The notes beneath the pieces are model-generated. The model searched no databases. It was not told the origin of the DNA and worked only from the letters and a program-made list of their open reading frames with translations. The position numbers and the translations under genes were made by a program. A stretch of DNA of 64,000 bases from Candidatus Uhrbacteria bacterium. Its GTDB lineage: Bacteria > Patescibacteriota > Patescibacteriia > UBA9934. How positions within the stretch are numbered: the stretch's first letter is position 1; every line of letters starts with the position of its first letter. Below, in pieces: positions 1 to 64,000 of this stretch. The stretch covers positions 11,896 through 75,895 of the forward strand of contig JABJOE010000002.1 in NCBI GenBank assembly GCA_018664485.1, in the 5' to 3' direction.

Positions 1-1
1 A

Positions 2-229
2 CAAACCTGTCAGAGCAAACCTTGGAGTAGTATGCATCACTTTCTTGGTTTCATGATCCTTGCAGCGTGTTCTGCAGATCAGATGAACTCCACGAAAACC
101 CTAAACGAAGTGGAGATATTTGAAGCATCCCCAATCCAGATAATCACAATACTCCTTCTGACCTTCACCGCACTCACTTCGTTCGTTCGGGTTCTCTTGG
201 CACTGCACAGCTCCAACGACAGCCAATAA
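2..229 (+). CDS. possible 3' end of a gene that begins left of the window
   Basis: The reading frame of ORF 32..229 stays open back to the window edge. The product resembles a small hydrophobic C-terminus, with no recognisable domain. Confidence 0.2.
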   Translation, partial: QTCQSKPWSSMHHFLGFMILAACSADQMNSTKTLNEVEIFEASPIQIITILLLTFTALTSFVRVLLALHSSNDSQ

Positions 230-280
230 TCTTGTACACCTCAACGGCGGCCTTCTCAAGGTCGCCGTTTGTGCATCAAA

Positions 281-310
281 CAAAAAAACCGCCACTCGGC
301 GGTCTTCTTT
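281..310 (-). terminator. Rho-independent terminator downstream of ychF (bidirectional A/T tracts)
   Basis: The GC hairpin accgcc-actc-ggcggt is flanked by caaaaaaa on the + strand and ttttttt on the - strand, immediately 3' of the ychF stop. Confidence 0.6.
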
Positions 311-317
311 ACTCTCT

Positions 318-1394
318 CTAGACGCCTACTCGGAAGTGGCAGACGTCACCATCTTGAACGATGTACTCTTTACCTTCGACACGAAGTTTTCCGGCGTCTC
401 GAGCTTGTGATTCACCACCCAACTCTACAAAATCACTGTATGCAATCACCTCACCTCGTATATATGCTTTTTCAAAATCAGTGTGAATCTTTCCGGCCGC
501 TTGTGGTCCAGTTGATCCAGCTTCTACTGTCCACGCACGAGTCTCCTTCTCACCTGTTGTAAAGAAGCTAATCAAATTCAATGTTTTGTAGCACATGCTG
601 ATCACTCGATCCAAACCAGACTCTTTCCATCCAAGGTCATCTAAGAAAACGCGCATGTCATCTGTGTCTAAAACTGATAACTCTGCCTCAATTTGTGCAG
701 ACACCGGAATAACCATACGGTCCTCACCGAGCGGTGACACCCAATTTGGATCACCGACAGACTCCTCGTTAACATTTACAACGTACAGAATCGGTTTCGT
801 TGTGAGAAGTTGTATATCTTTTAAAACTTCAGTTTCATCTTTTGTGAGATCTGCCTCTCGCGCGAGCGTACCGGCTTCTAGAAGAGATTTATATTTCTTC
901 AAACCGGAAACCTGGTTCATTAAAGTAACATCTTTTGATGCCTGAGCTTTTTTCTCGATTGGATCCAAACGCTTAGTAACTGTTGCAAGGTCTGCGAGCA
1001 TCAATTCCGTCTCAATTACTTCAACATCACGCAATGGGTCCAGAGAGCCATCAACGTGGACAATATCGCTATTCTCAAACGAACGAACGACGTGGGCGAT
1101 CATATCAACCTCACGAATAGTCGCTAAGAACTTATTTCCGAGCCCCTCGCCTTCGCTTGCACCCTTAACTAGGCCTGCAATATCAACAAACTCGATGGCT
1201 GTTGGGATGATTTTTGCTGTTTTTGAGAGGTCAGCAAGAATCTGGAGACGTTCATCTGGAACCTCCACGACACCAACATTTGGCTCGATCGTACAAAACG
1301 GGAAATTGGCACAATCTACCTGCTTTTTGGTTAAAGCGGTAAAAAGGGTCGATTTTCCGACATTTGGCAGTCCTACAATTCCAACTTGAAGCAT
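318..1394 (-). CDS. ychF: ribosome-binding ATPase YchF (Obg-family GTPase)
   Basis: The N-terminal G1 motif is [17 protein letters not shown]. Full-length YchF architecture is present, including the C-terminal TGS-like domain ([15 protein letters not shown]). Confidence 0.9.
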
Positions 1395-1534
1395 ATGAGG
1401 GTTATAGATTTTATGGAAAACAGGTCAGTCTAGGGACTATAAAGAGAAATACCCCTAATTCTGTCGCATCATAGTAGCTCATGGGAGAAGTTACAAGGCT
1501 TTCACCTATATATAGCAAATATGAGATTCTCGGA

Positions 1535-1563
1535 TTGACAATCTAAGCTTAAAACGGTAAATT
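1535..1563 (+). promoter_or_regulatory. sigma70-like promoter for the 1608 gene (TTGACA-17 nt-TAAATT)
   Basis: TTGACA at 1535-1540 and TAAATT at 1558-1563, about 45 nt upstream of the start codon. Confidence 0.4.
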
Positions 1564-1607
1564 ACCGTCTTCCCTCAAGTCGAGGAGAAGATATCCGAGA
1601 GGAACAC

Positions 1608-2828
1608 ATGACCTACCTTCCAACGATGTTGGCCCTGCTCGGATTCTCTACCGCGCATGCTGCGCGAAACGAGATCCCGGCCGAGCCTACCCCCATCACC
1701 TACACAGTCTTCATTGGCCCGAGCTATGAGCTTCAGGGTCAGCCCACCTTCACCAAGGGCGCCGCAACCTGCGAAGCGCTCGCAAGCCGTTTCGAGTCGG
1801 AAACGAACCCGGCGTCTATCGCCCTGTGCGGTATCGACGCTACGAAAGATGGGATCACTTCTGCACTCTCCGTAACGGTTTCAGCCCTCACGCCACATGA
1901 CAACCTCCTGGTTGTTTATCTGGGTCAGGGTTGGGAGACACAGGGCGGACACTACAAGCTGCTGCCTGCTGACTTCTCCCTTGAAAGTGGGATCGCCGGT
2001 CTCGAAGAATCAAGCATTGATTTCGAGCGTGACTTCAAGTGGACGCTTCGCAATGCATCCAACCAAGGTGGTGAAGTCGTAATCCTGATGGACGCCGTTC
2101 ACTCCGTTCACATTGAGCTCACGCCCTCCGGTGTAGAAGAGGGGGAGCCTTCCGGAATCTTGACGATCGGACCGACTGCAGCCAACTTCAATGATGGCCA
2201 AGATGCAGGGCTGCTGATCGTTTCTGCCACAGGAGGCGAGTACACCATCGATGACGGACTCTTCGGAGGTATCGTTGAAGATTCACTCGCAGGCCAGGCG
2301 GACGAAGACGGAGACGGCAAGCTCACCTTCGGGGAGCTCAAGCTGTTCGTGTTGTCGGAAAGTGCCACAAGGACAAAAGGCCAACAGAAAGGGCTGAGCG
2401 AAGGGCCGTGGATGCTGATGCATGAAGTGCATTTCATGGACCTTCCAGTCCCGAGTGCACCGAAGCGCCAGCGGAGCGGCTTGAATGTCGCGAGTCTGCG
2501 CAAGCCTGCGCTCTACAGCGGCATCGGTCTGTCCGTTGCCGGATGTGGGGTCACGATTGTCGGGCGAGTGATGGCAAACGGTGCCTACGCAGACATGGAC
2601 GCAGGTAACTACAGCGACCGCGACCAATACAACGACCTCGTGGGCACCTACGAAACTGGTGCCGGGCTCTACCCGGTTGGAATCGCAACCTGCACCACGG
2701 GTCTCGTACTCACCGCAACGAGCTTCATTCTCGGAAAAGGGAATGGTGACAAGAAGGTCACCCTCACGCCCGCCGTGACCGGAACCACCGGAGCCAACGC
2801 AACCGTCGGATTCACCGCTCGCTGGTGA
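1608..2828 (+). CDS. secreted EF-hand calcium-binding protein with a possible degenerate caspase-like (C14) core; GC-rich, likely horizontally acquired
   Basis: Signal peptide MTYLPTMLALLGFSTAHA. A canonical EF-hand loop DEDGDGKLTFGE is present. The segments LLVVYLGQGWE and VVILMDAVHS resemble the caspase His and Cys motifs with both catalytic residues replaced. A spot count gives about 58% GC against about 42% in the neighbouring genes. Confidence 0.55.
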   Translation: MTYLPTMLALLGFSTAHAARNEIPAEPTPITYTVFIGPSYELQGQPTFTKGAATCEALASRFESETNPASIALCGIDATKDGITSALSVTVSALTPHDNLLVVYLGQGWETQGGHYKLLPADFSLESGIAGLEESSIDFERDFKWTLRNASNQGGEVVILMDAVHSVHIELTPSGVEEGEPSGILTIGPTAANFNDGQDAGLLIVSATGGEYTIDDGLFGGIVEDSLAGQADEDGDGKLTFGELKLFVLSESATRTKGQQKGLSEGPWMLMHEVHFMDLPVPSAPKRQRSGLNVASLRKPALYSGIGLSVAGCGVTIVGRVMANGAYADMDAGNYSDRDQYNDLVGTYETGAGLYPVGIATCTTGLVLTATSFILGKGNGDKKVTLTPAVTGTTGANATVGFTARW

Positions 2829-2845
2829 CTCCTCGTACAACTTCG

Positions 2846-2875
2846 ATGCCCCGGGTCGCTTGCGACTCGGGGCAT
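2846..2875. terminator. strong GC hairpin between convergent genes (bidirectional terminator)
   Basis: Perfect 8-bp stem atgccccg/cggggcat whose 14-nt loop is itself partly paired; it sits between the 1608..2828 (+) stop and the 2900 (-) stop. Confidence 0.55.
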
Positions 2876-2899
2876 TATTGCACCTATATTTAACTGTCT

Positions 2900-5290
2900 C
2901 TAGTCTTCCGCACCGGCATCATCCACAACCACTTCTTCAACTCCTTCAAGTGGCACAGGAACTTCCTCGGCTGCGGCAATTCCAGCTTCTAGCCTCGCAA
3001 TTTGAGCAAGTACAGTTTCATGACCCGGATTACTTTCCAAAATAGCCAAAAGTGCATCGATAGCTGATTCTTGGTCTCCTAACTCCTCATACACAGCAGC
3101 CAAATACCAATGCGCATTTGCATAGCTTGGTGATAATGCGACAGTACGTTCCAACTCAACTTGTGCAGCGTCGATCTTCCCCTGTCGTAGATAGAGCAGC
3201 CCAAGCTGGAAAGAAACCCCTACATCATAAGGGTTTGCATCGCGCAAAACCACCATCCTATTTATTGCCTCCGACACATTACCGGAACGTTCGTATGCAA
3301 GTGCCAAGTAGTAGTAGGCTATCGCGTAATCGTCTTTAAGAGTAAGTGCATACTCCAAATTTTCAATAGATTCTACCAAGGCCTCGCGACGGCTAGTCTC
3401 GGCCACAGCAGCATACTCCTCATCATCACTTGTTGTGAGTACTGAGAGCTGGTCTGCATGCACAACATATGCACGAGACAACGCAACATAATACTTTGGA
3501 TTATTTGGAGCGAGTTCAATACTCTTTTGATACGCACCAATAGCTAGAACATCTGACCCTGAAATAAGCGGTGCAATCTCTCTATATATATCACCCAACA
3601 ATGTCCAATTGAGTACATTGCTTTCCGAAATATCTACGGCCGTCTGGGCAGCGGTCAGCGATCGTTCAACAGCAGACTGAATTTCACTTGGATGAGCTTC
3701 GTTATCTGACACCACTTCAACGGTCTTTGCCAAATATGCCTGCGCTAAATTCCGTTGATAGACATCGCTCCAACGATTCAACCGCACAGCATTATCTAGC
3801 TGCACAATCACTTCATCAGTTGTAGCTCCTTGCTCACTTAATGACACCGCTTTACCGAAAGCAACCTCCGCCCCATAGCGTGCACCTGACACGAATAGCA
3901 TGGTCAACAGAAGAACGTTCGTTATCACAAAACCGAATGTTGTGAGCAGTGCTGTTCTCGATGATTTCGAGAACGTAAATGTTTTTTCCTTCAAAATAAC
4001 CTGGCTTACCAAAATTGCCGTAAGCAGCCAGAACACAAATGATAACGTCATATTGCTCACATAGAAAAACTGAGCAAAGACACTCAACGTCCAACCACCA
4101 AATGTAACAAATGTCATTTTCCACTCATCATCACTTTGGTTTTGAACCATCAATCGCATTAGCGCCATTGCAGCCAACCAAAGCACCATCAATAAGTATA
4201 GTGCAACCGGTATTACGCCGAGTGTTGAGGTCATTGTTAGAATGTGGCTTGAACTTCGATCAAATTGTTGATCCCAAACAAGTGTTTCGTTGATTTCCGG
4301 CGAATGATACTGAGCGTAATCCATTACGAATGTTCCAGGCCCAGATCCAAATGCCCATGATTCGTTTTGCAATGTTTGCTTTGTTATGTCCCAGCTATAT
4401 TGATGAGAAATGCTCAATTCCGATGCAAATCCATTTGGCACAACGCTCGGAAGGAATAGGAAGAGCAGTGCAATGACAAATAATGCCATTGGGATTACAA
4501 ACCTACCAACTTGTGGGAATTCTTTGATCCGCAAAAGCGCAAACGAGAACAACAGTCCGGTACCTATCAACAACATCGCCCAGAACAGCCAGTAATCAAG
4601 TGCTAGCAAAATAATCGTTGATCCGATAATCGTAATAAGCATTGATAGACGTACGGCCCCACCCACAAAACCATCAGGCAAAATTCGTCTTTTCGCTGTT
4701 CGGTCATCAACTAACCACACGCTCGCAGATAGAACCGTCATTATTGATAGATATGCGCCCATTGCATAGGGAGTCCCGACTACTTCAATTGCACTCCATG
4801 AAAAGAACTGTACGAAAGATAAAACTGTAACAATCGCTGAGCTTAAAAACAGCGCACTCCACACACGTCGCTGAGTTACGGTTTCAGGTAACGTATGCGC
4901 ACCAATTGCCATCAATGCACAAAACGAAATTAATGAAATAACGCTTGTATACTCTTGCCCCGCATGACCAACCCAGCTTGTAAACGGCGCAATAGAGAAA
5001 ACGGCAGACACAACAACACCCACAACGAATGCAATTAGAAGCCACCACCATATGTGGGACCTTACTTCTGCTTTTCGCTCAACTACCATCGCGCCTAACC
5101 ATGCGATCATCGCAAGTGAGCTTCCTAAAATAAGAAGTGTTTGCTTGTTGATCTCGAGTGCATCGAGCGTCCACGGAAGCGCAAGAAGAGGGATCGCAAA
5201 TGTGAGTAAATAAAACAATCCGCGTGCTGCAGATCTGTACCACTGCGCAAGGCGGACCGTTTGTTTTGTTTGAGAGTTCATAGAACTCAT
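2900..5290 (-). CDS. O-antigen ligase (WaaL/RfaL-like) polytopic membrane protein fused to C-terminal TPR repeats
   Basis: About 12 transmembrane helices with the large periplasmic loop typical of Wzy_C/O-antigen-ligase proteins. The C-terminal roughly 300 aa carry repeated TPR-like motifs (AYYYLALAYERSGNVSEAI, AHWYLAAVYEELGDQESAI). Confidence 0.65.
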   Translation of the reverse strand: MSSMNSQTKQTVRLAQWYRSAARGLFYLLTFAIPLLALPWTLDALEINKQTLLILGSSLAMIAWLGAMVVERKAEVRSHIWWWLLIAFVVGVVVSAVFSIAPFTSWVGHAGQEYTSVISLISFCALMAIGAHTLPETVTQRRVWSALFLSSAIVTVLSFVQFFSWSAIEVVGTPYAMGAYLSIMTVLSASVWLVDDRTAKRRILPDGFVGGAVRLSMLITIIGSTIILLALDYWLFWAMLLIGTGLLFSFALLRIKEFPQVGRFVIPMALFVIALLFLFLPSVVPNGFASELSISHQYSWDITKQTLQNESWAFGSGPGTFVMDYAQYHSPEINETLVWDQQFDRSSSHILTMTSTLGVIPVALYLLMVLWLAAMALMRLMVQNQSDDEWKMTFVTFGGWTLSVFAQFFYVSNMTLSFVFWLLTAILVSQVILKEKTFTFSKSSRTALLTTFGFVITNVLLLTMLFVSGARYGAEVAFGKAVSLSEQGATTDEVIVQLDNAVRLNRWSDVYQRNLAQAYLAKTVEVVSDNEAHPSEIQSAVERSLTAAQTAVDISESNVLNWTLLGDIYREIAPLISGSDVLAIGAYQKSIELAPNNPKYYVALSRAYVVHADQLSVLTTSDDEEYAAVAETSRREALVESIENLEYALTLKDDYAIAYYYLALAYERSGNVSEAINRMVVLRDANPYDVGVSFQLGLLYLRQGKIDAAQVELERTVALSPSYANAHWYLAAVYEELGDQESAIDALLAILESNPGHETVLAQIARLEAGIAAAEEVPVPLEGVEEVVVDDAGAED

Positions 5291-5301
5291 TCTATCACAA
5301 T

Positions 5302-8300
5302 CTATACTGTCTCGTCGTCGATATCACCCTCTAACTCGCTACTCGTATCTGCAATTTCTTGCTCATCGTCTACGGTGTCGGCGTCTACATCATCCTGCGC
5401 AACCTCCGTGACTTCATCTTGCACATCATCAACCTGAACGTCGGACTCCTCTTCTTCCTCAGAGACAACTTCTTCTTCGACTACATCTTCTTCGATTAAT
5501 TCCTCTTCAACAGCTTCCTCAACTATCTCTTCTTCCTGCTCGTCCTCAACTATTTCCTCAACCTCTTCCTCGTCCGTTGTCTCATCAATATCTTCTACAG
5601 AATCGACTATCTCTTCTTGCTCATCGTCGTTATCCTCATCCTCGGCCTCGTCTGTATCGACCGCCTCTGCCGCGTCATCACTGTCGTCAACTTCTGAGTC
5701 TGTGCCATCAAGTTGTTCGCTCTGACTGTCTTCCTCATCAATCTCCTCTTCCTCTTCAGGCTGTTCATCGTCAGTTTCCTCAGGCGCGTGATCTTTCAAA
5801 TATGCAATAACCATCCAATCAACAGTTGCAGTTGATCGAACTTCATCAATCGCCGACTCTCGAATGCTAAATCCTTCATTGTCACGATTAACAGCGTAAA
5901 GTGGACCGGTTGGCTGATCAGCCGTTAGGAAAACTCGATATGAAACGCCCTGAGCAATAATGTCGTTAAAGAGTGCGTCTTCAAATTCAAAGTTAACTGC
6001 AGCCGCACCATCTTTCAGATTTGCAGTTCCGGATAACTCAACTGTTTGCTGTCGAGAGAATGTCGCATATGTCTCCACATCTTCATTCTGATATGACCGA
6101 ACAACCTGCACCACGGCACCATTCGTTGTAATAGTTCCGTCTTGCGCGATGGACCATTGCTGACCAACTCCTGTGATTGCAGCGATGTTAATGATCTGAC
6201 CGGTGTTGAAATTAACCGTTCCAGACAGATCTAATGTTGATGCGTTGGCAAGATTTGAGATCAAACTGTCGGCAAGTGGCGCCTCGTCAACCGGACCGCC
6301 GTCATAATAGGAAGGTCGGACAAATACACTCACCGAACCTACCTCTCCTTGGAATGCTTCCATAGCGTAACCGAGAATTGGTCCCGCCTCCGTTGCTTTC
6401 ATTGCGTAACCGTCTTTACTTGAAGTTGTAAGTGGATCTCCGATTGAGATATCTCCATTTTCACCTGACACATAAGTTGGTACACGACCAGAAAGTGCTA
6501 CCGGTACATGGCCCTCAATATTCTCACCCGCCAAGAACCCAGGTTGTGTTGAAATGATACCTGCGATCCGTTGATCATATGTTATTCCGGTCGATCGCAT
6601 TACGTGCTCATCGTCATTTGCAAAGACAACTACTTCTCCCGGAGCAAGCGTCTGCGCTGACGGGAACATCTCTGCAAAGTCATATGATCCAGCACCCCAA
6701 CCAGAAGCATTGGTACGCATGAAGTCTCCACCAGCACCTGACGATCCGTCGTAGTAAATGTATGTATCAGTTTGAAGTGTTCCGCGGTCAGATGGGTACA
6801 GTCGACCAGCGATTGCCAGATCTCCATCGTTATTTACGAAAGCAACTTCATCCTCATCGTCATTTAATATAGAAAGTTTGTAGTCACTACTGTCAGTGAC
6901 ATCTGTAAACATACTCATTCCAATTGTACTATCGGTATCGCCCAACATTGTAAGCGCTGATGAGATAGCTACGTCCCCGTCATCGTCAGAAATGATTCCG
7001 ACACCATGCCATCCTGGCTGAATGAATACCTGGATCAATCCGGTACCTGAGCTATGAGCTTCAAGCGCACGACCAATCGTGTATCCGACTCCTGTAGCTT
7101 TCATTGCAACTCCGTTTACCGATGATAGCGCTACGTAATCACCTATCGAGATTGACCCACCGTCAGTATTTACGTTGACCGGAACCTGTCCTAGAAGAGC
7201 TACAGGTACATACCCGCCGTCATCTTGCCAATTGTCTGTCCAGTTACCAAGTGTATTTGGATTTACAGATAAAACACCAATCACCCCCGAAGGATCATTT
7301 GCAACAACAGCTTCTCCAGATGAGGTTAGAGAAATTACATCACCTCTGACGAAATCTGCGTATGTCCCATCAAATAACTCGGCGTAATCAGACCCTGCAG
7401 ACGCAGCGGTCACCCCTCCAGACCCATCACCCTCGATGGCTCCGATAGGTGTACCTGTAGCATCTCGAAATTCAATATAATCACAGGCAGTTGTCGGAGT
7501 GCTTCCCGATGCTGTAGAACAGGCTTGAATAGAAATTCCCTGCCTATTATCGTTATCGCCCCCATTTACAAATGACGCCATGAATGTACTTGTACTCGCG
7601 TCAACTACAAGTACCTGTGAAGAGCTCGTTCCGGCTCCATTAATTTCAAAGGCGTCCCACACAAATAGATCACCAGCTCCAGTCGCCACGTTTGCGGTAG
7701 TAGGAGTAGAGGTGGACTCGATGTGAGTTGCAGAGCCATAGAAATATCCGGCATAGTTATTCGTTCCTGCACTCGCCTGACCACGTACACCGTAACGAGT
7801 TGTCCCTTCAGTATTTGAACTAAAGTCTCCACCCATAGTTGTAGTCGCTGTTCCAGAACCTGCTGTAACATTTCCAAGCACACCTTTAGCCGTTGTAATC
7901 ACACCATTGAGTGGGATCACCTGACCGTGCACACCAATTACATTTCCAACCGTCGTAGCTGCAGCATCATTCGTTCCCTGCCCTAAAACACCAACAACCC
8001 TGTTGCCTACAGCAGTTCCGTTAGTGGACTGGTTTTCAGATACACCTTTGATCGCATACATCTCTTCGATCTGTCCGGATGATGACGTGTTAACCACCTC
8101 AGACAAAAAACCAATAGGCTCATGTAATTCTCCTCCACCACCTTCACTTACGTCTGACACAAGTCTGACATGTGACCCTACTGCCTGATACGTACCGGCA
8201 CCTCCACTTGCACCAGCAGATACGGTTCCTGAGGTATCAAATGCATACGTAACCCCTGGTGACGCTCCATAATCTGGCGCTGCAAAGTGCTCTATATTAC

Positions 8301-10182
8301 CTCCCTGGAAGCTCCATCTGTCTGCTGTCGTATATGAAATTGAACCCGTATCCCCTGCACTCGAGTACATATTAAAATCTGCGCTAGTACCCGCACCGTC
8401 ACCAAGACGCATCAAATTTGCAGACTCATCAATCGAAAATGCTGATGCCAAAACCGATGCACCTACAGAAAAATCATCAGTTGACGCGGTCGATACAAGT
8501 CCTGACCCTGAATTCAATGTTAAATTCCCACTTCCGCCAGATAGAACTTCCAGTGCTCCAGTAGACGCAAAAGTTGTATCATCGATAGTTAAAGTTCCGC
8601 TTGAATTTATTGTTAGAGCATCTCCTCCATCACCAATAATAGTTGCCTGATCAAAAGTTAGATCACCACCATCGATATCCAGAAGCATGTCGCCTGTAGT
8701 CTGGATCTCACCATCCATATAGTTTGTTGAGAAAGCTCCAGCCGTAAATCCAATATCTGAGAACACCTCTCCGTCAGCCTCAATGCGGAACACGTTATTA
8801 TCAGTAGATCCGAAGTTTGTTTGGATATTAAAAATGTCTGCCGTATCAGTTGTTTCAGTTACATCAATAGACAATGCCATTCCCGCATCATTAGTAAAGT
8901 TCCCACCAACCAGATCCAAAATATTACCGGCAGTTAGCACGTCTGCTGTAATAACGGCAGCACTAGCAGTAGTCGCCTCGGAATCAATATCAAAGGCAGG
9001 TGCCGTCGCTGTATTGCTATCGATCAATAGCACTGACCCTGTTGCCGCAGTATTATTCTGAGTAATAGCAAGCAATGACCCTGTTTCATTTAGAGTTCCA
9101 CCGTTCGCAGTAGTACTCGCTCCTAAAATCGATACAAACGGACCAGATACATTTACAGTGGTAGAACCACCGTCTGACGTTAGATCGCGTACAATATCCA
9201 ACCCCATTCCAGTATATGCAGTTGTACCGGATGTATATGTCGCTGAATGATCTGCGCGTATCAATTTTCCGGAAGTAAGAGCAGAAGACGTCGAACCAAC
9301 ATCGATACCAATACCCGTTGTGAGCGCATCGAGCGACCAGCTCATTGCAGTCGCAGTTGTCAGACTATCTGCCAACAAAGCGATAGCTGGAGCAGTAGTT
9401 CCATTGTATGTGTATTGAATCTGTCTTGAGTCGTTTATATTCAGGAACTCCGTACCTGCATCCTGCAAAATAAAATCTCCAGTACTTTGAAGGTCGACTA
9501 TAAGATCAAGCCCGGCTCCATCTAGTGAAAACTCTAAATCAGTCGCATCAACATTCAAAATGGTGTCGCTACCGTTACTATAAACTTGGTCTAAATTAAA
9601 GTCTGCAGAGCTTAGACCATCAAGAGATTCGGCATTCAGCGCGTATGGAACGGAGTCAACCGCCTTTCTTGGCGTAAGAGTCTCACCTCCAATATAAATC
9701 TGTAAAAACGTAGATGCGTTGTCAGCGAATATCGAATCACCAATCGCAGCCCACGGTGAAGCATCACCAGTGTCACCCATTCGTGCAGTAAACAATCCGT
9801 CAGTAAGCGTTACGGTTCGAGCAGTCGTAGATGCTGGTGTGTCCGAGTCACAAGTAGCTGAAGAGTTTGACCAAAGACAAGTTCCACCCGTAACTGCAGA
9901 GTAAATCTCGAACTTCATGCTAGCGGTTGCATCTGTAACTGGCACACCATTAGAATCAAGAACTCTTCCCTGATATGAAACTGTATTTGGAGGTGAAACA
10001 GCTTGAGCGTCCTGAGGGCCATTAAACGTTACCCCAAACCCCATTGAAATCCCAAGCAACATCACAAGCAATGCTGTGATGCGCGTAAACATCTGTCGTA
10101 ATGATTTCACTCTGTAACTACTCATAAGGTTGGGACTTGGTCCCGCGTGGGCTGATACCCACACGTCTGATTTCTCAGACAT
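5302..10182 (-). CDS. giant (1626 aa) secreted/surface protein, Thr/Ser/Gly-rich beta-rich body with internal repeats and a poly-acidic tail of roughly 190 aa (D/E-rich)
   Basis: N-terminal signal/anchor (alternative start M20 at 10125: MSSYRVKSLRQMFTRITALLVMLLGISMG). Two internal repeats of about 60 aa are present (GQVPVNVNTDGGSISIGDYVAL..AMKATGVGYTIGRALEAH and GRVPTYVSGENGDISIGDPLTT..AMKATEAGPILGYAMEAF). The C-terminus is almost pure D/E (EEEEEIDEEDSQ...DDETV). Confidence 0.7.
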   Translation of the reverse strand: MSEKSDVWVSAHAGPSPNLMSSYRVKSLRQMFTRITALLVMLLGISMGFGVTFNGPQDAQAVSPPNTVSYQGRVLDSNGVPVTDATASMKFEIYSAVTGGTCLWSNSSATCDSDTPASTTARTVTLTDGLFTARMGDTGDASPWAAIGDSIFADNASTFLQIYIGGETLTPRKAVDSVPYALNAESLDGLSSADFNLDQVYSNGSDTILNVDATDLEFSLDGAGLDLIVDLQSTGDFILQDAGTEFLNINDSRQIQYTYNGTTAPAIALLADSLTTATAMSWSLDALTTGIGIDVGSTSSALTSGKLIRADHSATYTSGTTAYTGMGLDIVRDLTSDGGSTTVNVSGPFVSILGASTTANGGTLNETGSLLAITQNNTAATGSVLLIDSNTATAPAFDIDSEATTASAAVITADVLTAGNILDLVGGNFTNDAGMALSIDVTETTDTADIFNIQTNFGSTDNNVFRIEADGEVFSDIGFTAGAFSTNYMDGEIQTTGDMLLDIDGGDLTFDQATIIGDGGDALTINSSGTLTIDDTTFASTGALEVLSGGSGNLTLNSGSGLVSTASTDDFSVGASVLASAFSIDESANLMRLGDGAGTSADFNMYSSAGDTGSISYTTADRWSFQGGNIEHFAAPDYGASPGVTYAFDTSGTVSAGASGGAGTYQAVGSHVRLVSDVSEGGGGELHEPIGFLSEVVNTSSSGQIEEMYAIKGVSENQSTNGTAVGNRVVGVLGQGTNDAAATTVGNVIGVHGQVIPLNGVITTAKGVLGNVTAGSGTATTTMGGDFSSNTEGTTRYGVRGQASAGTNNYAGYFYGSATHIESTSTPTTANVATGAGDLFVWDAFEINGAGTSSSQVLVVDASTSTFMASFVNGGDNDNRQGISIQACSTASGSTPTTACDYIEFRDATGTPIGAIEGDGSGGVTAASAGSDYAELFDGTYADFVRGDVISLTSSGEAVVANDPSGVIGVLSVNPNTLGNWTDNWQDDGGYVPVALLGQVPVNVNTDGGSISIGDYVALSSVNGVAMKATGVGYTIGRALEAHSSGTGLIQVFIQPGWHGVGIISDDDGDVAISSALTMLGDTDSTIGMSMFTDVTDSSDYKLSILNDDEDEVAFVNNDGDLAIAGRLYPSDRGTLQTDTYIYYDGSSGAGGDFMRTNASGWGAGSYDFAEMFPSAQTLAPGEVVVFANDDEHVMRSTGITYDQRIAGIISTQPGFLAGENIEGHVPVALSGRVPTYVSGENGDISIGDPLTTSSKDGYAMKATEAGPILGYAMEAFQGEVGSVSVFVRPSYYDGGPVDEAPLADSLISNLANASTLDLSGTVNFNTGQIINIAAITGVGQQWSIAQDGTITTNGAVVQVVRSYQNEDVETYATFSRQQTVELSGTANLKDGAAAVNFEFEDALFNDIIAQGVSYRVFLTADQPTGPLYAVNRDNEGFSIRESAIDEVRSTATVDWMVIAYLKDHAPEETDDEQPEEEEEIDEEDSQSEQLDGTDSEVDDSDDAAEAVDTDEAEDEDNDDEQEEIVDSVEDIDETTDEEEVEEIVEDEQEEEIVEEAVEEELIEEDVVEEEVVSEEEEESDVQVDDVQDEVTEVAQDDVDADTVDDEQEIADTSSELEGDIDDETV

Positions 10183-10193
10183 GTGCTCACCAA

Positions 10194-12851
10194 CTATTCC
10201 TCGTCTTTCTTTTCGTTCTCCATATGTACGTCAACAGAAATAAGTTCAGGTTCTTTTTTCTCCGAATAATCAATTGGTCGAACCTCTGTTTTTTCAAATC
10301 CAGGCTTCTCGAACGTTACATAATACGTATTTGGTCCCGCCATAAAGGCGTAATGACCCTTTCCGTCTGTAAGTGTTGATTCGATTAGCTTGTTATATTT
10401 TGGCTCAAATAGACGAACCACAGTATTTGGAAGTGCTGCCTTGTCTGTCATTGTTCGAACGATTCCCCAACCTTTCTGCTTTTTGATGCGATGAGTCAGA
10501 ATACCCGTTGCCGCATACATGAATGCGTGTATGAAAACGATTACAAAACTCAGAACAGTCAGCTGAATAAATGCCACAACGATCGCAACTACCAGCCCTG
10601 CTATTGCAAGAACATGCTGGAAGATTCGAAGGAAGCGCATCATCACCAATCGTTTTGGCGTATGTAGTTTTTCAGCTTGATCAGGGTCCACTGGAATATT
10701 GGGCGTAAGAAGTACCTGATTTGCATCTACCTCAATCACACCACCCGTATATACATCAAGATAATTTCCATCTTGACTCTTTCCAGCCATGTAATCACTT
10801 GGGAATACGAATCCGGCTTTCGCCACCTTCATCGAATACCGACCCTCTTTCACCTTAAAGAAGAACCTACCCTCTTTGTCAGTTACTCGTGTCTGAACGA
10901 TCTTCCCCTGCTCACTATACAAACGAACGATAGCAAGGTCGACGGGCAATTTTGTAATACCGTTGTAGACTAGTCCGAATTTTTGTCGTCTTCGTCGTGC
11001 GAAGAACAGAATCGGCGCTGTAAATAGATAGCGCAGATAGTTCAACAAGTTAAATGATGTGGCAAGAACTCCAACGCTTGTCGCTGCGACAACGACGGTT
11101 ACCGGTGACGCCACTTCTGCGGCCACCTGAACCTCTGGGATTTCTCTTACCTCATTTACAACATCACTTATATCCGACACAAATGCTTGTGCTACATCAA
11201 CTGCCGTACCAACCACAGCAACGACTGCTATGCTCGATTCGTCAGACTCCGTATCCACAACCGGAGCCTCTATAGGCTCGAGTTCAATACTCGGATTCAA
11301 AATTCCATTTGAAACGAAAATTTGTTTCTCTGCATCGATGTATCCGGATTTTCCAGCCGTCACAAGATAAGAACCGTTTGGCACATACCAAGCGAATGCT
11401 CCATCTTGCAAGACTGTAATGGGATTTGACTGATCGTAGTCAGTTGCATCCCACTGATGTAACGAGTCTCCGCCTTCATAAACTATGACAATTGCGCCGT
11501 CAACCGGCGTACGCTCGTCGTCCAAAAGCTGGTAAACAACCCCTAAACTCTGAACGTTCCAATCGTAATAGTCAGTTATCACTTCGTCGTCACCATATGT
11601 AACAACAACCGTCGCTACAGTATCTTCAGACGCAGTTTCAACGACGCCTGCGTAGACATCGTCATCCGTTTGTGACAATTCGTATTGATTATCTCCAATA
11701 ACTAGGATAACCGTCGTGACATCATCTGAGTCGGCAACCTCAACAGATACAACTACCTCTGTGTCTGGTAATACATCAATATCTTCATCCTCCCCGAGGA
11801 AAACACTACCGTCATTACTGCTTACGGTTGTGTCGAAAGATCTTGAGTTGTCTGATCCCGATCCTGAATCACCAGAGTCATCATCGTCTGTCGATGAATC
11901 ATCTTCTGTGCCAGGGTCTTCGTCATCAGTATCGTCATCTGGATCATCGGAGTCTCCTCCCGATCCGCCGCCGCCTCCTCCGCCATCACCTGAATCGCCT
12001 CCGGAGTCTCCTCCGGAATCTCCGTCTCCGTCTCCACCACCGCCGTCGTCACCAGAATCTCCTGGGTCATCTTCTGAATCATCACCTGGGTCATCATCGG
12101 TGTCATCTCCAGGTTCCTCTTCATCATCACCTGGATCTTCTTCGGTGTCGTCACCGGGATCATCTTCATCGTCACCCGGATCATCATCGTCACCATCTCC
12201 GTCATCACCGGAATCTCCGCCATCGTCCCCTCCGCCGCCGCCTCCTCCACCTCCGCCTCCACCTCCACCTCCTGATTCTGGAATGGTAGCTGAAACCGTT
12301 CCGTCATCATTTGATGCGATTGGCAAAACTATCGTTCCGCCCATTCCTGAGGTACCGGCAACTGTTAGAAAGTATGAAGCTGCGTTTGATGGGTTTGTGA
12401 TCTGAAACGCTCCCGTTCCAGAGGATGTTGCGTTCGTTCCTATTTCCACAATAACTTCACTCGCACTTGCAACCGCTCCGCCGTCACCGGCGCATATTGT
12501 AAAAGTTACAAGGCCTGAAGATATTGTCACAGATACTTCCTCTGATCCTGTGCAGTTTGCCGCAGTTGTCAGGTCAACCCCATCGTCTGATATGTCGATG
12601 GAGTCTTCTACTATAGAAGACGTTGTGAAACTCGATGGAAAATCGATTGTAAAGGTCTCCCCTTCGTCGATCGCGTCTGAGACGGTCATGACGATCTTGT
12701 GATTGGATGCTTGTGAAACCTCAATTGATGACGGCTGGTCATACGCTGACGTAAGCGTTGTTGCCGCCAATGTTAAAGACGCCCAAGGCCCTAGAAGGGC
12801 GCTCAAGGTTATAAGGACGATCCAGAAAATGGCACGAAATGTGCGAATCAT
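10194..12851 (-). CDS. large surface protein with poly-Gly and acidic D/G/P-rich low-complexity linkers, C-terminal TM helices and two carboxypeptidase-regulatory-like domains
   Basis: The ORF runs to 12926; the probable start is M26 (MIRTFRAIFWIVLITLSALLGPWASLTLA, signal-like). It carries a 15-residue Gly run and a DDPGDDxxxDPGDD repeat. Two C-terminal segments match the CarbopepD_reg pattern (TDKEGRFFFKVKEGRYSMKVAKAGF; TDGKGHYAFMAGPNTYYVTFEKPGF), following transmembrane helices. Confidence 0.65.
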   Translation of the reverse strand: MIRTFRAIFWIVLITLSALLGPWASLTLAATTLTSAYDQPSSIEVSQASNHKIVMTVSDAIDEGETFTIDFPSSFTTSSIVEDSIDISDDGVDLTTAANCTGSEEVSVTISSGLVTFTICAGDGGAVASASEVIVEIGTNATSSGTGAFQITNPSNAASYFLTVAGTSGMGGTIVLPIASNDDGTVSATIPESGGGGGGGGGGGGGGGDDGGDSGDDGDGDDDDPGDDEDDPGDDTEEDPGDDEEEPGDDTDDDPGDDSEDDPGDSGDDGGGGDGDGDSGGDSGGDSGDGGGGGGGSGGDSDDPDDDTDDEDPGTEDDSSTDDDDSGDSGSGSDNSRSFDTTVSSNDGSVFLGEDEDIDVLPDTEVVVSVEVADSDDVTTVILVIGDNQYELSQTDDDVYAGVVETASEDTVATVVVTYGDDEVITDYYDWNVQSLGVVYQLLDDERTPVDGAIVIVYEGGDSLHQWDATDYDQSNPITVLQDGAFAWYVPNGSYLVTAGKSGYIDAEKQIFVSNGILNPSIELEPIEAPVVDTESDESSIAVVAVVGTAVDVAQAFVSDISDVVNEVREIPEVQVAAEVASPVTVVVAATSVGVLATSFNLLNYLRYLFTAPILFFARRRRQKFGLVYNGITKLPVDLAIVRLYSEQGKIVQTRVTDKEGRFFFKVKEGRYSMKVAKAGFVFPSDYMAGKSQDGNYLDVYTGGVIEVDANQVLLTPNIPVDPDQAEKLHTPKRLVMMRFLRIFQHVLAIAGLVVAIVVAFIQLTVLSFVIVFIHAFMYAATGILTHRIKKQKGWGIVRTMTDKAALPNTVVRLFEPKYNKLIESTLTDGKGHYAFMAGPNTYYVTFEKPGFEKTEVRPIDYSEKKEPELISVDVHMENEKKDEE

Positions 12852-12891
12852 AGTTTGCGAACAACTCCAGATATTTATGAAGCTGCTCAGA

Positions 12892-13770
12892 TTACGGACC
12901 GCGGGAAAATCTATGCATCCAAGCAAGGAGACCTAGAATAACGAGCGCGAAGAGTGCGCCTTTCCACGGAAAGATGATGATGTGTTGACGAGCATGAAAC
13001 ACTTCTCCGTCTTCCCATGGCTGAACTTCAAGGTCGACAGTGAAAAGACCAATAGCAAACGGTTGCTTTGTGTCTTCTTCCTGTTCTCCCCAATATGTTG
13101 TGAAGGTGCGTGTCTGCCCGCTCACAGCTCGTGAGCCCTCCACATTGACGCTATTTAAAGCGACTTCCCGGCCAAATAGGCTGGTAATACGCATCGATCC
13201 TTGTGGGATCACGACGCGTTCCCCCTCATTGCGAACACTTAGATGACCTATCACCGGCAAAGACCAACCGCCAGACGATTCAATTGTGGCATCAAGCCAA
13301 TAAACTGATTCATAGACGGGTCCAACAGTAATAAATCCTAGCGAAACAATCGCTGTCTGTACGCCAATACCCTGCGATGCCTGGTTTTGACGAGTAACCT
13401 TTACTCCGAATGTGATGACTTGAGGCTCCAAATCATCAGGTGGAGTGAAAGCTAGGTCGATCGTTCCCTGTGTGTTTGCAGCAAGCGAGAGCACGCCATC
13501 ATCAATAGAAATCCATGATGCAATTTCCTCATCCAATTTGGAGAAAGAAATTTCCTCGTACGTCTCACCAATATGTACTTGTATAATCTCGAGTTCGTAT
13601 GTCGCCTCGTCATTTTGATCATTCACCAAAATAAGTTGAGCGTCACCGGTTTCTCCTGCTGTAATTGTGACGTCGAAACTTTCCGGCCACAGCTCTTCTG
13701 CTAAACCAATATTGGGGGGAAGTAAAAGCAGTAGAGCGAAGAGGCATATGTACTTAGTAATTCCCGACAT
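12892..13770 (-). CDS. secreted protein with N-terminal signal peptide and C-terminal TM anchor (hypothetical surface protein)
   Basis: ORF to 13803; the likely start is M12 (MSGITKYICLFALLLLLPPNIGLA). C-terminal hydrophobic anchor ALFALVILGLLAWMHRFSRGP. Co-oriented with the surface operon, overlapping it by a few nucleotides. Confidence 0.55.
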   Translation of the reverse strand: MSGITKYICLFALLLLLPPNIGLAEELWPESFDVTITAGETGDAQLILVNDQNDEATYELEIIQVHIGETYEEISFSKLDEEIASWISIDDGVLSLAANTQGTIDLAFTPPDDLEPQVITFGVKVTRQNQASQGIGVQTAIVSLGFITVGPVYESVYWLDATIESSGGWSLPVIGHLSVRNEGERVVIPQGSMRITSLFGREVALNSVNVEGSRAVSGQTRTFTTYWGEQEEDTKQPFAIGLFTVDLEVQPWEDGEVFHARQHIIIFPWKGALFALVILGLLAWMHRFSRGP

Positions 13771-14674
13771 ACAGCACGGTAAGTACGTGGGAATAACTTC
13801 CATCCGTTTGAGAGCTGGTCATTCCAGCTTTAAGCGTAATGAAGTTTCTACTTGCAAAGATACTCGCCGACTCTGTTGCGATTGCTGCAAGTGTGGTTGT
13901 GATCGCCGTGTCTTGCGTGTCAAAAGTTGATGACGTAATGGATGAATCCGATGCTCGCGCACCGTATTCAGTTGATCCTGCAGTCACAGCTCCGTCACTT
14001 ACGTCTGTAATTGTGTTTGATCCATCTATTAGATCTGTATCTTCGCTGATGTAGATATCAAACCCGGAATCAACATCGCCTGATGCCTCCCAAGCAACAA
14101 TTGATGTCGCTACTGAGGAACCTGTAAGGGTTCCGAGGGAAAGTGATGAGGCATTTAGCCGATAAACTACGTCATTGCTACCGTCTATAGTTAATGAGTC
14201 ACCTGAAAGCGAGTCAATAATCAAGTCGGAGCCTGACACTGATGTGATCTTTCCTATAGCTGTTGATTGGCTTGCGCCCTCATCTTGTACAATCGCTACC
14301 ATCTGATCAGCACTAAATCCACTTGTGCTTGCAATGGTTACAGTTGTGCCAGACAGAGCACTTGAACCTACTTGGCTACTTCGATCTTGCAGATAGAGAT
14401 TAAAATCTACGACCCGATCATAGATACCACCTCTATGGCCTGCATCAAAGGAATAACTCGTTGATGTCGAATTACCTTCTGCCACACCACCAATTGAATC
14501 GCGGAGTTGATATGACGCTGATGAGCTGGAATCGCTCCCGCCAGCATTAATCACATCCCAATCAATTCGATAATTGGTTGATGACATTTGGGCATTTGCC
14601 ACCTGAGTTATAAGGAGCAATACAAATGCACATAAAGTAAGGGGGAATGCAGTGCGCACATTCATACACAGCAA
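13754..14674 (-). CDS. secreted Ser/Thr-rich beta-strand protein (first gene of the surface-protein operon)
   Basis: Signal peptide MLCMNVRTAFPLTLCAFVLLLITQVANA. The mature N-terminus is SSTNYRIDWDVINAGGSDSSSSASYQLRDSIGG, followed by an S/T/D-rich body. No known domain was recognised. Confidence 0.55.
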   Translation of the reverse strand: MLCMNVRTAFPLTLCAFVLLLITQVANAQMSSTNYRIDWDVINAGGSDSSSSASYQLRDSIGGVAEGNSTSTSYSFDAGHRGGIYDRVVDFNLYLQDRSSQVGSSALSGTTVTIASTSGFSADQMVAIVQDEGASQSTAIGKITSVSGSDLIIDSLSGDSLTIDGSNDVVYRLNASSLSLGTLTGSSVATSIVAWEASGDVDSGFDIYISEDTDLIDGSNTITDVSDGAVTAGSTEYGARASDSSITSSTFDTQDTAITTTLAAIATESASIFASRNFITLKAGMTSSQTDGSYSHVLTVLYVGNY

Positions 14675-14763
14675 TTATAAGTTGAACACATATTTGCGTC
14701 AAAGAGTGAGGGGATTATAATTTGGCCAATATTAGAGGAATCACGCTTAAAAATATGGCTAAT

Positions 14764-14816
14764 TGTGGATAAATAATTAAGAGACCCAATAGAATAAGGG
14801 TATTAGCTGTGGATAA
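14764..14816. promoter_or_regulatory. two perfect DnaA boxes (TGTGGATAA) 44 bp apart in a 1.4-kb AT-rich intergenic region
   Basis: TGTGGATAA at 14764-14772 and 14808-14816, same orientation; the 9-mer matches the consensus TTATCCACA in reverse complement. Confidence 0.5.
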
Positions 14817-15302
14817 ACTGTGAATTGCTTGAATTATACTTGTCCAGTCTAGCGTAGACAGTGTTACACGTGAATCATTCTACCTGTTTTTTTCATACAT
14901 CACCCCACCCCTCTATTCAGCCACATCTAAAGACTGCTTCGAGGATCATTCTGCACATTGTCTGTGTGGTGGCTTGTTCAAATATCAGCCACCACCCTAT
15001 CAAGTAGCTCGCACGAGCCACTGAGTACAAAAAATGATAACTATCAGCTCGTACTTCTCGCGCCAGCGCCAATGTAGAACGGCAACCCACCCGTGATACA
15101 CAGCAACTCTAAGATCTATTGAATGCTGTCGTTCGTCAATAGATATACTTAGATGCACAAACAATCAAATGCGGTTATTTGGCAAATATCAAAGGCACAC
15201 ACGAATAAACAAGCATATCCAGCAAACCAGAAACTCCGTTTCACGTGAAAAAGCCGTACCACCCCTATATAGGTAGGACCCGCTGCAATCTAGACTGATA
15301 AA

Positions 15303-15330
15303 CAAAAAAGAACCGACTGTCGGTTCAAAT
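15303..15330 (-). terminator. Rho-independent terminator (minus strand) closing the tRNA-Arg trailer region
   Basis: Hairpin gaaccgac/gtcggttc followed on the minus strand by TTTTTTG. Confidence 0.45.
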
Positions 15331-15492
15331 ATATCTCCACAAGTTATTAACACCCATTATCGGGCAAAATATGGCTATTATAGCGATTTTTTAACTAAAT
15401 GACTGTAACAACCCCAGTATCAGGTACATAATGTTGATAACTCTTAGCGCTAAGACTCTCCCCCTTCATACAATTACTTTGTCTTGAAAATA

Positions 15493-15836
15493 CTGCAGTT
15501 ACATTTTCTGCTAGGCACAGCCAACCCTCTGTAAAACCGACCTCATTGGTCGACGTCGAGCACCGCAATAGCGAAAAGTAGGTTGCCCCTATAACTGACT
15601 CCAGAGACGCTACTATTTTCTTTCAATGCGGTGTTGTCTGATCTTGGGAACGCTGCAATTTTATTTTTCTACTAGGCGCAGCAAGGACAGCAGAAAACTG
15701 AGCCAATAGCCATCATCAACACAAAGGATCGACAACAAAACTGACCATTGAGACGCCGTGCTCTTGTTTTAATACAAGGCGCTGAGAGTAGTGAAGTAAG
15801 TCGACCTGATTGGTCGACGTCGAGCAACGCATCAGC
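15493..15836. repeat. bipartite direct repeats (A1/B1 at 15493-15572; A2/B2 at 15654-15683 and 15800-15836) containing a perfect 10-bp palindrome TCGACGTCGA
   Basis: A1 ctgcagttacattttctgctaggcacagc matches A2 ctgcaattttatttttctactaggcgcagc. B1 gacctcattggtcgacgtcgagcaccgca matches B2 gacctgattggtcgacgtcgagcaacgca. A perfect 14-bp inverted repeat (15741-15754 and 15863-15876) brackets B2 and abuts the tRNA CCA end. Confidence 0.6.
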
Positions 15837-15876
15837 AACGACGTAGTAAAGCGAGAGGACAAGTCTCAATGGTCAG

Positions 15877-15953
15877 TGGAGGCCTCGGCGGGAGTCGAAC
15901 CCACAACCCTCTCCTTAGGACGGAGTTGCTCTATCCAATTGAGCTACGAGGCC
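15877..15953 (-). tRNA. tRNA-Arg (anticodon CCU), CCA encoded
   Basis: Manual fold: acceptor GGCCTCG/CGAGGCC; anticodon loop gtCCTaa; T-arm gtggg-ttcgact-cccgc; the 3' end reads ...GCC-T-CCA. Confidence 0.8.
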
Positions 15954-16068
15954 ATTTTCTTACATGCCATTATGTGTCGTAAAATACTACACCAAATCTA
16001 GCACGCTATACCGAGTGTATATGAGGCACGAAACGATGTCCATCTAAATCTGATAGAATGTAATTCCT

Positions 16069-17172
16069 ATGAATGAATTACTATATATTTTTGCAGGTGT
16101 AGCAGCCGGTGCCGTCATCGTCTACCTTACAAAACGAGGCTCTTCCCAGAATGATGATGTGTCGCAAAACGTAAACCAGCAATTGCAAACACTTCGTGAA
16201 GAGCTTCAAAGAACCAACAGTGATCAAAGACGTGAAGTTCAAGAACAGCTGCAACGCGTTGAAGATCAGCTCGGGAAAGGGATGCGTCACTCACACGATT
16301 CGATGCAACAACAGTTCCAACACACGTCAAAGATCGTTCAAGACGTCACGCAACGCCTCACAGAGCTCGATAAAACCAATAAGCAGGTCCTAGACTTTTC
16401 TTCACAGCTACAGAACCTACAAAACATTTTAAAAAATCCAAAACAGCGCGGTGTGCTTGGCGAGTACTGGCTTGAAACACTTCTTGGAAATGTTCTACCA
16501 GCTTCAAGCTACAAGATGCAATACGAAGTAGGGAAAGATGAAAAAACTTCTCAAAAACTTATCGCCGACGCTGCAATTTTCATACGAGATCAGGTTATTC
16601 CAATCGATGCTAAGTTCACGCTTGAGAACTATAATCGAATGATGCAAGAACATGACTCAGAGAGAAGAGGAAAAATTGAAAAGGCTTTCAAATCAGACGT
16701 AAAGAAACGAATCGACGAAACAAGTAAGTATATAAGGCCAGAAATGGGTACAATGAACTTTGCTTTCATGTTCATTCCAGCAGAAGGGGTTTATTACAAT
16801 CTACTTAATGCCGAAGTCGGATCGGGAATCAACAGTACAAACCTCGTTCAATACGCTTTTGAAAAACACGTAATGCTCGTGTCGCCAACTTCTTTCTACG
16901 CATACCTACAAACAGTGTTAATGGGACTTCGAGAATTAAAACTGGAAGAATCAACGACAGAAATTATCAAAAGAGTAGGGGAGCTTGGAAAACACATTGG
17001 AGCCTATCAGGATTATCATGAACGACTTGGAAAGAATCTAGGGACTGTCGTAAATCAATACAATCAATCAAGTGGGGAACTCCGAAAAGTAAGTAAGGAT
17101 GTAAATAAGATCACATCTGGTGAAATGGTCTTGATAGAAACTGAAGACATATCAAAGCCAGAAATCGAGTAA
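16069..17172 (+). CDS. rmuC: DNA recombination protein RmuC
   Basis: N-terminal TM helix, a long coiled coil (QQLQTLREELQRTNSDQRREVQEQLQRVEDQL), then a conserved RmuC nuclease-like C-terminal domain. Confidence 0.75.
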   Translation: MNELLYIFAGVAAGAVIVYLTKRGSSQNDDVSQNVNQQLQTLREELQRTNSDQRREVQEQLQRVEDQLGKGMRHSHDSMQQQFQHTSKIVQDVTQRLTELDKTNKQVLDFSSQLQNLQNILKNPKQRGVLGEYWLETLLGNVLPASSYKMQYEVGKDEKTSQKLIADAAIFIRDQVIPIDAKFTLENYNRMMQEHDSERRGKIEKAFKSDVKKRIDETSKYIRPEMGTMNFAFMFIPAEGVYYNLLNAEVGSGINSTNLVQYAFEKHVMLVSPTSFYAYLQTVLMGLRELKLEESTTEIIKRVGELGKHIGAYQDYHERLGKNLGTVVNQYNQSSGELRKVSKDVNKITSGEMVLIETEDISKPEIE

Positions 17173-17173
17173 C

Positions 17174-17205
17174 ACAAAAACGCCCGTGAGGGCGCTTTTG
17201 CTTTG
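17174..17205. terminator. bidirectional Rho-independent terminator between rmuC and rpsT
   Basis: Hairpin cgccc-gtga-gggcg with flanking A- and T-tracts. Confidence 0.6.
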
Positions 17206-17209
17206 AAGT

Positions 17210-17476
17210 TTATTTTGCTGAACGAACGATCGCAGCTTGCAATCGAGATTTGATACGAGCCGCCTTATTCTTTTTGAAGATGTTGTTCTTCGTAGCTTTA
17301 TCGATCTTCTTATCCATAAGAGGGATCATTGCCTTTGCTTCATCCTGCTGTCCTGCTTCCAAAAACTTTCGGAAACGTCGGCGTAGTGAATCGATCTCGG
17401 CACGCATGATCTTGTTCTTCTCATAACGCTTCTTGCTCTGTCGTAGAGCTTTCTTTGCATTTTCTAGATTTGGCAC
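17210..17476 (-). CDS. rpsT: 30S ribosomal protein S20
   Basis: PNLENAKKALRQSKKRYEKNK... is typical of S20. The probable start is the GTG at 17476 (ORF-track Met at 17527). Confidence 0.85.
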   Translation of the reverse strand: MPNLENAKKALRQSKKRYEKNKIMRAEIDSLRRRFRKFLEAGQQDEAKAMIPLMDKKIDKATKNNIFKKNKAARIKSRLQAAIVRSAK

Positions 17477-17577
17477 AATATTCGAGTTTAGTTCTAAAAT
17501 AATCTGTTTGAGAACGCGGTAGATCAATCCGCTTGAGACGACGAAACTATAGAGAAATTCGCGATATTTGTCAATAC

Positions 17578-18570
17578 TCAGGAACCAGAACTCATTCCGA
17601 TAACGGCGCGATCCATAGCAAACTCCATATCGACTTTTCCGTTCTTAATAAGCTTATCCAGACGATAAAGTAGGGTCTGAATGTGTAAAAGTTGGTCTTT
17701 CGTGAATCCACGAGCTTGGGAAAGAGTCTTTTGCGCCACAAATGGGTGCAATGAAAGGGAGCTGGCTACATCCTGTTTTGTCATCCCAGGGCTTGAGTCC
17801 AATAGATCACGAACGCTCAGCAATAGTCTGATCTGACGTGATAGCATGGCAAAAAGCTGATGATCTGACGTCCCAAATTGTCGCTGCGAAGACAGAAGTC
17901 CCAATACTCGTTTATATTGCCCGCCACTCAAGGCGTCCATGAGTGCAAACATCTGATCATCGCTATTAGTTCTAACCAGTAGATCAATCGCGGTCTCATC
18001 GAGTGCCGTTCCTCCCGAATATGCTGCCAGTTTCTCAAGTTCCCCTGACAATTGCCAAAGATCTGAGCCAACTCGCGACACAACCGTGCCAAGCAGCCGT
18101 CTATCGATCGACAAACCGATCTGTTTTGCATATTGATCAGCCCAGCTTGATAGCGCCCCGCCCGCAAGCGCTTCAAAAGGATATGAGTGCACGCCTTCTT
18201 GATCGACGAACGCCTTAACCATCGCGTGGCGAACCATCTTCTTCACAGATACACCATCCCAAACAACAACGATCGTAGACTCCGGTATTCGAGCAAATGC
18301 CTCGATCCATTCCTTGGCATCTTTCTTGGTTGAGTAAGTTTCACAAAGTCCACGCACAATCACCATGCGCTTTGCACCCAAAAACGGAGGCGCCTGAATT
18401 CCAGACATCACTTCCCCGAACTTCACCTTACCTACAACAAATTCCGCCACGTTCATGCCAGATGGATCGTGTTTCGCGACAAAATGCTCACGAAGCTGAG
18501 CCAACTTGTGAAGACTTGAATATGTATTTTCTCCAAACACAAAGATGAGCATAGGAGCCCATCTTATCAC
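17578..18570 (-). CDS. holA: DNA polymerase III delta subunit
   Basis: HolA-like N-terminal fold (MLIFVFGENTYSSLHKLAQLREHF...) and length. The start may be the internal Met at 18552. Confidence 0.65.
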   Translation of the reverse strand: MIRWAPMLIFVFGENTYSSLHKLAQLREHFVAKHDPSGMNVAEFVVGKVKFGEVMSGIQAPPFLGAKRMVIVRGLCETYSTKKDAKEWIEAFARIPESTIVVVWDGVSVKKMVRHAMVKAFVDQEGVHSYPFEALAGGALSSWADQYAKQIGLSIDRRLLGTVVSRVGSDLWQLSGELEKLAAYSGGTALDETAIDLLVRTNSDDQMFALMDALSGGQYKRVLGLLSSQRQFGTSDHQLFAMLSRQIRLLLSVRDLLDSSPGMTKQDVASSLSLHPFVAQKTLSQARGFTKDQLLHIQTLLYRLDKLIKNGKVDMEFAMDRAVIGMSSGS

Positions 18571-18593
18571 AGGTTAATTTTACCCATCGTTGA

Positions 18594-19187
18594 TCAACAA
18601 AGGGTGTACGACTGTCTATGGATCGCACATGGTCCTATTCGCGAAATAGACTCCCGGTGACCTTTCGTTCCGTAGCCCTTATGCCCATCAAATCCATACA
18701 GTGGATACTGATCATGATAGGCTCGCATCATACGATCACGTGTAACCTTGGCGATAATTGATGCGGCGGCGATAGACGTAACCTCTCGGTCTCCCTTAAT
18801 AATCCCCAGTTGTTCCACAGTGAGTCCCGGTACTGTCCAAGCATCCACAAGTGCGAAGTCTACCTCCTCTACCTGTCCTACAGCACGACGCATAGCAAGG
18901 TATGTAGCCTGGCGAATGTTCATCGCATCTATCTCACGGGCGGAAGCCCCACCAACAGACCAAGCAACTGCAGTCTGCACGATTTTCTCATAAGCTCGCT
19001 CACGTTGACGCTCTGAAAGCATCTTTGAATCACGCACAAGCTCAATCTCTACACCTAACGGCAAAACAACAGCAGCGGCAACAACAGGACCCGCGAGTGC
19101 ACCAGCACCAGCCTCATCTACGCCAACAATTTGGCAGTAGCCTTGAGCCACTAATGCTCGCTCGTGTTGAAATGTTGGAGTATTCAT
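18594..19187 (-). CDS. rnhB: ribonuclease HII
   Basis: GVDEAGAGALAGPVVAAAVVLP catalytic motif. The start is taken as MNTPTFQ (ORF to 19232). Confidence 0.9.
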   Translation of the reverse strand: MNTPTFQHERALVAQGYCQIVGVDEAGAGALAGPVVAAAVVLPLGVEIELVRDSKMLSERQRERAYEKIVQTAVAWSVGGASAREIDAMNIRQATYLAMRRAVGQVEEVDFALVDAWTVPGLTVEQLGIIKGDREVTSIAAASIIAKVTRDRMMRAYHDQYPLYGFDGHKGYGTKGHRESISRIGPCAIHRQSYTLC

Positions 19188-19325
19188 AAATATAGTATAG
19201 CAAAGTCGTATCTCGGCATGCCCTTCGTCCATACACAGCCCAATAGTTATATTAAACTCGGCAGTTATATATGATAAAGTGTACGCATAATACTAAGCGG
19301 TAGAATATTTCAATAATCGATTCAT

Positions 19326-20423
19326 ATGGGAGAAGACTACGGACATCCAGACCCAGAACGTCGCAGAGCTCAGGAACCGAAGGTTGAATCCGAAGGTACT
19401 GTGGAGACTCCTCAAAACCTAGATGACATAGAAGATTTCGGATTGAGAAGACAAGCTTTTGACATCGGACTAACAAAAATGAAAGAAGTGTTGAGAGGAA
19501 TGAACGGTTATGCAGTTTTTGCAGGAGGAGCAATGCAAATTCAAGGAATACAAAATGAAATAAAAAACTTTCCAGAAAAACCACCAGGAGATTTAGATGT
19601 TGCGGTAGCAGACACACAAACCCTCTTCAGAATTGCAGAAAGACTTACAAAACACGGAGCTCATATAAAGGGTGACAAAATTACAACGTCCACTTTAGAT
19701 GGAGCGAAAATCCTTGCAGGTCATTTTGTTATCGATATTCCGGGGATAGATGTCCCGGTAGAATATCCGTTTGAATTCTTTGCAAACACCACCCTTGTTC
19801 CAAATGATCTTATTGAACGTGCAGAAAACGATTCCGGTATACGCACCCTCAGCCTTAAAGACATAAAAGCTCAATACTCTCGCAACCTATCTTTTGAAAC
19901 AGTTGTCAAAAATAGTACCGAGTCAAAATTGGAGTATATTAATAGACAAGAATTTATAGACCTAGAAACGTCCGCACTAGCAGGTGACGTAAGTAAGAAA
20001 AAAGAGCTCGGCCTGATATTAAAAGACATTGGATTGTCATACAAAGAACTTAAAGAAGTTCGTGGCATGGTAGAAGCACATAAGAAAGAGAATCCTGACA
20101 ACTATATCGATCACGCCTTAAAAAACGAAGAGGTTGTAGGCTTACTTTCACGTGGACTAAAGGAAAAGGTAGAAAAAAGAAAAGCCAATATCTTAGAGAT
20201 CAAAAAGCTATTTCATCCTGAGGAGTTAAACACTGGAGAAATCAATCCAGTTTCGCCATACTCAGCAGAAGAAGGGGATGCGGAAAGAATCGAACCGGTT
20301 CCACCATACCTAGAGGAGGAGGATGAAATCACTGAAGAAATTCCCGCTCCCGTTCAACTTGTTCCGAGGAAAGGTGGTGGCGCAAACGCTGACGAGTATA
20401 AAGAAGGGGAAGAGGCTGCGTAA
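19326..20423 (+). CDS. hypothetical protein with a pol-beta-superfamily nucleotidyltransferase-like motif and an acidic C-terminal tail
   Basis: FAGGAMQIQG...PPGDLDVAVAD resembles the hG[GS]...DhD nucleotidyltransferase signature. The C-terminus is E/D/P-rich. The gene is convergent with polA. Confidence 0.4.
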   Translation: MGEDYGHPDPERRRAQEPKVESEGTVETPQNLDDIEDFGLRRQAFDIGLTKMKEVLRGMNGYAVFAGGAMQIQGIQNEIKNFPEKPPGDLDVAVADTQTLFRIAERLTKHGAHIKGDKITTSTLDGAKILAGHFVIDIPGIDVPVEYPFEFFANTTLVPNDLIERAENDSGIRTLSLKDIKAQYSRNLSFETVVKNSTESKLEYINRQEFIDLETSALAGDVSKKKELGLILKDIGLSYKELKEVRGMVEAHKKENPDNYIDHALKNEEVVGLLSRGLKEKVEKRKANILEIKKLFHPEELNTGEINPVSPYSAEEGDAERIEPVPPYLEEEDEITEEIPAPVQLVPRKGGGANADEYKEGEEAA

Positions 20424-20426
20424 AAA

Positions 20427-23030
20427 TTACTTCATCTCGCCCCAGTTGTTACCGATCTCAACATCAACTAAAAGTGGAACTTCTGAATTCCAAATACCTT
20501 CCATCATTGATCGTAGTTCCGGTACGATCTCATCAACCTTCGAAGCATTAACTTCAAACACAAGTTCATCGTGGACTTGCAACAACAACTCAACATCAAC
20601 GTGATCGCGCGTCCATTTTTCAACAACTAACATCGCCATTTTAATCAGGTCGGCCTGAGTTCCCTGAATCGGCATGTTAACCGCCATGCGCTCTGCAGCC
20701 GCAACCAACATTCCGATACCTCCGTTGATCTCCGGCAAATGTCGACGGCGACCGAAAAGCGTCTCAACGAATTCAAACTCGTGAGCACGCTTTTTTGTTT
20801 CCTCAATGTAATTTGCAATACCTGGATGAAGGTCGAAGTAGCGTGCAATAAATATCTTTGCTTCTTCTTTGGAAAGTCCGCTCGACTTTGCAAGATTACG
20901 TGAACCCATTCCGTATAGAATTCCAAAGTTCACTCCCTTGGCAGCTGAACGTTCTTCTTTTGTAACTTCTTCTTCTGGCTTATCTAAAATTTGTGCAGAC
21001 ACGCGACGGTGAATGTCGGCACCCGCTTTAAACGCGTCTATGAAAGCTTTATCATCAGCAAGTACAGCGGCAATTCGTAATTCGAACTGCGAGTAGTCGA
21101 TTGCTATCAATGTCTTTCCTTTCGGTGCAACGAATGCCTTACGGATTTCACGCCCGAGCTCGGTTCGAGTTGGAATGTTTTGTAGATTTGGTTCCGATGA
21201 TGACAGACGACCCGTTGCTGCAACCGTTTGGTTAAACGATGTATGAATTCGTCCGTCTTCTTTGCGTAACACAGGAAGCGCGTCGACATACGTAGACTTC
21301 AACTTCGCAATCTCACGATACTTTGAAATGAATGGAATGATTTCGTGCGCCTCCCACAACTTTTCAAGTTCACTCGCGGCAGTTGAAAAACTTTTCTTCG
21401 TTTTTTTAATTTTCTTTGTCGGCAATCCTAAATCTTCAAACAAAATATCCGACAACTGGGCAGGGGAGTTGATATTAAATTCGCGACCAGCAAGTTTGTG
21501 AATTTTTTCTGTGAGTTCCGCGATCTCACCTGCAAATCTTACCGACATCTCAGATAATTTCTTCTCGTCCAACATAATTCCAACTCGTTCCATACGATAC
21601 AGAACTGGAATGAGCGGCATCTCTACCTCATATGCGATCTTCTCCAACTTTTCCTCATCAATAATATCTACAAAGTCTCTGTGAAGATCCCAGATCTTTT
21701 TCGTGCAATCAATTGCGTCTGTCAGATCAACGGTTTCTTTCAAATATTCCTGTACCAATGTTTCGAGCTCAAACTTGCGTGCTGCCGAATCCAATAAATA
21801 CGCAGCGACCATCGTGTCGAACAATGTAGTCGTGTCCGGTGACCAGGAAAGCTCATGCATAACAGCTTTCAGATCATGGCCTACGATAAGTTCCGCACTA
21901 TCAAGTACCTTGATAACCTTCTCACCGTCACTCACTGATACAACGCTTACTTTCTTACCGTCCGACACAGCGAGAGATGCACCTGCGCCTCCAAACAAGT
22001 CCTGCTGACCTGCCAAGAGGTGAACGCAAAGTTTTTTACCGTCTAATTCTGAAAGTTTAACGGTCGCAGCTTTTTTTGTTTTTTTCTTCTTGGGTTCAAC
22101 CACGGCTTCCGGCTCCTCTTCAACCTCTTTTTCTGCGACCAGCCCCCTTGCCGCGTACTTTTTAAGCAGGTTACGAAACTCCAAGTCGCGGAATCGGGCC
22201 ACAAGAGCTTCAGCGTCTGGCTTTTTAACTTTTGCGTCCGACAATTTAAATCCACCAAGATCAACATCCAAAACTATCGTCACAAGGAACTTCATTTGTT
22301 GAGCTAGCTCTTCTTGACCACGAAACTTCTTTGCAAACTTTTCAACCACGTCACCTTTTTCAATGGCTGCATAAATTCCTTCAAGCGTGTCGTACTCTTT
22401 CAAAAGAGTCGTTGCTGTTTTGGCGCCAACTCCAGTAATCCCAGGAAGGTTATCAGAACTGTCTCCCATCATCGCCTTTAAATCTATCAACTGATCAGTT
22501 CGCAACTCATAGCGTTCCATCACAGCAGCTTCGTCGTATGTTTTTGTTTGACTAACTCCTTTCACAAAAAAGATAACTTCTGCCTGACCGTCTTTTACAA
22601 GCTGTAGAGAATCCAAATCACCGGTTACAATTTGCACCATCAAGTCAGACTTGCATCCGAATTTCTTTGCGATGGTTCCGATCACGTCGTCAGCCTCCAT
22701 GCCGGCAACTGACAGTGAAGGAATATTGTAATGCTTCAGTAGGTCCTGAATGATTTCAATCTGAGCGTAGAGCTCATCGGGTCTTTTCTCACGGTTCGCT
22801 TTGTATTCTTTAAATGCTTCATGACGAAAAGTTCCACCCGGCAAGTCCCATGCGACAGCCATGTACTCAGGGTTGAACCTCTCGAGCATCTTCTCAACCG
22901 TCATCGTAAAGCCGTATGCAGCGTGCACCACAATGCCGTCTTTTGTAGTAAGTGGGGGTAGCGCATGCCATGCACGGTGCAAAAGCGCGTTACCGTCTAA
23001 TATAATAAAAGATTTTGGTTTGTCGGACAT
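20427..23030 (-). CDS. polA: DNA polymerase I (5'-3' exonuclease + 3'-5' exonuclease-like + polymerase domains)
   Basis: N-terminal FEN-like domain (ILDGNALLHRAWHALP), C-terminal PolA motifs (RRxAKxxNFGxxYG; VHDELVFE); 867 aa. Confidence 0.95.
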   Translation of the reverse strand: MSDKPKSFIILDGNALLHRAWHALPPLTTKDGIVVHAAYGFTMTVEKMLERFNPEYMAVAWDLPGGTFRHEAFKEYKANREKRPDELYAQIEIIQDLLKHYNIPSLSVAGMEADDVIGTIAKKFGCKSDLMVQIVTGDLDSLQLVKDGQAEVIFFVKGVSQTKTYDEAAVMERYELRTDQLIDLKAMMGDSSDNLPGITGVGAKTATTLLKEYDTLEGIYAAIEKGDVVEKFAKKFRGQEELAQQMKFLVTIVLDVDLGGFKLSDAKVKKPDAEALVARFRDLEFRNLLKKYAARGLVAEKEVEEEPEAVVEPKKKKTKKAATVKLSELDGKKLCVHLLAGQQDLFGGAGASLAVSDGKKVSVVSVSDGEKVIKVLDSAELIVGHDLKAVMHELSWSPDTTTLFDTMVAAYLLDSAARKFELETLVQEYLKETVDLTDAIDCTKKIWDLHRDFVDIIDEEKLEKIAYEVEMPLIPVLYRMERVGIMLDEKKLSEMSVRFAGEIAELTEKIHKLAGREFNINSPAQLSDILFEDLGLPTKKIKKTKKSFSTAASELEKLWEAHEIIPFISKYREIAKLKSTYVDALPVLRKEDGRIHTSFNQTVAATGRLSSSEPNLQNIPTRTELGREIRKAFVAPKGKTLIAIDYSQFELRIAAVLADDKAFIDAFKAGADIHRRVSAQILDKPEEEVTKEERSAAKGVNFGILYGMGSRNLAKSSGLSKEEAKIFIARYFDLHPGIANYIEETKKRAHEFEFVETLFGRRRHLPEINGGIGMLVAAAERMAVNMPIQGTQADLIKMAMLVVEKWTRDHVDVELLLQVHDELVFEVNASKVDEIVPELRSMMEGIWNSEVPLLVDVEIGNNWGEMK

Positions 23031-23225
23031 ATATATTCAAGTTCACCCTGGCGATAACAGCGAGCCAGATAGTGGTTTCTTTGAGTATATTATCACGAAA
23101 GGTCCGATGCACTATGTAAGCCATAGCCAGATGCAGAAAGCCCCCACCAGCCGAAGCCGATGGGGAACTTGAGAGTCACGACCCCGAGAGGGTCGGACTG
23201 TTGTCGGGACGAGGCGAGGCCTCGT

Positions 23226-24182
23226 CTATGCGGCGGCGCGCTGGTTGCTGAAGGCCGTACCGATCGGGGTCTCCAGAGCCAACTCGGTGGCCGGGACGTC
23301 GAAGCGGACGGACTCGTCCTTGTCCACGATGGTGCACAGGTCGAGCTTGACCAGGCCACGACGACCGAGGGTCTGCATGACGATGCCCTTGGTCGGACCA
23401 AGGAGGGTCAGCTCGATGCCGGTGTTGGTCACCTTGAAGGCCCAGCCGTAGTTGCCGATGGACACGGTGGCCATCACGTCGGTGTCGCTGTAGACGCGGG
23501 TTGCGATCGGGGTCTTGTTGTCGTCGTAGCCCTTGAGCTTGGAGATGTCGATCTTGCCGTACCGAGCGCCGTCGAGGAACTTCGAGATCTTGAAGTCGTC
23601 GGAGTGCTTGGCGATGGCGAGCTTCATGTCCTTGCTCGGGATCACGGTCATGACGGCGCTCTTGCCATCGACCACGTCGAGGTGACCGGACACGGACAGG
23701 GCCACGGTGGTCTTGCCGATGTTCACCTTCTCGAAGCTGAACTCGCCGGTCTGCGTACCGATGACGGTGGACCAGGAGGAGCCGGGGTCGACGATCTTGG
23801 TGATGCCGGTGTCGTCGTAGTCGAGGGCCTGGCTGAAGTCGAGACGCTGCGCGGTGAAGTGCAGGACGTCGTTCCAGCCGTCGTCGTTGAGCTCGGTGTC
23901 GATGTCGCCGTTGGCGCTCAGAGCCGTCGCGAAGATCATGCCGTTGGTGTTCACGCCGCGAACGATGCGGTTGGTGTTGTCGGGCAGATCACTCACGTTG
24001 GAGCTGACGTAGAAGGTGCGGTCGGCCTGGTCGTAGCTGACGTGGCTGTTGGAGCCGGCGTCGAACAGGACGTCGTCGCTCATGTCGTCGTCGCTGTCCA
24101 TGTTCACGACCTTGTAGGGCGCGGTGGGCATGGTGGCGAAGAGAGCGAGGAAGGTCAGGATCTGGATCTTGTTGGTATGCAA
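23226..24182 (-). CDS. secreted hypothetical protein encoded in a GC-rich (about 63%) island
   Basis: Probable TTG start giving the signal peptide MHTNKIQILTFLALFATMPTAPYK (ORF track extends to 24284). Composition is beta-rich; the long antisense ORF 23160..24389 is a GC artefact. A spot GC count gives about 63% against about 42% genome-typical. Confidence 0.5.
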   Translation of the reverse strand: MHTNKIQILTFLALFATMPTAPYKVVNMDSDDDMSDDVLFDAGSNSHVSYDQADRTFYVSSNVSDLPDNTNRIVRGVNTNGMIFATALSANGDIDTELNDDGWNDVLHFTAQRLDFSQALDYDDTGITKIVDPGSSWSTVIGTQTGEFSFEKVNIGKTTVALSVSGHLDVVDGKSAVMTVIPSKDMKLAIAKHSDDFKISKFLDGARYGKIDISKLKGYDDNKTPIATRVYSDTDVMATVSIGNYGWAFKVTNTGIELTLLGPTKGIVMQTLGRRGLVKLDLCTIVDKDESVRFDVPATELALETPIGTAFSNQRAAA

Positions 24183-24429
24183 GGTGCACTCTTTTTGAAG
24201 TGGACTCGTAAGTCCGGGTTGTTGCTCTATCCAAGGTTGGGGTCGAGACGGCGCAATTCTGCCACAGCTAGCGAATCCTGTCAAGGGATTTGTGCAGGTA
24301 TCGGAAAAGTGGCCATAAAAGTAAAAGAAATATTTATATCTAATCTAAGCCAATATATAAGTCCACAGGCACCGGGCGTTACACAATGATGTGTCGTATA
24401 ATGCTAATATAACGTTTCTATACCTATAT

Positions 24430-25347
24430 ATGGCAACAAAATCAGTCATACAAAAGCATATTCGTCGATATCTTGAGTACCTTGAAGTTGAGCGAGGTCG
24501 CTCAGCACGTACCGTCCGTAACTACGACTTCTACCTCACGCGCTTTGCGACATGGGCAGAATTCCCAAACCCATCAAAAATCGATAAAGAGCTCCTTCGC
24601 CGATATCGCCTTCACCTCAATCGAGACATAGAAGGGCGCGACGAACCGACTCTTAAAAAGAGCACTCAGAATTATCATCTAATTGCTCTTCGTAACTTTC
24701 TTAAATATCTTTCACGCAACGACATAAAAACAATGTCGCCTGATAAGATCGAGTTAGCTAAAACCGGAACACGAAAAGTTGAGTTCCTCGAAGAAGATGA
24801 ACTGCGACGAATGTTCGGAGTGCTCGAAGATGCTGACGGGCTCATCGGTAAGCGAGACCGCGCTATGGTATACATGCTTTTTTCAACCGGCCTTCGTGTT
24901 TCAGAGTTGGCGAATTTAAAAATCGACCAAGTAAATTTGAAGCGTGAAGAGTTCACAATAAAGGGGAAGGGGTCTAAACATCGTGTTGTGTTTGTGTCGG
25001 AGAAAGCACGCAAGGCAGTGAAAGAATATCTCGACGCACGTGGTGACACGAGCCCATATATGTTTGTCGGTCACGATCGCGCAAAGGCGTCGCGCGAAAA
25101 AATGCCTGTGTCGCCCCGCACAGTGCAACGAACTATCGAACGCTACGCCGCGGAAGCCGGAATCACAAAACGCATCACACCTCACACTCTGCGTCACACA
25201 TTCGCAACCGACCTTCTGCAAAATGGTGCAGACATAAGGTCAGTGCAAGCGATGCTCGGCCACGAGTCAATTACTACAACTCAAATCTACACCCACGTCA
25301 CCGACCGTAAACTAAAAGCTGTACACAAAAAGTTTCATAATAAATAA
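24430..25347 (+). CDS. site-specific tyrosine recombinase, XerC/XerD family
   Basis: C-terminal catalytic region LRHTFATDLLQNGADIRSVQAMLGHESITTTQIYTHV with the R..HxxR..Y signature. N-terminal core-binding domain present. ORF from 24391; the likely start is MATKSVIQKH. Confidence 0.85.
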   Translation: MATKSVIQKHIRRYLEYLEVERGRSARTVRNYDFYLTRFATWAEFPNPSKIDKELLRRYRLHLNRDIEGRDEPTLKKSTQNYHLIALRNFLKYLSRNDIKTMSPDKIELAKTGTRKVEFLEEDELRRMFGVLEDADGLIGKRDRAMVYMLFSTGLRVSELANLKIDQVNLKREEFTIKGKGSKHRVVFVSEKARKAVKEYLDARGDTSPYMFVGHDRAKASREKMPVSPRTVQRTIERYAAEAGITKRITPHTLRHTFATDLLQNGADIRSVQAMLGHESITTTQIYTHVTDRKLKAVHKKFHNK

Positions 25348-25377
25348 GAAGGTGATCAGGTAGAAAGGTATTCAGGT

Positions 25378-25749
25378 ATGCAAGGTAAAACAAAAACTTT
25401 TCAAAAAATTGTAGCCTGGCAACTTGCGCATGAATTCGTGCAAGAGGTTTACAAGGTGACAATTGAGTTTCCCCAAGAAGAAATTTACGGTATCACTAGC
25501 CAGATACGTCGTGCGTCAATTTCTATAGCAACCAATATAGTAGAAGGTCGAGCTCGCGGATCAACAAAAGACTTTATCAGATTTCTGCACATGTCTCGTG
25601 GATCTCTTGAAGAAGTAGAATACCTTCTCATAGCAAGCCGCGATCTTGGATATATCTCAGCAGATAATTACAACACGTTAGACTCAAAGCTATCACGAAC
25701 GGGAGCTGTTCTAAATGGCCTAATTCGCTCCCTACGTCTTAAATCCTGA
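25378..25749 (+). CDS. four-helix-bundle protein (23S rRNA intervening-sequence protein family)
   Basis: Matches the family motif IATNIVEGRARGSTKDFIRFLHMSRGSLEEVEYLLIASRDLGYI. Confidence 0.8.
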   Translation: MQGKTKTFQKIVAWQLAHEFVQEVYKVTIEFPQEEIYGITSQIRRASISIATNIVEGRARGSTKDFIRFLHMSRGSLEEVEYLLIASRDLGYISADNYNTLDSKLSRTGAVLNGLIRSLRLKS

Positions 25750-25780
25750 CCACCCAACTACCCGATCACCTGAAAACCCT

Positions 25781-26953
25781 ATGATTGACGATATAAAAAA
25801 ATACTACGCGTTTCGATCACTTATAAAGAGGTTCATCGTTCCAGTACTGGTTGTCTTCATGGTCCAAAGTGGGCTTACCATTGAGCAGATCGCAATAATT
25901 GGAGTAGTGACTGGGGTAATCGGATTCGTCTTGGAGATACCTAGTGGAGCCGTCGCCGACACTCTCGGGCATAAAAGAACACTCATTCTTTCAATGCTCG
26001 GTCAGGCTCTTGCAATGGGACTTTACCTTGGTGGATCGTTTTGGTGGATACTCGCAGCGTCAGTTATGTACTGGGGAGCCGGCACATTGATGACCGGAAC
26101 TATGCAGGCGCTTTTCTTCGAGCGATTGCAAGAACTTGGTCGAGAGAAAGAACATCAAAAGCTAAGCGGTAGGGCGCGATCAATATCCCAAGCATTCAGC
26201 ATTATTGCGATGATTCTCTCGGGCCTCGCATATGCGTGGCATTGGTGGCTACCATTTATAGTCGGTGTGGCCCAATTCTTGCTTGCCGGATTAATTATTT
26301 CTTTCTTTCATCAAGCAAAAAAACAAACCAGCGTCGCACGCTTCGAACCCAAGGCCATCTTGTCACATATTAAACTCGGATTTGCTGAAGTTAGAAAGTC
26401 GTCGAAACTTTTTTGGCTTACAATATTCAACTCACTAATTCTAGGGTTAGTATTCGGGTCAGCAGAATTTCACCAAGTACTACTAGAAAATTCCGGCCTT
26501 GCCGTAGCGATGTTTGGAGCCGTATATGCAGTAAAGCGAATAGTTGGAGTTGTGGTTCCGCCATTCGTTCATCGCATTACGAATAAACTTTCTGTACCGT
26601 TGTTTTGTGGAGCGTCTGGAATATTCGTGTCAGCAATACTCATACTGGTACTTGCTGTTGGCAGCCCATGGGCAATGGCCGCTCTGCTCGGTATCTCCTC
26701 AGCGCCCTACATAGCATTGACCGTTGCAGGAAATGACTTTAAAAATCAACTCATCAAAAGCTCGTCGCGCGCGACGATTCTGTCTATAAGTAATCTCGTT
26801 CAGCAGATATTCTCACTGACATTCATCGGCTCAATAGGGCTGGCAATAGCATTTGCAGAACTACCATTACTCTATGCTGCGTGGGGAATCGCACTAGCAC
26901 TTATCATCGGAATCCTCATGCCACCATTCATTCGAGCCTACCGCACGGCTTAA
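25781..26953 (+). CDS. MFS transporter
   Basis: Twelve predicted TM helices; conserved MFS loop GAVADTLGHKRTL between TM2 and TM3. Confidence 0.7.
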   Translation: MIDDIKKYYAFRSLIKRFIVPVLVVFMVQSGLTIEQIAIIGVVTGVIGFVLEIPSGAVADTLGHKRTLILSMLGQALAMGLYLGGSFWWILAASVMYWGAGTLMTGTMQALFFERLQELGREKEHQKLSGRARSISQAFSIIAMILSGLAYAWHWWLPFIVGVAQFLLAGLIISFFHQAKKQTSVARFEPKAILSHIKLGFAEVRKSSKLFWLTIFNSLILGLVFGSAEFHQVLLENSGLAVAMFGAVYAVKRIVGVVVPPFVHRITNKLSVPLFCGASGIFVSAILILVLAVGSPWAMAALLGISSAPYIALTVAGNDFKNQLIKSSSRATILSISNLVQQIFSLTFIGSIGLAIAFAELPLLYAAWGIALALIIGILMPPFIRAYRTA

Positions 26954-26977
26954 CTTTTCAAAAATAGTCTTACCTAA

Positions 26978-27007
26978 CAAAAAACCTCCCGAAAGGGAGA
27001 TTTTTTC
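26978..27007 (+). terminator. Rho-independent terminator after the MFS transporter gene
   Basis: ctccc-gaaa-gggag hairpin followed by TTTTTT. Confidence 0.6.
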
Positions 27008-27008
27008 A

Positions 27009-27027
27009 TGGGGCGGCTAACGGGAAT
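27009..27027. repeat. 19-bp direct duplicate of the tRNA-His 3' end (tggggcggctaacgggaat)
   Basis: Identical to 27171-27189 (the 3' end of tRNA-His on the minus strand). Each copy is preceded by a ctccc-NNNN-gggag hairpin, but with the loop inverted (gaaa versus tttc). Confidence 0.6.
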
Positions 27028-27170
27028 ATGGCTACGCCATGTATTCAGCTCCTCGCTCGGTCATATCAAAATACATTTTGTTGCGACGCTCACTCGTCGC
27101 TGCTATCGAACCCCGCATTACGGGCTCAATTCCCGCATACAAAAACAACTCCCTTTCGGGAGCTGCCTTA

Positions 27171-27246
27171 TGGGGCGGCTAACGGGAATCGAACCCGTAA
27201 TACTAGTACCACAAACTAGTGTGATAACCGTTTCACCATAGCCGCC
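27171..27246 (-). tRNA. tRNA-His (anticodon GUG) with G-1, CCA encoded
   Basis: Manual fold: G-1 pairs with C73; acceptor GCGGCTA/TAGCCGC; anticodon stem ctagt/actag with loop ttGTGgt; T-arm acggg-ttcgatt-cccgt. Confidence 0.8.
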
Positions 27247-27427
27247 ATGCTCTGCTCGCTAGCTATTTGGCGATCTATCGTTTCCAGCCTGTGCGCGTCG
27301 CTCTCCGTACGTTATCAGTACGCTTCGCTTTCGTGCTCGGCCGTCAAAGAGATCTCATCCAAACATCTACGCTCGCTTTTGTGTGTTGTGCGTACCGGCT
27401 TCAGAAGTAGCAAACCTATGAAGTCAG

Positions 27428-27504
27428 TGGTGCGCCCGGTAGGACTCGAACCTACAACCTTGAGGTTAGAACCCTCCTGCTCTATCCGGTTGAGCTACAG
27501 GCGC
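27428..27504 (-). tRNA. tRNA-Arg (anticodon UCU), CCA encoded
   Basis: Manual fold: acceptor GCGCCTG/CGGGCGC (one G-U pair); anticodon loop gtTCTaa; T-arm gtagg-ttcgagt-cctac. Confidence 0.8.
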
Positions 27505-27567
27505 ATTTTGCGCAGGGAATATAACCGATTTTGAGGAATAAATCAAGCCTAGGGCCAAGAATCTAGT

Positions 27568-28368
27568 TTACTCAATCACCAAGCAAACCGGCGCGTGATC
27601 AGAACCTATCGCATCCATCCTTATATAAGCCTCCTTAATACGCCCCTTAAGCTTCTCGCTTGCAAAGAAATAATCAATCCGCCAACCAACATTCCTTTCC
27701 CGAGCCTTTGCAAAATAACTCCACCAAGAATACTGACCCTCATCTTCTGGGTGCAAATGTCGAAAAGTATCTATATATCCAGCTCCAACAATATTATCAA
27801 CACCTTCACGCTCCTCATCCGTGAATCCTGCGTTCCTTCTATTATCTTTTGGCCGAGCTAGATCGATCTCATTGTGAGCAACATTCAAGTCGCCACACAT
27901 TATTACTGGCTTTTTCTTCTCTAAATCCTTTATATGCTGCAAAAACAGCGGGTCCCATCTCTTATGACGATATTCAAGCCGCTCCAGACTTCGTTTAGAA
28001 TTAGGTGTATATACGGTTACTAGATAGTAATCCTCAAATTCGGCAGTAATCACACGCCCTTCGCCCAAAGCATCCCCAAAAGAATCCGTAAGCTCACCGT
28101 CACTCACACCAGGCATGTCATAAATGACTGAGATTGGCTTAATTTTTGTGAAAATGGCAGTCCCAGAATAGCCTTTTCTCTCAGCCGAATTCCAAATCTC
28201 CTCATATTCGGGAAGATCTATCTCTGCCTGACCTTGCTGGGCCTTCGTTTCCTGAAGGCAAAGAATATCAGGCTTTTCGTCCTCTATAAAAGGCAAAAAA
28301 GCATCCTTACGGATAACTGCACGAATACCGTTTACATTCCAAGAAATTATTTTTGTGGTTTTACTCAT
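27568..28368 (-). CDS. xth: exodeoxyribonuclease III (AP endonuclease)
   Basis: [17 protein letters not shown]...DILCLQETK and C-terminal IDYFFAS..GSDHAP motifs; ORF to 28407. Confidence 0.9.
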
Positions 28369-28520
28369 ATAACAGGAACATCGTATCACAGCCGTATACC
28401 AAAACATGTTGACAGATTCCCAAGATTTCGCTAGTATTCCCCCGTAAATAACCCGCTGTCTGTCTTGGATCGATCGTTGAGCGACGACGTTCTAGGGCTG
28501 TCAGATGAAATCTCAAAGAT

Positions 28521-28796
28521 ATGCTCAAGAAGAACAAAAAGCAGAAGCTGATTGACAAGTTTAAGACTCACGACACGGACACTGGTTCGCCACAAGTCCA
28601 GATCGCTATCCTCACAGAGGAAGTGAAGGAGCTAACAAAGCACCTTCGCGAGCATAAGAAAGATTTTTCTTCCCGCCGTGGTCTTGTCAAAAAAGTTACT
28701 GAACGCCGACGTCTCATGCGATACTTGAAGCGTGAAGACAAGAAGGCTTACGAAAAGCTTGTTGTTGATTTGAAGATCCGACCCCTTTCAGAGTAA
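28521..28796 (+). CDS. rpsO: 30S ribosomal protein S15
   Basis: GSPQVQIAILTEEVKELTKHLREHKKDFSSRRGL is the canonical S15 sequence. Confidence 0.9.
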   Translation: MLKKNKKQKLIDKFKTHDTDTGSPQVQIAILTEEVKELTKHLREHKKDFSSRRGLVKKVTERRRLMRYLKREDKKAYEKLVVDLKIRPLSE

Positions 28797-29094
28797 TTTC
28801 CCCGTTAGCCCGCCTACCCGGTTGGGCTTTCGGCTTTTAAAAAGAAAGTTCCTTTAAAAATAACGCTGCAAAAAAGCACGTTCACATTTTATTAAATAAG
28901 CAACTCACGGCGCATGTTGCAGTATGATCTTCTTGAGGTCATTTGATGCATGTAGCTAACGAAAAAGATGAACGGTGCGGAGACATAGCAGAGCTATATC
29001 GACAAGCTGTGAATCATTTGCAGTTGCGACAGGCGCGAATGAAGCAAGGAGAATTATCTTGCAGCATGCGCCAAAATATAAACAGTTTTCCTTT

Positions 29095-29682
29095 ATGTTA
29101 AAAACACCATCAAGACGCGTAGGAGTATTTATCGACGTGCAGAACATGTACTACAGCGCGCGCAATCTTTTCAATCGAAAAGTAAACTTCCCTAAAATCG
29201 TTTCAGAAACCGTTGGAGATCAGGAGCTGATCCGAGCTATCGCATACACAGTTGCAACAGAGTCTGGTGACGAAAATGCATTCTTTGAAGCTTTGGAAAA
29301 AGCAGGTATCGATGTTATCGCAAAAGATCTTATCGAGTATGACTCCGGTGCCAAGAAGGGTGACTGGGATGTAGGTATTGCAATCGACATCGTACGATCA
29401 CTCGACATGCTAGACGTAGTTGTACTCGCATCGGGTGACGGAGACTTTTCCCCACTTGGCGACTATGTTCGTGGACGAGGCCGAATCTTCCACGTTGTAT
29501 CTTTCCGTGAATCAACTTCTTCAGAGCTACTAGACATTGCTGACGCATACACAAACATGTCAGACGAAAAGAATGTCTTCCTTATGCCTGAAGACAAACG
29601 TAAACGAGCAGCAACATCAACCACAAAAAGAACTCCTTCAAAGCGTCCGGCAGCAAAGCGCGCTCCGGCAAAAAAGAAGTAA
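29095..29682 (+). CDS. NYN-domain (LabA-like PIN-fold) protein with a basic K/R/A-rich tail
   Basis: VGVFIDVQNMYYSARNL... and VVLASGDGDFSPL are NYN signatures. The start is taken as the Met at 29095, inside the ORF that begins at 28975. Confidence 0.7.
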   Translation: MLKTPSRRVGVFIDVQNMYYSARNLFNRKVNFPKIVSETVGDQELIRAIAYTVATESGDENAFFEALEKAGIDVIAKDLIEYDSGAKKGDWDVGIAIDIVRSLDMLDVVVLASGDGDFSPLGDYVRGRGRIFHVVSFRESTSSELLDIADAYTNMSDEKNVFLMPEDKRKRAATSTTKRTPSKRPAAKRAPAKKK

Positions 29683-29908
29683 ACATTACAGCTCCGTGAT
29701 CCACGCGGTCACGGGCCGTGCTGTGTACTACAGCTCAAATTAATTTATCGTCCCGAGACCGTGAGGTGTTGAGTTATAAGACTCAGGATCTTGGGCTTCG
29801 GGGCGAATACCTGCCCTACGTTTAGTACCTATCAACATTACCGTCGCAAGCCACGACAACAAATTGATACTTTATAAAACGCAGCTAGCAGAAATAACAC
29901 AACTACAT

Positions 29909-32116
29909 ATGAACGAACAGAAAACGTTCACCACAATGGTCGGCGACAAAGAGCTGACTATCAAAACAGGTAAGTTTGCGCAGGCCGCAAACGGAACTTG
30001 TATGGTGCAACTCGGTGAGACAGTGGTCTTGGCTACTGCCGTCATGTCAGAGCGACCTCGACCAGGGATTCCTTTCTTCCCACTGATGGTTGACTTCGAA
30101 GAGAAGCTATACGCGGCCGGACGAATTAAAGGATCACGTTTCATTAAGCGTGAAGGTCGTCCAACAGATGAAGCTGTGCTCGTTGCACGATTCATCGATC
30201 GATCACTTCGCCCTCTCTTTAACCAGGAGATGCGAAACGACGTACAGGTTATCATCACAGTTCTCGCATTCGACGGAGAGAACGACGCAGACCTTCTAGG
30301 GCTCATCGGAGCATCTTGCGCATTACACATCAGTGATATCCCTTGGAATGGTCCGATCGGTATCGCTCGAGTGTCAAAGCTTGATGACGAGTGGCTTGTA
30401 AACCCAACATACGCACAGCGAGATAAGGCAGACTTCGACCTCGACGTTGCGGGAACATCAGAGAAGGCGATCATGATTGAGGCTCGTGCAAGCGAAACGC
30501 CAGAGGACGTTATGGCTGAAGCGTTTGAAAAAGCAATGGGATCAATCCAGCCAGTAATCGATCTGATCGAAAAGATCCGAAAGGACGTCGGAAAAGAGAA
30601 GCGCGACATGGTTGTTGTAGACGAGCGTGGAGATGAACTTCGACAGATGGCTAAAGATTATCTTTACCCAATCTTTGAAAAACGATGTATCGAACGACCT
30701 CTTTTCTCAAAGCCACAGATCAACGCGGCTAAAGCTGAACTTAAGGATCAGCTAACAGCTCATCTTACCGAACAGGGAATTGAAGAAGCGGAAATTAAGA
30801 TCGCAGCTGACGTGATTTACAACCTAACGCAGCGTGTTGCGTCTGACCTTATCTTGAAGCAAGGTAAGCGTGTCGACGGTCGTGCCCTTACGGAAATCCG
30901 AGAGCTTACAGGAGAGGTCGGCCTTCTTCCACGAGTTCATGGATCAGGACACTTCAACCGTGGAACAACTCAGGTAATGTCTATCTGTACTCTCGGAGCT
31001 CCGGGTGACGAACAGACTTTAGACGGAATGGAAACGGTCGGACAAAAGCGTTACATGCACCACTACAACTTCCCTCCATACAGTGTTGGTGAAGCGAAGC
31101 CGTTGCGTGGAGCTAGTCGCCGAGACATTGGTCACGGTGCGCTTGCAGAAAAAGCTTTGGACTTCATGATCCCAAGCAAGGAAGACTTCCCATACACAAT
31201 CCGAGTCGTATCAGAGGTACTGGATTCTAACGGATCAAGTTCAATGGCATCAACATGTGCTTCGACTCTCGCGCTGATGGACGCAGGTGTGCCAATCAAG
31301 GCTCCTGTTGCCGGAATCGCAATGGGACTTGCAAGTAGTGGGGACGATTGGAAAGTGATTACCGATCTTCAAGATATCGAAGACGGTGACGGAGGAATGG
31401 ACTTCAAGATCACTGGAACAAAGACAGGTCTTACCGCAATCCAAATGGATACAAAGACGGACGGTATTACCCTTGAGATCATCAAGCAGACTCTGACTCA
31501 GTGGAAGGACGCAAAAGCTACCGTACTTGCAGCTATCGCTGGCGGACTTGAGGAGCCACGCAAGGAGCTCTCAGAGCACGCTCCACGTATCTTGACCATG
31601 ATGATCAACCCAGACAAGATCCGAGACGTTATCGGACCTGGTGGAAAGATGATTAACGAGATCATTGCAGAAACCGGAGTTGATTCAATCGACATTGAGC
31701 AGGACGGGTACGTATTTATCACAGCTCCGAACCAAACAACTGGAGAGGCGGCATTCGCATGGGTAGGTGACCTTACTCGCGAAGTGCAGGCTAACGAAAC
31801 ATTCACAAAATGTTCAGTTGAACGAATCATGGACTTCGGAGCGTTCGTGAATATTCTTCCTGGACGAGACGGTCTCGTTCACATTAGTGAGCTTGCCCCT
31901 TGGCGTGTCGCAAAGGTTGAAGACATCGTCAAAGTTGGAGATGAGGTAAACGTAAAAGTTATCGAAATCGACAGCATGGGACGTGTAAACCTTTCAATGA
32001 AGCAAGCTGAAGGGAACACATACACAGATGAGATGAAAGAAAAGGCCTCAAAGGCACCAGCGCCTCGATCAGGAGGTGCGCCACGTGGAGGCAGTCGTCC
32101 ACCACGTAAGTCATAA
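29909..32116 (+). CDS. pnp: polynucleotide phosphorylase
   Basis: Two RNase PH domains plus KH (IRDVIGPGGKMINEI) and S1 domains; a basic C-terminal tail; 735 aa from the Met at 29909. Confidence 0.95.
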   Translation: MNEQKTFTTMVGDKELTIKTGKFAQAANGTCMVQLGETVVLATAVMSERPRPGIPFFPLMVDFEEKLYAAGRIKGSRFIKREGRPTDEAVLVARFIDRSLRPLFNQEMRNDVQVIITVLAFDGENDADLLGLIGASCALHISDIPWNGPIGIARVSKLDDEWLVNPTYAQRDKADFDLDVAGTSEKAIMIEARASETPEDVMAEAFEKAMGSIQPVIDLIEKIRKDVGKEKRDMVVVDERGDELRQMAKDYLYPIFEKRCIERPLFSKPQINAAKAELKDQLTAHLTEQGIEEAEIKIAADVIYNLTQRVASDLILKQGKRVDGRALTEIRELTGEVGLLPRVHGSGHFNRGTTQVMSICTLGAPGDEQTLDGMETVGQKRYMHHYNFPPYSVGEAKPLRGASRRDIGHGALAEKALDFMIPSKEDFPYTIRVVSEVLDSNGSSSMASTCASTLALMDAGVPIKAPVAGIAMGLASSGDDWKVITDLQDIEDGDGGMDFKITGTKTGLTAIQMDTKTDGITLEIIKQTLTQWKDAKATVLAAIAGGLEEPRKELSEHAPRILTMMINPDKIRDVIGPGGKMINEIIAETGVDSIDIEQDGYVFITAPNQTTGEAAFAWVGDLTREVQANETFTKCSVERIMDFGAFVNILPGRDGLVHISELAPWRVAKVEDIVKVGDEVNVKVIEIDSMGRVNLSMKQAEGNTYTDEMKEKASKAPAPRSGGAPRGGSRPPRKS

Positions 32117-32133
32117 GAGTACTTGAGAGTTAA

Positions 32134-32168
32134 AACAACCTTCGCATATTGCGGAGGTTGTTTTGTTG
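32134..32168 (+). terminator. Rho-independent terminator after pnp
   Basis: 11-bp stem caaccttcgca/tgcggaggttg followed by TTTTGTT. Confidence 0.6.
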
Positions 32169-32363
32169 CCGGATCCTCAGAACACCACCTCGTACAGCCT
32201 ACAAAACTCTATTTATCTTCCGAGTTGAAGATGTGTTTCAGAAATTGGCTGGCATCTTCGTGGGTAACGTTAGTACATCATCCAGAAGGCGCTTGGTAAC
32301 TTTTTGTAGACATATCATCCTGGAAGCTTGTTCGAGGGGGTGTTCTGGGGTTATCATTCTGCC

Positions 32364-33590
32364 ATGAAACGACTCAACATACCTCTATCAAGCACAAGCG
32401 GGCCTTCCAGGCGCGTCATCGGGCGCATAGCCATTTTATGCGCTCTACTCTTCGTCTCGTGGCTTTTTGTGCGTGCCTACATGGTATCCGACACCACAAC
32501 ATGGTTACGGCCCGAATCAACTACACACACACTCCACATTCCAATGCATCCACGCAGCATCGACCAGATTACTGAGAATATTGGAAGCATGTCTTTATTA
32601 GGCGGTGGGGCGTGGAGTTTTGATCAGCTACCCCTATGGTGTGATCGTGCCTGCAGCCTTCATTTAAATAGTGATGGGATAGTCTTCGGCCTCACTATAG
32701 ATAGGTCTTTACTCGACAATGAGCGCTCCGAAGTCCTTTCTACTGGCCTTTTTACGTACGAATCTGAAAACAAGACCCTTATTTATAAAGATGAGAATGA
32801 AGCGTTTCTAAATAGTAAGCCAGTCTCATACCCTTCGTTGCTCGCAATTCTGCCATGGAATGACGCTATCCTCACAGAACATTCCGTAAAAACAAGTTCT
32901 GGGGTACGAATAAACAGCAACGGCATCGTTCTTCACGGCAGGTATGGAATAAGCGAGCCACATCAAGCGATTTTCGCCCAAGACACCTCAACGCTTGCAC
33001 AACTTGCTTTCACTGCCAATGGTGAGCCCTATCCATTAGCTTCGATCATTCTTCAGGGAAAGATAGAAAACTTTTTGGAAGAGATCGTTGACGGAACGAT
33101 ATCTGTAGCACTTGGAGAACAAGACGGTGAGCTAGTCTTCTCTATTCAGTTGCCCGTAGTCATGGACCAACAAGAAGCGGCCGAGCTAAGTCGTGAATTG
33201 ATAAAGCCTCTCAGTCTGTCTACTCTAGAGTGGACAATTCCTGACGGGACAAATGTTGAAGAGATCCGATTTGATGACAGCGATGTCACGGTTGAAACTC
33301 ATTCAGACGGAAATACTTATTACATGGAGGTATTTCATGAGGGGGGTGTCGTGCTACGAATTACTCAAAGCCAAGAGAATTTAACTATCTCAAATAGAGA
33401 AATTTCGCTAAACCAAAGCAATAATTACGTCTCGTCGTGCGCTCGCAATACTCGCGCAATAGTAAGACCGCGTGAACTACTAGACCTCCTTGCGAGCTCA
33501 CAGAGTATTACTGAACAAAGCATGTATCCACTGATCACTTCTTTTACCGAAGTTGCATTCACCGGAAACAAAGCGATTCTTTGCTGGTAA
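32364..33590 (+). CDS. hypothetical membrane-anchored protein
   Basis: N-terminal TM helix IAILCALLFVSWLFVRAYM; no recognisable domain. The ORF starts at 32328. Confidence 0.45.
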   Translation: MKRLNIPLSSTSGPSRRVIGRIAILCALLFVSWLFVRAYMVSDTTTWLRPESTTHTLHIPMHPRSIDQITENIGSMSLLGGGAWSFDQLPLWCDRACSLHLNSDGIVFGLTIDRSLLDNERSEVLSTGLFTYESENKTLIYKDENEAFLNSKPVSYPSLLAILPWNDAILTEHSVKTSSGVRINSNGIVLHGRYGISEPHQAIFAQDTSTLAQLAFTANGEPYPLASIILQGKIENFLEEIVDGTISVALGEQDGELVFSIQLPVVMDQQEAAELSRELIKPLSLSTLEWTIPDGTNVEEIRFDDSDVTVETHSDGNTYYMEVFHEGGVVLRITQSQENLTISNREISLNQSNNYVSSCARNTRAIVRPRELLDLLASSQSITEQSMYPLITSFTEVAFTGNKAILCW

Positions 33591-33599
33591 TTAACAGTC

Positions 33600-33670
33600 T
33601 GTGGATAAAGTACCGATTATCCAAAAGTTATCCACAACAGAACACGCTAAACACACAAATTTTATCCACA
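33600..33670. promoter_or_regulatory. cluster of DnaA boxes (three perfect TTATCCACA/TGTGGATAA plus one 8/9 match) within 71 bp
   Basis: TGTGGATAA at 33600-33608, TTATCCAAA at 33616-33624, TTATCCACA at 33627-33635 and TTATCCACA at 33662-33670; located 40-110 bp upstream of the ncRNA promoter. Confidence 0.6.
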
Positions 33671-33707
33671 AAACGCAAAAAGTCATTAAACACGGGGTTA
33701 TTCGACG

Positions 33708-33736
33708 TTGACAATATGTGTTCAACTGAATACAAT
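33708..33736 (+). promoter_or_regulatory. consensus sigma70-type promoter TTGACA-17 nt-TACAAT
   Basis: TTGACA at 33708-33713 and TACAAT at 33731-33736, with exact 17-nt spacing. Confidence 0.55.
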
Positions 33737-33743
33737 AGTTGCA

Positions 33744-34102
33744 TAGTACCTTCTACAACACCCGTTATCTGAACTCCGTTCAGATAGACAAGGGGAAGTT
33801 TCCCGAAGCCCACTTCTTCGGGGGATAGCTCCACCGCTGTGCTGTGCTTGTTCACTTCTTTGGGGGAAGGTGAATATGAACACGGCAACTCTGATGCCCG
33901 AACATATCAGAAGAGCCACAGGATGGTAGAGCGGTTAGTCCTATCGACCAGCAACTGGTTGACGCCGACAGGTGTCGAGTCTTGTCCATATATACATATG
34001 GCCAGAACCCGACATCTGCAGCGGTGTCCTAGTCCTGGTACGCGTAGGGGCACGACAGTTCCGGGATATTTATAAGCCCGTTGAGCTACTGTGCCCCTTT
34101 TT
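33744..34102 (+). ncRNA. structured non-coding RNA of about 360 nt, candidate RNase P RNA (rnpB)
   Basis: No ORF. The element is bounded by a consensus promoter and a terminator hairpin (ggggcac...gtgcccc followed by TTTTT). It is GC-rich and contains CCAGAACCCGAC, which resembles the universally conserved ACAGAACCCGGC P4 strand, with a complementary TCGGGGG upstream. rnpA is present elsewhere in the window. Confidence 0.4.
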
Positions 34103-34170
34103 AGTTTGCAGATTTTATGTAAACGTTGTATAAAAACGCCACTTTCGTGTACAATTGATCTATTGTATTT

Positions 34171-34551
34171 TTGCTTATGAATGATGCTTTTACTAAAGAA
34201 ATGAAGGAGCGGCTTGAAGCCGACCAGGCACGCCTACAAAAGGACCTTGGTGGTTTTGCGTCTGTTGATGAACAGTCGAAACAAGCCAACTACACAACCA
34301 ACTATCAAGACTTTGGCGATGGTGAGGATGAAAACGCCAATGAGGTTGCCGCCTACAGCAACAACCTTCCGCTTGAAAATGAGTTGGAGAAGGAGCTTCG
34401 AGACATTAACAATGCCTTGAAGCGAATTGAGGACAAAACTTACGGAACATGTAAGTACTGTAAGGTTGAGGTTCATGAGAACCGTCTTCGTGCACGCCCA
34501 ACGGCTGGCTCATGTGTCGCGTGTAAAAAAACACTCACCCAGGAAGTGTAG
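34171..34551 (+). CDS. DksA/TraR-family C4 zinc-finger protein
   Basis: Coiled-coil N-terminus plus a CxxC-17 aa-CxxC motif (CKYCKVEVHENRLRARPTAGSCVACKK). Confidence 0.7.
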   Translation: MLMNDAFTKEMKERLEADQARLQKDLGGFASVDEQSKQANYTTNYQDFGDGEDENANEVAAYSNNLPLENELEKELRDINNALKRIEDKTYGTCKYCKVEVHENRLRARPTAGSCVACKKTLTQEV

Positions 34552-34562
34552 CTACAACAAGC

Positions 34563-35006
34563 GTGAAAAATAGAACCGCACAAGCCTTTACCATCTTGGC
34601 CGGTCTCATAGCACTGCTAGATGCGGCGCTAAAGGCCTATGCCATCAAACGACTCCCGTCCACCGGGAGTCGTGATCGTTTTATCGATTTTATACTTCAC
34701 AAAAATCCAGGAATCGCCTTTGATATCCCGGTACCCTTTTGGATCATCGGCCCACTCACCGTTGCTGTCTGCACATGGTTGGTATGGACCGCCTACAAGC
34801 ACTGGAATACGCAAAAAGAAGTAAGTACCGCAGCAAACATTGTAATCATTGGAGCTCTTGGCAACTTGATAGACCGATTCGTAAACGGATTTACAACAGA
34901 CTACATAATTATATTTTCAAGAAGCGTTATAAACCTCTCTGACGTACTAATAGTCGCCGGAATAATTGCGCTCCTGTGGTACACTAGAGACAGAAAGACG
35001 TCATAA
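34563..35006 (+). CDS. lspA: lipoprotein signal peptidase (signal peptidase II)
   Basis: Four TM helices; motifs NPGIAF, GALGNLIDR and FTTDY. Confidence 0.85.
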   Translation: MKNRTAQAFTILAGLIALLDAALKAYAIKRLPSTGSRDRFIDFILHKNPGIAFDIPVPFWIIGPLTVAVCTWLVWTAYKHWNTQKEVSTAANIVIIGALGNLIDRFVNGFTTDYIIIFSRSVINLSDVLIVAGIIALLWYTRDRKTS

Positions 35007-35045
35007 ATAATAAGACTCCCCGCAACGGCAGTACTAACACTGCAA

Positions 35046-36566
35046 ATGCATATGGGAGCTTCTTTTATTTTTTCCGCAGCGCACGAAGGCCTTTTTAGTA
35101 CCCGCGTATGCGTCGAAGTCGACATTTCAAACGGATTACCGCGGTTCACAATCGTCGGACTTCCAGACACAGCAATTAGTGAGGCTCGCGAACGCGTTCG
35201 TGCAGCTATGAAGAATAGTGGTTTCACTTTTCCGCGGACCCGCGTCACCGTAAACCTAGCGCCAGCATCAATAAAAAAACAGGGACCAATGTACGACCTG
35301 GCAATTGCGCTATCCATCTTGCGAGCAAACGGCCAACTTACAAACACAGACCCCCTAGATAATGTTTTTGTCATAGGAGAACTAGCTCTTAACGGAGCCC
35401 TTCGCCCAGTACGCGGCGCGCTGCTCGCCGCAACGCTTGCAAAAGAACTTGGGATTACAGGAATCATCTTGCCAGCTGAAAATGCCGATGAGGCTGCCCA
35501 GGTAGGGGGCTTAAAAGTCCATCCAGCAACATCGCTTCATGAGCTTGTTTTTAATATAAACCAAGACACACTACCAACACACAAAAAATCACCTCGCAAC
35601 AAAATACCGACAACGTACGATCGTGATTTTCATGAAGTCCGTGGACAAGAACAGGCCAAGCGAGCTTTAACGATAGCGGCAGCCGGGGGTCACAATATAT
35701 TTATGAGTGGGCCGCCAGGGTCTGGAAAAACAATGCTCGCTCGTGCACTGCCATCAATCCTTCCGCCAATGAGCGCGCAGGAATCATTGGAAGTAACTAA
35801 AATACATTCAATCGCTGGCACACTTAAAGCGCGAGAGGGGCTTGTTAGCGCAAGACCGTTCCGTAGCCCACACCACACAAGCTCTTACGTCGCAATTATC
35901 GGCGGAGGGATTTATCCAAGGCCCGGTGAAATCACACTCGCACATCACGGCGTGCTATTCCTAGATGAGTTCTCCGAGTTCGGTCGCAAGGCAATCGAAA
36001 ACCTCAGACAACCCCTTGAGGATGGCGAAGTTAACATATCAAGAGCTTCTGGATCTGCAACCTATCCGACGCAATTCATGCTAGTCGCCGCGTCTAACCC
36101 TTGCCCTTGTGGATTTGCAAACGACCCAACTCACACATGCGAGTGTCGACCAGCACAACTTCAACGTTATAAAGAACGGTGCTCGGGGCCCATTATGGAT
36201 CGGTTTGATCTATTCATCGAAGTCCCTCGAGTGAAGACGAACGACCTCGCACAAACACCCACAGGAACGTCTTCGGTGGAAATGCGTGAACAGGTTTGTG
36301 CAGCTCGATTACTACAACTTGAGCGAAATAAATGCAAAGGCGTGCTCTACAATCAACAGCTTCGAACAAAGCACCTACGCGACATATGTAAACTCGACAA
36401 AGAGGGTGCTGAGTTTTTAAAAAAAGCGACAGACGCATTGCATCTGTCGGCCCGGGCCTTCACTCGAGTATTGAAAGTGTCTCGTACAATTGCGGATCTA
36501 GCAGACGAAAAAAATATCAACGTTGCGCACTTGAGCGAGGCAATCCAATACCGCGCAAGCCTCTGA
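35046..36566 (+). CDS. comM: YifB/ComM-family Mg-chelatase-like AAA+ ATPase
   Basis: N-terminal Lon-like domain, Walker A GPPGSGKTMLARALPSILPP and C-terminal ChlI-like region. Confidence 0.9.
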   Translation: MHMGASFIFSAAHEGLFSTRVCVEVDISNGLPRFTIVGLPDTAISEARERVRAAMKNSGFTFPRTRVTVNLAPASIKKQGPMYDLAIALSILRANGQLTNTDPLDNVFVIGELALNGALRPVRGALLAATLAKELGITGIILPAENADEAAQVGGLKVHPATSLHELVFNINQDTLPTHKKSPRNKIPTTYDRDFHEVRGQEQAKRALTIAAAGGHNIFMSGPPGSGKTMLARALPSILPPMSAQESLEVTKIHSIAGTLKAREGLVSARPFRSPHHTSSYVAIIGGGIYPRPGEITLAHHGVLFLDEFSEFGRKAIENLRQPLEDGEVNISRASGSATYPTQFMLVAASNPCPCGFANDPTHTCECRPAQLQRYKERCSGPIMDRFDLFIEVPRVKTNDLAQTPTGTSSVEMREQVCAARLLQLERNKCKGVLYNQQLRTKHLRDICKLDKEGAEFLKKATDALHLSARAFTRVLKVSRTIADLADEKNINVAHLSEAIQYRASL

Positions 36567-36570
36567 GCTA

Positions 36571-37956
36571 CTAACGAATGTACTCCAAAGGATTCCTGAA
36601 ACTTCCGTTTGAGATCACCTCATAGTGAAGGTGGGTTCCGGTTGATCGCCCTGTCGTTCCACATCGCCCAATAGCCTGGCCCTGCGCCACATACTCTCCG
36701 GCCGACACATAAAGCGAGCTATGGTGACCGTAACGAGTTACGATTCCGTTTCCATGGTTAATCTCAATTGTGTAACCATAACCACCCTTCCAACCAGAAT
36801 ATTGAACATACCCCGCGTCAGACGCGTAGTTATCGTTCGTGTAGTGACAGTCAATATCAAGCCCAGTGTGCGACCAACCATAATACTGTGTGATAACGCG
36901 AAGGTCAGTAGGCCAGACCATTGAACCTGAACCTGTAACAGTAGGTGAGCTGATTGTTGCGCTAGACCCTGTGCTCACAGTTGGTGTAATAATGTTTGAG
37001 ATCGCACTACTCGTTGACCTTGAAACAGCACGAACCTCACCGCCCGGAATAAGCAGCTCGTCTCCGATTGAAAGCGCGTTTGCGTTTGCAAGACCGTTGT
37101 AACTTGTAATCGTTTCCTGATCTACGTCATACGACTGCGAGATACTTGCAATCGTGTCTCCGGATTCCACCTCGTGATACACACCGTCAACTGGTAGAAT
37201 CGTAAGACTGTCGCCGGGTTGCAGCACAGTACTCACGCTTAGGCTGTTAGCCCACAAAATTGTATTTAGAGATAAGTCGAATTTACTTGCGATCGTCGAG
37301 AGGGTGTCGCCGCCCGCAACAGCATAGGTTTCAATCCCGGTTCGATCAGCAGATGGTGCCGCCTCTGCGACCGCGGTTGCGGCATCTGACTCTTGTACAC
37401 CAACCAAAGACGTTTCAGACAAAGCCGTGCTCGAGGAATCATCAAGTGAACCAATAAAATCTACTCCTCGGGTGAAAGACGAAAGAGAACCTTGCTCGCG
37501 ATAGCTAGCATGACCAATTTGTACCGCAACTAACTGATCGGATGCGTACTCTTCAATCAACTCATCTTGCACTGCAACGAGTGAGAACAATAAGCTCTTC
37601 TGTCCAAAGGTTTCCGCTCGAACATCATCTGTCTGTATGTTTGAAAACACAGTTACCAAAACCAAAGCGGCCACAACAATATGAATAACGTAACGGTTTG
37701 CAACGAGTACCATCACCTTGTTCTTGGCAGGCCGATACATCCGAGACAGCTGTTTACGAACGATGTAAAGGAGGTGATAAACGGGTACGAGTAGCATCAA
37801 AAAAACACGTCCCAAGGCTCGCAGCGGTTTAGCGGCGAGATTAAGAACGCGCAAAGCGTGAGGTTTTAGCCAAACAAGGAGGCGAACCGCTCGCAGTGAT
37901 ACGTGTACGAAAAATTGTTTAAGTTTCTCTTGTATACGATTTGGATTATATCCCAA
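36571..37956 (-). CDS. membrane-anchored M23 peptidase with two LysM domains
   Basis: LysM repeats (YAVAGGDTLSTIASKF...; YHEVESGDTIASISQSY...) and a C-terminal M23 catalytic core (GLDIDC...HLHYEV). Confidence 0.9.
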   Translation of the reverse strand: MGYNPNRIQEKLKQFFVHVSLRAVRLLVWLKPHALRVLNLAAKPLRALGRVFLMLLVPVYHLLYIVRKQLSRMYRPAKNKVMVLVANRYVIHIVVAALVLVTVFSNIQTDDVRAETFGQKSLLFSLVAVQDELIEEYASDQLVAVQIGHASYREQGSLSSFTRGVDFIGSLDDSSSTALSETSLVGVQESDAATAVAEAAPSADRTGIETYAVAGGDTLSTIASKFDLSLNTILWANSLSVSTVLQPGDSLTILPVDGVYHEVESGDTIASISQSYDVDQETITSYNGLANANALSIGDELLIPGGEVRAVSRSTSSAISNIITPTVSTGSSATISSPTVTGSGSMVWPTDLRVITQYYGWSHTGLDIDCHYTNDNYASDAGYVQYSGWKGGYGYTIEINHGNGIVTRYGHHSSLYVSAGEYVAQGQAIGRCGTTGRSTGTHLHYEVISNGSFRNPLEYIR

Positions 37957-37988
37957 TTGCAGCTAAGAGAGTAGCGTTTTTTTGGCAT

Positions 37989-38026
37989 TTTGTCAATCGT
38001 GAGCTAAGGGCGATTATATTGACAAA
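37989..38026. promoter_or_regulatory. inverted repeat TTTGTCAAT-N20-ATTGACAAA in the divergent promoter region of the M23 peptidase and H+-PPase genes
   Basis: Perfect 9-bp arms at 37989-37997 and 38018-38026. Confidence 0.4.
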
Positions 38027-38100
38027 AAGGCCCTTGATCCGTATCATAACCGCGTCTTTAATAGAAATGCCAGCAAATAGCCGGCATCTCAAAAAATAAT

Positions 38101-40098
38101 GTGTCTATGGACGTTTTAACACTCTCACTTGTTGCCTCAGGAGCAGCTATCATCTATACACTCTTCCTGATTTCATCCATTCTCAAGATGCCAGCTGGCG
38201 AAGGGAAGATGAAAGGAATCGCGCTTGCGATTCAAGAGGGGGCAAATGCCTACCTCGCACGACAGTACCGCGTGATCGCCATTATTGGTGCCGTGGTTTT
38301 TGTACTTCTAGGCCTATTTCTAACTTGGACAACCGCCGCAGGATTCCTCGTTGGTGCCGTTTTATCTGGTTTGACTGGATACATCGGAATGATGGTGTCC
38401 GTACGTGCAAACGTACGTACTGCCGAAGCCGCTAAAGGTGGAATGGCAAAAGCGCTTAACGTTGCTGTTAAGGGTGGTGCTGTAACTGGAATGTTCGTTG
38501 TAGCCCTTGGGCTCCTCGGAGTTGCAGGCTTCTACCTAGTGACAAAGGACATCAATGCTCTTATCGGACTTGGGTTCGGTGGATCGCTTATTTCTGTGTT
38601 CGCTCGACTTGGTGGTGGAATTTTTACAAAGGCTGCTGACGTTGGTGCAGACCTTGTTGGAAAGGTTGAAGCTGGAATTCCAGAAGATGACCCACGCAAC
38701 CCAGCTGTAATCGCAGACAACGTTGGAGATAACGTTGGAGACTGTGCAGGAATGGCTGCCGACCTTTACGAGACATATGCTGTATCAATCGTTGCAGCGA
38801 TGCTTCTAGGACTCCTCACATTTGGAACAATCGAAGAAATTATTACATTCCCTCTGGCTGTCGGAGCTGTCGGAATCATTGCAAGTATTATCGGACTTTT
38901 CTTCATCAAGCTTGGACCAAGCAAGAAGATCATGCCCGCTCTATATAAAGGGCTGATCGTTGCCGGTGGACTCTCCGCTATCGCTTTTTACCCTTTGACC
39001 AACTGGATCTTGGGTGACATTCAAGGAATCGACTCAATGGCTATCTACTACTCATTGCTCGTCGGGCTCGCTGTCACAGCACTTATGGTTGTGATCACTG
39101 AGTACTACACTTCAACTGATTACAAGCCGGTTCAAAATCTTGCAGCAGCATCACAGACAGGACATGGAACAAACGTTATTGCAGGACTCGCACTTTCAAT
39201 GCGATCAACCGCTCTTCCGGTGATCGTGATCGTTGCAGGACTCCTCGTATCTTACGGTCTAGCTGACATCTACGGTGCGGCAATGGCGGTTACATCAATG
39301 CTTTCACTTGCTGGAATCATTGTGACTCTCGACGCATACGGACCAATTACCGACAACGCTGGAGGAATTGCAGAGATGTCTGAGCTCGATAGCGAGGTGC
39401 GCGAAGTAACTGATGCACTAGACGCAGTTGGAAACACAACAAAGGCTGTTACAAAGGGATACGCAATCGCATCTGCCGGACTCGCAGCTACTGTGCTCTT
39501 CGCTGGATACACAGAAGAGCTATCACGACTCGGACTTGAATACGCTTTCTCTCTTTCAAACCCATACGTTGTAGCAGGGCTTTTGATCGGTGGACTTCTA
39601 CCTTTCATCTTTGGAGCTATGGCAATGGAAGCGGTTGGAAAAGCTGCTGGTAAAGTCGTTGAGGAGGTACGACGTCAGTTCCGAGAGATCAAAGGAATTA
39701 TGGACGGATCTGGTAAGCCTGAATACGGAAAGTGTGTAGACATCGTTACACAGTCAGCACTAAACCAGATGATCGTTCCGGCTCTTATTCCAGTAGTTGT
39801 ACCGATTCTTGTCGGACTATTGCTTGGACCTGAGGCGCTTGGAGGACTTCTAATGGGAACTATTGTGACTGGACTCTTCCTTGCAATCTCAATGACCACA
39901 GGTGGTGGAGCTTGGGACAATGCAAAGAAGTACATTGAAATGGGGAACTACGGTGGAAAGAAATCGCTAGCGCACGAAGCTGCGATTACTGGAGACACCG
40001 TTGGTGATCCGTACAAAGACACAGCAGGACCCGCAATCAACCCAATGATCAAGATCATCAACATTGTTGCACTCCTAATCATTGCTCTAATCGTCTAG
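38101..40098 (+). CDS. hppA: membrane-bound proton/sodium-translocating pyrophosphatase
   Basis: [19 protein letters not shown] and [21 protein letters not shown] are canonical H+-PPase motifs; 16 TM helices; 665 aa. Confidence 0.95.
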
Positions 40099-40119
40099 AG
40101 CTACTTGGAAGTTTTTAAA

Positions 40120-40155
40120 ACAAAACGCCCGGTTCATCCGGGTGTTTTTGTTTTG
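40120..40155. terminator. bidirectional Rho-independent terminator between hppA and the 122-aa gene
   Basis: gcccgg-ttcat-ccgggt hairpin flanked by aaaacaaaa and tttttgtttt. Confidence 0.6.
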
Positions 40156-40157
40156 AT

Positions 40158-40526
40158 CTAGGCTAAGGAATCGAGCAACAACAGTCTATCAGCCTCCTGT
40201 GTTGTAATGACTTTCGTTCTCTGCAATGTCTTAATGAGCTCAATGGCTTTCGTGTCACCTTTTCGAAGAAGAGAAATCAAATCACCCTTTAACTCTGTTA
40301 GTTTTCGATCGATATAGTCACGCAGATCGTGATTAAGCTTGCCGAAACGACCATTAACGGATTCATCGAGCGCGCTCAACTTTAAGTCCAGCTCATCTTT
40401 CGTAACCATGTTCTCTTGAAGAAATTCAATAAGCTCGCCCAGCGTCTCATCTGTCTTTCGCTGCGAATTAGCGACCTTTTCAATCGCTGTAAGTAACTGT
40501 GCGTTTGTAATTTTTTTCTGTGTCAT
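40158..40526 (-). CDS. hypothetical coiled-coil protein (122 aa)
   Basis: Intact ORF with typical local GC content; no recognisable domain. Confidence 0.4.
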   Translation of the reverse strand: MTQKKITNAQLLTAIEKVANSQRKTDETLGELIEFLQENMVTKDELDLKLSALDESVNGRFGKLNHDLRDYIDRKLTELKGDLISLLRKGDTKAIELIKTLQRTKVITTQEADRLLLLDSLA

Positions 40527-40574
40527 ATAAATACGGTCATAAAAATAAACCGTCCTTCTCTTTCTATCTTACCA

Positions 40575-40621
40575 CGCTACAAAAGCAGAGCGCCCGCCGC
40601 GACACGATGGTCGGGCGGGCA
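40575..40621. repeat. R0: copy of the GC-rich imperfect-palindrome hairpin gcgcccgccgcgacacgatggtcgggcgggc (terminator of cassette gene A)
   Basis: Near-identical to 41058-41097; the stem gcccgccg/cgggcgggc carries a one-base bulge. Confidence 0.6.
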
Positions 40622-40650
40622 GACGGTGGCCTGAATCTTCGCGGCGGTGA

Positions 40651-40968
40651 TCAGCCTCGTGCCGGGGCAGGTGTCTTCTCCAAGAAGGTGGCGACACCGG
40701 GCCTCGTCTTGGCAGCTTCGGTAAGGACGTAAACGAGTCGCTTCAAGTGCGTCTCACGCCCCTGAATCTCTCCAAGGTTCGCACTCACCCGTGCGACAAC
40801 CAGGCTGTCCGAGCACCCGGGGTCCTTGAGCATCAGCTCGATGCGAGCAACTTCAACGGCGACTGGATCACGCCCCTTGGTCACACGCATGTAGGTGTCT
40901 TGGAGTTCGCCGATCACATAGTGTTGCAATATGGCGCCAATGTTGCGGAAAAAATCAAACCTCATCAC
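40651..40968 (-). CDS. hypothetical 105-aa protein, paralog A of a tandem GC-rich cassette
   Basis: About 60% GC. Homologous to the 41113..41430 product, with shared residues such as QH.V.G...DT, DP.C.D.L, LG and RPG.A.F....PA.AR; no known domain. Confidence 0.55.
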   Translation of the reverse strand: MMRFDFFRNIGAILQHYVIGELQDTYMRVTKGRDPVAVEVARIELMLKDPGCSDSLVVARVSANLGEIQGRETHLKRLVYVLTEAAKTRPGVATFLEKTPAPARG

Positions 40969-40998
40969 GAAAGCCTTTGTGGTAGGGCAGGACGTCGT

Positions 40999-41097
40999 TC
41001 ATCCCGGTCTATGTAGACACCTCAACATACTCCAAAAGTACGTTTACGTCAAGATGCAAAGCGCCCGCCGCGACACGATGGTCGGGCGGGCAGACTG
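40999..41097. repeat. R1: full cassette-junction repeat (promoter-like TTGACG-17 nt-TATGTT, 5' UTR, then the terminator hairpin of the upstream cassette)
   Basis: 40999-41068 matches 41470-41537 (cccgtctatgtagacacctcaac.tactccaaaag.acg...tcaa.atgcaa.gcgcccgc). 41058-41097 matches 40575-40621. Confidence 0.6.
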
Positions 41098-41112
41098 TAG
41101 GTCGAGCTTCGT

Positions 41113-41430
41113 TTAGTCTCGAGCGAGAGCCGGTTCTTCGGCCACGAATACTGCGAGGCCAGGTCGATCTTGGGCAGCGCTATGAAGCACGGCAACGAGC
41201 TGAAGAATATCCGGTTCAGAACGCAGAAAGTCTCCAAGGATGTTGTTGACCTTCATAATAATCAGCCAGTCCGGACACTCCGGGTCGCCGACCATCGCCC
41301 TGATGCGGTTCAGCGAAGCCGCCAACGGATGAACACCGTATATAAGCCGGTCCCACGTATCACTGACGGCACCTAGGACAGAGTGTTGAAACACAGCGCT
41401 CACACTTGTACGAATCAAAGCAGAGTTCAT
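41113..41430 (-). CDS. hypothetical 105-aa protein, paralog B of a tandem GC-rich cassette
   Basis: Same length and about 35% amino-acid identity to paralog A; its own promoter-like repeat lies upstream and the GC hairpin downstream. Confidence 0.55.
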   Translation of the reverse strand: MNSALIRTSVSAVFQHSVLGAVSDTWDRLIYGVHPLAASLNRIRAMVGDPECPDWLIIMKVNNILGDFLRSEPDILQLVAVLHSAAQDRPGLAVFVAEEPALARD

Positions 41431-41469
41431 TTCAGGTCCTTGTTGGGGTGCAGAGCTACTATAGCTCCC

Positions 41470-41537
41470 GTCTATGTAGACACCTCAACCTACTCCAAAA
41501 AGACGCCCTCGTCAATATGCAATGCGCCCGCGTGATT
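41470..41537. repeat. R2: promoter-like head of the cassette repeat upstream of paralog B
   Basis: The minus strand reads ATTGACG-17 nt-TAGGTT; it matches 40999-41068. Confidence 0.55.
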
Positions 41538-41709
41538 GACAAAAACCCCAGCAAACTCTACACTCCGCGCGAAGAAAGAACTAGAGCTGACTTATTTGAG
41601 GTCAGTTTTAGGCACAGGGAAAAATGCCGAGGAGGCGTACCATTAGTACGTTGACGAGTCATTTAACTCTGTAACAACAAAATGATCCAAATAAGTAAGT
41701 TACATTTTT

Positions 41710-42996
41710 ATGACATACAAGCTAGAAACTGAAGGAAAGAAAGCTACGTTTACAATCACCGTCCCACAGGCAGACGTTGAAGCTGCAATGAAGCGCGCTG
41801 CAGAACGCATTTCACAAACAACAAAGATCGATGGCTTTCGCCCAGGTAAGGCAAACTACGAAGCTATCAAGAAAAATGTAGGAGAGATGAAGCTCTTGGA
41901 AGAGTGCACCGAAGAGCTTATCCGAAACGCATTTGTAAAAGCGTCTTTGAAGGAAAATCTAGAGACTGTTGGTCAGCCATACTTCGACATGATCAAGATG
42001 GCCCCAGGAAACGACATGGTTTTTACAGCAGAAGTTGCTCTCATGCCAAAAATTACAAAGCTCGCTGACTACGAAAAGCTCTCAGTAAAAAAAGAAAGTA
42101 CTGAGCCCTCAAAAGAACTCATCGAGCAGGCTCGCGCGGACCTTGCGCGAATGCAAACAAAAGAAGTTCGCCGGCCATCTGGAGAAAAACTTCAAAAAGG
42201 AGACAAGGCTGTCATCAATCTTACAATGAAAAAGGAAGGTGTCGTGCTTGAAGGTGGCGAAGGTCGAGACCATGGTGTATATACCGGCGAAGGTCACTAC
42301 ATCAAGGGCTTGATTGAAAAAATTATCGACATGAAAGAAGGTGACAAGCAGTCTTTCACTCTCGACTTTCCAGATGACCACTACCAGAAGCACCTAGCAG
42401 GTCAGCCAATTGATTTCGAAGTTGAAGTGAAAGAAATCTTTGAACTACAGGCGCCAAAAATGGATGAAGCTTTCGCAAAGACGGTTGGATGCAAAGATCT
42501 TGCTGACTTGGAAGGTAAACTCAAAGAGAATCTAGAAAAAGAAAATATTGTTCAAGAATCTCGACGACAAGAGCAGGAAGTTCTAAAGCTCCTCGCATCA
42601 AAAACAAAGTTCGAAGAAATTTCCGACCTCCTCATCAACCAGGAAATTACAAAGATGATTGAGGAGCTGAAACAGAACATCAGCAACCGCGGACTGCAGT
42701 TTGAGGAATATCTAAAATCCATCAACAAAACGGTTGCCGACCTTAAGCTCGATTTAACACCTGACGCACTTACACGCGTTCAGATCGCTCTTATCCTCGC
42801 AGAGGTAACAAAGAAGGAAGAGATCGTTGTTGAAGGGAAGGAGCTAGATGAAGAAATTGACCGGATGGCAGAGCAATACAAAGACAACGAGGATGCAAAG
42901 AAGCAAATCTTCTCTCCTCGCTACCGAGAATACGTGCAACAACAACTATCAAACCAGAAAGTTGTTACGTTGCTCAAAGGAAAGATGGTTAAGTAG
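41710..42996 (+). CDS. tig: trigger factor
   Basis: N-terminal ribosome-binding domain (TFTITVPQADVEAAMKRA), central FKBP-like PPIase, C-terminal arms; 428 aa. Confidence 0.9.
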   Translation: MTYKLETEGKKATFTITVPQADVEAAMKRAAERISQTTKIDGFRPGKANYEAIKKNVGEMKLLEECTEELIRNAFVKASLKENLETVGQPYFDMIKMAPGNDMVFTAEVALMPKITKLADYEKLSVKKESTEPSKELIEQARADLARMQTKEVRRPSGEKLQKGDKAVINLTMKKEGVVLEGGEGRDHGVYTGEGHYIKGLIEKIIDMKEGDKQSFTLDFPDDHYQKHLAGQPIDFEVEVKEIFELQAPKMDEAFAKTVGCKDLADLEGKLKENLEKENIVQESRRQEQEVLKLLASKTKFEEISDLLINQEITKMIEELKQNISNRGLQFEEYLKSINKTVADLKLDLTPDALTRVQIALILAEVTKKEEIVVEGKELDEEIDRMAEQYKDNEDAKKQIFSPRYREYVQQQLSNQKVVTLLKGKMVK

Positions 42997-43011
42997 AAGA
43001 CTTAATCCGGG

Positions 43012-43040
43012 AAAACGGGCCGAAAGGCCTTTTTTCTTTT
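43012..43040 (+). terminator. Rho-independent terminator after tig
   Basis: gggcc-gaaa-ggcct hairpin followed by TTTTTCTTTT. Confidence 0.6.
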
Positions 43041-43117
43041 GGTATTGAAGTAATCGCTTAACAGTAGTAAAAAGGGATTAGAAATCTAACAAAGGGGGGA
43101 GGCCCTTCTTTTATTTT

Positions 43118-44131
43118 ATGGATGTCATTGCAACAATTCGAAAAATGCCATACTACACAGAGCGAAATGCGCGCATGATCGATGCGGGCGTGGATGCGTT
43201 TCGCGTAAAGTGCTCGCATGTAAGTATCCCCGAAATTTCATCAGCTCTTCAGGCGGCTCGTCAGCAGATAGATGCCAGTGGTCGACAGGTAAAACTCTTG
43301 GCAGACCTTCCGGAGGCAAAGCTTCGCCTTGGAGACTTTCCTCAAGAACAGATGGAGGTTGAAAAAGATGTTGATTTTAGATTTTTGCACGGCCCTGAGT
43401 CCTCCGACCCAAGCGCCTACATACCGTTCACTACGCCCGCGCTCGCACAGCATCTTAAAATTGGGGATCGTTTCTATATTGGAGACGGTCATCTCGAGCT
43501 TGAAGTGACCGACATTCACAGTCCAAATGAATTCATCGCCCGCAGCGTCTCAAACGGAACGCTCACCCGGCGAGCAAGCATCACTGTTCCGAGCCTGATG
43601 GATCAGCTCGATCACATCGTTCCTGAAATCGATGACATTATCGCAGAACTTCCAAAGAGTAAGCCGGACCTAGTGTCCTTTTCGTTCGTTCGCAACCAGG
43701 CAATGCTACACACGCTCATGGACAAGCTCCTTGCCGTCACAACACCGCAGTGGCGGCCGATGGTTATCGCTAAAATAGAATCTGCGGAAGGTGTAAAGAA
43801 TGTTGATGAGATTTTAGAGGTATGCCATGGCATAATGATTGCGCGCGGAGACCTGGCGCTCAACATTCCGTTCGAGCAACTCGGCCTTATTCAAAAAAAG
43901 CTCGTTGCAAAAGCTCGTCAGGCTGGAAAGTATGTCATTGTAGCAACCGGTGCACTTGAGTCAATGCTATATACCTCAATGCCATCACGAGCGGGAATCT
44001 TAGACGTAACGAATAGCTGCCTTGATGGTGCGTCTGCAATAATGCTTTGTCCTGAAACCGCTCACAATAAGAATCCTGAGCGTGTCGTGCAAGTTGCGCA
44101 CAAAATAATTGCTGCGGTTGAAAACCCCTAA
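43118..44131 (+). CDS. pyruvate kinase-like protein (barrel/A-domain only, lacking the C-terminal domain)
   Basis: KIESAEGVKNVDEILEVCHGIMIARGDLALNIPFEQ...VIVATGALESM...PSRAGILDVTNSCLDGASAIMLCPETA aligns with the PK active-site barrel. At 337 aa it is too short for a full PK. Confidence 0.65.
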   Translation: MDVIATIRKMPYYTERNARMIDAGVDAFRVKCSHVSIPEISSALQAARQQIDASGRQVKLLADLPEAKLRLGDFPQEQMEVEKDVDFRFLHGPESSDPSAYIPFTTPALAQHLKIGDRFYIGDGHLELEVTDIHSPNEFIARSVSNGTLTRRASITVPSLMDQLDHIVPEIDDIIAELPKSKPDLVSFSFVRNQAMLHTLMDKLLAVTTPQWRPMVIAKIESAEGVKNVDEILEVCHGIMIARGDLALNIPFEQLGLIQKKLVAKARQAGKYVIVATGALESMLYTSMPSRAGILDVTNSCLDGASAIMLCPETAHNKNPERVVQVAHKIIAAVENP

Positions 44132-44164
44132 GGTATACTGGTATCAAATACGTAAATTCAAACT

Positions 44165-44935
44165 ATGCTTACAACAAAAAAAATGGCCGAACACATAGCT
44201 CGTTTGGCTGGCGCAGAACTTACAAAGAAATCAACAAGCCTAACCCAAGGAGACGTTTCATTTAAAAAGCATGGCGAAACCGTTACTCGCATTGATCGCG
44301 AGATAAACACTTTTATTATCAACGAGCTTGAAGCTCATTTTCCAGACCACGACATTATTACCGAAGAGGCCGACGCTATCGACGGCAACGGAGAGCATAA
44401 GCGTTGGTTTGTAGACCCGATTGACGGAACAAATAACTTCGTACGCCAAATCCCACTTTACTGTGTATCAATTGGGTATGAGCAAGACCGTGTGCTGACG
44501 GTCGGGGCAATCTTTGACCCCGTCCACCAAGTTCTTTACAGCGGAGAACGTGGGAAGGGGGCCTTCGCGAACGACAAGGCGCTACACGTCACAAAACAAA
44601 CCGCTCTGGATAACGCAATGATCTTTGAGGGTCATGGGTACCCTCCAGAACACCAGGCACAGCACAGCAAGGTCGTTTCGCGTATCAATTCGTCGTCTTC
44701 AAACCGCAGAGAGATCGGAACTGCAGCACTTATGCTCGCATACCTCGCCCAGGGACGTGCAGACGGAATGATCCTCACAGGAACCAAGCCTTGGGACTGT
44801 GCTGCCGGAGCCGTTCTCGTACGTGAGGCAGGAGGAAGGGTTACAAACTTCAAAGGAGACGACTGGACACCCTCAGATAACATGATAGTTGCATCAAATG
44901 GCTTGATTCACGATCAGCTTCTTGAGCTTCTATGA
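44165..44935 (+). CDS. inositol monophosphatase family protein (SuhB-like)
   Basis: EEADAIDG...WFVDPIDGTNNFV and the WDCAAG motif. Confidence 0.85.
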   Translation: MLTTKKMAEHIARLAGAELTKKSTSLTQGDVSFKKHGETVTRIDREINTFIINELEAHFPDHDIITEEADAIDGNGEHKRWFVDPIDGTNNFVRQIPLYCVSIGYEQDRVLTVGAIFDPVHQVLYSGERGKGAFANDKALHVTKQTALDNAMIFEGHGYPPEHQAQHSKVVSRINSSSSNRREIGTAALMLAYLAQGRADGMILTGTKPWDCAAGAVLVREAGGRVTNFKGDDWTPSDNMIVASNGLIHDQLLELL

Positions 44936-45186
44936 TCCTCACGGTCCAAGTAAAGCCTGGGGCGAGCAAAACGAAGGTTGTAAGCTGGCGAGATGAAGGA
45001 ACTGTCGTAATCGCCCTTGCAGCACCCCCTGTAGACGGAAAAGCGAACCGTGCACTGATCGTATTCCTGTCAAAACAACTAAGAGTAGCAAAAAGCCTAA
45101 TAACAATAAAACGCGGCCAGTCAGGTCGCGTAAAACATATTGAACTTCCAGACGGCACAAGTCTTGATCACTTAACCGGATCGTGA
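44932..45186 (+). CDS. DUF167 (YggU) family protein
   Basis: VKPGASKTKV...PPVDGKANRALIVFLSK is the DUF167 signature. The start overlaps the preceding stop by 4 nt. Confidence 0.8.
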   Translation: MILTVQVKPGASKTKVVSWRDEGTVVIALAAPPVDGKANRALIVFLSKQLRVAKSLITIKRGQSGRVKHIELPDGTSLDHLTGS

Positions 45187-45404
45187 CCGCCCTTGCCCCA
45201 CGGATGACATCGCACGATTCTCTTTACCCCCTTTATCGATCCGATAACTATTCCGTATTTTAAAATCGACTGTCGGGTGTACTCAGAGCAAGTGGGGTGA
45301 AACTTACAAACTCCATATGGAAAAAGTGGCCGAAGCCACCCATGATCTCCCGAGAGAGTGCGTTGATATACAGATATTATAAATGCCGCCAGCCCTCGCA
45401 TCAT
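45168..45404 (-). CDS. yidD: membrane protein insertion efficiency factor YidD
   Basis: ISVYQRTLSGDHGWLRPLFPYGVCKFHPTCSEY...HPWGKGGHDPV is the canonical sequence. Confidence 0.9.
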   Translation of the reverse strand: MMRGLAAFIISVYQRTLSGDHGWLRPLFPYGVCKFHPTCSEYTRQSILKYGIVIGSIKGVKRIVRCHPWGKGGHDPVK

Positions 45405-45742
45405 ACAACGAGTTTTGCTTTTTTGAGCACGCCCATGAGGCGTTCTTTTTTTGCGTCGTAGTCTAGGTCAAGCGCGCCCTTAGACGTAAGTAGCATCACA
45501 TCCATACCTGGCTTGATACCAGTAAGATTAGTGCGAATAATCTCGCGATACTGACGACGCACGCGATTACGTTTCACAGCACTCTTGTGAACCTTGATTC
45601 CAACAACAACCGCAAACCTTGAGTCCGTACCGCCATTTGGACGAAACTTTACTCCGCAAACAGAATCGAAAACGCTCCGACCCTTCTTTAGGGTCAGCTT
45701 CACATCCTTCTCGTGTCGTAGTCTATTTTTTTGTTCAAACAT
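45401..45742 (-). CDS. rnpA: ribonuclease P protein component
   Basis: RLRHEKDVKLTLKKGRSV...RVRRQYREIIR RNR motif; overlaps yidD by 4 nt. Confidence 0.85.
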   Translation of the reverse strand: MFEQKNRLRHEKDVKLTLKKGRSVFDSVCGVKFRPNGGTDSRFAVVVGIKVHKSAVKRNRVRRQYREIIRTNLTGIKPGMDVMLLTSKGALDLDYDAKKERLMGVLKKAKLVV

Positions 45743-45750
45743 ACAAACAA

Positions 45751-45775
45751 AGTGGGCGGGTAAATCCCGTCCACT
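45751..45775 (-). terminator. intergenic hairpin (attenuator-like) between rpmH and rnpA
   Basis: agtgggcggg-taaat-cccgtccact, a 10-bp stem with one mismatch. Confidence 0.4.
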
Positions 45776-45780
45776 TTATC

Positions 45781-45933
45781 TTATCTCGCTCGAGCTGCAA
45801 CCGCCAGTCTCTTACGACCTTTGGCCATGCGGCGCTTGAGAAGCGCCCGTCCGGTTTTCGTTCTCATTCGTGCTCGGAAACCGTGTTTACGCGCTCGGCG
45901 ACGTTTCTTTGGTTGATACGTGCGCTTAGGCAT
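45781..45933 (-). CDS. rpmH: 50S ribosomal protein L34 (absent from the ORF track, under 60 aa)
   Basis: Manual translation [50 protein letters not shown]; the classic rpmH-rnpA-yidD arrangement. Confidence 0.9.
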
Positions 45934-46104
45934 AATATTTTCTAATCGATGCCGCCCCCAAGCGGTTATTCGAATGTATTCTTCACAGCGGTACAGTGCG
46001 CTGCGTGGGGAGGAAAGAAAAACCCCTTAATCTTAGGTTTAATCTCCTACAAAGTGACCTGAGGCTATCATGCCTACCTAAAAACGTCAAGGCTCTTGAC
46101 CTGC

Positions 46105-46188
46105 CGTGGATAACTTTCATTTCATCCCCTGTCTGTCCACAGAGTACTCACAAACCCTTAAAAACAAGGGCTTGTAGCCTGTGGATAT
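46105..46188. promoter_or_regulatory. imperfect DnaA boxes upstream of dnaA (possible autoregulatory sites/oriC part)
   Basis: cGTGGATAA at 46105-46113, TGTCCACAG at 46134-46142 and TGTGGATAt at 46180-46188, in the rpmH-dnaA intergenic region. Confidence 0.45.
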
Positions 46189-46232
46189 CTGGGATACTAT
46201 GCAAACCGTCGTTATACGTTGTGATTTTTTCT

Positions 46233-47633
46233 ATGAATACACATGAACTTTGGCAGGCTGCGCTCGGTGAGCTCGAATTGAAGCTGAGCAAAGCACACTT
46301 TACTACATGGTTCCGTAACACTTTTATTATTGAGTACGATAAACACCAAGTTACCGTTGGTGTTCCAAACACTTTTACAAAAGCATGGCTTGAGAAGAAA
46401 TATCACAAAGATATTCTAAATGCCATTCAAAATATTACTGAACACCCAATAAAAGGCCTTGGTTATCGTGTTGAAACACGTGCAAGCACACCCGTACCGG
46501 TTGTTTTGAAGGAAGTAGAGCCAGAACCAGCGCCGGCACCAACACATCCAATCAACGCATCTTACGAATCGCTTGGATTTACATCGCGAGAAGAGTCTCC
46601 ACGTTCATCTACTGCGATTAATAGCAGCTACACATTCGATTCATTCGTTGTTGGTAAGCAAAACGAGCTCGCACACGCAGCAGCACAGGCGGTTGCAGCA
46701 CATCCAGGTGGCACATATAACCCTGTGTTTGTTTACGGAGACGTCGGGCTTGGAAAAACACACCTTCTCCAGGCAATTGGGAACTCAATGCTCCAGCGCA
46801 ATCCAAATGCGCGTGTTCTATACGCAAGCTGTGAGCAGTTCACAAATGATTTCATCCACGCCGTCAGAACTGGGCGCGCAAAAGCATTTAAAGACCGATA
46901 CCGAACAGTAGACCTTCTATTAATAGACGATATTCAATTCATTACTGGAAAAGAAGGTACTCAAGAAGAGTTTTTCCACACATTTAACACACTTCACCAA
47001 GACAATAAGCAGATAGTTATCTGTTCAGACCGGCCACCAAAAGCAATTGCGGCTCTTGAAAAGCGACTTCTCTCAAGGCTTGAGTGGGGAATGCTCGTAG
47101 ACGTTGGAGCTCCGGACCTTGAAACACGAATTGCTATCTTGCAACTGAAGTGTCAAAACAAAACAATCAGCCTTGGGCGAGACACCCTTCAATATATTGC
47201 CTCAAATATTCAGTCTAATGTTCGAGAGCTAGAAGGTGCTCTCAACAAAATTGTCGCAGTTCACCAGTTTAAAAACATCCAGCCAAGCCTCGAGACAATC
47301 ATCCCAATAATTGATAGTTTCGACGTAAATACTATCAAAAAGACGGTTTCTCCAAAGCACATCATCCAGACAGTTACGGAATACTTCGACATTTCAATTG
47401 AAGACGTCCTTGGGAAAAGTCGAGAGAAGAGGCTGGCCTTTCCGCGCCAAATCATCATGTACCTCCTTCGTGAAGAGATGAGTATTTCATACCCTTCAAT
47501 CGGTACAGAGCTTGGTGGGCGAGACCACACAACGGCGATGCATGCCTACAGCAAAATTGCGAAGATCCTAAAGGATGACGACCAACTGAATCGTGATCTG
47601 GATCTGATCAAACAGAAAATGTACGCCGGATAA
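46233..47633 (+). CDS. dnaA: chromosomal replication initiator DnaA
   Basis: Walker A GDVGLGKTHLLQAIG, sensor and box motifs, and C-terminal DNA-binding domain (...TELGGRDHTTAMHAYSKI). ORF from 45996; the start is taken as MNTHELW. Confidence 0.95.
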   Translation: MNTHELWQAALGELELKLSKAHFTTWFRNTFIIEYDKHQVTVGVPNTFTKAWLEKKYHKDILNAIQNITEHPIKGLGYRVETRASTPVPVVLKEVEPEPAPAPTHPINASYESLGFTSREESPRSSTAINSSYTFDSFVVGKQNELAHAAAQAVAAHPGGTYNPVFVYGDVGLGKTHLLQAIGNSMLQRNPNARVLYASCEQFTNDFIHAVRTGRAKAFKDRYRTVDLLLIDDIQFITGKEGTQEEFFHTFNTLHQDNKQIVICSDRPPKAIAALEKRLLSRLEWGMLVDVGAPDLETRIAILQLKCQNKTISLGRDTLQYIASNIQSNVRELEGALNKIVAVHQFKNIQPSLETIIPIIDSFDVNTIKKTVSPKHIIQTVTEYFDISIEDVLGKSREKRLAFPRQIIMYLLREEMSISYPSIGTELGGRDHTTAMHAYSKIAKILKDDDQLNRDLDLIKQKMYAG

Positions 47634-47746
47634 ATCCCCAACTGTGGGTAGCCTGGGTACAACCCTGCCCAAAACCTGCTGACATCTCTGTTGAAAACCT
47701 TGGGGACAAGTGAGGATAAGTGTAGCGGCCAAAACCGGCATTAAAC

Positions 47747-47906
47747 CTATCCACACTTCTCACAGAGACTGTGAACAAAAAAGTCGTGAGTTATCAGCAG
47801 GAGGTCGCCGCGAAGCCTCGCCAAAATAACGACTTATCCCAACTGTCCACAGGCCTTATTACTACTACTGTGATTATTTCTTACTTATTTACCTAAAAAA
47901 GACAAC
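47747..47906. promoter_or_regulatory. candidate oriC segment in the dnaA-dnaN spacer: imperfect DnaA boxes followed by an AT-rich stretch
   Basis: cTATCCACA at 47747-47755, TTATCCcAA at 47835-47843 and TGTCCACAG at 47845-47853, then ttattactactactgtgattatttcttacttatttacctaaaaaa. Confidence 0.45.
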
Positions 47907-49049
47907 ATGAAGCTCTCGTGTACAAAAGAGAACCTCGCACAGGGTCTCTCTATAACAAGTCACGTCAGCACTAAGAACATGAATCTTCCGATTCTGAACA
48001 ATGTTCTAATACGTGCTGATGCTGGAGGGCTCAAACTAATCTCAACAAATCTTGAGATTGCAATTACATGTTCGATCCGTGCGAAGGTTGAACAGCAAGG
48101 AGAATACACAGTTCCATCAAAGTTGTTCTATGACTTTGTGAACCTACTGCCAAACGAACCAGTTGATATAGATCTTCACGACGACGGTTTGTTTATATCT
48201 TGCGCAAGCGCGAAGACAACCCTTAAGGGAATGGACGCTTCAGAGTTTCCACTTGTTCCACCGGTTCAAGCAAAAGAATCTTATGAGGTACCTGTTGCAA
48301 GCCTGGCTAAAGGATTATCTCGAACGTTATTTGCGACAGCTACAAACGAGTCCCGGCCGGAGCTCACAGGACTACTTCTTTCAATTCACCACCCAAGCGC
48401 TGGCGTAGGTACACTTACTCTTGCTGCAACGGACAGCTACCGACTTGCGGAGTATGTGCTCGCAATTAAAACGACGCACAACGAGCCACGAGAGGTCATA
48501 GTGCCGTCTCGTACCCTCTCTGAGCTATCTCGCATCCTTTCGGTATTCAAAGACGATGTAGAGGCACCTGAGAGCGTTTCGCTAGAGCTCTCTGACAACC
48601 AGGCAGTATTCCGATATGGATCAGTGGAATTGATTTCAAGAACTATCGACGGAAACTACCCTGATTATCGGCAAATTATCCCAACAGAATTCAAGACAGA
48701 TGTTTTTGTAGATCGGTCTGAAACCATTCAGGCGATTAAGAGCGCAAGTCTTTTTGCAAAAAACGGACTCTTTGATGTTCAGGTTAATATGGACCCGGCG
48801 CAGAAGATGGTTCAGCTGTCGGCTCAAGACGCGACGCGCGGAGAAAATTCAGTATCGGTAAAGTCTGACGAAGCTACCGGCGAGATCAACTCAATGGTTC
48901 TAAACTACCGATATCTTCTCGACGGACTTCAGGCTGCAGGAACTCAGGGAGTACAGGTTCAAATGATTGATGCGATGAACCCATGTGTTATTCGTCCAAC
49001 GGGAGAGGGGGATAAGTATCAGTACATCGTGATGCCTATCCGGCAGTAG
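47907..49049 (+). CDS. dnaN: DNA polymerase III beta sliding clamp
   Basis: Three-domain beta-clamp length (380 aa) and motifs; immediately downstream of dnaA. Confidence 0.9.
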   Translation: MKLSCTKENLAQGLSITSHVSTKNMNLPILNNVLIRADAGGLKLISTNLEIAITCSIRAKVEQQGEYTVPSKLFYDFVNLLPNEPVDIDLHDDGLFISCASAKTTLKGMDASEFPLVPPVQAKESYEVPVASLAKGLSRTLFATATNESRPELTGLLLSIHHPSAGVGTLTLAATDSYRLAEYVLAIKTTHNEPREVIVPSRTLSELSRILSVFKDDVEAPESVSLELSDNQAVFRYGSVELISRTIDGNYPDYRQIIPTEFKTDVFVDRSETIQAIKSASLFAKNGLFDVQVNMDPAQKMVQLSAQDATRGENSVSVKSDEATGEINSMVLNYRYLLDGLQAAGTQGVQVQMIDAMNPCVIRPTGEGDKYQYIVMPIRQ

Positions 49050-49196
49050 GAAATTATCCAGGCGGCGTATTTCTGGCTTGTCGGGTCCCAGCTGCTCGTC
49101 ACCGTACGGGGAGGTACAATTCCTCACAGCTTTCCCAACGCACCAAAACCACGTCCACCTGAAAAATTTCCCGTAACAACTTTAAAATATAACGAT

Positions 49197-49222
49197 GCCC
49201 CTACGAGATATTCGTTTGGGGT
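49197..49222. repeat. hairpin H1 with conserved inner palindrome (cccc-TACGAGATATTCGTT-tgggg)
   Basis: First of three nested stem-loops sharing the inner ACGAGA.A..TCGT element. Confidence 0.5.
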
Positions 49223-49273
49223 ATTTGTTGTCCAGGGAGCAAGACACCAGAAGAACTATTTTTAAATGCAGCG

Positions 49274-49304
49274 ACACCCACGGCGAGAGAATCGTCGTGG
49301 GTGT
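49274..49304. repeat. hairpin H2 (acacccacg-GCGAGAGAATCGT-cgtgggtgt)
   Basis: Perfect 9-bp outer stem; same inner element; downstream (minus strand) of the 103-aa gene. Confidence 0.5.
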
Positions 49305-49330
49305 TTAGGTTGGCGCGGCGCGACAACGGC

Positions 49331-49642
49331 TCAAGGGTCCGTCTCAGAAGTGTCGGGCGAGAGACTTGCCGCGACGACCAGCCCCACATAGAACCCAATC
49401 ACACAAAAGATGACAGACAAGAACACTACAGGGGGAGCGTCCCTACCAAGAATCAGGAGGGCGGCGATCCAGGACAGGAAGGAAATGCCAGCCGCTGCAA
49501 GAATGGGGAAGTCAACGAATGGTTTGCTCCGATCACTGGCATCCAAATAGACGGAAGTAGCAACCAGGAACATGGTGATCACGGGAGCGACACCAAGCGA
49601 CAGAAATTTAATAGCTAGAGAAAAAAGCTCTAAAGTTTCCAC
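49331..49642 (-). CDS. small integral membrane protein (3 TM), hypothetical
   Basis: Three hydrophobic helices; GC-rich local composition. Confidence 0.4.
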   Translation of the reverse strand: METLELFSLAIKFLSLGVAPVITMFLVATSVYLDASDRSKPFVDFPILAAAGISFLSWIAALLILGRDAPPVVFLSVIFCVIGFYVGLVVAASLSPDTSETDP

Positions 49643-49795
49643 GCAAATCCTACGGACAGATGTTTGTAAGGTCCTGAAAGCCAGGATTGCGACGTTAACA
49701 AAAAAAGAGGCGCGCCGTCAAAGACTCGCTCCTCAATTAATTCCGCCAAAACTACATCTAATCGGAAAAACTCCACGCACAAATTGTAAAAGCAA

Positions 49796-49829
49796 GCGCG
49801 CCCGCTACGAGAGAACTCGTTGCGGGCGC
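49796..49829. repeat. hairpin H3 (gcgcgcccgc-TACGAGAGAACTCGT-tgcgggcgc), probable terminator of the 128-aa gene
   Basis: Perfect 8-bp outer stem, the same inner palindrome, T-rich tail on the minus strand. Confidence 0.5.
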
Positions 49830-49842
49830 TTAGGTCGAGGGG

Positions 49843-50229
49843 CTAGTCTCCAGGCCCGTCAGGATCCTCCGGACCAAGAAAGATAATGTGTACACCGGTA
49901 GAATCATCAGCAGCAACAGCAACCATCATATCAGAGCCATGGATTACCGCCTTCATCCTGGCAGGGTCTGTGTAGGGGGTTCCGTTGATGATGACAGGGC
50001 GATCTCGTGAAAGCGCGCGAGCAACTCGTGCGTCTAGGTCGGCCACGGCCCAGTGAAGTATTTCGTCGGCGGTTGCGCCCCGCCAGTCAATTCCCCAGAC
50101 AACGCCCCTAGACACGAGGTCTGTAAGAAATGTGCTGGGATTTACGGGGACGCCTCCAGGCCCGCTGACCCCGAGAAATCTCTTCGGGTTAATGGCACCT
50201 TCGCCTGACTTAAACCAAATAGTTATCAT
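49843..50229 (-). CDS. hypothetical 128-aa protein in a GC-rich stretch
   Basis: Intact ORF at about 58% GC by spot count; no motif recognised with confidence. Confidence 0.4.
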   Translation of the reverse strand: MITIWFKSGEGAINPKRFLGVSGPGGVPVNPSTFLTDLVSRGVVWGIDWRGATADEILHWAVADLDARVARALSRDRPVIINGTPYTDPARMKAVIHGSDMMVAVAADDSTGVHIIFLGPEDPDGPGD

Positions 50230-50331
50230 GTGTCCTCCAGAGCCAAAGTGAACAGCAAAAAGCGTGAACCGTCAAGGGTTCACGCTTTGTTTATTGCCGC
50301 TCTTTCATTTCACTTATTCTGTTTCCACGGC

Positions 50332-53241
50332 CTATTCCGCCTCTTCTTCTGGTACCAGGTCAAGTAGATCCGGAGCAGTTAGTGTCTCTCGTACCGAGAC
50401 TAGAACCGGAGAGATGTCAGCAGTCTCTTCATCGTTACCTGTAGTGACCCCACTTAGACTGTAGTCTCCCTCAAGAGCCACACTCCACTCGACGATGATT
50501 ACAGATGAAGGACTCTCAACTGTTGTGATAAGAGTTTCCTCACCCGTCCAAAGATTTAGTGCAGTGAGCGTGATCTCTGACACATCACTTGCGCCGGCAA
50601 TCTCCACAGCGATTTGATAGGTGTCGTTAGACTGTTCGATTTCTTGTGACGCAAACGGATTTGTAATTCGCGCTTGAGAACTGTCACCGGCCTCGGTTAC
50701 TTCGATAAGAATTTTATCTTCGCTTGCGTTATCGATGTCGTCGTAGGCGACAACCTTAAGCGTGTGTTCTCCGACTTCAACCCAGCTTGGAAGAGAGAGG
50801 GTTGTGCCGCTCTTGCTGCTGCTTTGTTTTACGAAGACATCATCTATCCAGTAGGTTACCCGATCAATTCCACGCTTTGCATCGGCGTCGATGTCAACGC
50901 GAAACGATCGATCAACTTCGTCGTGATTTGAAGGCTCATCGATGTCGATATCAGGCTCGTTAGACTTCACGTGAAGGTCGTCTTTATCCTCTGGAATATC
51001 GCAAGACTCTTTTGCAACCTCGCCTTCTTCAAGCTCTTCGTTTGAGCGCACGAGATACTCCTGAACGTTCGCCTCCCACGCCACATAAGAGCTATCTGTA
51101 GGCTCGTCTACTAGAGTAAGCGGGTCGGACGGACTGATGTAGTGAAGTATCGTGTGATAGTCTCCACAGAATTTTTCTTCAATATAACTTTCGGGCGTTC
51201 GCTCGGTTGCAAGCTTTCCAGAAGCCTTGTCGAGCACGACGAGTTCGCTTGGAATTTCTCCATCCAACATTGCAATTCCGGTTATCGGAATCTCGGGGCT
51301 AACAAACCCTTCGGCAGCCTGGCCTGCGAGCGCCGCATTCATGTACTGGTTCCACACAGGTGCCGCAACAGACGACCCACCGGATCCGCGATTCATAGTT
51401 GTACCGTCCGTGTTTCCTGTCCACACACCAGCCACAAGTGAAGGCGTGTAACCCATTGTCCAGGCGTCGTTGTAGTCGTTAGTTGTTCCGGTCTTGGCGG
51501 CAGCAGGACGGCCCGAAAGCGCAAGGTAGCTTGATGCTCCAAAGTAAGGTGTGCGTGCATTGTTGTCGGACAGAACGTCACTTATCATCCGGGCGATGTT
51601 TGCCTCAAGAACCTTCTCGCCTTCATGTTCTTCAGCCCTCCACTCTTCTAAAATTTCACCGGCACTGTCTTTGACCATCAGGATGGAAACAGGCTCGTGG
51701 TAAACACCTTCAGACGCGAGCGTTGCATACGCTGCGGTGTGATCAAGAAGTGTTACCTCGGCTCCACCAAGAACCATTGAAAGTCCCACCGTTGAAGGGT
51801 CTGTAAGTGTGGAGTAGCCAAGCCGCTGAGCGAAATCCATACCCTCTTCGATTCCGACAAGGTAAAGCATTTTAACAGCTGGAATGTTAAGAGAACCCTG
51901 CAATGCTGAACGGACTGTGACAGGTCCGTGTTCTTCAAGATCGTAGTTGTTTGGTTGGTAGTTTCCAGTTGCAGTTACGAAGGTTGTGAGCACGTCCCAA
52001 AGGATTGTGTTTGGCGTGTACCCGCGTTCAAATGCCGCTGTGTAAATAATAGGCTTAAAGCTAGATCCCGGCTGCAGCGAGCTCATGGCGATGTTTACCT
52101 TTCCATCAATTTCATCATCGTTGTAGTCGACAGAACCTACCATCGCAAGGATGTGGCCGTTATCAGGGTCCATAGAAACGAGCCCGGAGTTATTGAATCC
52201 ATAGCTTTCAGATCGAGCCTCGGCGTTGGCTGTAACCGCTTCGTTTGCGAGGACCTGTTTGTCGTAATCAATGGTTGTGGTGACACGAAGCCCGCCTTGC
52301 TCAACTTGAAGCTGTCCGTAGGTTTCTTCCAATTGTTCTTTGACCCACAGAACGAAATGGGGTGCTTCGATGTCGTTATATTCAATGCTAATTGTTGTGT
52401 CTTCTGCCATGGCAATGTCAGCTTCATCTTGTGTGATGTGCTCGAGGTCCGCCATGCTTTGTAGGATCCAATTTCGACGCGTCTCAAGCTGATCTGGGTT
52501 GTTGAGATATGTCGTCGGAGCTTTTGGCAGTGACGCGAGGGTCGCTGCTTGCGCGAGGCTAAGTTCTTCAACGGCCAGACCATAGTATGAATCTGACGCA
52601 GACTGAATTCCATAGTTACGAGACCCGTATGGAATCTCGTTAAGATAGAGTTGCATGATTTCATCCTTGGTATACCGGCGTTCAAGCGCAAGAGAAAGAA
52701 TGACCTCTTTGAATTTTCTCGTAAATGTTTTTTCGTTTGTGAGAATGGCGTTTTTCACGAGCTGTTGCGTGATGGTTGATGCACCCTGTGCTCGAGAAAG
52801 CGTAACGACATCGATAAAGATGGCGCGCATGATACCTTTGATGTCGATCCCACCATGCTCATAGAATTTTCGATCCTCAGCTGTTATCGTTGCCCAAACA
52901 ACATATTCTGGAATTTGGTCCAGAGTTACCAGCGTACGCTTTTCAGCGCCAGCAATTTCATAAAGAAGATGTTCCCCGGTATTGTCATAGATTTTTGTAG
53001 ACTGTGGAATCTCTCGAATCGTTAGAGAGTTCGGATCTGGCAGATCTTTTGAAAGCCAGGCGAAGGCACCTAAAAACAGGATGCTTCCAAAAAGTGCAAG
53101 GGCGACACATCCAAGCAGGATGTTTTTTATAAGGGTTTTTTTGTTCATTCCCTTAAGAAAGCTGGATAATTTTTTACCGGGCTTTCTGCGTCGTTTATTT
53201 CCTGATTTCCAGGTTTGGTGGCGTGAAGATTTTGGGTTCAT
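50332..53241 (-). CDS. class A penicillin-binding protein (PBP1A; glycosyltransferase + transpeptidase) with a roughly 250-aa C-terminal extension
   Basis: GT51 motifs (EDRKFYEHGGID; GASTITQQLVKN), transpeptidase SxxK/SxN/KTG region, N-terminal TM anchor. ORF to 53307; the start is taken as the Met at 53241. Confidence 0.9.
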   Translation of the reverse strand: MNPKSSRHQTWKSGNKRRRKPGKKLSSFLKGMNKKTLIKNILLGCVALALFGSILFLGAFAWLSKDLPDPNSLTIREIPQSTKIYDNTGEHLLYEIAGAEKRTLVTLDQIPEYVVWATITAEDRKFYEHGGIDIKGIMRAIFIDVVTLSRAQGASTITQQLVKNAILTNEKTFTRKFKEVILSLALERRYTKDEIMQLYLNEIPYGSRNYGIQSASDSYYGLAVEELSLAQAATLASLPKAPTTYLNNPDQLETRRNWILQSMADLEHITQDEADIAMAEDTTISIEYNDIEAPHFVLWVKEQLEETYGQLQVEQGGLRVTTTIDYDKQVLANEAVTANAEARSESYGFNNSGLVSMDPDNGHILAMVGSVDYNDDEIDGKVNIAMSSLQPGSSFKPIIYTAAFERGYTPNTILWDVLTTFVTATGNYQPNNYDLEEHGPVTVRSALQGSLNIPAVKMLYLVGIEEGMDFAQRLGYSTLTDPSTVGLSMVLGGAEVTLLDHTAAYATLASEGVYHEPVSILMVKDSAGEILEEWRAEEHEGEKVLEANIARMISDVLSDNNARTPYFGASSYLALSGRPAAAKTGTTNDYNDAWTMGYTPSLVAGVWTGNTDGTTMNRGSGGSSVAAPVWNQYMNAALAGQAAEGFVSPEIPITGIAMLDGEIPSELVVLDKASGKLATERTPESYIEEKFCGDYHTILHYISPSDPLTLVDEPTDSSYVAWEANVQEYLVRSNEELEEGEVAKESCDIPEDKDDLHVKSNEPDIDIDEPSNHDEVDRSFRVDIDADAKRGIDRVTYWIDDVFVKQSSSKSGTTLSLPSWVEVGEHTLKVVAYDDIDNASEDKILIEVTEAGDSSQARITNPFASQEIEQSNDTYQIAVEIAGASDVSEITLTALNLWTGEETLITTVESPSSVIIVEWSVALEGDYSLSGVTTGNDEETADISPVLVSVRETLTAPDLLDLVPEEEAE

Positions 53242-53452
53242 AGATATGTAATTTCCATCGAAGTATAGCTCTGAAGGCTCTGTTTTGCAATGGCCAATAT
53301 TGGCCAAGATTAAGCTTTATTGGTTGACAAAAGGGCAAAAATGTGGTATCTTGTTGTTCCTCGCAAAGTCGAGGCTTTTTCTTTACGAGTAAAGAGAGCT
53401 TCGAAATTGTGTGTCGATTGATTGGAGATTTATTTAGATTTCTATATTTATT

Positions 53453-53959
53453 ATGCTTAAACGCATTATCAAGAAGTCCCCCATTGAAAGCGCGCTGATT
53501 GGACTTATGGTGTTTGTTCTTGGATACGGAGCCCTTCCTGCCTTTGCTCTTGCTGGTGAGGATATTGGGCCGGACATGACATATGTGGCCATTCAGATTG
53601 AAGCTATGCAAAACAGTCTTCGTGATTTCGGAACTCTTCCAAGCTCCGAGGGACGTGAGGCAAACTATACTATTAACGTTATGGCAACGGCGTATAACTC
53701 ACTGCCGGGTCAGACCGACAGCACGCCATTTACGACCGCATCTGGAACTACTACGCGTCACGGAGTGATCGCAGCAAACTTTCTTCCGTTTGGAACGCGA
53801 GTGAAGATTCCAGAGATTTACGGAGACCAGGTATTTATTGTGGAAGACCGTATGAACGCCCGATATTGGCACAAGGTTGATATTTGGATGGAGGGATACG
53901 ACGACGCAATTGAATTTGGAATTAAGAACATTACGATTGAGGTTTACCCAACTTCATAG
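53453..53959 (+). CDS. secreted 3D-domain (MltA-like double-psi beta-barrel) protein
   Basis: Signal/TM then VMATAYNSLPGQTDSTPFTTASGTTTRHGVIAANFLPFGTRVKIPE...VEDRMNARYWHKVDIWM matching the 3D-domain pattern. Confidence 0.7.
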   Translation: MLKRIIKKSPIESALIGLMVFVLGYGALPAFALAGEDIGPDMTYVAIQIEAMQNSLRDFGTLPSSEGREANYTINVMATAYNSLPGQTDSTPFTTASGTTTRHGVIAANFLPFGTRVKIPEIYGDQVFIVEDRMNARYWHKVDIWMEGYDDAIEFGIKNITIEVYPTS

Positions 53960-54036
53960 TTAAGCAAACGCAGCCCCTTGTGGGCTGTTTTTGTATAGGT
54001 TGAATAACTTATCAGCACATGCTACATTTTGCGCAT

Positions 54037-54558
54037 ATGAATAAACTATTTTTAGGGCTTTTAACCCTCGTCCTTATGGGCGCAGGCTGTTCCGCGGGCG
54101 TGGCCGACGACGCAAGTCAAGAAGACGCTCAAGCCGAATGGTGGTTGAGTTTTGACTTGCCAGAAGACTGGGTTGTTGTATCTCACTATGGCGGGGGTTC
54201 AGGTGAGCTTCCTACGGCAGATTTAATTGAAGCACGAACAACGGATGTCGTTATTCAAAGCACATCATTACCGATCTCTGTTGATGGCGGAGTTGGTGAA
54301 GGGTGGGAGGAGTATGTGGATTCGGACTACACATATGTACGGGCATTTCGCTACAGCAAGCTTCGGCCCCTTTCAGACGACGCGATCGATCTTGGAAACG
54401 GATTCTACGAAGCTGATTGGCTCGGAGAGACTGCCTATTGGTGGCCACAAGAATTCGGAAACTACCTATTCCTGATAGATGTTGACGGACAAGAGCGCGA
54501 GGCGGCGAAAGAAGTTATCTTCACCGCGCAGGAGCACGATTTGAGCGATCAGCTATAA
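54037..54558 (+). CDS. secreted/lipoprotein-like hypothetical protein, Trp-rich acidic
   Basis: Signal peptide MNKLFLGLLTLVLMGAGCSAG with a Cys at the end of the hydrophobic core (weak lipobox). ORF from 54019. Confidence 0.5.
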   Translation: MNKLFLGLLTLVLMGAGCSAGVADDASQEDAQAEWWLSFDLPEDWVVVSHYGGGSGELPTADLIEARTTDVVIQSTSLPISVDGGVGEGWEEYVDSDYTYVRAFRYSKLRPLSDDAIDLGNGFYEADWLGETAYWWPQEFGNYLFLIDVDGQEREAAKEVIFTAQEHDLSDQL

Positions 54559-54591
54559 TATAAACGTGAAATCTAAACGATAAGAATATTT

Positions 54592-55464
54592 ATGACAATG
54601 ATACGAAGATATATTGCGAGTGTTGCTATGGTGGCACTTATGGTCGGAGCTCTTTTTGCGGCAGCACCAGTGAGTGCGGCCCTCACCTTTCCAACAGTTG
54701 CGGATCTTGAGGCAGGAGACCTTTTCAAGACCGACGACTCTTCAACGGTTTACTACTTTGGAGCAGACGAGCTCCGATATGGTTTTCCAAACGAGAACAC
54801 GTACTTTACTTGGTACGACGATTTCGATGACGTTGTTACAATTACATCTACTGAAATGAATTTGATTCCTTTCTCTGGAATGGTTACGTACTTCCCACAC
54901 TTTGATGGGATGACGGACACTCGACTGCTTCAGATTACAGGGCAGGAAGAAATCTACGTGTCATTGGGGCTTACTATGCTCATTGAGGTAGAGGACGAAG
55001 ATGATGCAGCGGTGCTTTTTGGAGACGACTGGGCTGATCGAGTAGACGTACTTCCAGACGTTTTTGTAAGCCACTATATTATCACCGGCGGAAACATTGA
55101 TGATGACTCTGAGTTCGACGAGGTGCCAGACGATGGATATTCAATCTCAGACGACATGGAGCTTGTGGCGCCAGTCGGTGTGATGATCTATGAGGATCCG
55201 CTTCGATTCGCCGTTTCAGACGAAAGCGTTTGTGATGACGATTACTGCGCATACAACGAGCTTACGGTCGAGCAGGGAGATACAATCAAGTTTGTTAACT
55301 ATGCAGAAGAAGAGGTTCGAGTTCGTGAAGAGAACAACGAGTGGACAACTGGTCCAATGGGAACAGAGGATGTTGTTGTTTTGACGGTTGATAGTGAGCC
55401 TGGAGAATACTATTTCTACGGAAATAGCGACGACGACATCGTTGGAATCCTAACAGTTGAATAA
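54592..55464 (+). CDS. secreted highly acidic protein with a C-terminal cupredoxin-like beta-sandwich lacking copper ligands
   Basis: Signal peptide. The C-terminal LTVEQGDTIKFVNYAEEEV...GEYYFYGNSDDDIVGILTV resembles the plastocyanin fold pattern but carries no Cys/His/Met ligand set. Confidence 0.45.
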   Translation: MTMIRRYIASVAMVALMVGALFAAAPVSAALTFPTVADLEAGDLFKTDDSSTVYYFGADELRYGFPNENTYFTWYDDFDDVVTITSTEMNLIPFSGMVTYFPHFDGMTDTRLLQITGQEEIYVSLGLTMLIEVEDEDDAAVLFGDDWADRVDVLPDVFVSHYIITGGNIDDDSEFDEVPDDGYSISDDMELVAPVGVMIYEDPLRFAVSDESVCDDDYCAYNELTVEQGDTIKFVNYAEEEVRVREENNEWTTGPMGTEDVVVLTVDSEPGEYYFYGNSDDDIVGILTVE

Positions 55465-55587
55465 GCGACCCCACGAAGCGCTTGGCAGCCCAGAAGTTGT
55501 TTTAAGTGGAAAGAAAAAGGCACATCTTGACGATGTGCCTTTTGACTTGTACTCTGCGCGTGCAATCGAGTATACGTATACTCGCTT

Positions 55588-55663
55588 GGCCGCGTGGCGA
55601 AGTGGCTAACGCATGGGTCTGCAAAACCTTTATCCGCCGGTTCGAATCCGGCCGCGGCCTCCA
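55588..55663 (+). tRNA. tRNA-Cys (anticodon GCA), CCA encoded
   Basis: Manual fold: acceptor GGCCGCG/CGCGGCC; anticodon loop ctGCAaa; T-arm gccgg-ttcgaat-ccggc; 3' T-CCA. Confidence 0.75.
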
Positions 55664-55731
55664 TCGAGCTGGGCTCGACACATAAACTGTTCGAGAATAG
55701 CTCGATGGAACACTAAAAAAGATAGAGTTTG

Positions 55732-55765
55732 AAAAACCAACAGCGAATGCTGCTGGTTTTTTTGT
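55732..55765. terminator. bidirectional Rho-independent terminator (aaaaaccaacagc-gaat-gctgctggttttttt)
   Basis: Hairpin with flanking A- and T-tracts between tRNA-Cys and the TrmB-like gene; near-identical to 57749-57785. Confidence 0.65.
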
Positions 55766-56545
55766 TTATGAGGTGTACGGCTTTCCAATTTTCCAGAAGT
55801 AATCAAATTGACTTTTTAGTGTTTGGTGAAGCTCGGCACTTTCTACGATAAGTCCGTAGTGTTCTCTTCGCGCGCTTAAGAAAGCTACGCGGTTTCCGTA
55901 TATGCCATAACCAATATGTTGTTGAAGGTCCTTTGGCAGAGTTCTGGCGCGACGAAGGAAAGTTTTTTGTGTAGGTGTTCCTTTTAGAAAGGAGTAATCG
56001 CGGCCTTGTTCTGTTTGGCCGTGTGGCCAGAGTACATTTAGCCAAATTCCTCTAGCAATACGTTCTTTATGAAATGCTGCTAAAACACTCTCGGGGATAG
56101 CGCCAATCATTTCTTCAACGGGCCATAGCCAATAAGTTTCTTTTTCTCGTGACCTGAGAATGTCGCGAAAAATTCTTTCAGCCGACTCCGTTGATTCAAA
56201 TACAGAAAATCTTGGTTTGTAATATTCAATCTTAGGAATTTTCTTTGCTAGCGAAGCGAAACTATTTTTTGATTCAACTAGTTGCTGAATCCTTTCATCA
56301 AAGAGTTCTTGAATACGATCCGTAGACTCTGCTATAAAAAGCTTTCCGTGTCTGGTTACGATAGGTGATGCAAGTCCATGATCAATTAGGGCGCCTAGGT
56401 GGCCATATAGAGTTGGTCTCGCTACAGCCATTTTTTTGCTGAGATCAACTATTGACACACCTTCCGGGAATTGACGGAGAGCTAAAAAAGTTTCTCCTTG
56501 AGGGGTTGAGATACCCAGCTGAACTATTAGGTCGGTTATATTCAT
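55766..56545 (-). CDS. TrmB-family winged-helix transcriptional regulator
   Basis: N-terminal wHTH LGISTPQGETFLALRQFPEGVSIVDLSKKMAVARPTLYGHLGALIDHGLA and TrmB-like length. Confidence 0.55.
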   Translation of the reverse strand: MNITDLIVQLGISTPQGETFLALRQFPEGVSIVDLSKKMAVARPTLYGHLGALIDHGLASPIVTRHGKLFIAESTDRIQELFDERIQQLVESKNSFASLAKKIPKIEYYKPRFSVFESTESAERIFRDILRSREKETYWLWPVEEMIGAIPESVLAAFHKERIARGIWLNVLWPHGQTEQGRDYSFLKGTPTQKTFLRRARTLPKDLQQHIGYGIYGNRVAFLSARREHYGLIVESAELHQTLKSQFDYFWKIGKPYTS

Positions 56546-56605
56546 ATGGTGTCGGATGTTGACGACAGTTTTACATAAAATGAACGATATGTAAATGTTG
56601 CAAGT

Positions 56606-57736
56606 ATGAAAAACAAAAAAATATTTATCAGTTTCGCGTTTGTTGCAGGTTTAGCTGCATTGCTCGGCTCACACTTTGTTTATCAGCCCGTAACTGTCCA
56701 GACAGAGCCCATTGTTATTGGATATATGGGGGCGTTAACCGGGTCAGCAGCATTTATCGGAAAAAGTACTCAGGCTGGGATTATGCTGGCGGCTGATCAG
56801 GTAAATGAGGAGGGAGGGGTGTTGGGACGGCCTATCGAGATTATATATGAGGATAGCGCATGTGATGCCACTACGGCCGCTACGGCAGCAATGAAGTTAA
56901 TAAATATTGATAATGTAGTTGGAATTATAGGAGCTCTGTGCTCGCATGCCACGCTTGCGGCGGCACCAATAGCAGAGGCGGCGCAGATACCTCTAATATC
57001 TTACACTTCGAGCGCGCCAGCTATCACGGATGCGGGCGAATATATTTTTCGTGTTGTTCCGTCGGATGTTTTTCAAGCGCAACACGCCGCACGTTATTTA
57101 CACGAGGACCTACAGGTAGAGCGTGTGGCGATTCTTCATTGTAGAAATGATTATTGCGAAGGCAATAAGGAAGCTTTCCTGGAGGCATTTAAGGGGGAGG
57201 TGACATCGCAAGAAGGACATGAAGAGGGTGCAACAGACTTACGAACACAGATCATTAAAGTCATGGCAACAAACCCGGAGGCAGTGTACTTTTTGGGCTT
57301 TCCAACAGATACCGTAGTTGGCATCAAACAAATGGCAGAGCTCGGTTTTTTAGACCGGGTAAAGGTGCTTGGCCCAGATACTTGGTCTACACAAACTATT
57401 TGGGACAGCTTAGGCGCTCTTGCTGATGGGGTTATGTATATGCAGCCAGGAAATATTAAAGACGATACGTCATTCTCGAAGGACATTCTGGCTTATTTAG
57501 CACCCGAAGAAATTAGCGTTTACACTTCTCGTGCTTATGACGCCTTGCGTATTATGACGCAATCAATCAATATATCTGAAGGTGTTAATGGCGAAGATAT
57601 TGTAGAGACGCTATATGAACTTAGTAATTATCAGGGTGTTGCAGACTCGTATTCATTTGATCAAAACGGCGATGTTGTTGGTGCGACGTACGATATTCTC
57701 CAGATTCAGGACGGGTTACCTGTGTTAATTAAATAA
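56606..57736 (+). CDS. periplasmic substrate-binding protein, branched-chain amino-acid (LivJ/LivK, type 1 PBP) family; no cognate permease/ATPase genes adjacent
   Basis: Signal/anchor then IGYMGALTGSAAFIGKSTQAGIMLAADQVNEEGGVLGRPIEIIYEDSACD...VVGIIGALCS, typical of Leu/Ile/Val-binding proteins. Confidence 0.8.
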   Translation: MKNKKIFISFAFVAGLAALLGSHFVYQPVTVQTEPIVIGYMGALTGSAAFIGKSTQAGIMLAADQVNEEGGVLGRPIEIIYEDSACDATTAATAAMKLINIDNVVGIIGALCSHATLAAAPIAEAAQIPLISYTSSAPAITDAGEYIFRVVPSDVFQAQHAARYLHEDLQVERVAILHCRNDYCEGNKEAFLEAFKGEVTSQEGHEEGATDLRTQIIKVMATNPEAVYFLGFPTDTVVGIKQMAELGFLDRVKVLGPDTWSTQTIWDSLGALADGVMYMQPGNIKDDTSFSKDILAYLAPEEISVYTSRAYDALRIMTQSINISEGVNGEDIVETLYELSNYQGVADSYSFDQNGDVVGATYDILQIQDGLPVLIK

Positions 57737-57748
57737 ATGTTTCATGTT

Positions 57749-57785
57749 AAAAAAAACCAGCAGCGCAGGCTGCTGGTTTTTTTGT
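57749..57785. terminator. bidirectional Rho-independent terminator (aaaaaaaaccagcagc-gcag-gctgctggttttttt)
   Basis: Perfect 8-bp stem with flanking A- and T-tracts between the SBP gene and the minus-strand 134-aa gene. Confidence 0.65.
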
Positions 57786-57789
57786 TTGT

Positions 57790-58194
57790 CTACAGGCTTG
57801 TTTCTTGCAATATTCGCACAATAGCGTCGAGTGGAAGTGATGCGAGGTTCTTTGGAATTACCTCTACAATCATTTTCATTACATCCGGGTGCATTTCTTC
57901 TACTAGTGCATTTTTGTGAGCTTCTGGTGCGCACAGGAGAATCTCTTCATCTTCACCCTGAACGTACACCATTAGTTTCTTGTTTAGGTCCTTGTACAGG
58001 TCTTGCCGAACGCGGTGTCGGACTTCATCTGACGGGGAACTTCCTTCTCCAGGTGATTCAATCTCTTCCCCCTCAAGTACCTCAATCTCTTCTATTTCTT
58101 TTTCGAATGCTCGAAAGATTTTTGCCACCTCGTTGTTTGTAACTACGATAAGTGTGCGTTTTGGATAGCCGAGATAATGATTTGAAATCTGCAT
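57790..58194 (-). CDS. hypothetical acidic protein, possibly host-attachment/bacterial eRF1-like family
   Basis: N-terminal RTLIVVTNNEVAKIFRAF resembles the WILVADGSRARIF start of the PF10116-like proteins; weak evidence. Confidence 0.35.
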   Translation of the reverse strand: MQISNHYLGYPKRTLIVVTNNEVAKIFRAFEKEIEEIEVLEGEEIESPGEGSSPSDEVRHRVRQDLYKDLNKKLMVYVQGEDEEILLCAPEAHKNALVEEMHPDVMKMIVEVIPKNLASLPLDAIVRILQETSL

Positions 58195-58368
58195 AGTAGG
58201 GGTTACGTGTTTGAACTAATTCGACATTGCAGGTTATTCCAGAGTGTAGTCACAGACGTTTCTATGACGGAAACTAATTTTAAAACTGCAAATGCTTCGA
58301 ACGACTATATACATTATAGCTTTTTGTGCGCGTGAGGTCGAGTTGAAACGTGATATACTCGGAGCGAT

Positions 58369-59070
58369 ATGGAAGGAGGATTACGTGTGCGCGCAGGCGC
58401 CTTCATGCGGGAAATTGTTTTTGGACTCGAGGATAGTCTCGTGTCGACGTTAGGTGCTGTGACCGGAATTGCGGTTGGTACCGGAAATCGATACGTGGTG
58501 ATTCTTTCGGGCTTAGTTTTAATTGCTGTTGAAGCGTTGTCGATGTCGGCAGGTAGTTATCTCTCTTCAAAATCGGCACGAGAAGTTTTTGACCGAAGGC
58601 TTAAGCAAGATCAATCGCGTTTACTTCAAGAGCGGGTGGATGACGATACTACGTTTGCGAATGTTCTTAAAAAAGCAAAACTTTCAGCGAAAGATCAGAG
58701 CAAGGTTCTCTCAGCGCTTGGAAAAGAACGAAAGCTTTGGATGAAAGAAGTACAGCGCTGTGAACATAGGTTCGCGCCAGCTGTTTCATCGTCACCAGTA
58801 ACGTCAGGAATTGTGATGGGATTATTTTATCTTTTGGGTGGAGGTATTCCGCTGATTGCATATTTGGTTTTGCCAGTTGAGGATGCGATGATTCCGTCAA
58901 TTGTTATTACCGGAATAGTATTGTTTGCTGTTGGAGTTTTGAAGGCTCGTTATGTGCAGGGCCACTGGCTAAAGAGTGGGATGGAGATGATGCTAGTATC
59001 ACTTACGGCTGCACTCTTAGGGTTCTTGATTGGTAATTTGGCCGCAGGTTTTTTAGGGGTTTCGATATAA
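58369..59070 (+). CDS. VIT1/CCC1-family (iron/manganese transporter-like) membrane protein
   Basis: FGLEDSLVSTLGAVTGIAVG signature and C-terminal TM helices; the start may be the internal Met at 58405. Confidence 0.75.
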   Translation: MEGGLRVRAGAFMREIVFGLEDSLVSTLGAVTGIAVGTGNRYVVILSGLVLIAVEALSMSAGSYLSSKSAREVFDRRLKQDQSRLLQERVDDDTTFANVLKKAKLSAKDQSKVLSALGKERKLWMKEVQRCEHRFAPAVSSSPVTSGIVMGLFYLLGGGIPLIAYLVLPVEDAMIPSIVITGIVLFAVGVLKARYVQGHWLKSGMEMMLVSLTAALLGFLIGNLAAGFLGVSI

Positions 59071-59073
59071 AGT

Positions 59074-60069
59074 ATGTTTTTGCATAGATTGGGAAAATCA
59101 CATGCGCCGGAGTTTCCAGGGAAGCTTACTTGGCTTAACAGCGATCCGCTTACGTTAAAGTCGTTGCGCGGAGAAGTTGTTTTGATCGATTTTTGGACGT
59201 ATTCATGTGTGAATTGTGTTCGAACATTCCCACATATTAGTGATTGGCATAAGCGCTACGGTGACAAAGGGCTGACAATAATTGGAGTTCATACACCAGA
59301 GTTTGATTTTGAGCATGACGAAAAAAATGTTCAAAGAGCCCTGAAGCAATTCAAGCTTAAGTACCCAGTTGTTTTAGATCCTGACTATGCTATTTGGAAT
59401 TTGTATTCGAATCGTTGGTGGCCACGGCATTTTCTTATAAATAAGGACGGATCAATCGTGTACGACCATGTTGGAGAAGGCGGATATGCGGAAACGGAGA
59501 TGGCGATTCAGCGCGCACTCGGCGAGATCGGTGTAACGGACCTTCCACCCGTGGCGCCAGACATGGGGTCTGCCGGTGGAATTTGTTACCGCACAACGCC
59601 TGAGACCTATCTTGGTTATGTGCGTGGGAAATTTGCGAACGCTCAAGGTATCGCACCAAACACAGAAGAGTCGTTTACTGTAGACGGAGATTTCGCACCG
59701 GACAAGGTGTATCTTCACGGTCATTTCAAAATCGAAAAGGAGGGGGTGGTTCACGGGCGTGCGCTTCCTGCGGCGAATGAATACCTAGCACTTCGCTACA
59801 GTGCTTTTTCTGTGAATCTTGTTACGGGGTCCACAAATAATCGAAAAGCAAAGATAGAAATTCTTTTAGATGAGCAGCCTCTTCCAGAAGATATGGCCGG
59901 GGACGATGTTGTTATGGAGGGAGGTAAGGCGATTGCATATGTTAACGCACATCGCATGTATAAGCTTATTGATTCGGACGCATACCACCAAGGAGTATTA
60001 AAGTTAAAAACAGCATCAGACAATCTTGAGATGTTTGCCTTCACTTTTGGGGGTTGCAAAGGGCAATAA
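59074..60069 (+). CDS. thioredoxin-fold redoxin (CxxC) with a C-terminal beta-sandwich domain (DipZ C-terminal-like)
   Basis: VVLIDFWTYSCVNCVRTFPHI...GVHTPEF is the TlpA/redoxin pattern; about 150 aa of extra C-terminal domain. Confidence 0.7.
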   Translation: MFLHRLGKSHAPEFPGKLTWLNSDPLTLKSLRGEVVLIDFWTYSCVNCVRTFPHISDWHKRYGDKGLTIIGVHTPEFDFEHDEKNVQRALKQFKLKYPVVLDPDYAIWNLYSNRWWPRHFLINKDGSIVYDHVGEGGYAETEMAIQRALGEIGVTDLPPVAPDMGSAGGICYRTTPETYLGYVRGKFANAQGIAPNTEESFTVDGDFAPDKVYLHGHFKIEKEGVVHGRALPAANEYLALRYSAFSVNLVTGSTNNRKAKIEILLDEQPLPEDMAGDDVVMEGGKAIAYVNAHRMYKLIDSDAYHQGVLKLKTASDNLEMFAFTFGGCKGQ

Positions 60070-60090
60070 ATTGCTATAAAGTCCAGCCCT

Positions 60091-61296
60091 ATGGCTAACC
60101 GCGAGGTGTACCTCGATCATGCAGCTACAACACCAATTGACGAGCGGGTGCTTGGAAGCATGCGGCCGTTTCTTTTAGAGAACTTTGGAAACCCCTCAAG
60201 TTTCCACATGATGGGAAAGGTTGTGCGAGATGCGATCGATGATGCGCGCGAAAAAGTCGCTGTTGCGCTCGGTGCTCGACCAGATGAAATTCTTTTCACG
60301 TCTGGCGGTTCTGAATCTGACAATCTTGCGGTGTTGGGTGTAGCGCGAGCGCACATTGAGCACGGAAAACATATCGTGAGTTTGCGCACGGAACACCAGG
60401 CAGTCGCCGAGCCGCTTTACCATCTTGAAAAGAAAGAAGGCTTTGAAGTTACTTATGTCGATGTTGATAGAGAAGGCCTAGTCGACGCGCAAGCAGTTAT
60501 TGATGCTATCCGACCCGACACTACACTGGTCACTATTTTATATGCGAACAATGAGATTGGAGTCATCCAGCCAATTTCAGAGATCGGAAACAAAATTCAA
60601 AAGATGCGCGAGGAGACCAAAACTCGCTATCCACTTTTTCACACGGATGCATGTCAGGCTGTCGGTACACTAGAGGTCGACGTAAACAAACTGCATGTCG
60701 ATTTAATGACAATAAACAGCTCAAAGATTTACGGACCAAAAGGTGTTGGCGCACTGTACGTTCATCGTGGAATCAAGCTTCGGTCTTTGCAATTCGGTGG
60801 AGCACAGGAGCGCGGAATTCGTCCAGGTACGGAAAACGTTATTGGAATTGTTGGTTTTGGAACGGCTATCGAGATTGCCGCGGAGGAGCGTGAGCAGTAT
60901 AACGAAAAAGTTACGCCTCTTCGTGACTATTGTATTGAGCAGCTTCTGTCAGTCATACCTAAAACTCGCCTGAACGGTCACCCCACAAAACGGTTAGCAA
61001 ACAATGTAAACATTTCCTTCATGGACGTTGAAGGGGAGGCGCTTTTACTGTATTTAGATGCGTCTGGAATTTACGCCTCAACCGGCTCAGCGTGTACGAG
61101 CGCGTCGTTGGACCCAAGTCATGTTATATTGGCGCTTGGATTGCCATACGAGGTAGCACACGGGAGCCTACGCTTCTCGCTAGGACGTTCAACAACGAAA
61201 GAAGACATTGATTATCTTGTGGCGACGCTGCCAGCACTCGTTGAAAGGCTACGAAAGATCAGCCCTGTGAGTGTGGACGAAAAATATTTCCGGTAA
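60091..61296 (+). CDS. cysteine desulfurase (NifS/IscS type, class V aminotransferase)
   Basis: VYLDHAATTPID...; the PLP lysine region SSKIYGPKGVGALYV; the active-site loop STGSACTS. Confidence 0.9.
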   Translation: MANREVYLDHAATTPIDERVLGSMRPFLLENFGNPSSFHMMGKVVRDAIDDAREKVAVALGARPDEILFTSGGSESDNLAVLGVARAHIEHGKHIVSLRTEHQAVAEPLYHLEKKEGFEVTYVDVDREGLVDAQAVIDAIRPDTTLVTILYANNEIGVIQPISEIGNKIQKMREETKTRYPLFHTDACQAVGTLEVDVNKLHVDLMTINSSKIYGPKGVGALYVHRGIKLRSLQFGGAQERGIRPGTENVIGIVGFGTAIEIAAEEREQYNEKVTPLRDYCIEQLLSVIPKTRLNGHPTKRLANNVNISFMDVEGEALLLYLDASGIYASTGSACTSASLDPSHVILALGLPYEVAHGSLRFSLGRSTTKEDIDYLVATLPALVERLRKISPVSVDEKYFR

Positions 61297-61306
61297 AGAT
61301 ACACTT

Positions 61307-61924
61307 ATGGCAATGGAAGGAACACATGTTAGATTCGCTCGCGAGTTGTTGGAGGTTGCTGACGTCACAGACATACAAGCATACTATTCAGGAGCCGTTT
61401 ACCCCGATTCTCGTTATATTACCGGAGTTGCTCGAGAGGTTGTGCACCCGAGAGGCGTTTCCTTACCTGAGGACTTTGAGGGAAAGAGCGATTTTGAGAA
61501 AGGTTGGCTTACGCACGCTTACTATGATGAACATGCCGGTGGAAGGTTGAAAGAAATGTTCGGAATTGAAAAAATAGGGCAAGGAGATGATGCCTGGGTT
61601 AAGGTGACGGCAGCAAAAATGATAGAGGAGCTGGCATCTTTGAAAGTTTTGGGTGACAACGTGAAAGTATTTTCTGCACTTTCTTTTGCGGAGAGTCCAA
61701 ACGGTGAAAAGAGAGAACTTCTTAAAAAATATTACAAAATTCAGAACGGTTATTGTGCTAACGGTTCTGGAAGGGTAGAAAATTTCACGGACATCTATCG
61801 TGCGTTTGTTTCAGAGGGGATGTGGGGAGATCTTATTAAAACAACGGAGTCGCTTAGCGCAGATAACGAGATAGTGAAAAAGATCGAGGCAATTTATCCA
61901 GCAGTTGTTTCCAAAATTATATGA
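61307..61924 (+). CDS. hypothetical protein embedded in the Fe-S assembly gene block
   Basis: Intact 206-aa ORF between the cysteine desulfurase and the NifU-like gene, overlapping the latter by 4 nt; no recognisable domain. Confidence 0.45.
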   Translation: MAMEGTHVRFARELLEVADVTDIQAYYSGAVYPDSRYITGVAREVVHPRGVSLPEDFEGKSDFEKGWLTHAYYDEHAGGRLKEMFGIEKIGQGDDAWVKVTAAKMIEELASLKVLGDNVKVFSALSFAESPNGEKRELLKKYYKIQNGYCANGSGRVENFTDIYRAFVSEGMWGDLIKTTESLSADNEIVKKIEAIYPAVVSKII

Positions 61925-62592
61925 ACGATCACGTATTGCCGCCAATCAAAGGCTCAGGAGGAGACGTTGCCTCACAAGATAAGAAGCAGTCTTGGTTTTA
62001 TTCGGATATTGTAAAAGAACATTTCTTTAATCCGAAAAACTTTTTGGATCGTGACATAAAGGAGGGCGAGTTTAACGCAATGGGAAAGGTTGGGTCTCCC
62101 GCATGTGGAGACGAACTTAAGGTGTGGCTCAACGTCGGAGAAGACGAGAAAATTCTGGACTTTAAATGGAAGACATTCGGTTGTGGGTCTGCAATCGCCA
62201 GCACGTCGATCGCTTCTGTGATGGTTATTGAAAACGGTGGAATGACATTGTCGGAAGCTCGCAAGATTAAGCCTCAGGACATTATGAAAAGGCTTGGTGG
62301 ACTTCCTCAGCGTAAATTTCATTGCAGTGTTTTGTGCGACAAGGCTTTGCGTGATGCTATAAACGACTATTATCGTCGTACCGATCAGATTGATAAGATA
62401 CAGGTTGAGGCAGCGCGAATTATTGACCCTGTGTCGAAGGTGACTGACCGTGATATTGAGGAGGCGGTGCTCGAGGGTGCTATAACGCTCGAGGCTGTGC
62501 AGAAGAAAACTAAAGCAGGAGTTGGTAACCCAGGGGTTTTACCAGCGATTGAAGAGTTGATACGCTTTTACAAAGATAAGTATTTCGGCTAA
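61921..62592 (+). CDS. NifU/IscU-like Fe-S cluster scaffold (N-terminal domain) with a C-terminal extension
   Basis: Three conserved Cys: GSPACGDELKVWL, FKTFGCGSAIASTS and HCSVLCDKALRDAI. Confidence 0.85.
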   Translation: MNDHVLPPIKGSGGDVASQDKKQSWFYSDIVKEHFFNPKNFLDRDIKEGEFNAMGKVGSPACGDELKVWLNVGEDEKILDFKWKTFGCGSAIASTSIASVMVIENGGMTLSEARKIKPQDIMKRLGGLPQRKFHCSVLCDKALRDAINDYYRRTDQIDKIQVEAARIIDPVSKVTDRDIEEAVLEGAITLEAVQKKTKAGVGNPGVLPAIEELIRFYKDKYFG

Positions 62593-62680
62593 ACTGGACT
62601 CGCAACGTAGCGATCTGTCCTATTTTAAAGGGGGACACGATATGTGCGGCAAAAGAATTTTCTTCCAATAAAATAAGACT

Positions 62681-62947
62681 ATGAAATTGACTATCAAAGT
62701 AGATCCAGACCTGTGTATTGGTGCAGCTAGTTGTGTAACTATTGATCCGGCGACTTTTCTATTAAACGAAGAGAATAAGGTTTACGTACTTGACCACGGC
62801 GAGGCTCCTGGAGGACAGGTTTATGAGCGCGTAATCGAGATGACAGAAGATGAAAAAGAAACATTGATTTTGTCAGCTCAGTCATGCCCAACTCTCGCAA
62901 TTTTCATATACGATGAAGCTGGCGAGCAGATTTATCCAGACATGTAG
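62681..62947 (+). CDS. small ferredoxin (single Fe-S cluster, CxxxxxC...CP type)
   Basis: DPDLCIGAASCVTIDP ... SAQSCPTLAI cysteine pattern; 88 aa. Confidence 0.7.
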   Translation: MKLTIKVDPDLCIGAASCVTIDPATFLLNEENKVYVLDHGEAPGGQVYERVIEMTEDEKETLILSAQSCPTLAIFIYDEAGEQIYPDM

Positions 62948-62953
62948 ACCGTT

Positions 62954-64000
62954 ATGGCTAAACAGTTTGTTATTATTGGTGGCGGAATTGCGGGGACGAC
63001 AGCCGCTGACCAAATTCGTAAAATCGATGCAGACGCATCCATTACAATAATCGACGAGGAGTTTCACCCTCTGTATTCGCGCATCTTGCTCGTGCATTAC
63101 CTTGAAGAAAAGGTTCCACGCGAGCGAGTTTTTATGAAGAAGTTAGAGTGGTATACCAAAAATAACATTGAGCTGATGAGCGGTGTGATTGCAAAGGCAA
63201 TAGACACCAAAAACAAATTTGTTACAACAAGTGACGATCGAGAGCTTCCTTACGACGAACTACTTATTACAACGGGTGGGGAGCTGCGAATGATAGAAGA
63301 CGATAGGCGCGGCATTGCTTATTTTAGAAGCATGGATGACGCTGATTATATTTTGAAACTTGTTAACGAGTTGCGTGCGCAGCCAAAGAAGGACTGGCAT
63401 GGACTGATTTACGGAGGAGGCTTCATTGCCATTGAATTTATAAAAATATTCGATCACTATAATATTCCGATGACCATCATGATGCGTGGTGACGGTTTCT
63501 GGTCACGTGTATTGAGCGACCACTCCAAGAAAGTGCTCGCAGATCACGCAAAGGCTGGCGGGGTTACGATTATAAACGGAGTGAAGGAGTTTGATTTTAT
63601 CGGAGAAGGTGACTTTGAGGGTGTTGTCGTTGACGGAAAAGAAATTAAAGGGCAGATGCTTGGAGTCGGAATCGGCATGCAGAGCAAGGCTGCGTTCGTG
63701 CGCGAGGCGGGTATTGAGATGGACCAAGGTATTGTTGCAAACTCATTTCTCGAAACTAGCACGGACAACGTGTATACTGCAGGAGACATTGCACAGTATG
63801 AAGATGTGTCTGCGGGCCGATCAATGGTTGCCGGTAACTGGATGAAGGCCGTGATGCAAGGGCGCGTGGTCGCACAGACAATGACGGGGACGCGGACAGA
63901 GTTCGAGCTCGTTTCATCCTATTCAACACATTTGATGGGGAAGGAGATCGTATTTATTGGTGACACGGACCGTAGTGCTGCTGATAAAGTTGTTCAGCAC
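62954..64000 (+). CDS. FAD-dependent pyridine nucleotide-disulfide oxidoreductase (ferredoxin/rubredoxin reductase or NADH oxidase-like), 3' end beyond the window
   Basis: Starts MAKQFVIIGGGIAGTTAAD (GxGxxG) with a second Rossmann motif LIYGGGFIAIEF; the frame is open to the window edge. Confidence 0.8.
   Translation, partial: MAKQFVIIGGGIAGTTAADQIRKIDADASITIIDEEFHPLYSRILLVHYLEEKVPRERVFMKKLEWYTKNNIELMSGVIAKAIDTKNKFVTTSDDRELPYDELLITTGGELRMIEDDRRGIAYFRSMDDADYILKLVNELRAQPKKDWHGLIYGGGFIAIEFIKIFDHYNIPMTIMMRGDGFWSRVLSDHSKKVLADHAKAGGVTIINGVKEFDFIGEGDFEGVVVDGKEIKGQMLGVGIGMQSKAAFVREAGIEMDQGIVANSFLETSTDNVYTAGDIAQYEDVSAGRSMVAGNWMKAVMQGRVVAQTMTGTRTEFELVSSYSTHLMGKEIVFIGDTDRSAADKVVQH

Follow-up and report, generated by a model that had tools for sequence, protein, structure and literature searches.

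A probable exported pseudo-orthocaspase with a maintained C-ending codon bias in Candidatus Uhrbacteria

Genomic locus and expression signals

The window (the whole 64,000-nucleotide stretch of DNA analyzed here) carries a gene for a 406-amino acid protein that is identical to an NCBI entry, hypothetical protein HON52_00140 (Candidatus Uhrbacteria bacterium), encoded on a 986-kb contig. Its open reading frame uses the earliest start codon available downstream of the preceding stop, with GAGAGGA 5 nt upstream (Table 1). The gene was nearly an orphan in a search of 5.8 billion proteins. Nonetheless, six Uhrbacteria genomes share the order ychF, HON52_00140, a gene for a TPR membrane protein, and a gene for a giant protein, and the conserved neighbors of the gene are ychF and cell-envelope genes. 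Identity with a relative was 85% for YchF, 72% for the TPR protein, and 46% for HON52_00140, and pairwise distances of the protein followed those of both YchF and the TPR protein (Spearman 0.80–0.81). No integrase, tRNA, or repeat was found at the borders of the gene, which are formed by ychF and the TPR gene (the closest tRNA is at 15.9 kb). Likewise, scanned viral contigs yielded no relatives, and a PHROGs search with the protein yielded no match. As judged from this comparison of orthologous loci, vertical inheritance of the gene within Uhrbacteria is established. A profile search of genome contigs recovered a single locus, 100% identical to the orthologous locus L001. Two further sequences, P0031 and P0036, lie in unrelated genomic contexts.

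The gene is framed by candidate expression signals. The TTGACA box and surrounding bases are kept in the four closer orthologous loci, and the stem of the 5' leader also occurs in loci L001, L004, and L005 (sequence conservation only, without covariation); this stem-loop may act as an mRNA stabilizer. The gene and the TPR gene are convergent, with the terminator hairpin between them. This hairpin is stronger than the 8-bp stem given in the preliminary description of the locus, as it has a 14-bp stem, and none of 200 shuffled sequences folded as well. Due to its weak U-tract, it was not listed by a consensus terminator scan. At each of the five orthologous loci, the stop codon is followed by a GC-rich hairpin; the sequences of these hairpins differ, and the one at locus L008 has a full U-tract.

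Table 1. Features at the HON52_00140 locus (positions in the window; residues in the 406-amino acid product)
Feature	Position	Strand	Basis
Promoter-like site: perfect -35 TTGACA (1535–1540), 17-nt spacer, -10 TAAATT (1558–1563)	1535–1563	+	Consensus scan, 10/12
Predicted 5'-leader stem-loop CUUCCCUC...GAGGAGAAG, just 5' of ribosome-binding site	1568–1591	+	-13.7 kcal/mol, z = -2.3
Ribosome-binding site GAGAGGA (orthologs: GGAGGA)	1597–1603	+	Read from sequence and alignment
CDS, putative pseudo-orthocaspase HON52_00140, 406 amino acids	1608–2828	+	GC 0.583, GC3 0.658
Putative signal peptide, residues 1–18, MTYLPTMLALLGFSTAHA / ARNE, AxA cleavage motif	1608–1661	+	Ortholog comparison
Predicted caspase-hemoglobinase-fold domain, residues 29–278 (p20-like and p10-like parts)	1692–2441	+	Profiles, AlphaFold/Foldseek
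T54 at S1-pocket Asp (TbMCA2 Asp95)	1767–1769	+	Profile alignment
Q107 at catalytic His position (GHG to GQG, residues 106–108)	1926–1928	+	Alignment
DAVHS, residues 162–166; V164 at catalytic Cys, D162 equivalent to TbMCA2 Asp211	2091–2105	+	Alignment
Putative EF-hand-type Ca2+-binding loop DEDGDGKLTFGEL, residues 232–244	2301–2339	+	Exact PROSITE PS00018 match
Predicted C-terminal helical hairpin: helix 294–332, tip GNYSD, helix 338–375	2487–2732	+	Model pLDDT 86–96
Predicted C-terminal beta-hairpin tail ending in W406 (W/F in all orthologs)	2760–2825	+	pLDDT about 55, low confidence
Terminator hairpin, 14-bp stem	2845–2876	+	-26.6 kcal/mol, z = -5.6

Caspase fold and family membership

The preliminary description proposed an inactivated caspase-like core, to be checked by HMMER against Pfam and by structure prediction. 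The direct part of the former failed: the caspase family PF00656 gave no match to the protein at E ≤10 and nothing for the Uhrbacteria orthologs P0158 and P0011 at E ≤1, and an NCBIfam scan returned no caspase family. Homology to C14 peptidases did emerge through profiles. In an exhaustive search, a profile built from the protein and one ortholog retrieved 406 proteins, and 44 of 61 of these were Pfam Peptidase_C14 (PF00656). In the reverse direction, an HMM of 38 relatives bearing the His/Cys dyad scored the protein at 91 bits over residues 26–265 (E = 3e-30, a value that holds for a single comparison). The family profile matched Trypanosoma brucei metacaspase MCA2 (TbMCA2, 1.8e-20), as well as yeast Mca1, AtMC4, AtMC9, GSU0716, and MALT1. 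Its match to metacaspases ends at about residue 212, while the modeled caspase fold runs to residue 278 and is aligned to whole caspases.

Structure prediction gave a consistent picture. The AlphaFold model had a pLDDT of 85 (>90 over most of the caspase-fold domain), based on an alignment dominated by real C14 proteins; with a two-sequence alignment, pLDDT was 36 and the model was unusable. All best Foldseek matches in the PDB were caspase-fold proteins (MALT1, metacaspases, and caspases; probability 1.00). A phmmer search of PDB sequences returned a marginal match to CMF5 (9e5c, E = 0.013) and weak matches to EF-hand proteins. As neither Pfam nor NCBIfam matches the protein directly to C14, its assignment to the family depends on homology traced transitively through profiles and on the C14-rich model. 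Together, profiles and model support the proposed core, i.e., a caspase-fold protein that appears to have lost its catalytic residues. The outcome that would have overturned this proposal according to the preliminary description, an absence of HMM or structural resemblance to the caspase fold, did not occur.

Catalytic and pocket residues

The substitutions noted in the preliminary description hold up in the alignment, where GQG and DAVHS are aligned with the GHG and DACHS motifs of the 38 dyad-bearing relatives. His and Cys occupy their respective columns in 38/38 of these relatives. Among orthologs, the His column holds S/A/S/L/V/Y/L/P, with His kept only in P0010 and P0011, and the Cys column holds V/I/V/I/L/V/L/N/S/S/V. 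The catalytic Cys is missing from the whole orthologous clade. The S1 pocket is also incomplete. Two acidic residues line this pocket in TbMCA2, Asp95 and Asp211 (PMC6426788), and we mapped them by profile alignment together with the residue list of that study. D162, the Asp211 equivalent, is retained and is the sole invariant column over both 61 and 73 sequences. The column equivalent to Asp95, which is Asp in 38/38 dyad-bearing relatives, is T/A/T/A/V in the close clade (T54 here). Given the loss of Cys, most His, and one S1 acid, cysteine-protease action would not be possible. By its sequence, the protein fits pseudo-orthocaspases as defined in PMC6426788 in being a prokaryotic p20 homolog in which one or both catalytic residues are substituted; that definition further includes the lack of a recognizable metacaspase p10.

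EF-hand-type loop

The loop described initially as a textbook EF-hand is an exact match to PS00018, the PROSITE pattern for the canonical 12-residue Ca2+-binding loop, although it scores under the Pfam thresholds (EF-hand_1, 15.7 versus 25.4 bits; EF-hand_5, 14.1 versus 25.9 bits). In the model, the loop lies between helices 218–230 and 241–255. EF-hands are normally paired, but the protein has only this one motif, located inside the C14 envelope. The same placement within the Pfam C14 envelope is seen in bona fide relatives; 78 of the 152 retrieved relatives also match PS00018, and the family profile matches calmodulin loops at about 1e-6. As judged from these alignments, the loop is an integral part of a bacterial C14 subfamily rather than an added module.

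Predicted export and C-terminal module

A signal peptide had been proposed for the protein, and a signal-peptide-like N-terminus is conserved: in 11/11 orthologs examined, a hydrophobic segment leads into an AxA-type site, after which the mature N-terminus is acidic. A Cys55/Cys74 pair, which we counted in favor of export, is specific to the clade (both residues together in 8 sequences, neither in 61 of 73). The C-terminal helical-hairpin module is conserved in orthologs, and a profile of it found no match outside the family. Its helix cores are moderately hydrophobic (about residues 301–323 and 351–375; 19-residue Kyte-Doolittle peaks of 1.56 and 1.72), the polar tip is conserved (Y-N-x-L/V), and a basic cluster (PKRQRSG...RKP) precedes helix 1. 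The hairpin probably anchors the protein in the membrane, although with the topology proposed here the basic cluster and the acidic tip run counter to the positive-inside rule.

Base composition and codon usage

Higher GC content than the surroundings was part of the preliminary description, and the deviation is clear: 0.583 compared to 0.468 for the window (z = 4.07 relative to 1,221-nt windows not overlapping the gene). It extends to codon usage (GC3 of 0.658 versus a median of 0.446 and sd of 0.073 for 53 ORFs) and tetranucleotides (distance z = 2.6, with 3% of other windows equally deviant). Elsewhere in the 64 kb, GC content is as high at a single place (about 22.5–24.3 kb). The excess is limited to the coding sequence, with 39% GC in the upstream intergenic region and 30% after the hairpin. 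In the six genomes, GC3 of the gene was 0.66, 0.91, 0.81, 0.88, 0.72, and 0.74, against 0.30–0.59 for its neighbors. As the excess was conserved while the base composition of the genomes drifted, it appears to be maintained by a gene-specific force.

The codon shift is specific to C (C3 0.41–0.69, G3 about 0.25–0.34). For Gly, Ala, Thr, Arg, and Ser, C-ending codons far outnumber G-ending ones; GGG and CGG are rare, and GGT and CGT persist. Codon usage overall is broadly like that of high-GC bacteria. On a C/(C+T) index, the gene ranked second of 53 ORFs, above those for PNPase, H+-PPase, S15, and trigger factor. Ribosomal and EF-P genes show a shift that correlates with that of the gene (in L001, r = 0.74; in the window, partial r = 0.47). 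However, ordinary bias of highly expressed genes was rejected as a full explanation on two grounds: the gene fell outside the top eight by a CAI derived from S15, trigger factor, PNPase, and H+-PPase in the window, and it avoids A-ending codons, which the highly expressed reference genes do not. The shift of the gene resembles that of highly expressed genes only partly. As for the cause, the perfect -35 box, leader hairpin, strong ribosome-binding site, and strong terminator make selection tied to expression or to the stability of the mRNA our best guess. One point against high expression is that highly expressed proteins are usually slow-evolving, and this protein evolves fast.

The second GC-rich place contains another orphan gene (23226–24182, minus strand), with a GC3 of 0.887 in the window and 0.975 in a relative. 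An overlapping antisense ORF (23160–24389, plus strand) was rejected as a gene because its GC1/GC2/GC3 values of 0.83/0.43/0.52 are the shadow of the GC3-rich sense frame. The two GC-rich genes share one codon regime (r = 0.85), and both occupy chromosomal slots that are fixed over deep divergence. A small gene of L001, hyp126, is also GC3-rich and is missing from its slot in the nearest relative. All three share a perfect TTGACA -35 box, and nearly all of their codons end in C; GC3 reaches 0.975 where that of the genome is 0.3–0.55. Tentatively, Uhrbacteria might keep a small class of fast-evolving, lineage-restricted genes, including these three, under a separate and actively maintained codon regime. 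This would amount to a selective or mutational mechanism acting on particular genes, different from horizontal transfer as well as from the usual codon bias tied to expression. Such a regime could possibly reflect mRNAs that resist a ribonuclease with A/U targets, or an adjustment of translation to a certain tRNA state.

Proposed role and alternative explanations

With somewhat more confidence than doubt, we propose that HON52_00140 is an exported, probably membrane-anchored, non-catalytic pseudo-orthocaspase that descended vertically and has a maintained C-ending codon bias. The Sec signal peptide would take the complete caspase-fold domain outside the cell, where the helical hairpin would probably hold it at the membrane. 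Lacking the dyad and one S1 acid, the domain would keep its fold, D162, and the single canonical EF-loop, and could function as an abundant, Ca2+-stabilized binding or scaffold protein on the cell surface. Rapid change of the protein at an unchanging genomic position is consistent with surface exposure. An active gene-specific force would uphold the codon bias in every genome.

The most likely of the alternatives starts with an ancient transfer into the Uhrbacteria ancestor. The gene would then be under diversifying selection and lie at a recombination hot spot, where GC-biased gene conversion, and not selection on expression, would sustain the GC3 excess. This would fit the fast evolution and the fixed slot, the repetition of the pattern in the second orphan, the codon regime common to both GC-rich genes, and the features that ordinary expression bias leaves unexplained (avoidance of A-ending codons and an unremarkable CAI rank). 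Biased gene conversion is strand-symmetric, however, and at four-fold sites should favor G as much as C; here, C greatly exceeds G. The effect size (GC3 from 0.52 to 0.975) also counts against gene conversion, being, to our knowledge, far above what has been reported for it in bacteria. We regard this scenario as unlikely.

Continued enzymatic activity, using residues other than the His/Cys dyad, appears considerably less plausible. Conservation of the fold and pocket region would agree with it, as would invariant D162 and the retention of H165, beside the former Cys position, in 31 of 35 dyad-deficient relatives. Yet, the clade offers no conserved alternative nucleophile (position 164 is V/I/L, 166 is S or A, and the His position is hypervariable, Q/S/A/S/L/V/Y/P), and one S1 Asp is gone as well.

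A recent single-gene transfer, in which the GC excess is the un-ameliorated composition of a high-GC donor, finds still less room; the preliminary description had suggested horizontal acquisition, possibly from a high-GC donor. Its appeal lies in the compositional outlier status of the gene (GC, GC3, and tetranucleotides), in codon usage that is broadly like that of high-GC bacteria, in near-orphan status, and in the absence of the similar hyp126 from the slot of the nearest relative. These observations are outweighed by positional orthologs in six genomes with distances congruent to those of flanking genes, and by GC3 that is high in all six although the background moved between 0.30 and 0.59, which implies ample time for equilibration. 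In addition, the excess stops at the ends of the coding sequence, relatives keep the promoter region, the borders carry no integrase, tRNA, or repeat, and no relatives were found in the scanned viral contigs. Recent horizontal acquisition from a high-GC donor is accordingly not supported.

Least credible of all is a caspase-like part in anti-phage defense or cell death, e.g., a gasdermin-activating or CHAT-type protease, as direct matches to the PADLOC "caspase" model were weak and partial (E = 0.003 to 1.8e-5), the conserved neighborhood has no partner gene, the window has no second C14 ORF, and the protein has a signal peptide and no catalytic dyad.

Relation to known caspase-like proteins

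Bacterial pseudo-orthocaspases have been described by Klemencic, Asplund-Samuelsson, Dolinar & Funk 2019 (PMC6426788), with SyOC of Synechocystis as an example (PMC7889975). About 90% of those described are alphaproteobacterial or cyanobacterial; His/Cys are typically replaced by Tyr/Ser or Tyr/Asn, and both acidic S1 residues are kept (PMC6426788). The protein reported here would resemble them in its p20-type domain, substituted catalytic residue(s), fold that is predicted to be intact, presumed lack of proteolysis, and conservation within lineages. In contrast, its clade comes from CPR bacteria and is invisible to Pfam C14, is aliphatic at the Cys position, hypervariable at the His position, and without the Asp95 equivalent, and combines a predicted Sec signal peptide with a C-terminal helical-hairpin module that was not found elsewhere.

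Among solved structures, T. brucei MCA2 (PDB 4AFR) was the best match to the family profile (E = 1.8e-20), with which the protein shares the fold and the Asp of the DxCH motif (Asp211, corresponding to D162). Unlike the protein, which lacks the dyad and is predicted to be exported, metacaspases are active Cys proteases that depend on Ca2+ and have a recognized p10. The Ca2+ site of metacaspases consists of Asp residues of the p20 part, not of an EF-hand loop. The top structural matches were the paracaspase MALT1 and caspases-3, -7, and -9 (Foldseek E = 5e-8 to 1e-4; TM 0.55–0.66 relative to the protein), which differ in being active and cytosolic, with 10–16% identity and without an EF-loop or membrane module. 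Dead caspase folds are retained as regulators or membrane-associated factors in the animal pseudo-caspase cFLIP and the T. brucei pseudopeptidase MCA4. These work with active paralogs; an active C14 paralog was not found within the 64-kb window.

These results suggest that the Candidate Phyla Radiation also has pseudo-orthocaspases, of a kind missed by Pfam-based censuses. They also point to a new architecture, in which a predicted signal peptide precedes a dead caspase fold with an integral EF-loop, a helical hairpin, and an aromatic C-terminus. The protein is probably located on the surface of a bacterium presumed to require contact with other cells, which makes it a candidate interaction protein. 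The gene is also a counter-example to the rule that a GC-rich single-gene island indicates horizontal transfer. If the codon regime were a general property of the proposed gene class, it could provide a simple sequence signature for a special set of genes in uncultured CPR bacteria. Genes for major surface proteins of the S-layer type combine a strong promoter, leader hairpin, strong ribosome-binding site and terminator, codon bias, and fast evolution; the likeness of HON52_00140 to these genes would be an analogy in expression architecture only, as the proteins are related in neither sequence nor fold.

A caspase fold overlooked by family models

The protein encoded by HON52_00140 has an identical NCBI entry, 'hypothetical protein HON52_00140 [Candidatus Uhrbacteria bacterium]'. 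A Pfam scan yielded sub-threshold EF-hand matches only and no caspase family, an NCBIfam scan yielded zero matches, and a word-indexed search of 5.8 billion proteins returned the protein itself and a single homolog at 46% identity. Nonetheless, a profile of these two sequences, searched exhaustively with HMMER, recovered 406 proteins at E ≤ 1e-3, with matches falling mostly on residues 25–265, and Pfam Peptidase_C14 was present in 44 of the 61 top matches (best E = 1.3e-38). In a stricter test, based on an HMM built solely from 38 relatives bearing both His and Cys, HON52_00140 scored 91 bits over residues 26–265 and its four closest relatives 60–109 bits. The family profile also matched solved metacaspases (TbMCA2, 1.8e-20; yeast Mca1, AtMC4, and AtMC9), Geobacter GSU0716, and MALT1. 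The best Foldseek PDB matches to an AlphaFold model of the protein (73-sequence alignment; mean pLDDT 85, core above 90) were all MALT1, metacaspases, and caspases-3, -7, and -9 (probability 1.00; TM 0.55–0.66 relative to HON52_00140). Hence, the caspase-like core proposed in the preliminary description was recovered by both profile and structural comparisons, and membership of the fold family is established.

The textbook EF-hand loop described earlier also held up: DEDGDGKLTFGEL (residues 232–244) is an exact match to PROSITE PS00018, as are sequences in 78 of 152 retrieved relatives. The loop is flanked by two helices in the AlphaFold model, and calmodulin loops were matched by the family profile at about 1e-6. 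Because a weak EF-hand match falls within the Pfam C14 envelope in bona fide C14 relatives, the loop is integral to this bacterial caspase subfamily, rather than a fused module. Ca2+ binding by the predicted loop is plausible.

Loss of catalytic residues

Family alignment confirmed that both catalytic residues are substituted, with the consensus F.GHG and DACHSG replaced by GQG and DAVHS. Within the close clade, the His position is S, A, S, or L and the Cys position I, V, I, or L; the Cys is missing from all 11 Uhrbacteria-type orthologs, and the His is retained in two. D162 (equivalent to TbMCA2 Asp211) is the sole invariant column of the whole family. All 38 His/Cys relatives have Asp in the Asp95-equivalent column, which holds Thr in HON52_00140 and A, T, A, or V in its clade. 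Judged from sequence, HON52_00140 has thus lost its catalytic residues, and is a pseudo-orthocaspase as defined in PMC6426788. Published cyanobacterial and alphaproteobacterial pseudo-orthocaspases retain both acidic S1 pocket residues (PMC6426788), whereas HON52_00140 has D162 only, indicating that its clade has degenerated further. Also new compared to known pseudo-orthocaspases are its CPR origin, invisibility to Pfam, aliphatic residue at the Cys position, degenerate S1 pocket, predicted Sec signal peptide, and private C-terminal hairpin module. No mention of Uhrbacteria together with caspases was found in the literature searched.

Many other C14-like proteins of ~360–400 aa (e.g., P0031 and P0036, at loci L012 and L013) keep the His and lack the Cys. 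They occur in unrelated genomic contexts, such as beside relA/spoT, gmk, and yicC, so that Cys-less caspase-fold proteins are widespread beyond the taxa emphasized in the literature.

Vertical descent and a gene-specific codon anomaly

The raised GC content reported previously was reproduced (0.583 versus 0.468 for the window, z = 4.07; GC3 0.658 versus a median of 0.446; tetranucleotide distance, z = 2.6). Third-position C rose from about 0.20–0.24 to 0.41–0.69 while G was nearly static; GGG and CGG remain rare, and GGT and CGT persist, without a blanket shift to G or C. Ordinary expression-linked codon bias could explain at most part of this excess. HON52_00140 ranks second of 53 window ORFs on a C/(C+T) index of two-fold pyrimidine codons, with PNPase, H+-pyrophosphatase, S15, and trigger factor next, and the codon shift of ribosomal/EF-P genes correlates with that of GC-rich genes (r = 0.74 in L001, the locus of a relative; partial r = 0.47 in the window with the GC-ending effect removed). 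However, the highly expressed window genes used as a reference show no avoidance of A-ending codons, and a CAI derived from them leaves HON52_00140 outside the top 8. The C-specific and strand-asymmetric nature of the shift argues against both simple GC pressure and biased gene conversion.

Acquisition as an island from a high-GC donor, as first proposed, is not supported. The ortholog P0002 is encoded at the corresponding position, in the order ychF / gene / TPR protein / giant protein, an arrangement also shared by P0003, P0155, P0007, and P0158 from four further Uhrbacteria genomes, including proteins merely ~23% identical to HON52_00140. Pairwise identities of HON52_00140 vary in step with those of both neighbors (Spearman 0.81 for YchF and 0.80 for the TPR protein), and the gene evolves much faster than either (46% identity versus 85% and 72%). 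Across the six genomes, its GC content is 0.58–0.68 versus 0.40–0.52 in neighbors, and GC3 is 0.66, 0.91, 0.81, 0.88, 0.72, and 0.74 versus 0.30–0.59, a logit shift of about 1.1–2.1 per genome by our own arithmetic. Background GC3 itself varies by some 0.25 between the six genomes, so there has been time for synonymous positions to reach equilibrium, and a leftover donor signature cannot explain an excess found in every genome. Only the CDS carries the excess (39% GC upstream, 30% beyond the hairpin), and no relatives were found in the viral contigs scanned. These results demonstrate that HON52_00140 descended vertically, with a conserved, gene-specific codon anomaly.

Predicted expression and export, and putative function

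HON52_00140 carries predicted signals typical of strong expression, namely a perfect TTGACA −35 box kept in four genomes, a conserved 5'-leader hairpin, a strong ribosome-binding site (GAGAGGA, 5 nt upstream of the start codon), and a strong hairpin terminator with a structure conserved across all orthologous loci. The GC hairpin in the preliminary description was indeed strong, although its stem is 14 bp, not 8 bp. The conserved gene run adjoining HON52_00140 looks cell-envelope-related, and the TPR protein resembles an integral membrane protein in sequence. Two ORFs of ~300 aa also lie in this run, at least one with a signal-peptide-like N-terminus, and its 11.0–12.0 kb segment is likewise a tetranucleotide outlier.

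Features of the HON52_00140 neighborhood and of other GC-rich regions in the window
Feature	Position	Strand	Description
ychF	318–1394	−	Flanks HON52_00140 on one side
HON52_00140	1608–2828	+	406 aa; start is first start codon past an upstream stop
Hairpin	2845–2876		3' of HON52_00140 stop codon; −26.6 kcal/mol, z = −5.6
Conserved gene run	2900–14674	−	Adjoins HON52_00140
TPR-containing protein	2900–5290	−	Other flank; 796 aa; Pfam TPR families only
1626-aa protein			Beyond TPR gene; no Pfam match; C-terminus very acidic, Glu/Asp-rich
910-aa protein			After 1626-aa protein; CarboxypepD_reg and alpha-2-macroglobulin MG3-like domains
Three consecutive GC-rich hairpins	23130–23230	−	Past HON52_00205 stop codon; −51.3 kcal/mol over 101 nt, z = −5.5
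Antisense ORF	23160–24389	+	Rejected as gene; shadow of GC3-rich HON52_00205 frame
HON52_00205	23226–24182	−	318 aa; hydrophobic N-terminus; GC3 0.887
105-aa ORF	40651–40968	−	GC 0.575; GC3 0.67; no Pfam match
105-aa ORF	41113–41430	−	GC 0.541; GC3 0.55
Moderately GC-rich region	49000–52000		GC 0.50–0.515 per kb
Putative short ORFs	49301–49618, 49572–49886, 49843–50229		Within 49000–52000

A signal peptide, as previously suggested, is predicted for all orthologs, in which a hydrophobic N-terminal stretch is followed by an AxA-type site and an acidic mature N-terminus. A Cys55/Cys74 pair restricted to the HON52_00140 clade (both present in 8 sequences, neither in 61 of 73) would fit a disulfide bond within an exported domain. 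The caspase domain is followed by a basic cluster, a hairpin of two helices (38–39 residues each), a short beta-hairpin, and a W or F as the last residue. The helices have small-residue-rich, moderately hydrophobic cores (Kyte-Doolittle 1.56 and 1.72), and the tip between them is polar and conserved (GNYSDRDxYNDLVG). When this C-terminal module was used as a profile, no matches were found beyond the family. The helical hairpin is probably a membrane anchor, although its flanks are basic and its tip acidic, the reverse of the positive-inside expectation for such a topology. HON52_00140 would most likely function as an abundant, non-catalytic, Ca2+-stabilized surface binding or scaffold protein. 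A role in a defense system is unlikely, as PADLOC matches were weak and both partner genes and a catalytic dyad are lacking. A search for an active C14 paralog within the 64-kb window found none.

Other GC3-rich genes

HON52_00140 is not alone in its codon and GC3 anomaly, which may mark a class of genes. Just one further place in the window is as GC-rich, the orphan HON52_00205, which had no match in Pfam, PADLOC, or PHROG scans and a codon shift correlated with that of HON52_00140 (r = 0.85). Its sole homolog (51% identity; positions 6001–6948 of L010, another relative's locus) occupies the same xerC-like / gene / polA slot (PolA 67% identical), and has a GC3 of 0.975 versus about 0.52 in neighbors. 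A third case, hyp126 (L001, 1268–1648, + strand), is a 126-aa orphan without a signal peptide (GC3 0.906), with a perfect TTGACA −35 box like that of HON52_00140 and the ribosome-binding site AAGGAGGA. As hyp126 is missing between sodA and efp in L004, the closest relative, GC3-rich genes such as these include at least one accessory member.

The locus L014 (CAYFME010000013.1), from a GTDB representative labeled 'uncultured Gammaproteobacteria bacterium', is 100% identical to the Uhrbacteria-type L001 over 5602 nt, and the MAG label or binning of this contig is probably wrong. Judged by eye, the two 105-aa ORFs in the window resemble paralogs.

Follow-up and report, generated by a model that had tools for sequence, protein, structure and literature searches.

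A conserved five-gene module of an uncultured Uhrbacteria bacterium, most likely a variant of the Pam pilus with a giant tail-fibre-like protein

Pam pili were recently described in Candidatus Mycosynbacter amalyticus as a system that comprises PapD-like chaperones with a membrane anchor, pilins that undergo donor-strand exchange and a co-localised protein resembling tail fibres, and have been reported mainly from Saccharimonadia and Microgenomatia (Troman et al., bioRxiv 2026, 10.64898/2026.03.03.709456; NCBIfam NF058579, NF058581). Here we analysed a stretch of 64,000 nucleotides (the window) from an uncultured member of Candidatus Uhrbacteria, a single-membrane bacterium of another CPR lineage (Parcubacteria group), in which five genes, g1 to g5, form a conserved, closely spaced and co-directional unit (Table 1). 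The operon is real and conserved, and it most likely represents a so far undescribed version of the Pam pilus, a pilus type known only since 2026: a surface filament would be built from a pilin that a membrane-anchored chaperone holds, and the giant g4 protein would accompany it as a phage-tail-fibre-like adhesin. Similar to the Pam system, the host belongs to the CPR, export is Sec-dependent, a PapD-like chaperone carries a C-terminal membrane helix, an outer-membrane usher is absent, and a gene for a tail-fibre-like protein lies in the neighbourhood. In contrast, the Uhrbacteria operon has a single pilin gene where the Pam system has PamT/B/A/E, and a single chaperone where that system has two, the polytopic g3 stands in the place of the RbmA-like PamR, a Wzy_C-like TPR protein (g5) is included, and the HMM scores are far under the family cut-offs.

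The five co-directional minus-strand genes claimed in a preliminary description of this DNA were all confirmed in position. With the starts called by public gene callers, g1 shares 17 nt with g2, while 40, 11 and 20 nt separate g2 from g3, g3 from g4 and g4 from g5, respectively. These are real genes and not chance ORFs, since g1 has 337 homologues (approximately 50% identity), the g2 family comprises 1460 cluster representatives, and all 124 related loci with two or more of the five families were colinear in gene order. A near-consensus promoter stands directly upstream of g1. Since the end of its -10 box is 8 nt away from the ATG of g1, the g1 transcript would have no leader, or almost none. 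In about 20 of 50 related loci a comparable promoter was found less than 200 nt away from the mature N-terminus, although this analysis was noisy.

Table 1. Features of the g1 to g5 module; positions are those of the window.
Feature	Residues (aa)	Position	Strand	Remarks
Promoter TTGACG-17-TATAAT		14674..14702	-	near-consensus sigma-70-type; 11/12 hexamer positions match
g1 ORF	306	13754-14674	-	from TTG; public gene callers: ATG 14665, 303 aa
g1	303	13754..14665	-	secreted pilin-like subunit
g1 signal peptide	1-25			cleavage between ANA and QM
g1 N-terminal segment (Nseg)	26-85	14411..14590	-	most conserved part of g1
g1 small beta-barrel	86-165
g1 conserved strand	160-170			IDGSNDVVYRL
g1 C-terminal Ig-like domain	~170-303			conserved VG[DN]Y at end
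g2 ORF	303	12892-13803	-	called start 13770, 292 aa
g2	292	12892..13770	-	membrane-anchored chaperone; N-terminal signal peptide
g2 beta-sandwich domains (2)	25-150, 156-266
g2 C-terminal membrane helix	269-289
g3 ORF	910	10194-12926	-	called start 12851, 885 aa
g3	885	10194..12851	-	polytopic membrane protein
g3 conserved outer N-domain	32-195	12267-12758
g3 acidic spacer	196-340	11832-12266		Gly/Asp/Glu/Pro low-complexity
g3 variable beta domains				after spacer
g3 membrane helices	around 541-618 and 746-785
g3 CarboxypepD_reg domains (2)	625-720, 795-870			Arg/Lys-rich loops at flanks
g4 (ORF and gene)	1626	5302..10182	-	giant tail-fibre-like protein
g4 signal peptide or anchor	31-61
g4 conserved N-domain	58-200	9583-10011		MAT_N-like
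g4 stalk	200-900			variable; Ser/Thr/Gly/Ala-rich
g4 'DYAE' domain 1	900-1062	6997-7485
g4 'DYAE' domain 2	1100-1300	6283-6885
g4 C-domain	1300-1465	5788-6285
g4 acidic tail	1466-1626	5305-5787
g5 ORF	796	2900-5290	-	called version 2900..5281, 793 aa
g5	793	2900..5281	-	polytopic TPR protein
g5 membrane domain	1-487	3821-5281		13 predicted helices
g5 outer loop	81 in length			within membrane domain; carries FGSGPGTF..DY..FDR
g5 extracytoplasmic TPR domain	~488-793	2903-3820

The first gene product, g1, is a Sec-secreted and strongly conserved subunit that, by profile comparisons, is a remote member of the CPR Pam-pilin superfamily. Its N-terminal part is remotely homologous to PamT (NF058579), which was matched by 39 of 41 family members (best E 8e-16; g1 itself 8e-12), and its C-terminal domain to that of the Pam pilins (NF058581, Pam_pilin_C), matched by 20 of the 41 over the full model length and at the exact C-terminus. 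All of these matches scored far under the curated cut-offs (45 bits against 240, and at most 33 against 55), and g1 itself gave no Pam_pilin_C match at E 0.01. The AF2 model of g1 shows a confident beta fold for aa 85-303, with block-mean pLDDT values of 85-97, while those for aa 22-82 are less than 50, and for Nseg, with the consensus MSSTNYxIxWD..GG.D.SSS.SY.LRDS...GYR and its Ser-rich stretch, disorder is predicted in monomeric g1. When this model was compared with solved structures by Foldseek, no match was obtained at E 0.001; the weak matches were mostly chaperone-usher pilins (CfaB, the PapG pilin domain, FimG, FimA, PapA and CsuA/B; probabilities 0.66-0.99, target TM-scores 0.35-0.50), so that the modelled C-terminal domain weakly resembles their incomplete Ig fold. 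The best PDB profile match, the CS17 fimbrial subunit, was not significant (E 0.17).

As had been claimed, g1 and g2 are secreted and g2 carries a C-terminal anchor: signal peptides were confirmed in g1 to g4, as was the membrane helix of g2. Through this helix the g2 protein, a PapD/WxLIP-like chaperone of two domains, is held at the membrane, which is the same architecture as that described for PamC and PamD. Its AF2 model (pLDDT 94) matched WxLIP best (9i1y/9i25; 2e-12), followed by CsuC, CfaA, Caf1M, SafB, FimC, DraB and EcpB (1e-9 to 1e-7). The only significant PDB sequence match of the family profile was the E. faecium WxLIP (EfmWxLIP1; E 3e-10), and PF06030 (WxLIP_PGBD) was matched by 9 of 49 family members, while no match of g2 to the Pam chaperone HMM was found. 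The module shares with chaperone-usher pili (Pap, Fim, Csu, CFA/I) the chaperone fold, the weakly matched pilin fold, a strictly conserved pilin C-terminus and, as proposed here, donor-strand complementation and exchange, but differs in having neither usher nor outer membrane, a membrane-anchored chaperone, and a two-domain pilin with a long conserved N-terminal segment.

The roles of g3, g4 and g5 were deduced from domain matches, topology and gene order. g3 is a candidate anchor or platform, and fn3 matches were found in its relative at one related locus (L074). The N-domain of g4 resembles that of the Bdellovibrio MAT fibres (NF053851 Bdello_MAT_N; 35.6 bits, cut-off 60), and its two Peptidase_G2-like domains are reminiscent of those phage tail fibres and appendages, such as phi29 gp12, that contain intramolecular chaperone domains. 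Both likenesses are sub-threshold in g4 itself; of six g4 homologues, four gave a Pfam match to Peptidase_G2, and two of these matches exceeded the gathering score. A variable stalk is a further feature in common with such fibres, and the two 'DYAE' domains of g4 represent a duplication. The homologues that are complete measure between about 1000 and 2250 aa, and metagenome loci contain longer ORFs; differences in length and middle part among species are in line with a receptor-binding fibre. In contrast to the phage and MAT fibres, g4 is chromosomal and vertically conserved and has a signal peptide and a long acidic tail. The giant proteins had been described as Ser/Thr-rich, which holds for the g4 stalk but not for g3, which is Asp/Gly-rich. 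Moreover, the Pam matches of g1, the WxLIP matches of g2 and the MAT_N and Peptidase_G2 matches of g4 contradict the earlier statement that none of the structural proteins matches a known family.

The last product, g5, had been taken for an O-antigen-ligase-like protein with 12 transmembrane helices fused to TPR repeats. The polytopic domain and the repeats were found, but 13 helices were predicted (in a topology that follows the positive-inside rule, with two further helices added by eye), and the ligase likeness turned out to be transitive. Since g5 has no Pfam match of its own to Wzy_C, only to TPR, its putative kinship to O-antigen ligases is remote and runs through the Wzy_C-bearing proteins P0077, P0078 and P0094, with which its membrane domain aligns over the full length (E 7e-18 to 5e-14). 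No PDB sequence match, and hence none to any solved ligase, was obtained. Like WaaL, PglL, PilO and TfpO, g5 spans the membrane with a polytopic domain that has a large outer loop, and like pilO it adjoins a pilin gene cluster; in contrast to these enzymes, it belongs to an organism without LPS and has one extra predicted helix, which would place the C-terminal TPR domain outside the membrane. Within the Uhrbacteria clade the operon genes are not routinely unlinked, since about 47 of the 49 informative loci have g5 behind g4 (two lack it there), often at a distance of just 6-20 nt. Relatives of g5 with 26-37% identity in other CPR genomes, however, lie in housekeeping contexts beside rpoB/C, mur/FemAB or poly(A) polymerase genes, where module, pilin and fibre are absent.

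Taken together, the operon probably codes for a Pam-type system of surface filament and fibre with chaperone-assisted assembly, and appendage assembly, the secondary reading of the preliminary description, is the better one. In such a system g2 would cap the open groove of exported g1 on the outward side of the membrane and pass it on by strand exchange, upon which g1 would polymerise or dock, while g3, whose conserved outer domain is borne by a long acidic spacer ahead of five membrane helices, would keep the structure in the membrane. g4, probably a trimer, would serve as a host- or surface-binding adhesin whose stalk length depends on the species. In two related loci (L100 and L122) g1 and g2 are missing and Nseg is fused to a g3-like membrane anchor, while g4 and g5 are kept; g2 has been lost there jointly with the folded part of g1. 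Because Nseg alone replaces g1 and g2 in these loci, it may represent a docking element of g1 towards g4, the favoured partner, or g5. The latter might add glycans to the Ser-rich Nseg and the fibre, its outward-facing TPR domain holding the extended peptide, or might act in another step of envelope glycan assembly. What speaks against a Pam-type system, besides the low HMM scores, the weak Foldseek matches of g1 and the missing Pam chaperone HMM match of g2, is the single pilin and single chaperone gene, the lack of an RbmA-like PamR in the operon, the occurrence of g5 relatives outside the module, the two loci without g5 after g4, and the fact that PamT, the best HMM match of g1, was modelled as a tip subunit without donor strand (10.64898/2026.03.03.709456).

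This last point would suit a non-filamentous WxL/WxLIP-like surface complex, an adhesive coat instead of a polymerised pilus, in which g2, via a complementing beta-hairpin, would bind g1 as well as the large proteins and stabilise them at the wall or membrane. The WxL/WxLIP (DUF916-DUF3324) clusters of Enterococcus and Lactobacillus (PMC10599100; 9i1y, 9i25) likewise combine small secreted and large surface proteins in a single-membrane bacterium with a protein that has a pair of Ig-like domains and, at its C-terminus, a membrane helix, and WxLIP is both the closest solved structure and a detectable sequence relative of g2, with PF06030 recurring in its family. However, WxL domains were not found in g1, g3 or g4 at E 0.1, the g1 family matches Pam pilin models instead, its fold matches are polymerising chaperone-usher pilins, and its conserved inter-domain strand is placed like the donated linker of PamA/PamB. 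We therefore regard such a coat as unlikely, and the kinship of g2 does not imply a peptidoglycan-binding role. Far less probable still is a domesticated or remnant prophage tail-fibre module of fibre, chaperone and accessory proteins. Peptidase_G2 in g4 homologues, as in the phi29 gp12 appendage, a weak profile match to the phi29 head fibre, and Peptidase_S74 on the fibre of a distant module (L073) would fit this origin, but a PHROGs scan of g1 to g4 gave no match for any of the four, phage structural or integration genes were not found nearby, the base composition of the module matches that of the rest of the window, and the module occupies a constant chromosomal slot, between rmuC and ychF, in 67 species-level genomes.

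Glycosylation by g5 is possible, but that it defines the module, with g5 as an oligosaccharyltransferase of the O-antigen-ligase family that transfers lipid-linked glycans to a surface layer of Ser/Thr-rich g1 and g4 (cf. PglL, PilO and TfpO on type IV pilins), seems rather doubtful. The remote homology of the membrane domain to Wzy_C-bearing proteins, the predicted outward orientation of its large loop and TPR domain, and the tight succession of g4 and g5 are consistent with this function, as are the composition of g1 (18% Ser, 11% Thr), whose disordered segment contains a conserved Ser cluster, the retention of Nseg, g4 and g5 in L100 and L122 despite the loss of pilin fold and chaperone, and the modification of PamA at Ser356 (nature of the modification unidentified). 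On the other hand, besides the missing matches to Wzy_C and to solved ligases and the housekeeping neighbourhoods of g5 relatives, the His behind the conserved FDR..S motif of g5 is not conserved across the family, glycan-synthesis genes were not seen in the operon, and g2 would be left without a role. A Pam-type filament would provide such a role. The distant L073 module combines a g4N-type fibre with a PamT-like pilin and a tandem g2-like chaperone, and g2 and g3 are fused in-frame in two further loci (L132 and L133).

All five minus-strand open reading frames announced in the preliminary description were found where it had placed them (table below), and their products, as called by public gene callers, are slightly shorter than described there. 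In transcription order these are g1, a candidate pilin (303 aa), g2, a candidate tethered chaperone (292 aa), g3, a polytopic candidate anchor (885 aa), g4, a giant tail-fibre-like protein (1626 aa), and g5, a membrane domain joined to TPR repeats (793 aa), for which an identical NCBI protein record exists. If the called starts are used, g1 overlaps g2 by 17 nt, and gaps of 40, 11 and 20 nt separate g2 from g3, g3 from g4 and g4 from g5, respectively. The base composition of the operon is that of the remaining window, and NCBI taxonomy places the source organism in the Patescibacteria group, Parcubacteria group. Since the 8 nt between the near-consensus promoter and the g1 start codon are too short to hold a Shine-Dalgarno sequence, g1 would be transcribed into an mRNA with no leader or almost none. 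The spacer between g1 and rmuC is unusually long (1.4 kb), and the roughly 600 nt of it that are left upstream of the promoter carry no assigned feature.

Features of the operon and of the spacer upstream of it (window positions)
Feature	Position	Strand	Remark
g1	13754-14665	-	
g2	12892-13770	-	
g3	10194-12851	-	
g4	5302-10182	-	
g5	2900-5281	-	
Near-consensus promoter TTGACG-17-TATAAT	14674-14702	-	ends 8 nt before g1 ATG (14663-14665)
Strong terminator-like hairpin GAACCGACAGTCGGTTC followed by T-run	15310-15326	-	inside g1-rmuC spacer
tRNA gene	15880-15953	-	inside g1-rmuC spacer

Life in attachment to other microbes is assumed for CPR bacteria, but to our knowledge hardly anything is known of the organelles by which they attach. 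The Pam pilus was described only in 2026, in a preprint on one cultivated Saccharibacterium, Ca. Mycosynbacter amalyticus (10.64898/2026.03.03.709456). Its pilins are Sec-exported and comprise a beta-sandwich at the N-terminus, a linker strand that is donated, and a C-terminal domain that is Ig-like but truncated; its chaperones PamC and PamD resemble PapD and have a membrane helix at the C-terminus; PamT is proposed as the subunit at the tip and PamR is an RbmA-like anchor; a protein similar to tail fibres consistently occurs centrally in pam neighbourhoods (10.64898/2026.03.03.709456). Pam pilins were reported mainly from Saccharimonadia and Microgenomatia, and Uhrbacteria, WxL proteins, TPR proteins and glycosylation enzymes are not mentioned in that work (10.64898/2026.03.03.709456).

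The g1 product has a signal peptide, with cleavage between ANA and QM, and is rich in Ser (18%) and Thr (11%). Its 337 homologues, all annotated as hypothetical, are about 300 aa long and roughly 50% identical over their full length, so that no other protein of the operon is as well conserved as g1. The N-terminal 100 residues of g1 matched the NCBIfam model NF058579 ("CPR-type pilus protein PamT") with 45.1 bits (E 8e-12), below the curated cut-off of 240 bits, and the N-terminal 80-140 residues matched the same model in 39 of 41 family members. Likewise, all 148 positions of the Pam_pilin_C model (NF058581) were matched end-to-end at the extreme C-terminus of 20 of the 41 members; g1 itself did not match this model at E 0.01, and its relatives reached at most 33 bits against a curated cut-off of 55. 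By profile comparison g1 is a remote superfamily relative, outside Pam membership by NCBI's rule.

In an AlphaFold2 model built from the 41 sequences, residues 85-303 were predicted confidently (block-mean pLDDT 85-97) as a small beta-barrel followed by a C-terminal beta domain, whereas residues 22-82 stayed below a pLDDT of 50 even though they form the most conserved stretch of the protein (MSSTNYxIxWD..GG.D.SSS.SY.LRDS). A Foldseek search of the PDB with this model returned nothing at E 0.001 and no E better than 0.002; the matches, over about 140 columns, were mostly to chaperone-usher pilins, a group with an incomplete Ig fold, such as CfaB, the PapG pilin domain, FimG, FimA, PapA and CsuA/B, with probabilities of 0.66-0.99, target TM-scores of 0.35-0.50 and E of at least 0.002 for CfaB, FimG, PapA and CsuA/B. 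The top PDB profile match of g1, the C-terminus of the CS17 fimbrial subunit, was not significant (E 0.17), and single-sequence PDB searches with g1, g2 and g4 gave nothing meaningful. Members of the g1 family invariably end in a conserved VG[DN]Y and carry a conserved strand, IDGSNDYVYxL, between the two folded domains. This strand, together with the conserved N-terminal segment (Nseg, residues 26-85) that is disordered in the model, may be read as an indirect sign of donor-strand exchange.

The g2 product evolves fast, at about 25% identity within the same genomes, and 1460 cluster representatives were retrieved by a profile search, with lengths of 290-320 aa in nearly all cases. Its model (pLDDT 94) has a pair of beta-sandwich domains and, at the C-terminus, a membrane helix (269-289), so that the Pam feature of a PapD-like chaperone with a C-terminal transmembrane helix is present in the predicted structure. 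WxLIP proteins are built of DUF916, DUF3324 and a membrane helix. The best Foldseek matches of g2 were the Enterococcus faecium WxLIP structures 9i1y and 9i25 (2e-12), followed by the chaperone-usher chaperones CsuC, CfaA, Caf1M, SafB, FimC, DraB and EcpB (1e-9 to 1e-7), and RbmA. The relationship was also detected by sequence alone, with the g2 family profile matching EfmWxLIP1 at 3e-10; the Pfam model WxLIP_PGBD (PF06030) was weakly matched by 9 of 49 g2 relatives, and g2 itself has no Pfam match. The NCBIfam Pam-chaperone models found no match in the g2 family, and a literature search for a paper on the WxLIP structures returned nothing relevant.

Behind a signal peptide, g3 has a well-conserved N-domain of 160 aa with two conserved cysteines, whose profile matched no solved structure in the PDB, then a 150-aa low-complexity spacer of Gly, Asp, Glu and Pro that is tandemly repetitive in the DNA, and variable beta domains; fn3 matches were found in one relative (L074). 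The ectodomain holds 129 acidic residues. The C-terminal part combines membrane helices with two CarboxypepD_reg domains, which are probably cytoplasmic, as their flanking loops are rich in Arg and Lys and the positive-inside rule would place them there.

The g4 product starts with a signal peptide or anchor and a conserved N-domain, residues 60-103 of which matched the N-domain of the Bdellovibrio mosaic adhesive trimer (NF053851) with 35.6 bits, below the cut-off of 60. A highly variable middle part rich in Ser, Thr, Gly and Ala is followed by two mutually related domains (DYAE) and a conserved C-domain, and the protein ends in an acidic tail; the length of complete orthologues varies between about 1000 and 2250 aa, and longer reading frames occur in metagenome loci. 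Peptidase_G2 (PF11962), an autoproteolytic intramolecular-chaperone domain of phi29-type appendages, matched the first DYAE domain in four of six orthologues, with two of the six exceeding the gathering score of 25 bits (30.7 and 26.7 bits), and g4 itself had no match at E 0.1. In profile searches of the PDB the N-domain found nothing and the DYAE domain one marginal match only, to the phi29 head fibre. The N-domain, which resembles that of mosaic adhesive trimers (MAT_N), and the Peptidase_G2-like domains of the orthologues lead us to describe g4 as tail-fibre-like. It is not phage-borne, since g1-g4, the four proteins scanned, had no PHROGs matches and the chromosomal position is fixed; on the same PHROGs result a prophage remnant or origin of the operon was rejected. 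Pairwise hhalign comparisons of the families of g1, g2, the g3 N-domain, the g4 N-domain and DYAE revealed no internal relationships.

For g5, the preliminary description proposed a WaaL-type ligase serving glycosylated giant surface proteins. Enzymes of this kind are polytopic, with conserved catalytic Arg/His residues on a large extracytoplasmic loop, and transfer an undecaprenyl-PP-linked glycan to lipid A-core (WaaL) or to protein Ser (PglL). Pfam matches in g5 were limited to TPR repeats, with none to Wzy_C (PF04932) either for the whole protein at E 0.1 or for the membrane domain at E 1, and only 4 of 21 members of the g5 family bear Wzy_C (best 4.9e-14). The g5 membrane domain nevertheless aligned over its full length with the Wzy_C-bearing members P0077, P0078 and P0094 (7e-18 to 5e-14). 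Judged from these alignments, the O-antigen-ligase relationship of g5 is real but remote and transitive, and the name "WaaL" is too specific for it. The membrane-domain profile found no sequence match in the PDB. Hydropathy and the positive-inside rule predict 13 helices, two of them added by eye, with the N-terminus inside, an outer loop of 81 aa (aa 278-358) carrying a conserved FGSGPGTF..DY..FDR, and a TPR domain facing outwards; the family does not conserve the His that follows FDR..S. A literature search for an O-antigen-ligase protein with TPR repeats in Patescibacteria found nothing relevant. Relatives of g5 outside the clade (26-37% identity) adjoin rpoB/C, mur/FemAB or poly(A)-polymerase genes, and their surroundings lack pilin, chaperone and fibre genes, which indicates that the g5 family is broader than the module. 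In another CPR genome, two tandem g5-like membrane-TPR genes lie directly upstream of rpoB/rpoC (L004:7716-12334); the family has paralogues unlinked to the pilus module.

The g1 alignment, used to scan species-representative genomes, yielded 67 loci, and the g4 N-domain, used on metagenomes, 64 more. Nearly all of the 67 are labelled Uhrbacteria or Patescibacteria; L007, L009, L011, L013 and about 20 others are titled 'uncultured Gammaproteobacteria bacterium' and one Methylococcaceae, titles that look like placeholder or mis-binned labels. The order g1-g2-g3-g4-g5 was colinear in all 124 loci holding at least two of the five families, with rmuC divergent upstream and, where the locus reaches that far, ychF downstream. 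Of 50 informative loci, 45 had g5 behind a complete g4 by script; inspection of the five failures revealed two split or overlapping gene calls with g5 and one uninformative locus, giving about 47 of 49, and g5 is truly absent from L084 and L121. Routine unlinking of the operon genes in relatives, which the preliminary description named as refuting its reading, is thus not seen within the Uhrbacteria clade.

Natural variants of this order bear on how the parts belong together. In the rmuC-ychF slot at L100:7056-9896 and L122:329-3325, g1 and g2 are missing and g4 and g5 are kept, and the gene in the g3 position starts with a signal peptide and Nseg (g1-family HMM positions 4-81, E 1e-24), continuing through linkers and, in L122, Cys-rich CGDG.C repeats into the membrane part of g3. 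The chaperone and the folded part of the pilin were lost together, as expected for a dedicated pair, and Nseg, present there on a membrane anchor without either, would need to have g4, g5, the wall or the host as its partner. One organism (L133:2031-5471, identical to L132:4050-7490) has an in-frame fusion of g2 and g3, with the g2 membrane helix, RRLKNTKR and the g3 signal peptide at the junction, which hints that g2 and g3 act together. A distant module (L073:7231-17134) encodes a 361-aa PamT-N-like protein, a second pilin-like protein, a tandem double g2-type chaperone (648 aa, two membrane helices), and a 1687-aa fibre that has a g4-type N-domain, carries Gly_rich_2 and ends in Peptidase_S74 in place of the Peptidase_G2-like domains. 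As g3 and g5 are absent from it, the core that persists consists of pilin, chaperone and fibre. About 6 kb upstream of this module there is a PMT_2 (GT-C) glycosyltransferase gene. Elsewhere (L140:6419-10276), the gene behind that of a 669-aa protein bearing a g4-type N-domain encodes a product with an Nseg-like mature N-terminus, SSENYSIRRCTLTNAGGQSSSD, extending the pairing of these two elements to a more distant organism.

Compared with the Pam system, the locus shares a tail-fibre-like protein in the same neighbourhood. It differs in that Pam operons encode several pilins (PamT, PamB, PamA, PamE) and PamR, whereas here the operon holds a single g1-type gene, with no g1 paralogue in the 64-kb window, and g3 occupies the PamR position, no RbmA-like two-FnIII protein being found among the five products. 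Pam subunits form an extended filament by donor-strand exchange, and g1 may do likewise. From chaperone-usher systems it is set apart by the lack of any match to an outer-membrane usher family in the five products, and g3 is, by predicted topology, alpha-helical and polytopic rather than a beta-barrel. The locus is a distinct, simpler Pam-type architecture in another CPR lineage, with g3, g4 and g5 as extra conserved partners. CPR pili of Pam type with tethered chaperones were already known; new here is a locus that stays under every curated family threshold and carries hypothetical annotations in public records.

We take the homology and fold assignments of g1 and g2, the domain content of g3-g5 and the conservation of the operon as shown, and regard a pilin-chaperone core as probable. 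A surface complex of the WxL/WxLIP type that does not polymerise is a plausible alternative, because WxLIP is the closest relative of g2 and PamT is not modelled as polymerising; however, partner proteins in WxL clusters bear a WxL domain, and g1, g3 and g4 had no match to the WxL family at E 0.1. The operon may also be primarily a glycoprotein or S-layer module, in line with the emphasis of the preliminary description on glycosylated surface proteins, but such a module has no role for a dedicated PapD-like chaperone such as g2, and the S-layer reading by itself was set aside on this ground. A TasA/camelysin-type fibre was rejected, as there is no Peptidase_M73 match and the fold differs.

We favour an appendage built around pilin and chaperone, holding the model as a whole with somewhat less assurance than its core. 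In this appendage model, the near-consensus promoter would drive high-level production of g1, which after export would be held by membrane-tethered g2 through strand complementation and handed on by strand exchange, to polymerise or to dock. The assembly would be anchored by g3, with its acidic spacer spanning the wall, and g4 would be the distal adhesin, attached via Nseg. The g5 protein could glycosylate the Ser-rich Nseg or the fibre, its outer TPR domain gripping the extended peptide, a role that we consider doubtful; alternatively, it might act elsewhere in envelope glycan assembly. More far-reaching, and improbable in our estimation, is a joint reading of the operon as a minimal, self-contained filament machine of monoderms, in which g4, a phage-type trimer, would sit via a portable Nseg on g1 as strand-exchanged shaft or adaptor, g3 would provide the platform in place of an usher, and g5, as a new class of TPR-guided, Wzy_C-like protein O-glycosyltransferase, would mature the product. 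If that were true, the g2-WxLIP link would make Firmicute WxL clusters and CPR Pam pili two offshoots of a single ancient system that spans the monoderms and is built on a chaperone anchored in the membrane.

With more than 120 loci, the operon suggests that a simplified relative of the Pam pilus is a fixed, vertically inherited trait of Uhrbacteria, a different large CPR lineage, and that the set comprises a single pilin with a single tethered chaperone, a platform in the membrane, a variable giant fibre and a Wzy_C-like TPR protein. It supplies testable candidates for an anchor, a host-range adhesin and a pilin-modifying enzyme, and the variants (the Nseg-anchor fusion, the g2-g3 fusion and the fibre with another chaperone domain) represent natural experiments on the contacts between the parts. 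In addition, the sequence-level link of g2 to WxLIP connects a CPR system to a widespread, poorly understood surface-protein cluster of Firmicutes.

Some further features of the window were recorded. Adjoining g5 and convergent with it is an open reading frame of 406 aa (1608-2828, plus strand) without a Pfam match, and the same position in L002 holds a weak relative (24% identity). The stretch 23093-24389 is locally GC-rich (0.53), and long reading frames overlap in it, of 409 aa on the plus and 352 aa on the minus strand, the latter without a Pfam match. Finally, dnaA and dnaN lie at 45996-49049, and near 50-52 kb there is a turn in the cumulative GC skew, which places the replication origin probably within the window, roughly 35-45 kb from the operon.

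Follow-up and report, generated by a model that had tools for sequence, protein, structure and literature searches.

Organisation of the intergenic region upstream of the operon

The window, a 64-kb stretch of a Candidatus Uhrbacteria (Patescibacteria) chromosome, contains at positions 14675-16068 a composite intergenic region. It lies on one side of the origin, at a distance of about 31.6 kb, and is flanked by divergent genes, an operon on the minus strand and rmuC on the plus strand. No other part of the window runs as long as this spacer without a protein-coding gene, so that the gene list bears out the preliminary description, which had named it the largest intergenic space. The same description had called the region a non-coding, AT-rich leader, which holds in part only: protein genes are indeed lacking, but a tRNA gene is present, and the spacer is only marginally AT-rich, with a GC content of 0.43 versus approximately 0.47 for the window. 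The term leader is not appropriate, as the operon promoter (14702-14674) adjoins the start codon, the end of its -10 element being 8 nt before the ATG at 14665. The following features were identified in the spacer:

14674-14702, minus strand: sigma-70-type operon promoter TTGACG-17-TATAAT, 11 of 12 consensus matches, same layout in orthologous loci
14764-14772, minus (operon) strand: DnaA box 1, perfect TTATCCACA, kept in orthologous promoters
14808-14816, minus strand, orientation as box 1: DnaA box 2, perfect TTATCCACA, repeat family D11
14840-14861: degenerate inverted repeat TTTGTCTAC-N6-GTAGACAAA, located between parS and a DnaA box in most relatives
14862-14877: parS-like site 1, TGTTACACGTGAATCA, 14/16 of the consensus TGTTTCACGTGAAACA
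15237-15252: parS-like site 2, CGTTTCACGTGAAAAA, 14/16 of the consensus
15300-15326, minus strand: intrinsic terminator with a 7-bp stem, a 3-nt loop and a T-run, z = -2.7
about 15482-15525: repeat A1, degenerate
15538-15572: repeat B1, carrying TTGGTCGACGTCGAGCA with the palindrome TCGACGTCGA
about 15642-15686: repeat A2, degenerate
15740-15877, minus strand: imperfect hairpin of 138 nt, its terminal arms perfect over 15 nt, -58 kcal/mol, z = -6.0
15802-15836: repeat B2, carrying TTGGTCGACGTCGAGCA with the palindrome TCGACGTCGA
15877-15953, minus (operon) strand: tRNA-Arg(CCT), found by ARAGORN, Rfam tRNA score 57.7 bits
15975-15983: conserved element TTTTACGAC, within the upstream region of tRNA-Arg
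16014-16042, minus strand: weak promoter-like site of tRNA-Arg, TGGACA-17-TACACT, 9/12

Because the promoter adjoins the ATG, almost none of the 1.4 kb would enter the operon mRNA, and the distance of 8 nt suggests a leaderless or nearly leaderless message, the transcription start being predicted solely from the match to the consensus. The spacer of the promoter encloses a conserved tGTGTTCA element, and a degenerate GCTAAGnTTAGC-type operator is found within the control module in front of the operon. The operon promoter is accompanied by two other conserved inverted repeats, and its main controller may be another regulator. A plus-strand promoter-like match over box 1 (14766-14795, 9/12) did not exceed the chance expectation.

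The distal part of the spacer belongs to the tRNA gene and to repeats. The position of tRNA-Arg is kept in relatives, most often with a tRNA-Ala(CGC) gene behind it that is absent from the window; a search for a relic of the latter found none. The 3' end of tRNA-Arg is abutted by the 138-nt hairpin, whose apex is formed by B2, and a comparable long hairpin follows the tRNA in the relative L006. The 586-nt tRNA trailer as a whole folded with z = -2.0, only the 138-nt hairpin standing out. The minus-strand terminator reported previously is real (stem 15326-15310, T-run down to 15300) and would be predicted to stop the tRNA-Arg transcript ahead of the operon promoter. The bipartite A/B repeats are likewise genuine, B1 and B2 being 89% identical and both containing TCGACGTCGA, while the A units are degenerate. 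No similarity of these repeats to relatives or to the rest of the window was found, which speaks against conserved or mobile elements and points to species-specific filler that occupies approximately 0.55 kb of the spacer. Conservation of the element at 15975-15983 is seen from the 8-mer TCGTAAAA, which is repeated in the intergenic DNA of 14 orthologous loci. A search for non-coding RNAs in Rfam at E <= 5 over positions 14500-16200 gave the tRNA and chance-level matches only.

The operon appears to be clade-specific and to encode secreted proteins; the signal-peptide N-terminus MNVRTAFPLTLCAFVLLLITQVANA of the first protein starts at 14665. Its first two proteins have no Pfam match, and among the matches listed all homologues (120/120) are unnamed or annotated as 'hypothetical'. 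The AlphaFold model of the first protein (pLDDT 80) gave weak Foldseek matches, with E-values of at least 3e-3, many of them to chaperone-usher pilins; this likeness is suggestive and is no proof of family membership.

Distribution of DnaA boxes and parS-like sites in Candidatus Uhrbacteria

The preliminary description had pointed to two perfect copies of TGTGGATAA at 14764 and 14808 as exceeding chance, and the base composition agrees: 0.58 perfect boxes are expected per 64 kb and 0.013 per 1.4-kb spacer, the probability of at least two in the spacer being about 8e-5. Measured from its center, box 1 stands approximately 103 nt ahead of the ATG and 61 nt ahead of the -35 element; box 2 is a further 44 bp away, 105 bp ahead of the -35 element, with its center at -147 from the ATG. 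In addition to the two perfect boxes, the spacer has a few boxes with two mismatches, and the two-box site ranks second by box score among all 400-bp windows of the 64-kb stretch. Consensus boxes in excess of chance are present here outside oriC, as in DnaA-box clusters and DnaA-regulated promoters.

Orthologous loci were collected from genomes and metagenomes and represent 29 non-redundant Candidatus Uhrbacteria lineages. In 23 of these lineages, the 250 nt in front of the orthologous ATG contain at least one perfect box, and 26/29 have at least one box with no more than one mismatch. Perfect boxes number 38 in 22.5 kb of orthologous intergenic DNA versus a single one in 171 kb of flanking sequence (1.69 versus 0.006 per kb), an enrichment of about 280-fold. 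Their number among relatives varies from 1 to 10, as do their orientation and distance: ten perfect boxes are crowded into 350 bp in L029-31/39, five or more are present in L040, the boxes of L040 and L050 are separated from the ATG by over 700 nt, and no box was found in the orthologous regions of L032 and L035. Such variation fits a titration site as easily as a classical operator.

The boxes are linked to the operon promoter. In comparison with the nearest other species (L008), the spacer is similar only at the promoter, at the inverted repeat with parS and at the boxes; the segment 14840-14874 (86%) is one of only two spacer islands that can still be aligned. The operon has retained the box module next to a different upstream neighbor (L024, L038) and also after the insertion of genes upstream, namely an IS200-type transposase and a methyltransferase in L042 and a NUDIX gene in L045. 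The 11/12 promoter lies 61 bp downstream of box 1, and the same placement is seen in relatives. For boxes in the operon orientation, the gaps to the -35 element are 41, 61-62, 82 and 104-105 bp. They increase by roughly two helical turns at a time, which fits a face-of-helix requirement, in a set of nine boxes from related lineages whose kinship was not accounted for. Six contigs of the same species from different samples have 100% identical spacers, and population variation in the boxes is thus uninformative.

In the window, dnaA lies 31.6 kb away from the operon ATG; in OZ246408.1, a 1.0-Mb record, the two are 38.3 kb apart, and in CAZMTL010000003.1 30.5 kb. The relative orientation of operon and dnaA does not differ between these three genomes, and proximity to the origin, at 30-38 kb, is found in all of them. 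The window also contains a second site, which the preliminary description had missed:

33600-33670, plus strand: second DnaA-box cluster, three perfect boxes and one with a single mismatch

A promoter having the 15-mer AATATGTGTTCAACT in common with the operon promoter lies downstream of this origin-proximal cluster, which is kept in three other Uhrbacteria.

Also missed before were the two parS-like 16-mers, to which ParB would be predicted to bind. They are the only sites of the 64-kb window with at most two mismatches to TGTTTCACGTGAAACA, both fall in the spacer, and 0.41 sites are expected in 64 kb at up to three mismatches. Many relatives have parS at the equivalent position (-180 to -265), and perfect copies are common among relatives. 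The consensus was identified in 15-16 of 26 orthologous intergenic regions, in up to 8 copies and typically 20-100 nt upstream of a DnaA box, and 34 sites in 22.5 kb of intergenic DNA compare with 3 in 171 kb of flanks.

Proposed promoter control and titration, and the location of the origin

It is fairly probable that the spacer contains a DnaA-controlled promoter that doubles as an origin-proximal DnaA-box cluster. The conserved control module in front of the operon comprises a parS-like site, an inverted repeat, the two consensus boxes, the degenerate operator and the sigma-70-type promoter. DnaA would sit on both predicted high-affinity boxes and modulate the operon promoter, and expression of the surface operon would then track the level and nucleotide state of DnaA and hence the replication cycle; the occupancy of the boxes and the sign of the regulation are both inferred. 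As the site is replicated soon after initiation, it may also act as a small origin-proximal DnaA sink. Two proposals of the preliminary description, an auxiliary DnaA-binding or titration site and a DnaA-controlled promoter for the surface operon, gain strong comparative support at the level of predicted binding: for both, it comes from the perfect box near the orthologous ATG in most lineages, the enrichment of boxes over the flanks, the boxes tracking the promoter when its neighbors change and the position kept relative to dnaA.

A broader scheme, tentative and rather unlikely as a whole, would have DnaA directly gating a clade-specific and possibly pilus-like surface apparatus by way of this composite control region, with the region doubling as a centromere and DnaA buffer, so that a single locus would tie attachment and the biogenesis of the surface to the segregation of the chromosome and the initiation of replication. 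As part of this scheme, in L031-like lineages, with ten boxes and an AT-rich stretch next to them, the locus might even fire as an auxiliary origin.

A pure titration or inactivation site in the style of datA or of DnaA-box clusters, its placement by the promoter being incidental, appears unlikely. Such a role would agree with the position kept at 30-38 kb from dnaA, with the strong variation in box number up to the ten perfect boxes in 350 bp of L029-31/39 and the five or more of L040, with the second conserved cluster at 33.6 kb, and with the finding that B. subtilis clusters work best near the origin (PMC3245932). However, the distances of the boxes to the ATG and to the -35 element are narrow, the boxes follow the promoter when synteny breaks, and two boxes would make a small sink. 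Furthermore, regulation and titration are compatible, as the B. subtilis clusters do both.

A centromere-linked function, in which DnaA bound next to parS and ParB would help to start or coordinate chromosome segregation, with no part for the operon promoter, is improbable. The recurrence of parS in 15-16 of 26 orthologous regions, its usual place 20-100 nt upstream of a box and the confinement of the parS-like sites of the window to the spacer are in its favor, as is the Caulobacter precedent of DnaA binding to boxes of the parS region (Mera 2014, as cited in PMC6399470). However, parS is degenerate or absent in the window and in its closest relatives (L006, L008, L009, L045), where the boxes are still perfect, L038 and L024 have kept boxes with no parS, and neither parA nor parB was found among the window proteins scanned.

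The proposal of the preliminary description that the spacer could be the true origin displaced from dnaA is already disfavored and very improbable, as is a second origin there. The appeal of an origin lies in the size of the intergenic space, the divergent flanking genes, the perfect boxes with parS-like sites nearby and the origin-like look of the L031 region, where ten perfect boxes are next to a very AT-rich stretch. The complete set of origin features is located elsewhere:

47634-47906, plus strand: predicted oriC in the dnaA-dnaN spacer, with a box cluster, GC cluster, DnaA-trio and AT stretch

This spacer has nine weak DnaA boxes (up to two mismatches), the box CTGTCCACA at 47843, the GC cluster GGCC, the DnaA-trio run TAGTAGTAATAA on the minus strand at 47856-47867 and a 40-mer of 78% AT at 47866. 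All boxes of this origin are imperfect, whereas the perfect boxes of the window all lie outside it. The region 14666-16068 has no DnaA-trio run of four or more, and the GC cluster, DnaA-trio and AT-rich stretch are absent from it in the origin arrangement, its AT-richest 40-mers reaching 75% and not adjoining the boxes in that arrangement. By regression over the window, the strand-corrected GC-skew and GC3-skew switch falls at 47-50 kb; a switch at 15 kb left a residual equal to that of a model with no switch and did not improve the fit. None of 14 relatives, L031 included, has a negative-to-positive GC3-skew switch at the orthologous intergenic region, and in the two relatives for which the dnaA locus was retrieved, GC3 skew rises at dnaA. 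The orientation of rpsT, holA, rnhB, polA and the right-hand tRNAs is that expected for a fork arriving from dnaA. This class at least keeps a canonical dnaA-dnaN origin with a predicted DnaA-trio.

That the two boxes are functionless chance 9-mers, for which the low box count is the sole argument, is refuted and has a negligible likelihood, given the probability of about 8e-5 in the spacer alone and the fact that 23 of 29 lineages have a perfect box at the equivalent place.

Significance and comparison with known systems

Uhrbacteria belong to the small-celled and probably host-attached Candidate Phyla Radiation (CPR), in which cell-cycle control is essentially unstudied. DnaA boxes were linked with CPR bacteria in PMC4736985, as box-like repeats near a skew-predicted origin, and no other mention of the two together was found in the literature searched. 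In Uhrbacteria, sites with DnaA boxes outside the origin are conserved, and one of them is fixed to the promoter of a lineage-specific operon predicted to encode secreted proteins and shares its intergenic region with parS. Taken together, these findings provide uncultured organisms with a concrete DnaA regulon and a map of the origin region that can be put to the test, and they warn against calling origins from perfect DnaA boxes alone.

The basal unwinding system of oriC consists of DnaA boxes, a GC cluster, a DnaA-trio and an AT-rich element (Richardson et al. 2016, as defined in PMC7561715). The spacer likewise has consensus boxes, but the trio run, the arrangement of GC cluster and trio and the skew switch are missing from it, whereas the dnaA-dnaN spacer at 47.6-47.9 kb has all of them.

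The datA locus of E. coli has an essential IHF site and stimulates the hydrolysis of DnaA-ATP. As outlined in PMC3245932, datA is distinct from the origin, and its high-affinity boxes can reduce the pool of free initiator; the spacer is predicted to resemble it in these last two respects, with two boxes versus about five in datA.

The parS region of Caulobacter crescentus also has DnaA boxes, according to the summary of Mera, Kalogeraki and Shapiro (2014) in PMC6399470. In both cases, DnaA boxes and parS are combined in one short origin-proximal region apart from the origin. Unlike in Caulobacter, parS is degenerate in the window while the boxes are perfect, the boxes track the promoter rather than parS, and no ParB gene was found among the proteins of the window that were scanned.

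The nrdAB promoter of E. coli is regulated by DnaA, and nrdAB, sda and the autoregulated dnaA gene have, like the operon, high-affinity boxes just upstream of or over a sigma-70-type promoter, an arrangement by which transcription can report DnaA activity. For promoters with DnaA boxes such as that of sda in B. subtilis, the sensing of DnaA activity is noted in PMC6399470. In contrast to these systems, the boxes of the spacer do not overlap the -35 element but are located 61 and 105 bp upstream of it, they are joined by a parS site and by two more inverted repeats that are conserved, and the mRNA is apparently leaderless.

In B. subtilis, origin-proximal clusters of DnaA boxes regulate neighboring genes and restrain initiation (Okumura et al. 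2012, PMC3245932). The target in the window differs in being a clade-specific secreted-protein operon in another phylum, Patescibacteria, and the B. subtilis clusters are larger than the two boxes found here; for the window, DnaA binding and any effect on initiation are predicted. As in the yydA-yycS and ywcI-vpr clusters (PMC3245932), consensus boxes occur in intergenic DNA near but outside oriC, they are located at the promoters of neighboring genes, and several clusters are present per origin region, here at 14.8 and 33.6 kb.

The spacer and its neighbours

The organism, an uncultured Candidatus Uhrbacteria bacterium (Patescibacteria, Candidate Phyla Radiation), is represented by one metagenomic contig of 986 kb along with a number of shorter contigs. 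The intergenic region considered here separates a minus-strand operon encoding secreted or large proteins, on its left, from rmuC, and the relevant features are the following:

13754-14665, minus strand: first operon gene (ATG at 14665), encoding a 303-aa protein with a signal peptide
downstream of it, minus strand: genes for a paralogue of this protein, a 910-aa protein with a CarboxypepD_reg domain, a 1626-aa protein and a TPR protein
14702-14674, minus strand: operon promoter, TTGACG-17-TATAAT
14764-14772 and 14808-14816, minus strand: DnaA boxes
14862-14877 and 15237-15252: parS-like sites
15326-15310, minus strand: terminator stem, followed by a T-run
15740-15877, minus strand: 138-nt imperfect hairpin
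15877-15953, minus strand: tRNA-Arg(CCT) gene
16069-17172, plus strand: rmuC

The preliminary description called this region an AT-rich non-coding leader, which needs amendment, as it contains a tRNA gene, its GC content of 0.43 (the window as a whole has about 0.47) makes "AT-rich" an overstatement, and it is not a leader, since the promoter -10 stops 8 nt short of the ATG with no space for a Shine-Dalgarno sequence. The minus-strand terminator described there is real, as are the B repeats carrying TCGACGTCGA and the A repeats, the latter being degenerate. The terminator near 15300 and the 138-nt hairpin (-58 kcal/mol, z = -6), which begins at the final base of tRNA-Arg(CCT), most plausibly belong to the tRNA-Arg transcript, as its end and trailer. 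In the related locus L006 (9654-9770) the same tRNA is followed by a different but analogous long hairpin; such hairpins may be processing or termination structures, or small inserted elements. In most relatives tRNA-Ala(CGC) directly follows tRNA-Arg(CCT) (L012, L014, L017, L020, L021, L023, L027, L034, L036, L040 and L041); it is missing from the window, L006, L007, L013 and L031, and no relic is detectable at 15300-15876.

No counterpart of the spacer's central kilobase was found anywhere. The palindromic repeat TTGGTCGACGTCGAGCAA (15546-15563 and 15810-15827) is species-specific and matches at 15 of 18 positions the perfect 18-bp palindrome TTGGTCCACGTGGACCAA, which lies immediately 3' of dnaN in the relative OZ246408.1 (L047, 13061-13078); the likeness may be a coincidence, or the repeat may be a variant site of a centromere or operator. 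Elsewhere in the window (24391-25749) lies a gene for a XerC-type tyrosine recombinase and, after it, a small gene to which precomputed Pfam matches for the same contig assign 23S_rRNA_IVP / bAvd (four-helix-bundle) domains.

The first operon protein belongs to a family of about 300 aa (homologues P0002-P0118) seemingly limited to Uhrbacteria/Patescibacteria. The conserved motif MSSTNYxIxWD immediately follows the signal peptide in a predicted disordered N-terminal segment, and the remainder is modelled as a beta-sandwich (AlphaFold pLDDT 80) with weak Foldseek matches, many of which are pilins of the donor-strand-exchange type (PapA, FimG, CsuA/B). Conceivably, the protein might form a pilus-like fibre in which the N-terminal segment acts as donor strand.

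DnaA boxes and the operon promoter

The two perfect boxes TGTGGATAA reported at 14764 and 14808 are present, against 0.013 expected in the 1.4-kb spacer (P ~8e-5); the whole window has five (0.58 expected), all outside the dnaA-dnaN origin. Scans of genome and metagenome collections and exact-protein look-ups yielded 29 non-redundant orthologous loci. Sequence identity of the first operon protein among them is 33-73%, and the gene order polA-holA-rpsT-rmuC, tRNA-Arg(CCT), [tRNA-Ala(CGC)], operon is kept in most. Apart from tRNA segments, two short motifs recur in the intergenic regions: the DnaA box, found in 21 of 26 regions (38 perfect copies in 22.5 kb, against one in 171 kb of flanks), and the parS consensus core GTTTCACGTGAAAC, in 15-16 of 26 (34 copies, against three in the same flanks). 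In 23/29 lineages the 250 nt preceding the ATG contain a perfect box, and in 26/29 a box with at most one mismatch; among the exceptions, the boxes of L040 and L050 are over 700 nt distant, and boxes are absent from L032 and L035. Alignment of the window with the nearest other species is limited to the promoter and 14840-14874 (an inverted repeat and a parS-like site); the boxes are also kept there, but their length is below what BLAST reports.

The operon promoter agrees with 11 of 12 consensus positions, and relatives share its layout of -10, about 8 nt and ATG. Across lineages the module reads parS, TTTGTCTAC-N6-GTAGACAAA, at least one DnaA box, GCTAAGnTTAGC, TTGAC (-35), a spacer with tGTGTTCA, TATAAT and ATG. 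Four loci are informative on linkage: the part with the boxes remains attached to the operon despite a different upstream neighbour gene (L024, L038) or genes inserted between tRNA and promoter (L042, L045). For boxes in operon orientation, the distance to the -35 is 41, 61-62, 82 or 104-105 bp, each value being greater than the last by about two helical turns; before any correction for shared ancestry, this is suggestive of phasing. Both inverted repeats, GCTAAGnTTAGC just 5' of the -35 (14722-14738) and TTTGTCTAC-N6-GTAGACAAA between parS and DnaA box (14840-14861), are conserved (for instance in L020 4810-5006 and L014 1300-1515), degenerate in the window, and look like regulator binding sites.

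Within 33600-34170, a second cluster (three perfect boxes and one with one mismatch) precedes a promoter, TTGACA-17-TACAAT, that has the 15-mer AATATGTGTTCAACT in common with the operon promoter (14680-14694); the window's only two TGTGTTCA sites are at these promoters. Cluster and promoter are kept in three other Uhrbacteria (corresponding segments L051 4454-5140, L052 4544-5155, L053 4536-5140). Downstream, about 390 nt of non-coding sequence are conserved and end in a GGGGCAC...GTGCCCC-TTTTT pairing; 24 of 109 pairs are compensatory in a consensus fold of four sequences, and Rfam gave no hit at E <= 1. This segment could be a structured RNA not yet described, or else the dksA-like/lspA/yifB genes may have it as a long leader.

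In the lineage of L029, L030, L031 and L039, ten perfect boxes occur in 350 bp alongside an AT-rich stretch. In L031 (4380-4930) the ten copies of TTATCCACA fall within about 280 bp, preceded by about 150 bp of very AT-rich sequence. This resembles an origin, yet GC skew at third codon positions keeps its sign from one side to the other. The array may be an auxiliary origin or a sink that takes up DnaA very strongly.

Position of the origin

The suggestion that the spacer is a displaced origin is unsupported for this organism, given the skew, the features of the dnaA-dnaN spacer and the gene orientations in the 64 kb analysed. The window has the classical order yidD-rnpA-rpmH (minus strand), dnaA (46233-47633) and dnaN (47907-49049). 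Per-gene GC skew within the 64 kb was fitted to a coding-strand term plus a step. Both total skew, with a replication term of 0.07, and third-codon-position skew, with one of 0.13 and a strand term near 0, put the best step at 47-50 kb, whereas a step at 15 kb left a residual equal to that of the model without one. The dnaA-dnaN spacer has nine boxes with at most two mismatches, a box CTGTCCACA (47843) with GGCC after it, four consecutive DnaA-trios (as defined in PMC7561715), TAGTAGTAATAA on the minus strand at 47856-47867 (plus strand TTATTACTACTA), and a 78% AT 40-mer just before dnaN; the region near 15 kb lacks a trio run. The segment 47843-47906 is a textbook unwinding arrangement in a Candidate Phyla Radiation organism. 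Left of dnaA all three tRNA genes and rpsT, holA, rnhB and polA point away from it, and to its right the tRNA has the opposite orientation, in agreement with an origin at dnaA.

The operon ATG lies 31.6 kb from dnaA in the window, 38.3 kb in OZ246408.1 (1.0 Mb) and 30.5 kb in CAZMTL010000003.1, always in the same orientation relative to dnaA, and third-position skew rises at dnaA in both relatives. No negative-to-positive change was found across the orthologous spacer in 14 relatives; the operon genes have an odd third-position skew of their own, which explains why OZ246408.1 shows a reverse-sense change and the window a weaker one. The locus is thus origin-proximal yet distinct from the origin, in relatives too.

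Proposed role of the boxes

The conserved consensus boxes imply that DnaA probably binds in the spacer. Control of the operon promoter by DnaA is most likely in view of the linkage between boxes and promoter and of the apparent phasing of the spacing; we infer the transcription start and regulation from sequence. DnaA upstream of the -35 could activate the promoter, or repress it by oligomer growth toward it. The boxes might also buffer DnaA, at a site replicated early, with box numbers of 1-10 and a second conserved cluster at 33.6 kb.

A centromere-linked role is a further possibility: the parS-like sites next to the boxes are reminiscent of Caulobacter, whose centromere is likewise bound by DnaA (Mera 2014, as cited in PMC6399470). 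This role is ranked lower because the sub-clade to which the window belongs has kept its boxes while its parS sites have decayed. Each element taken singly belongs to a known kind; the novelty lies in finding them combined and conserved in a phylum so far unstudied, and attached to a lineage-specific surface operon.
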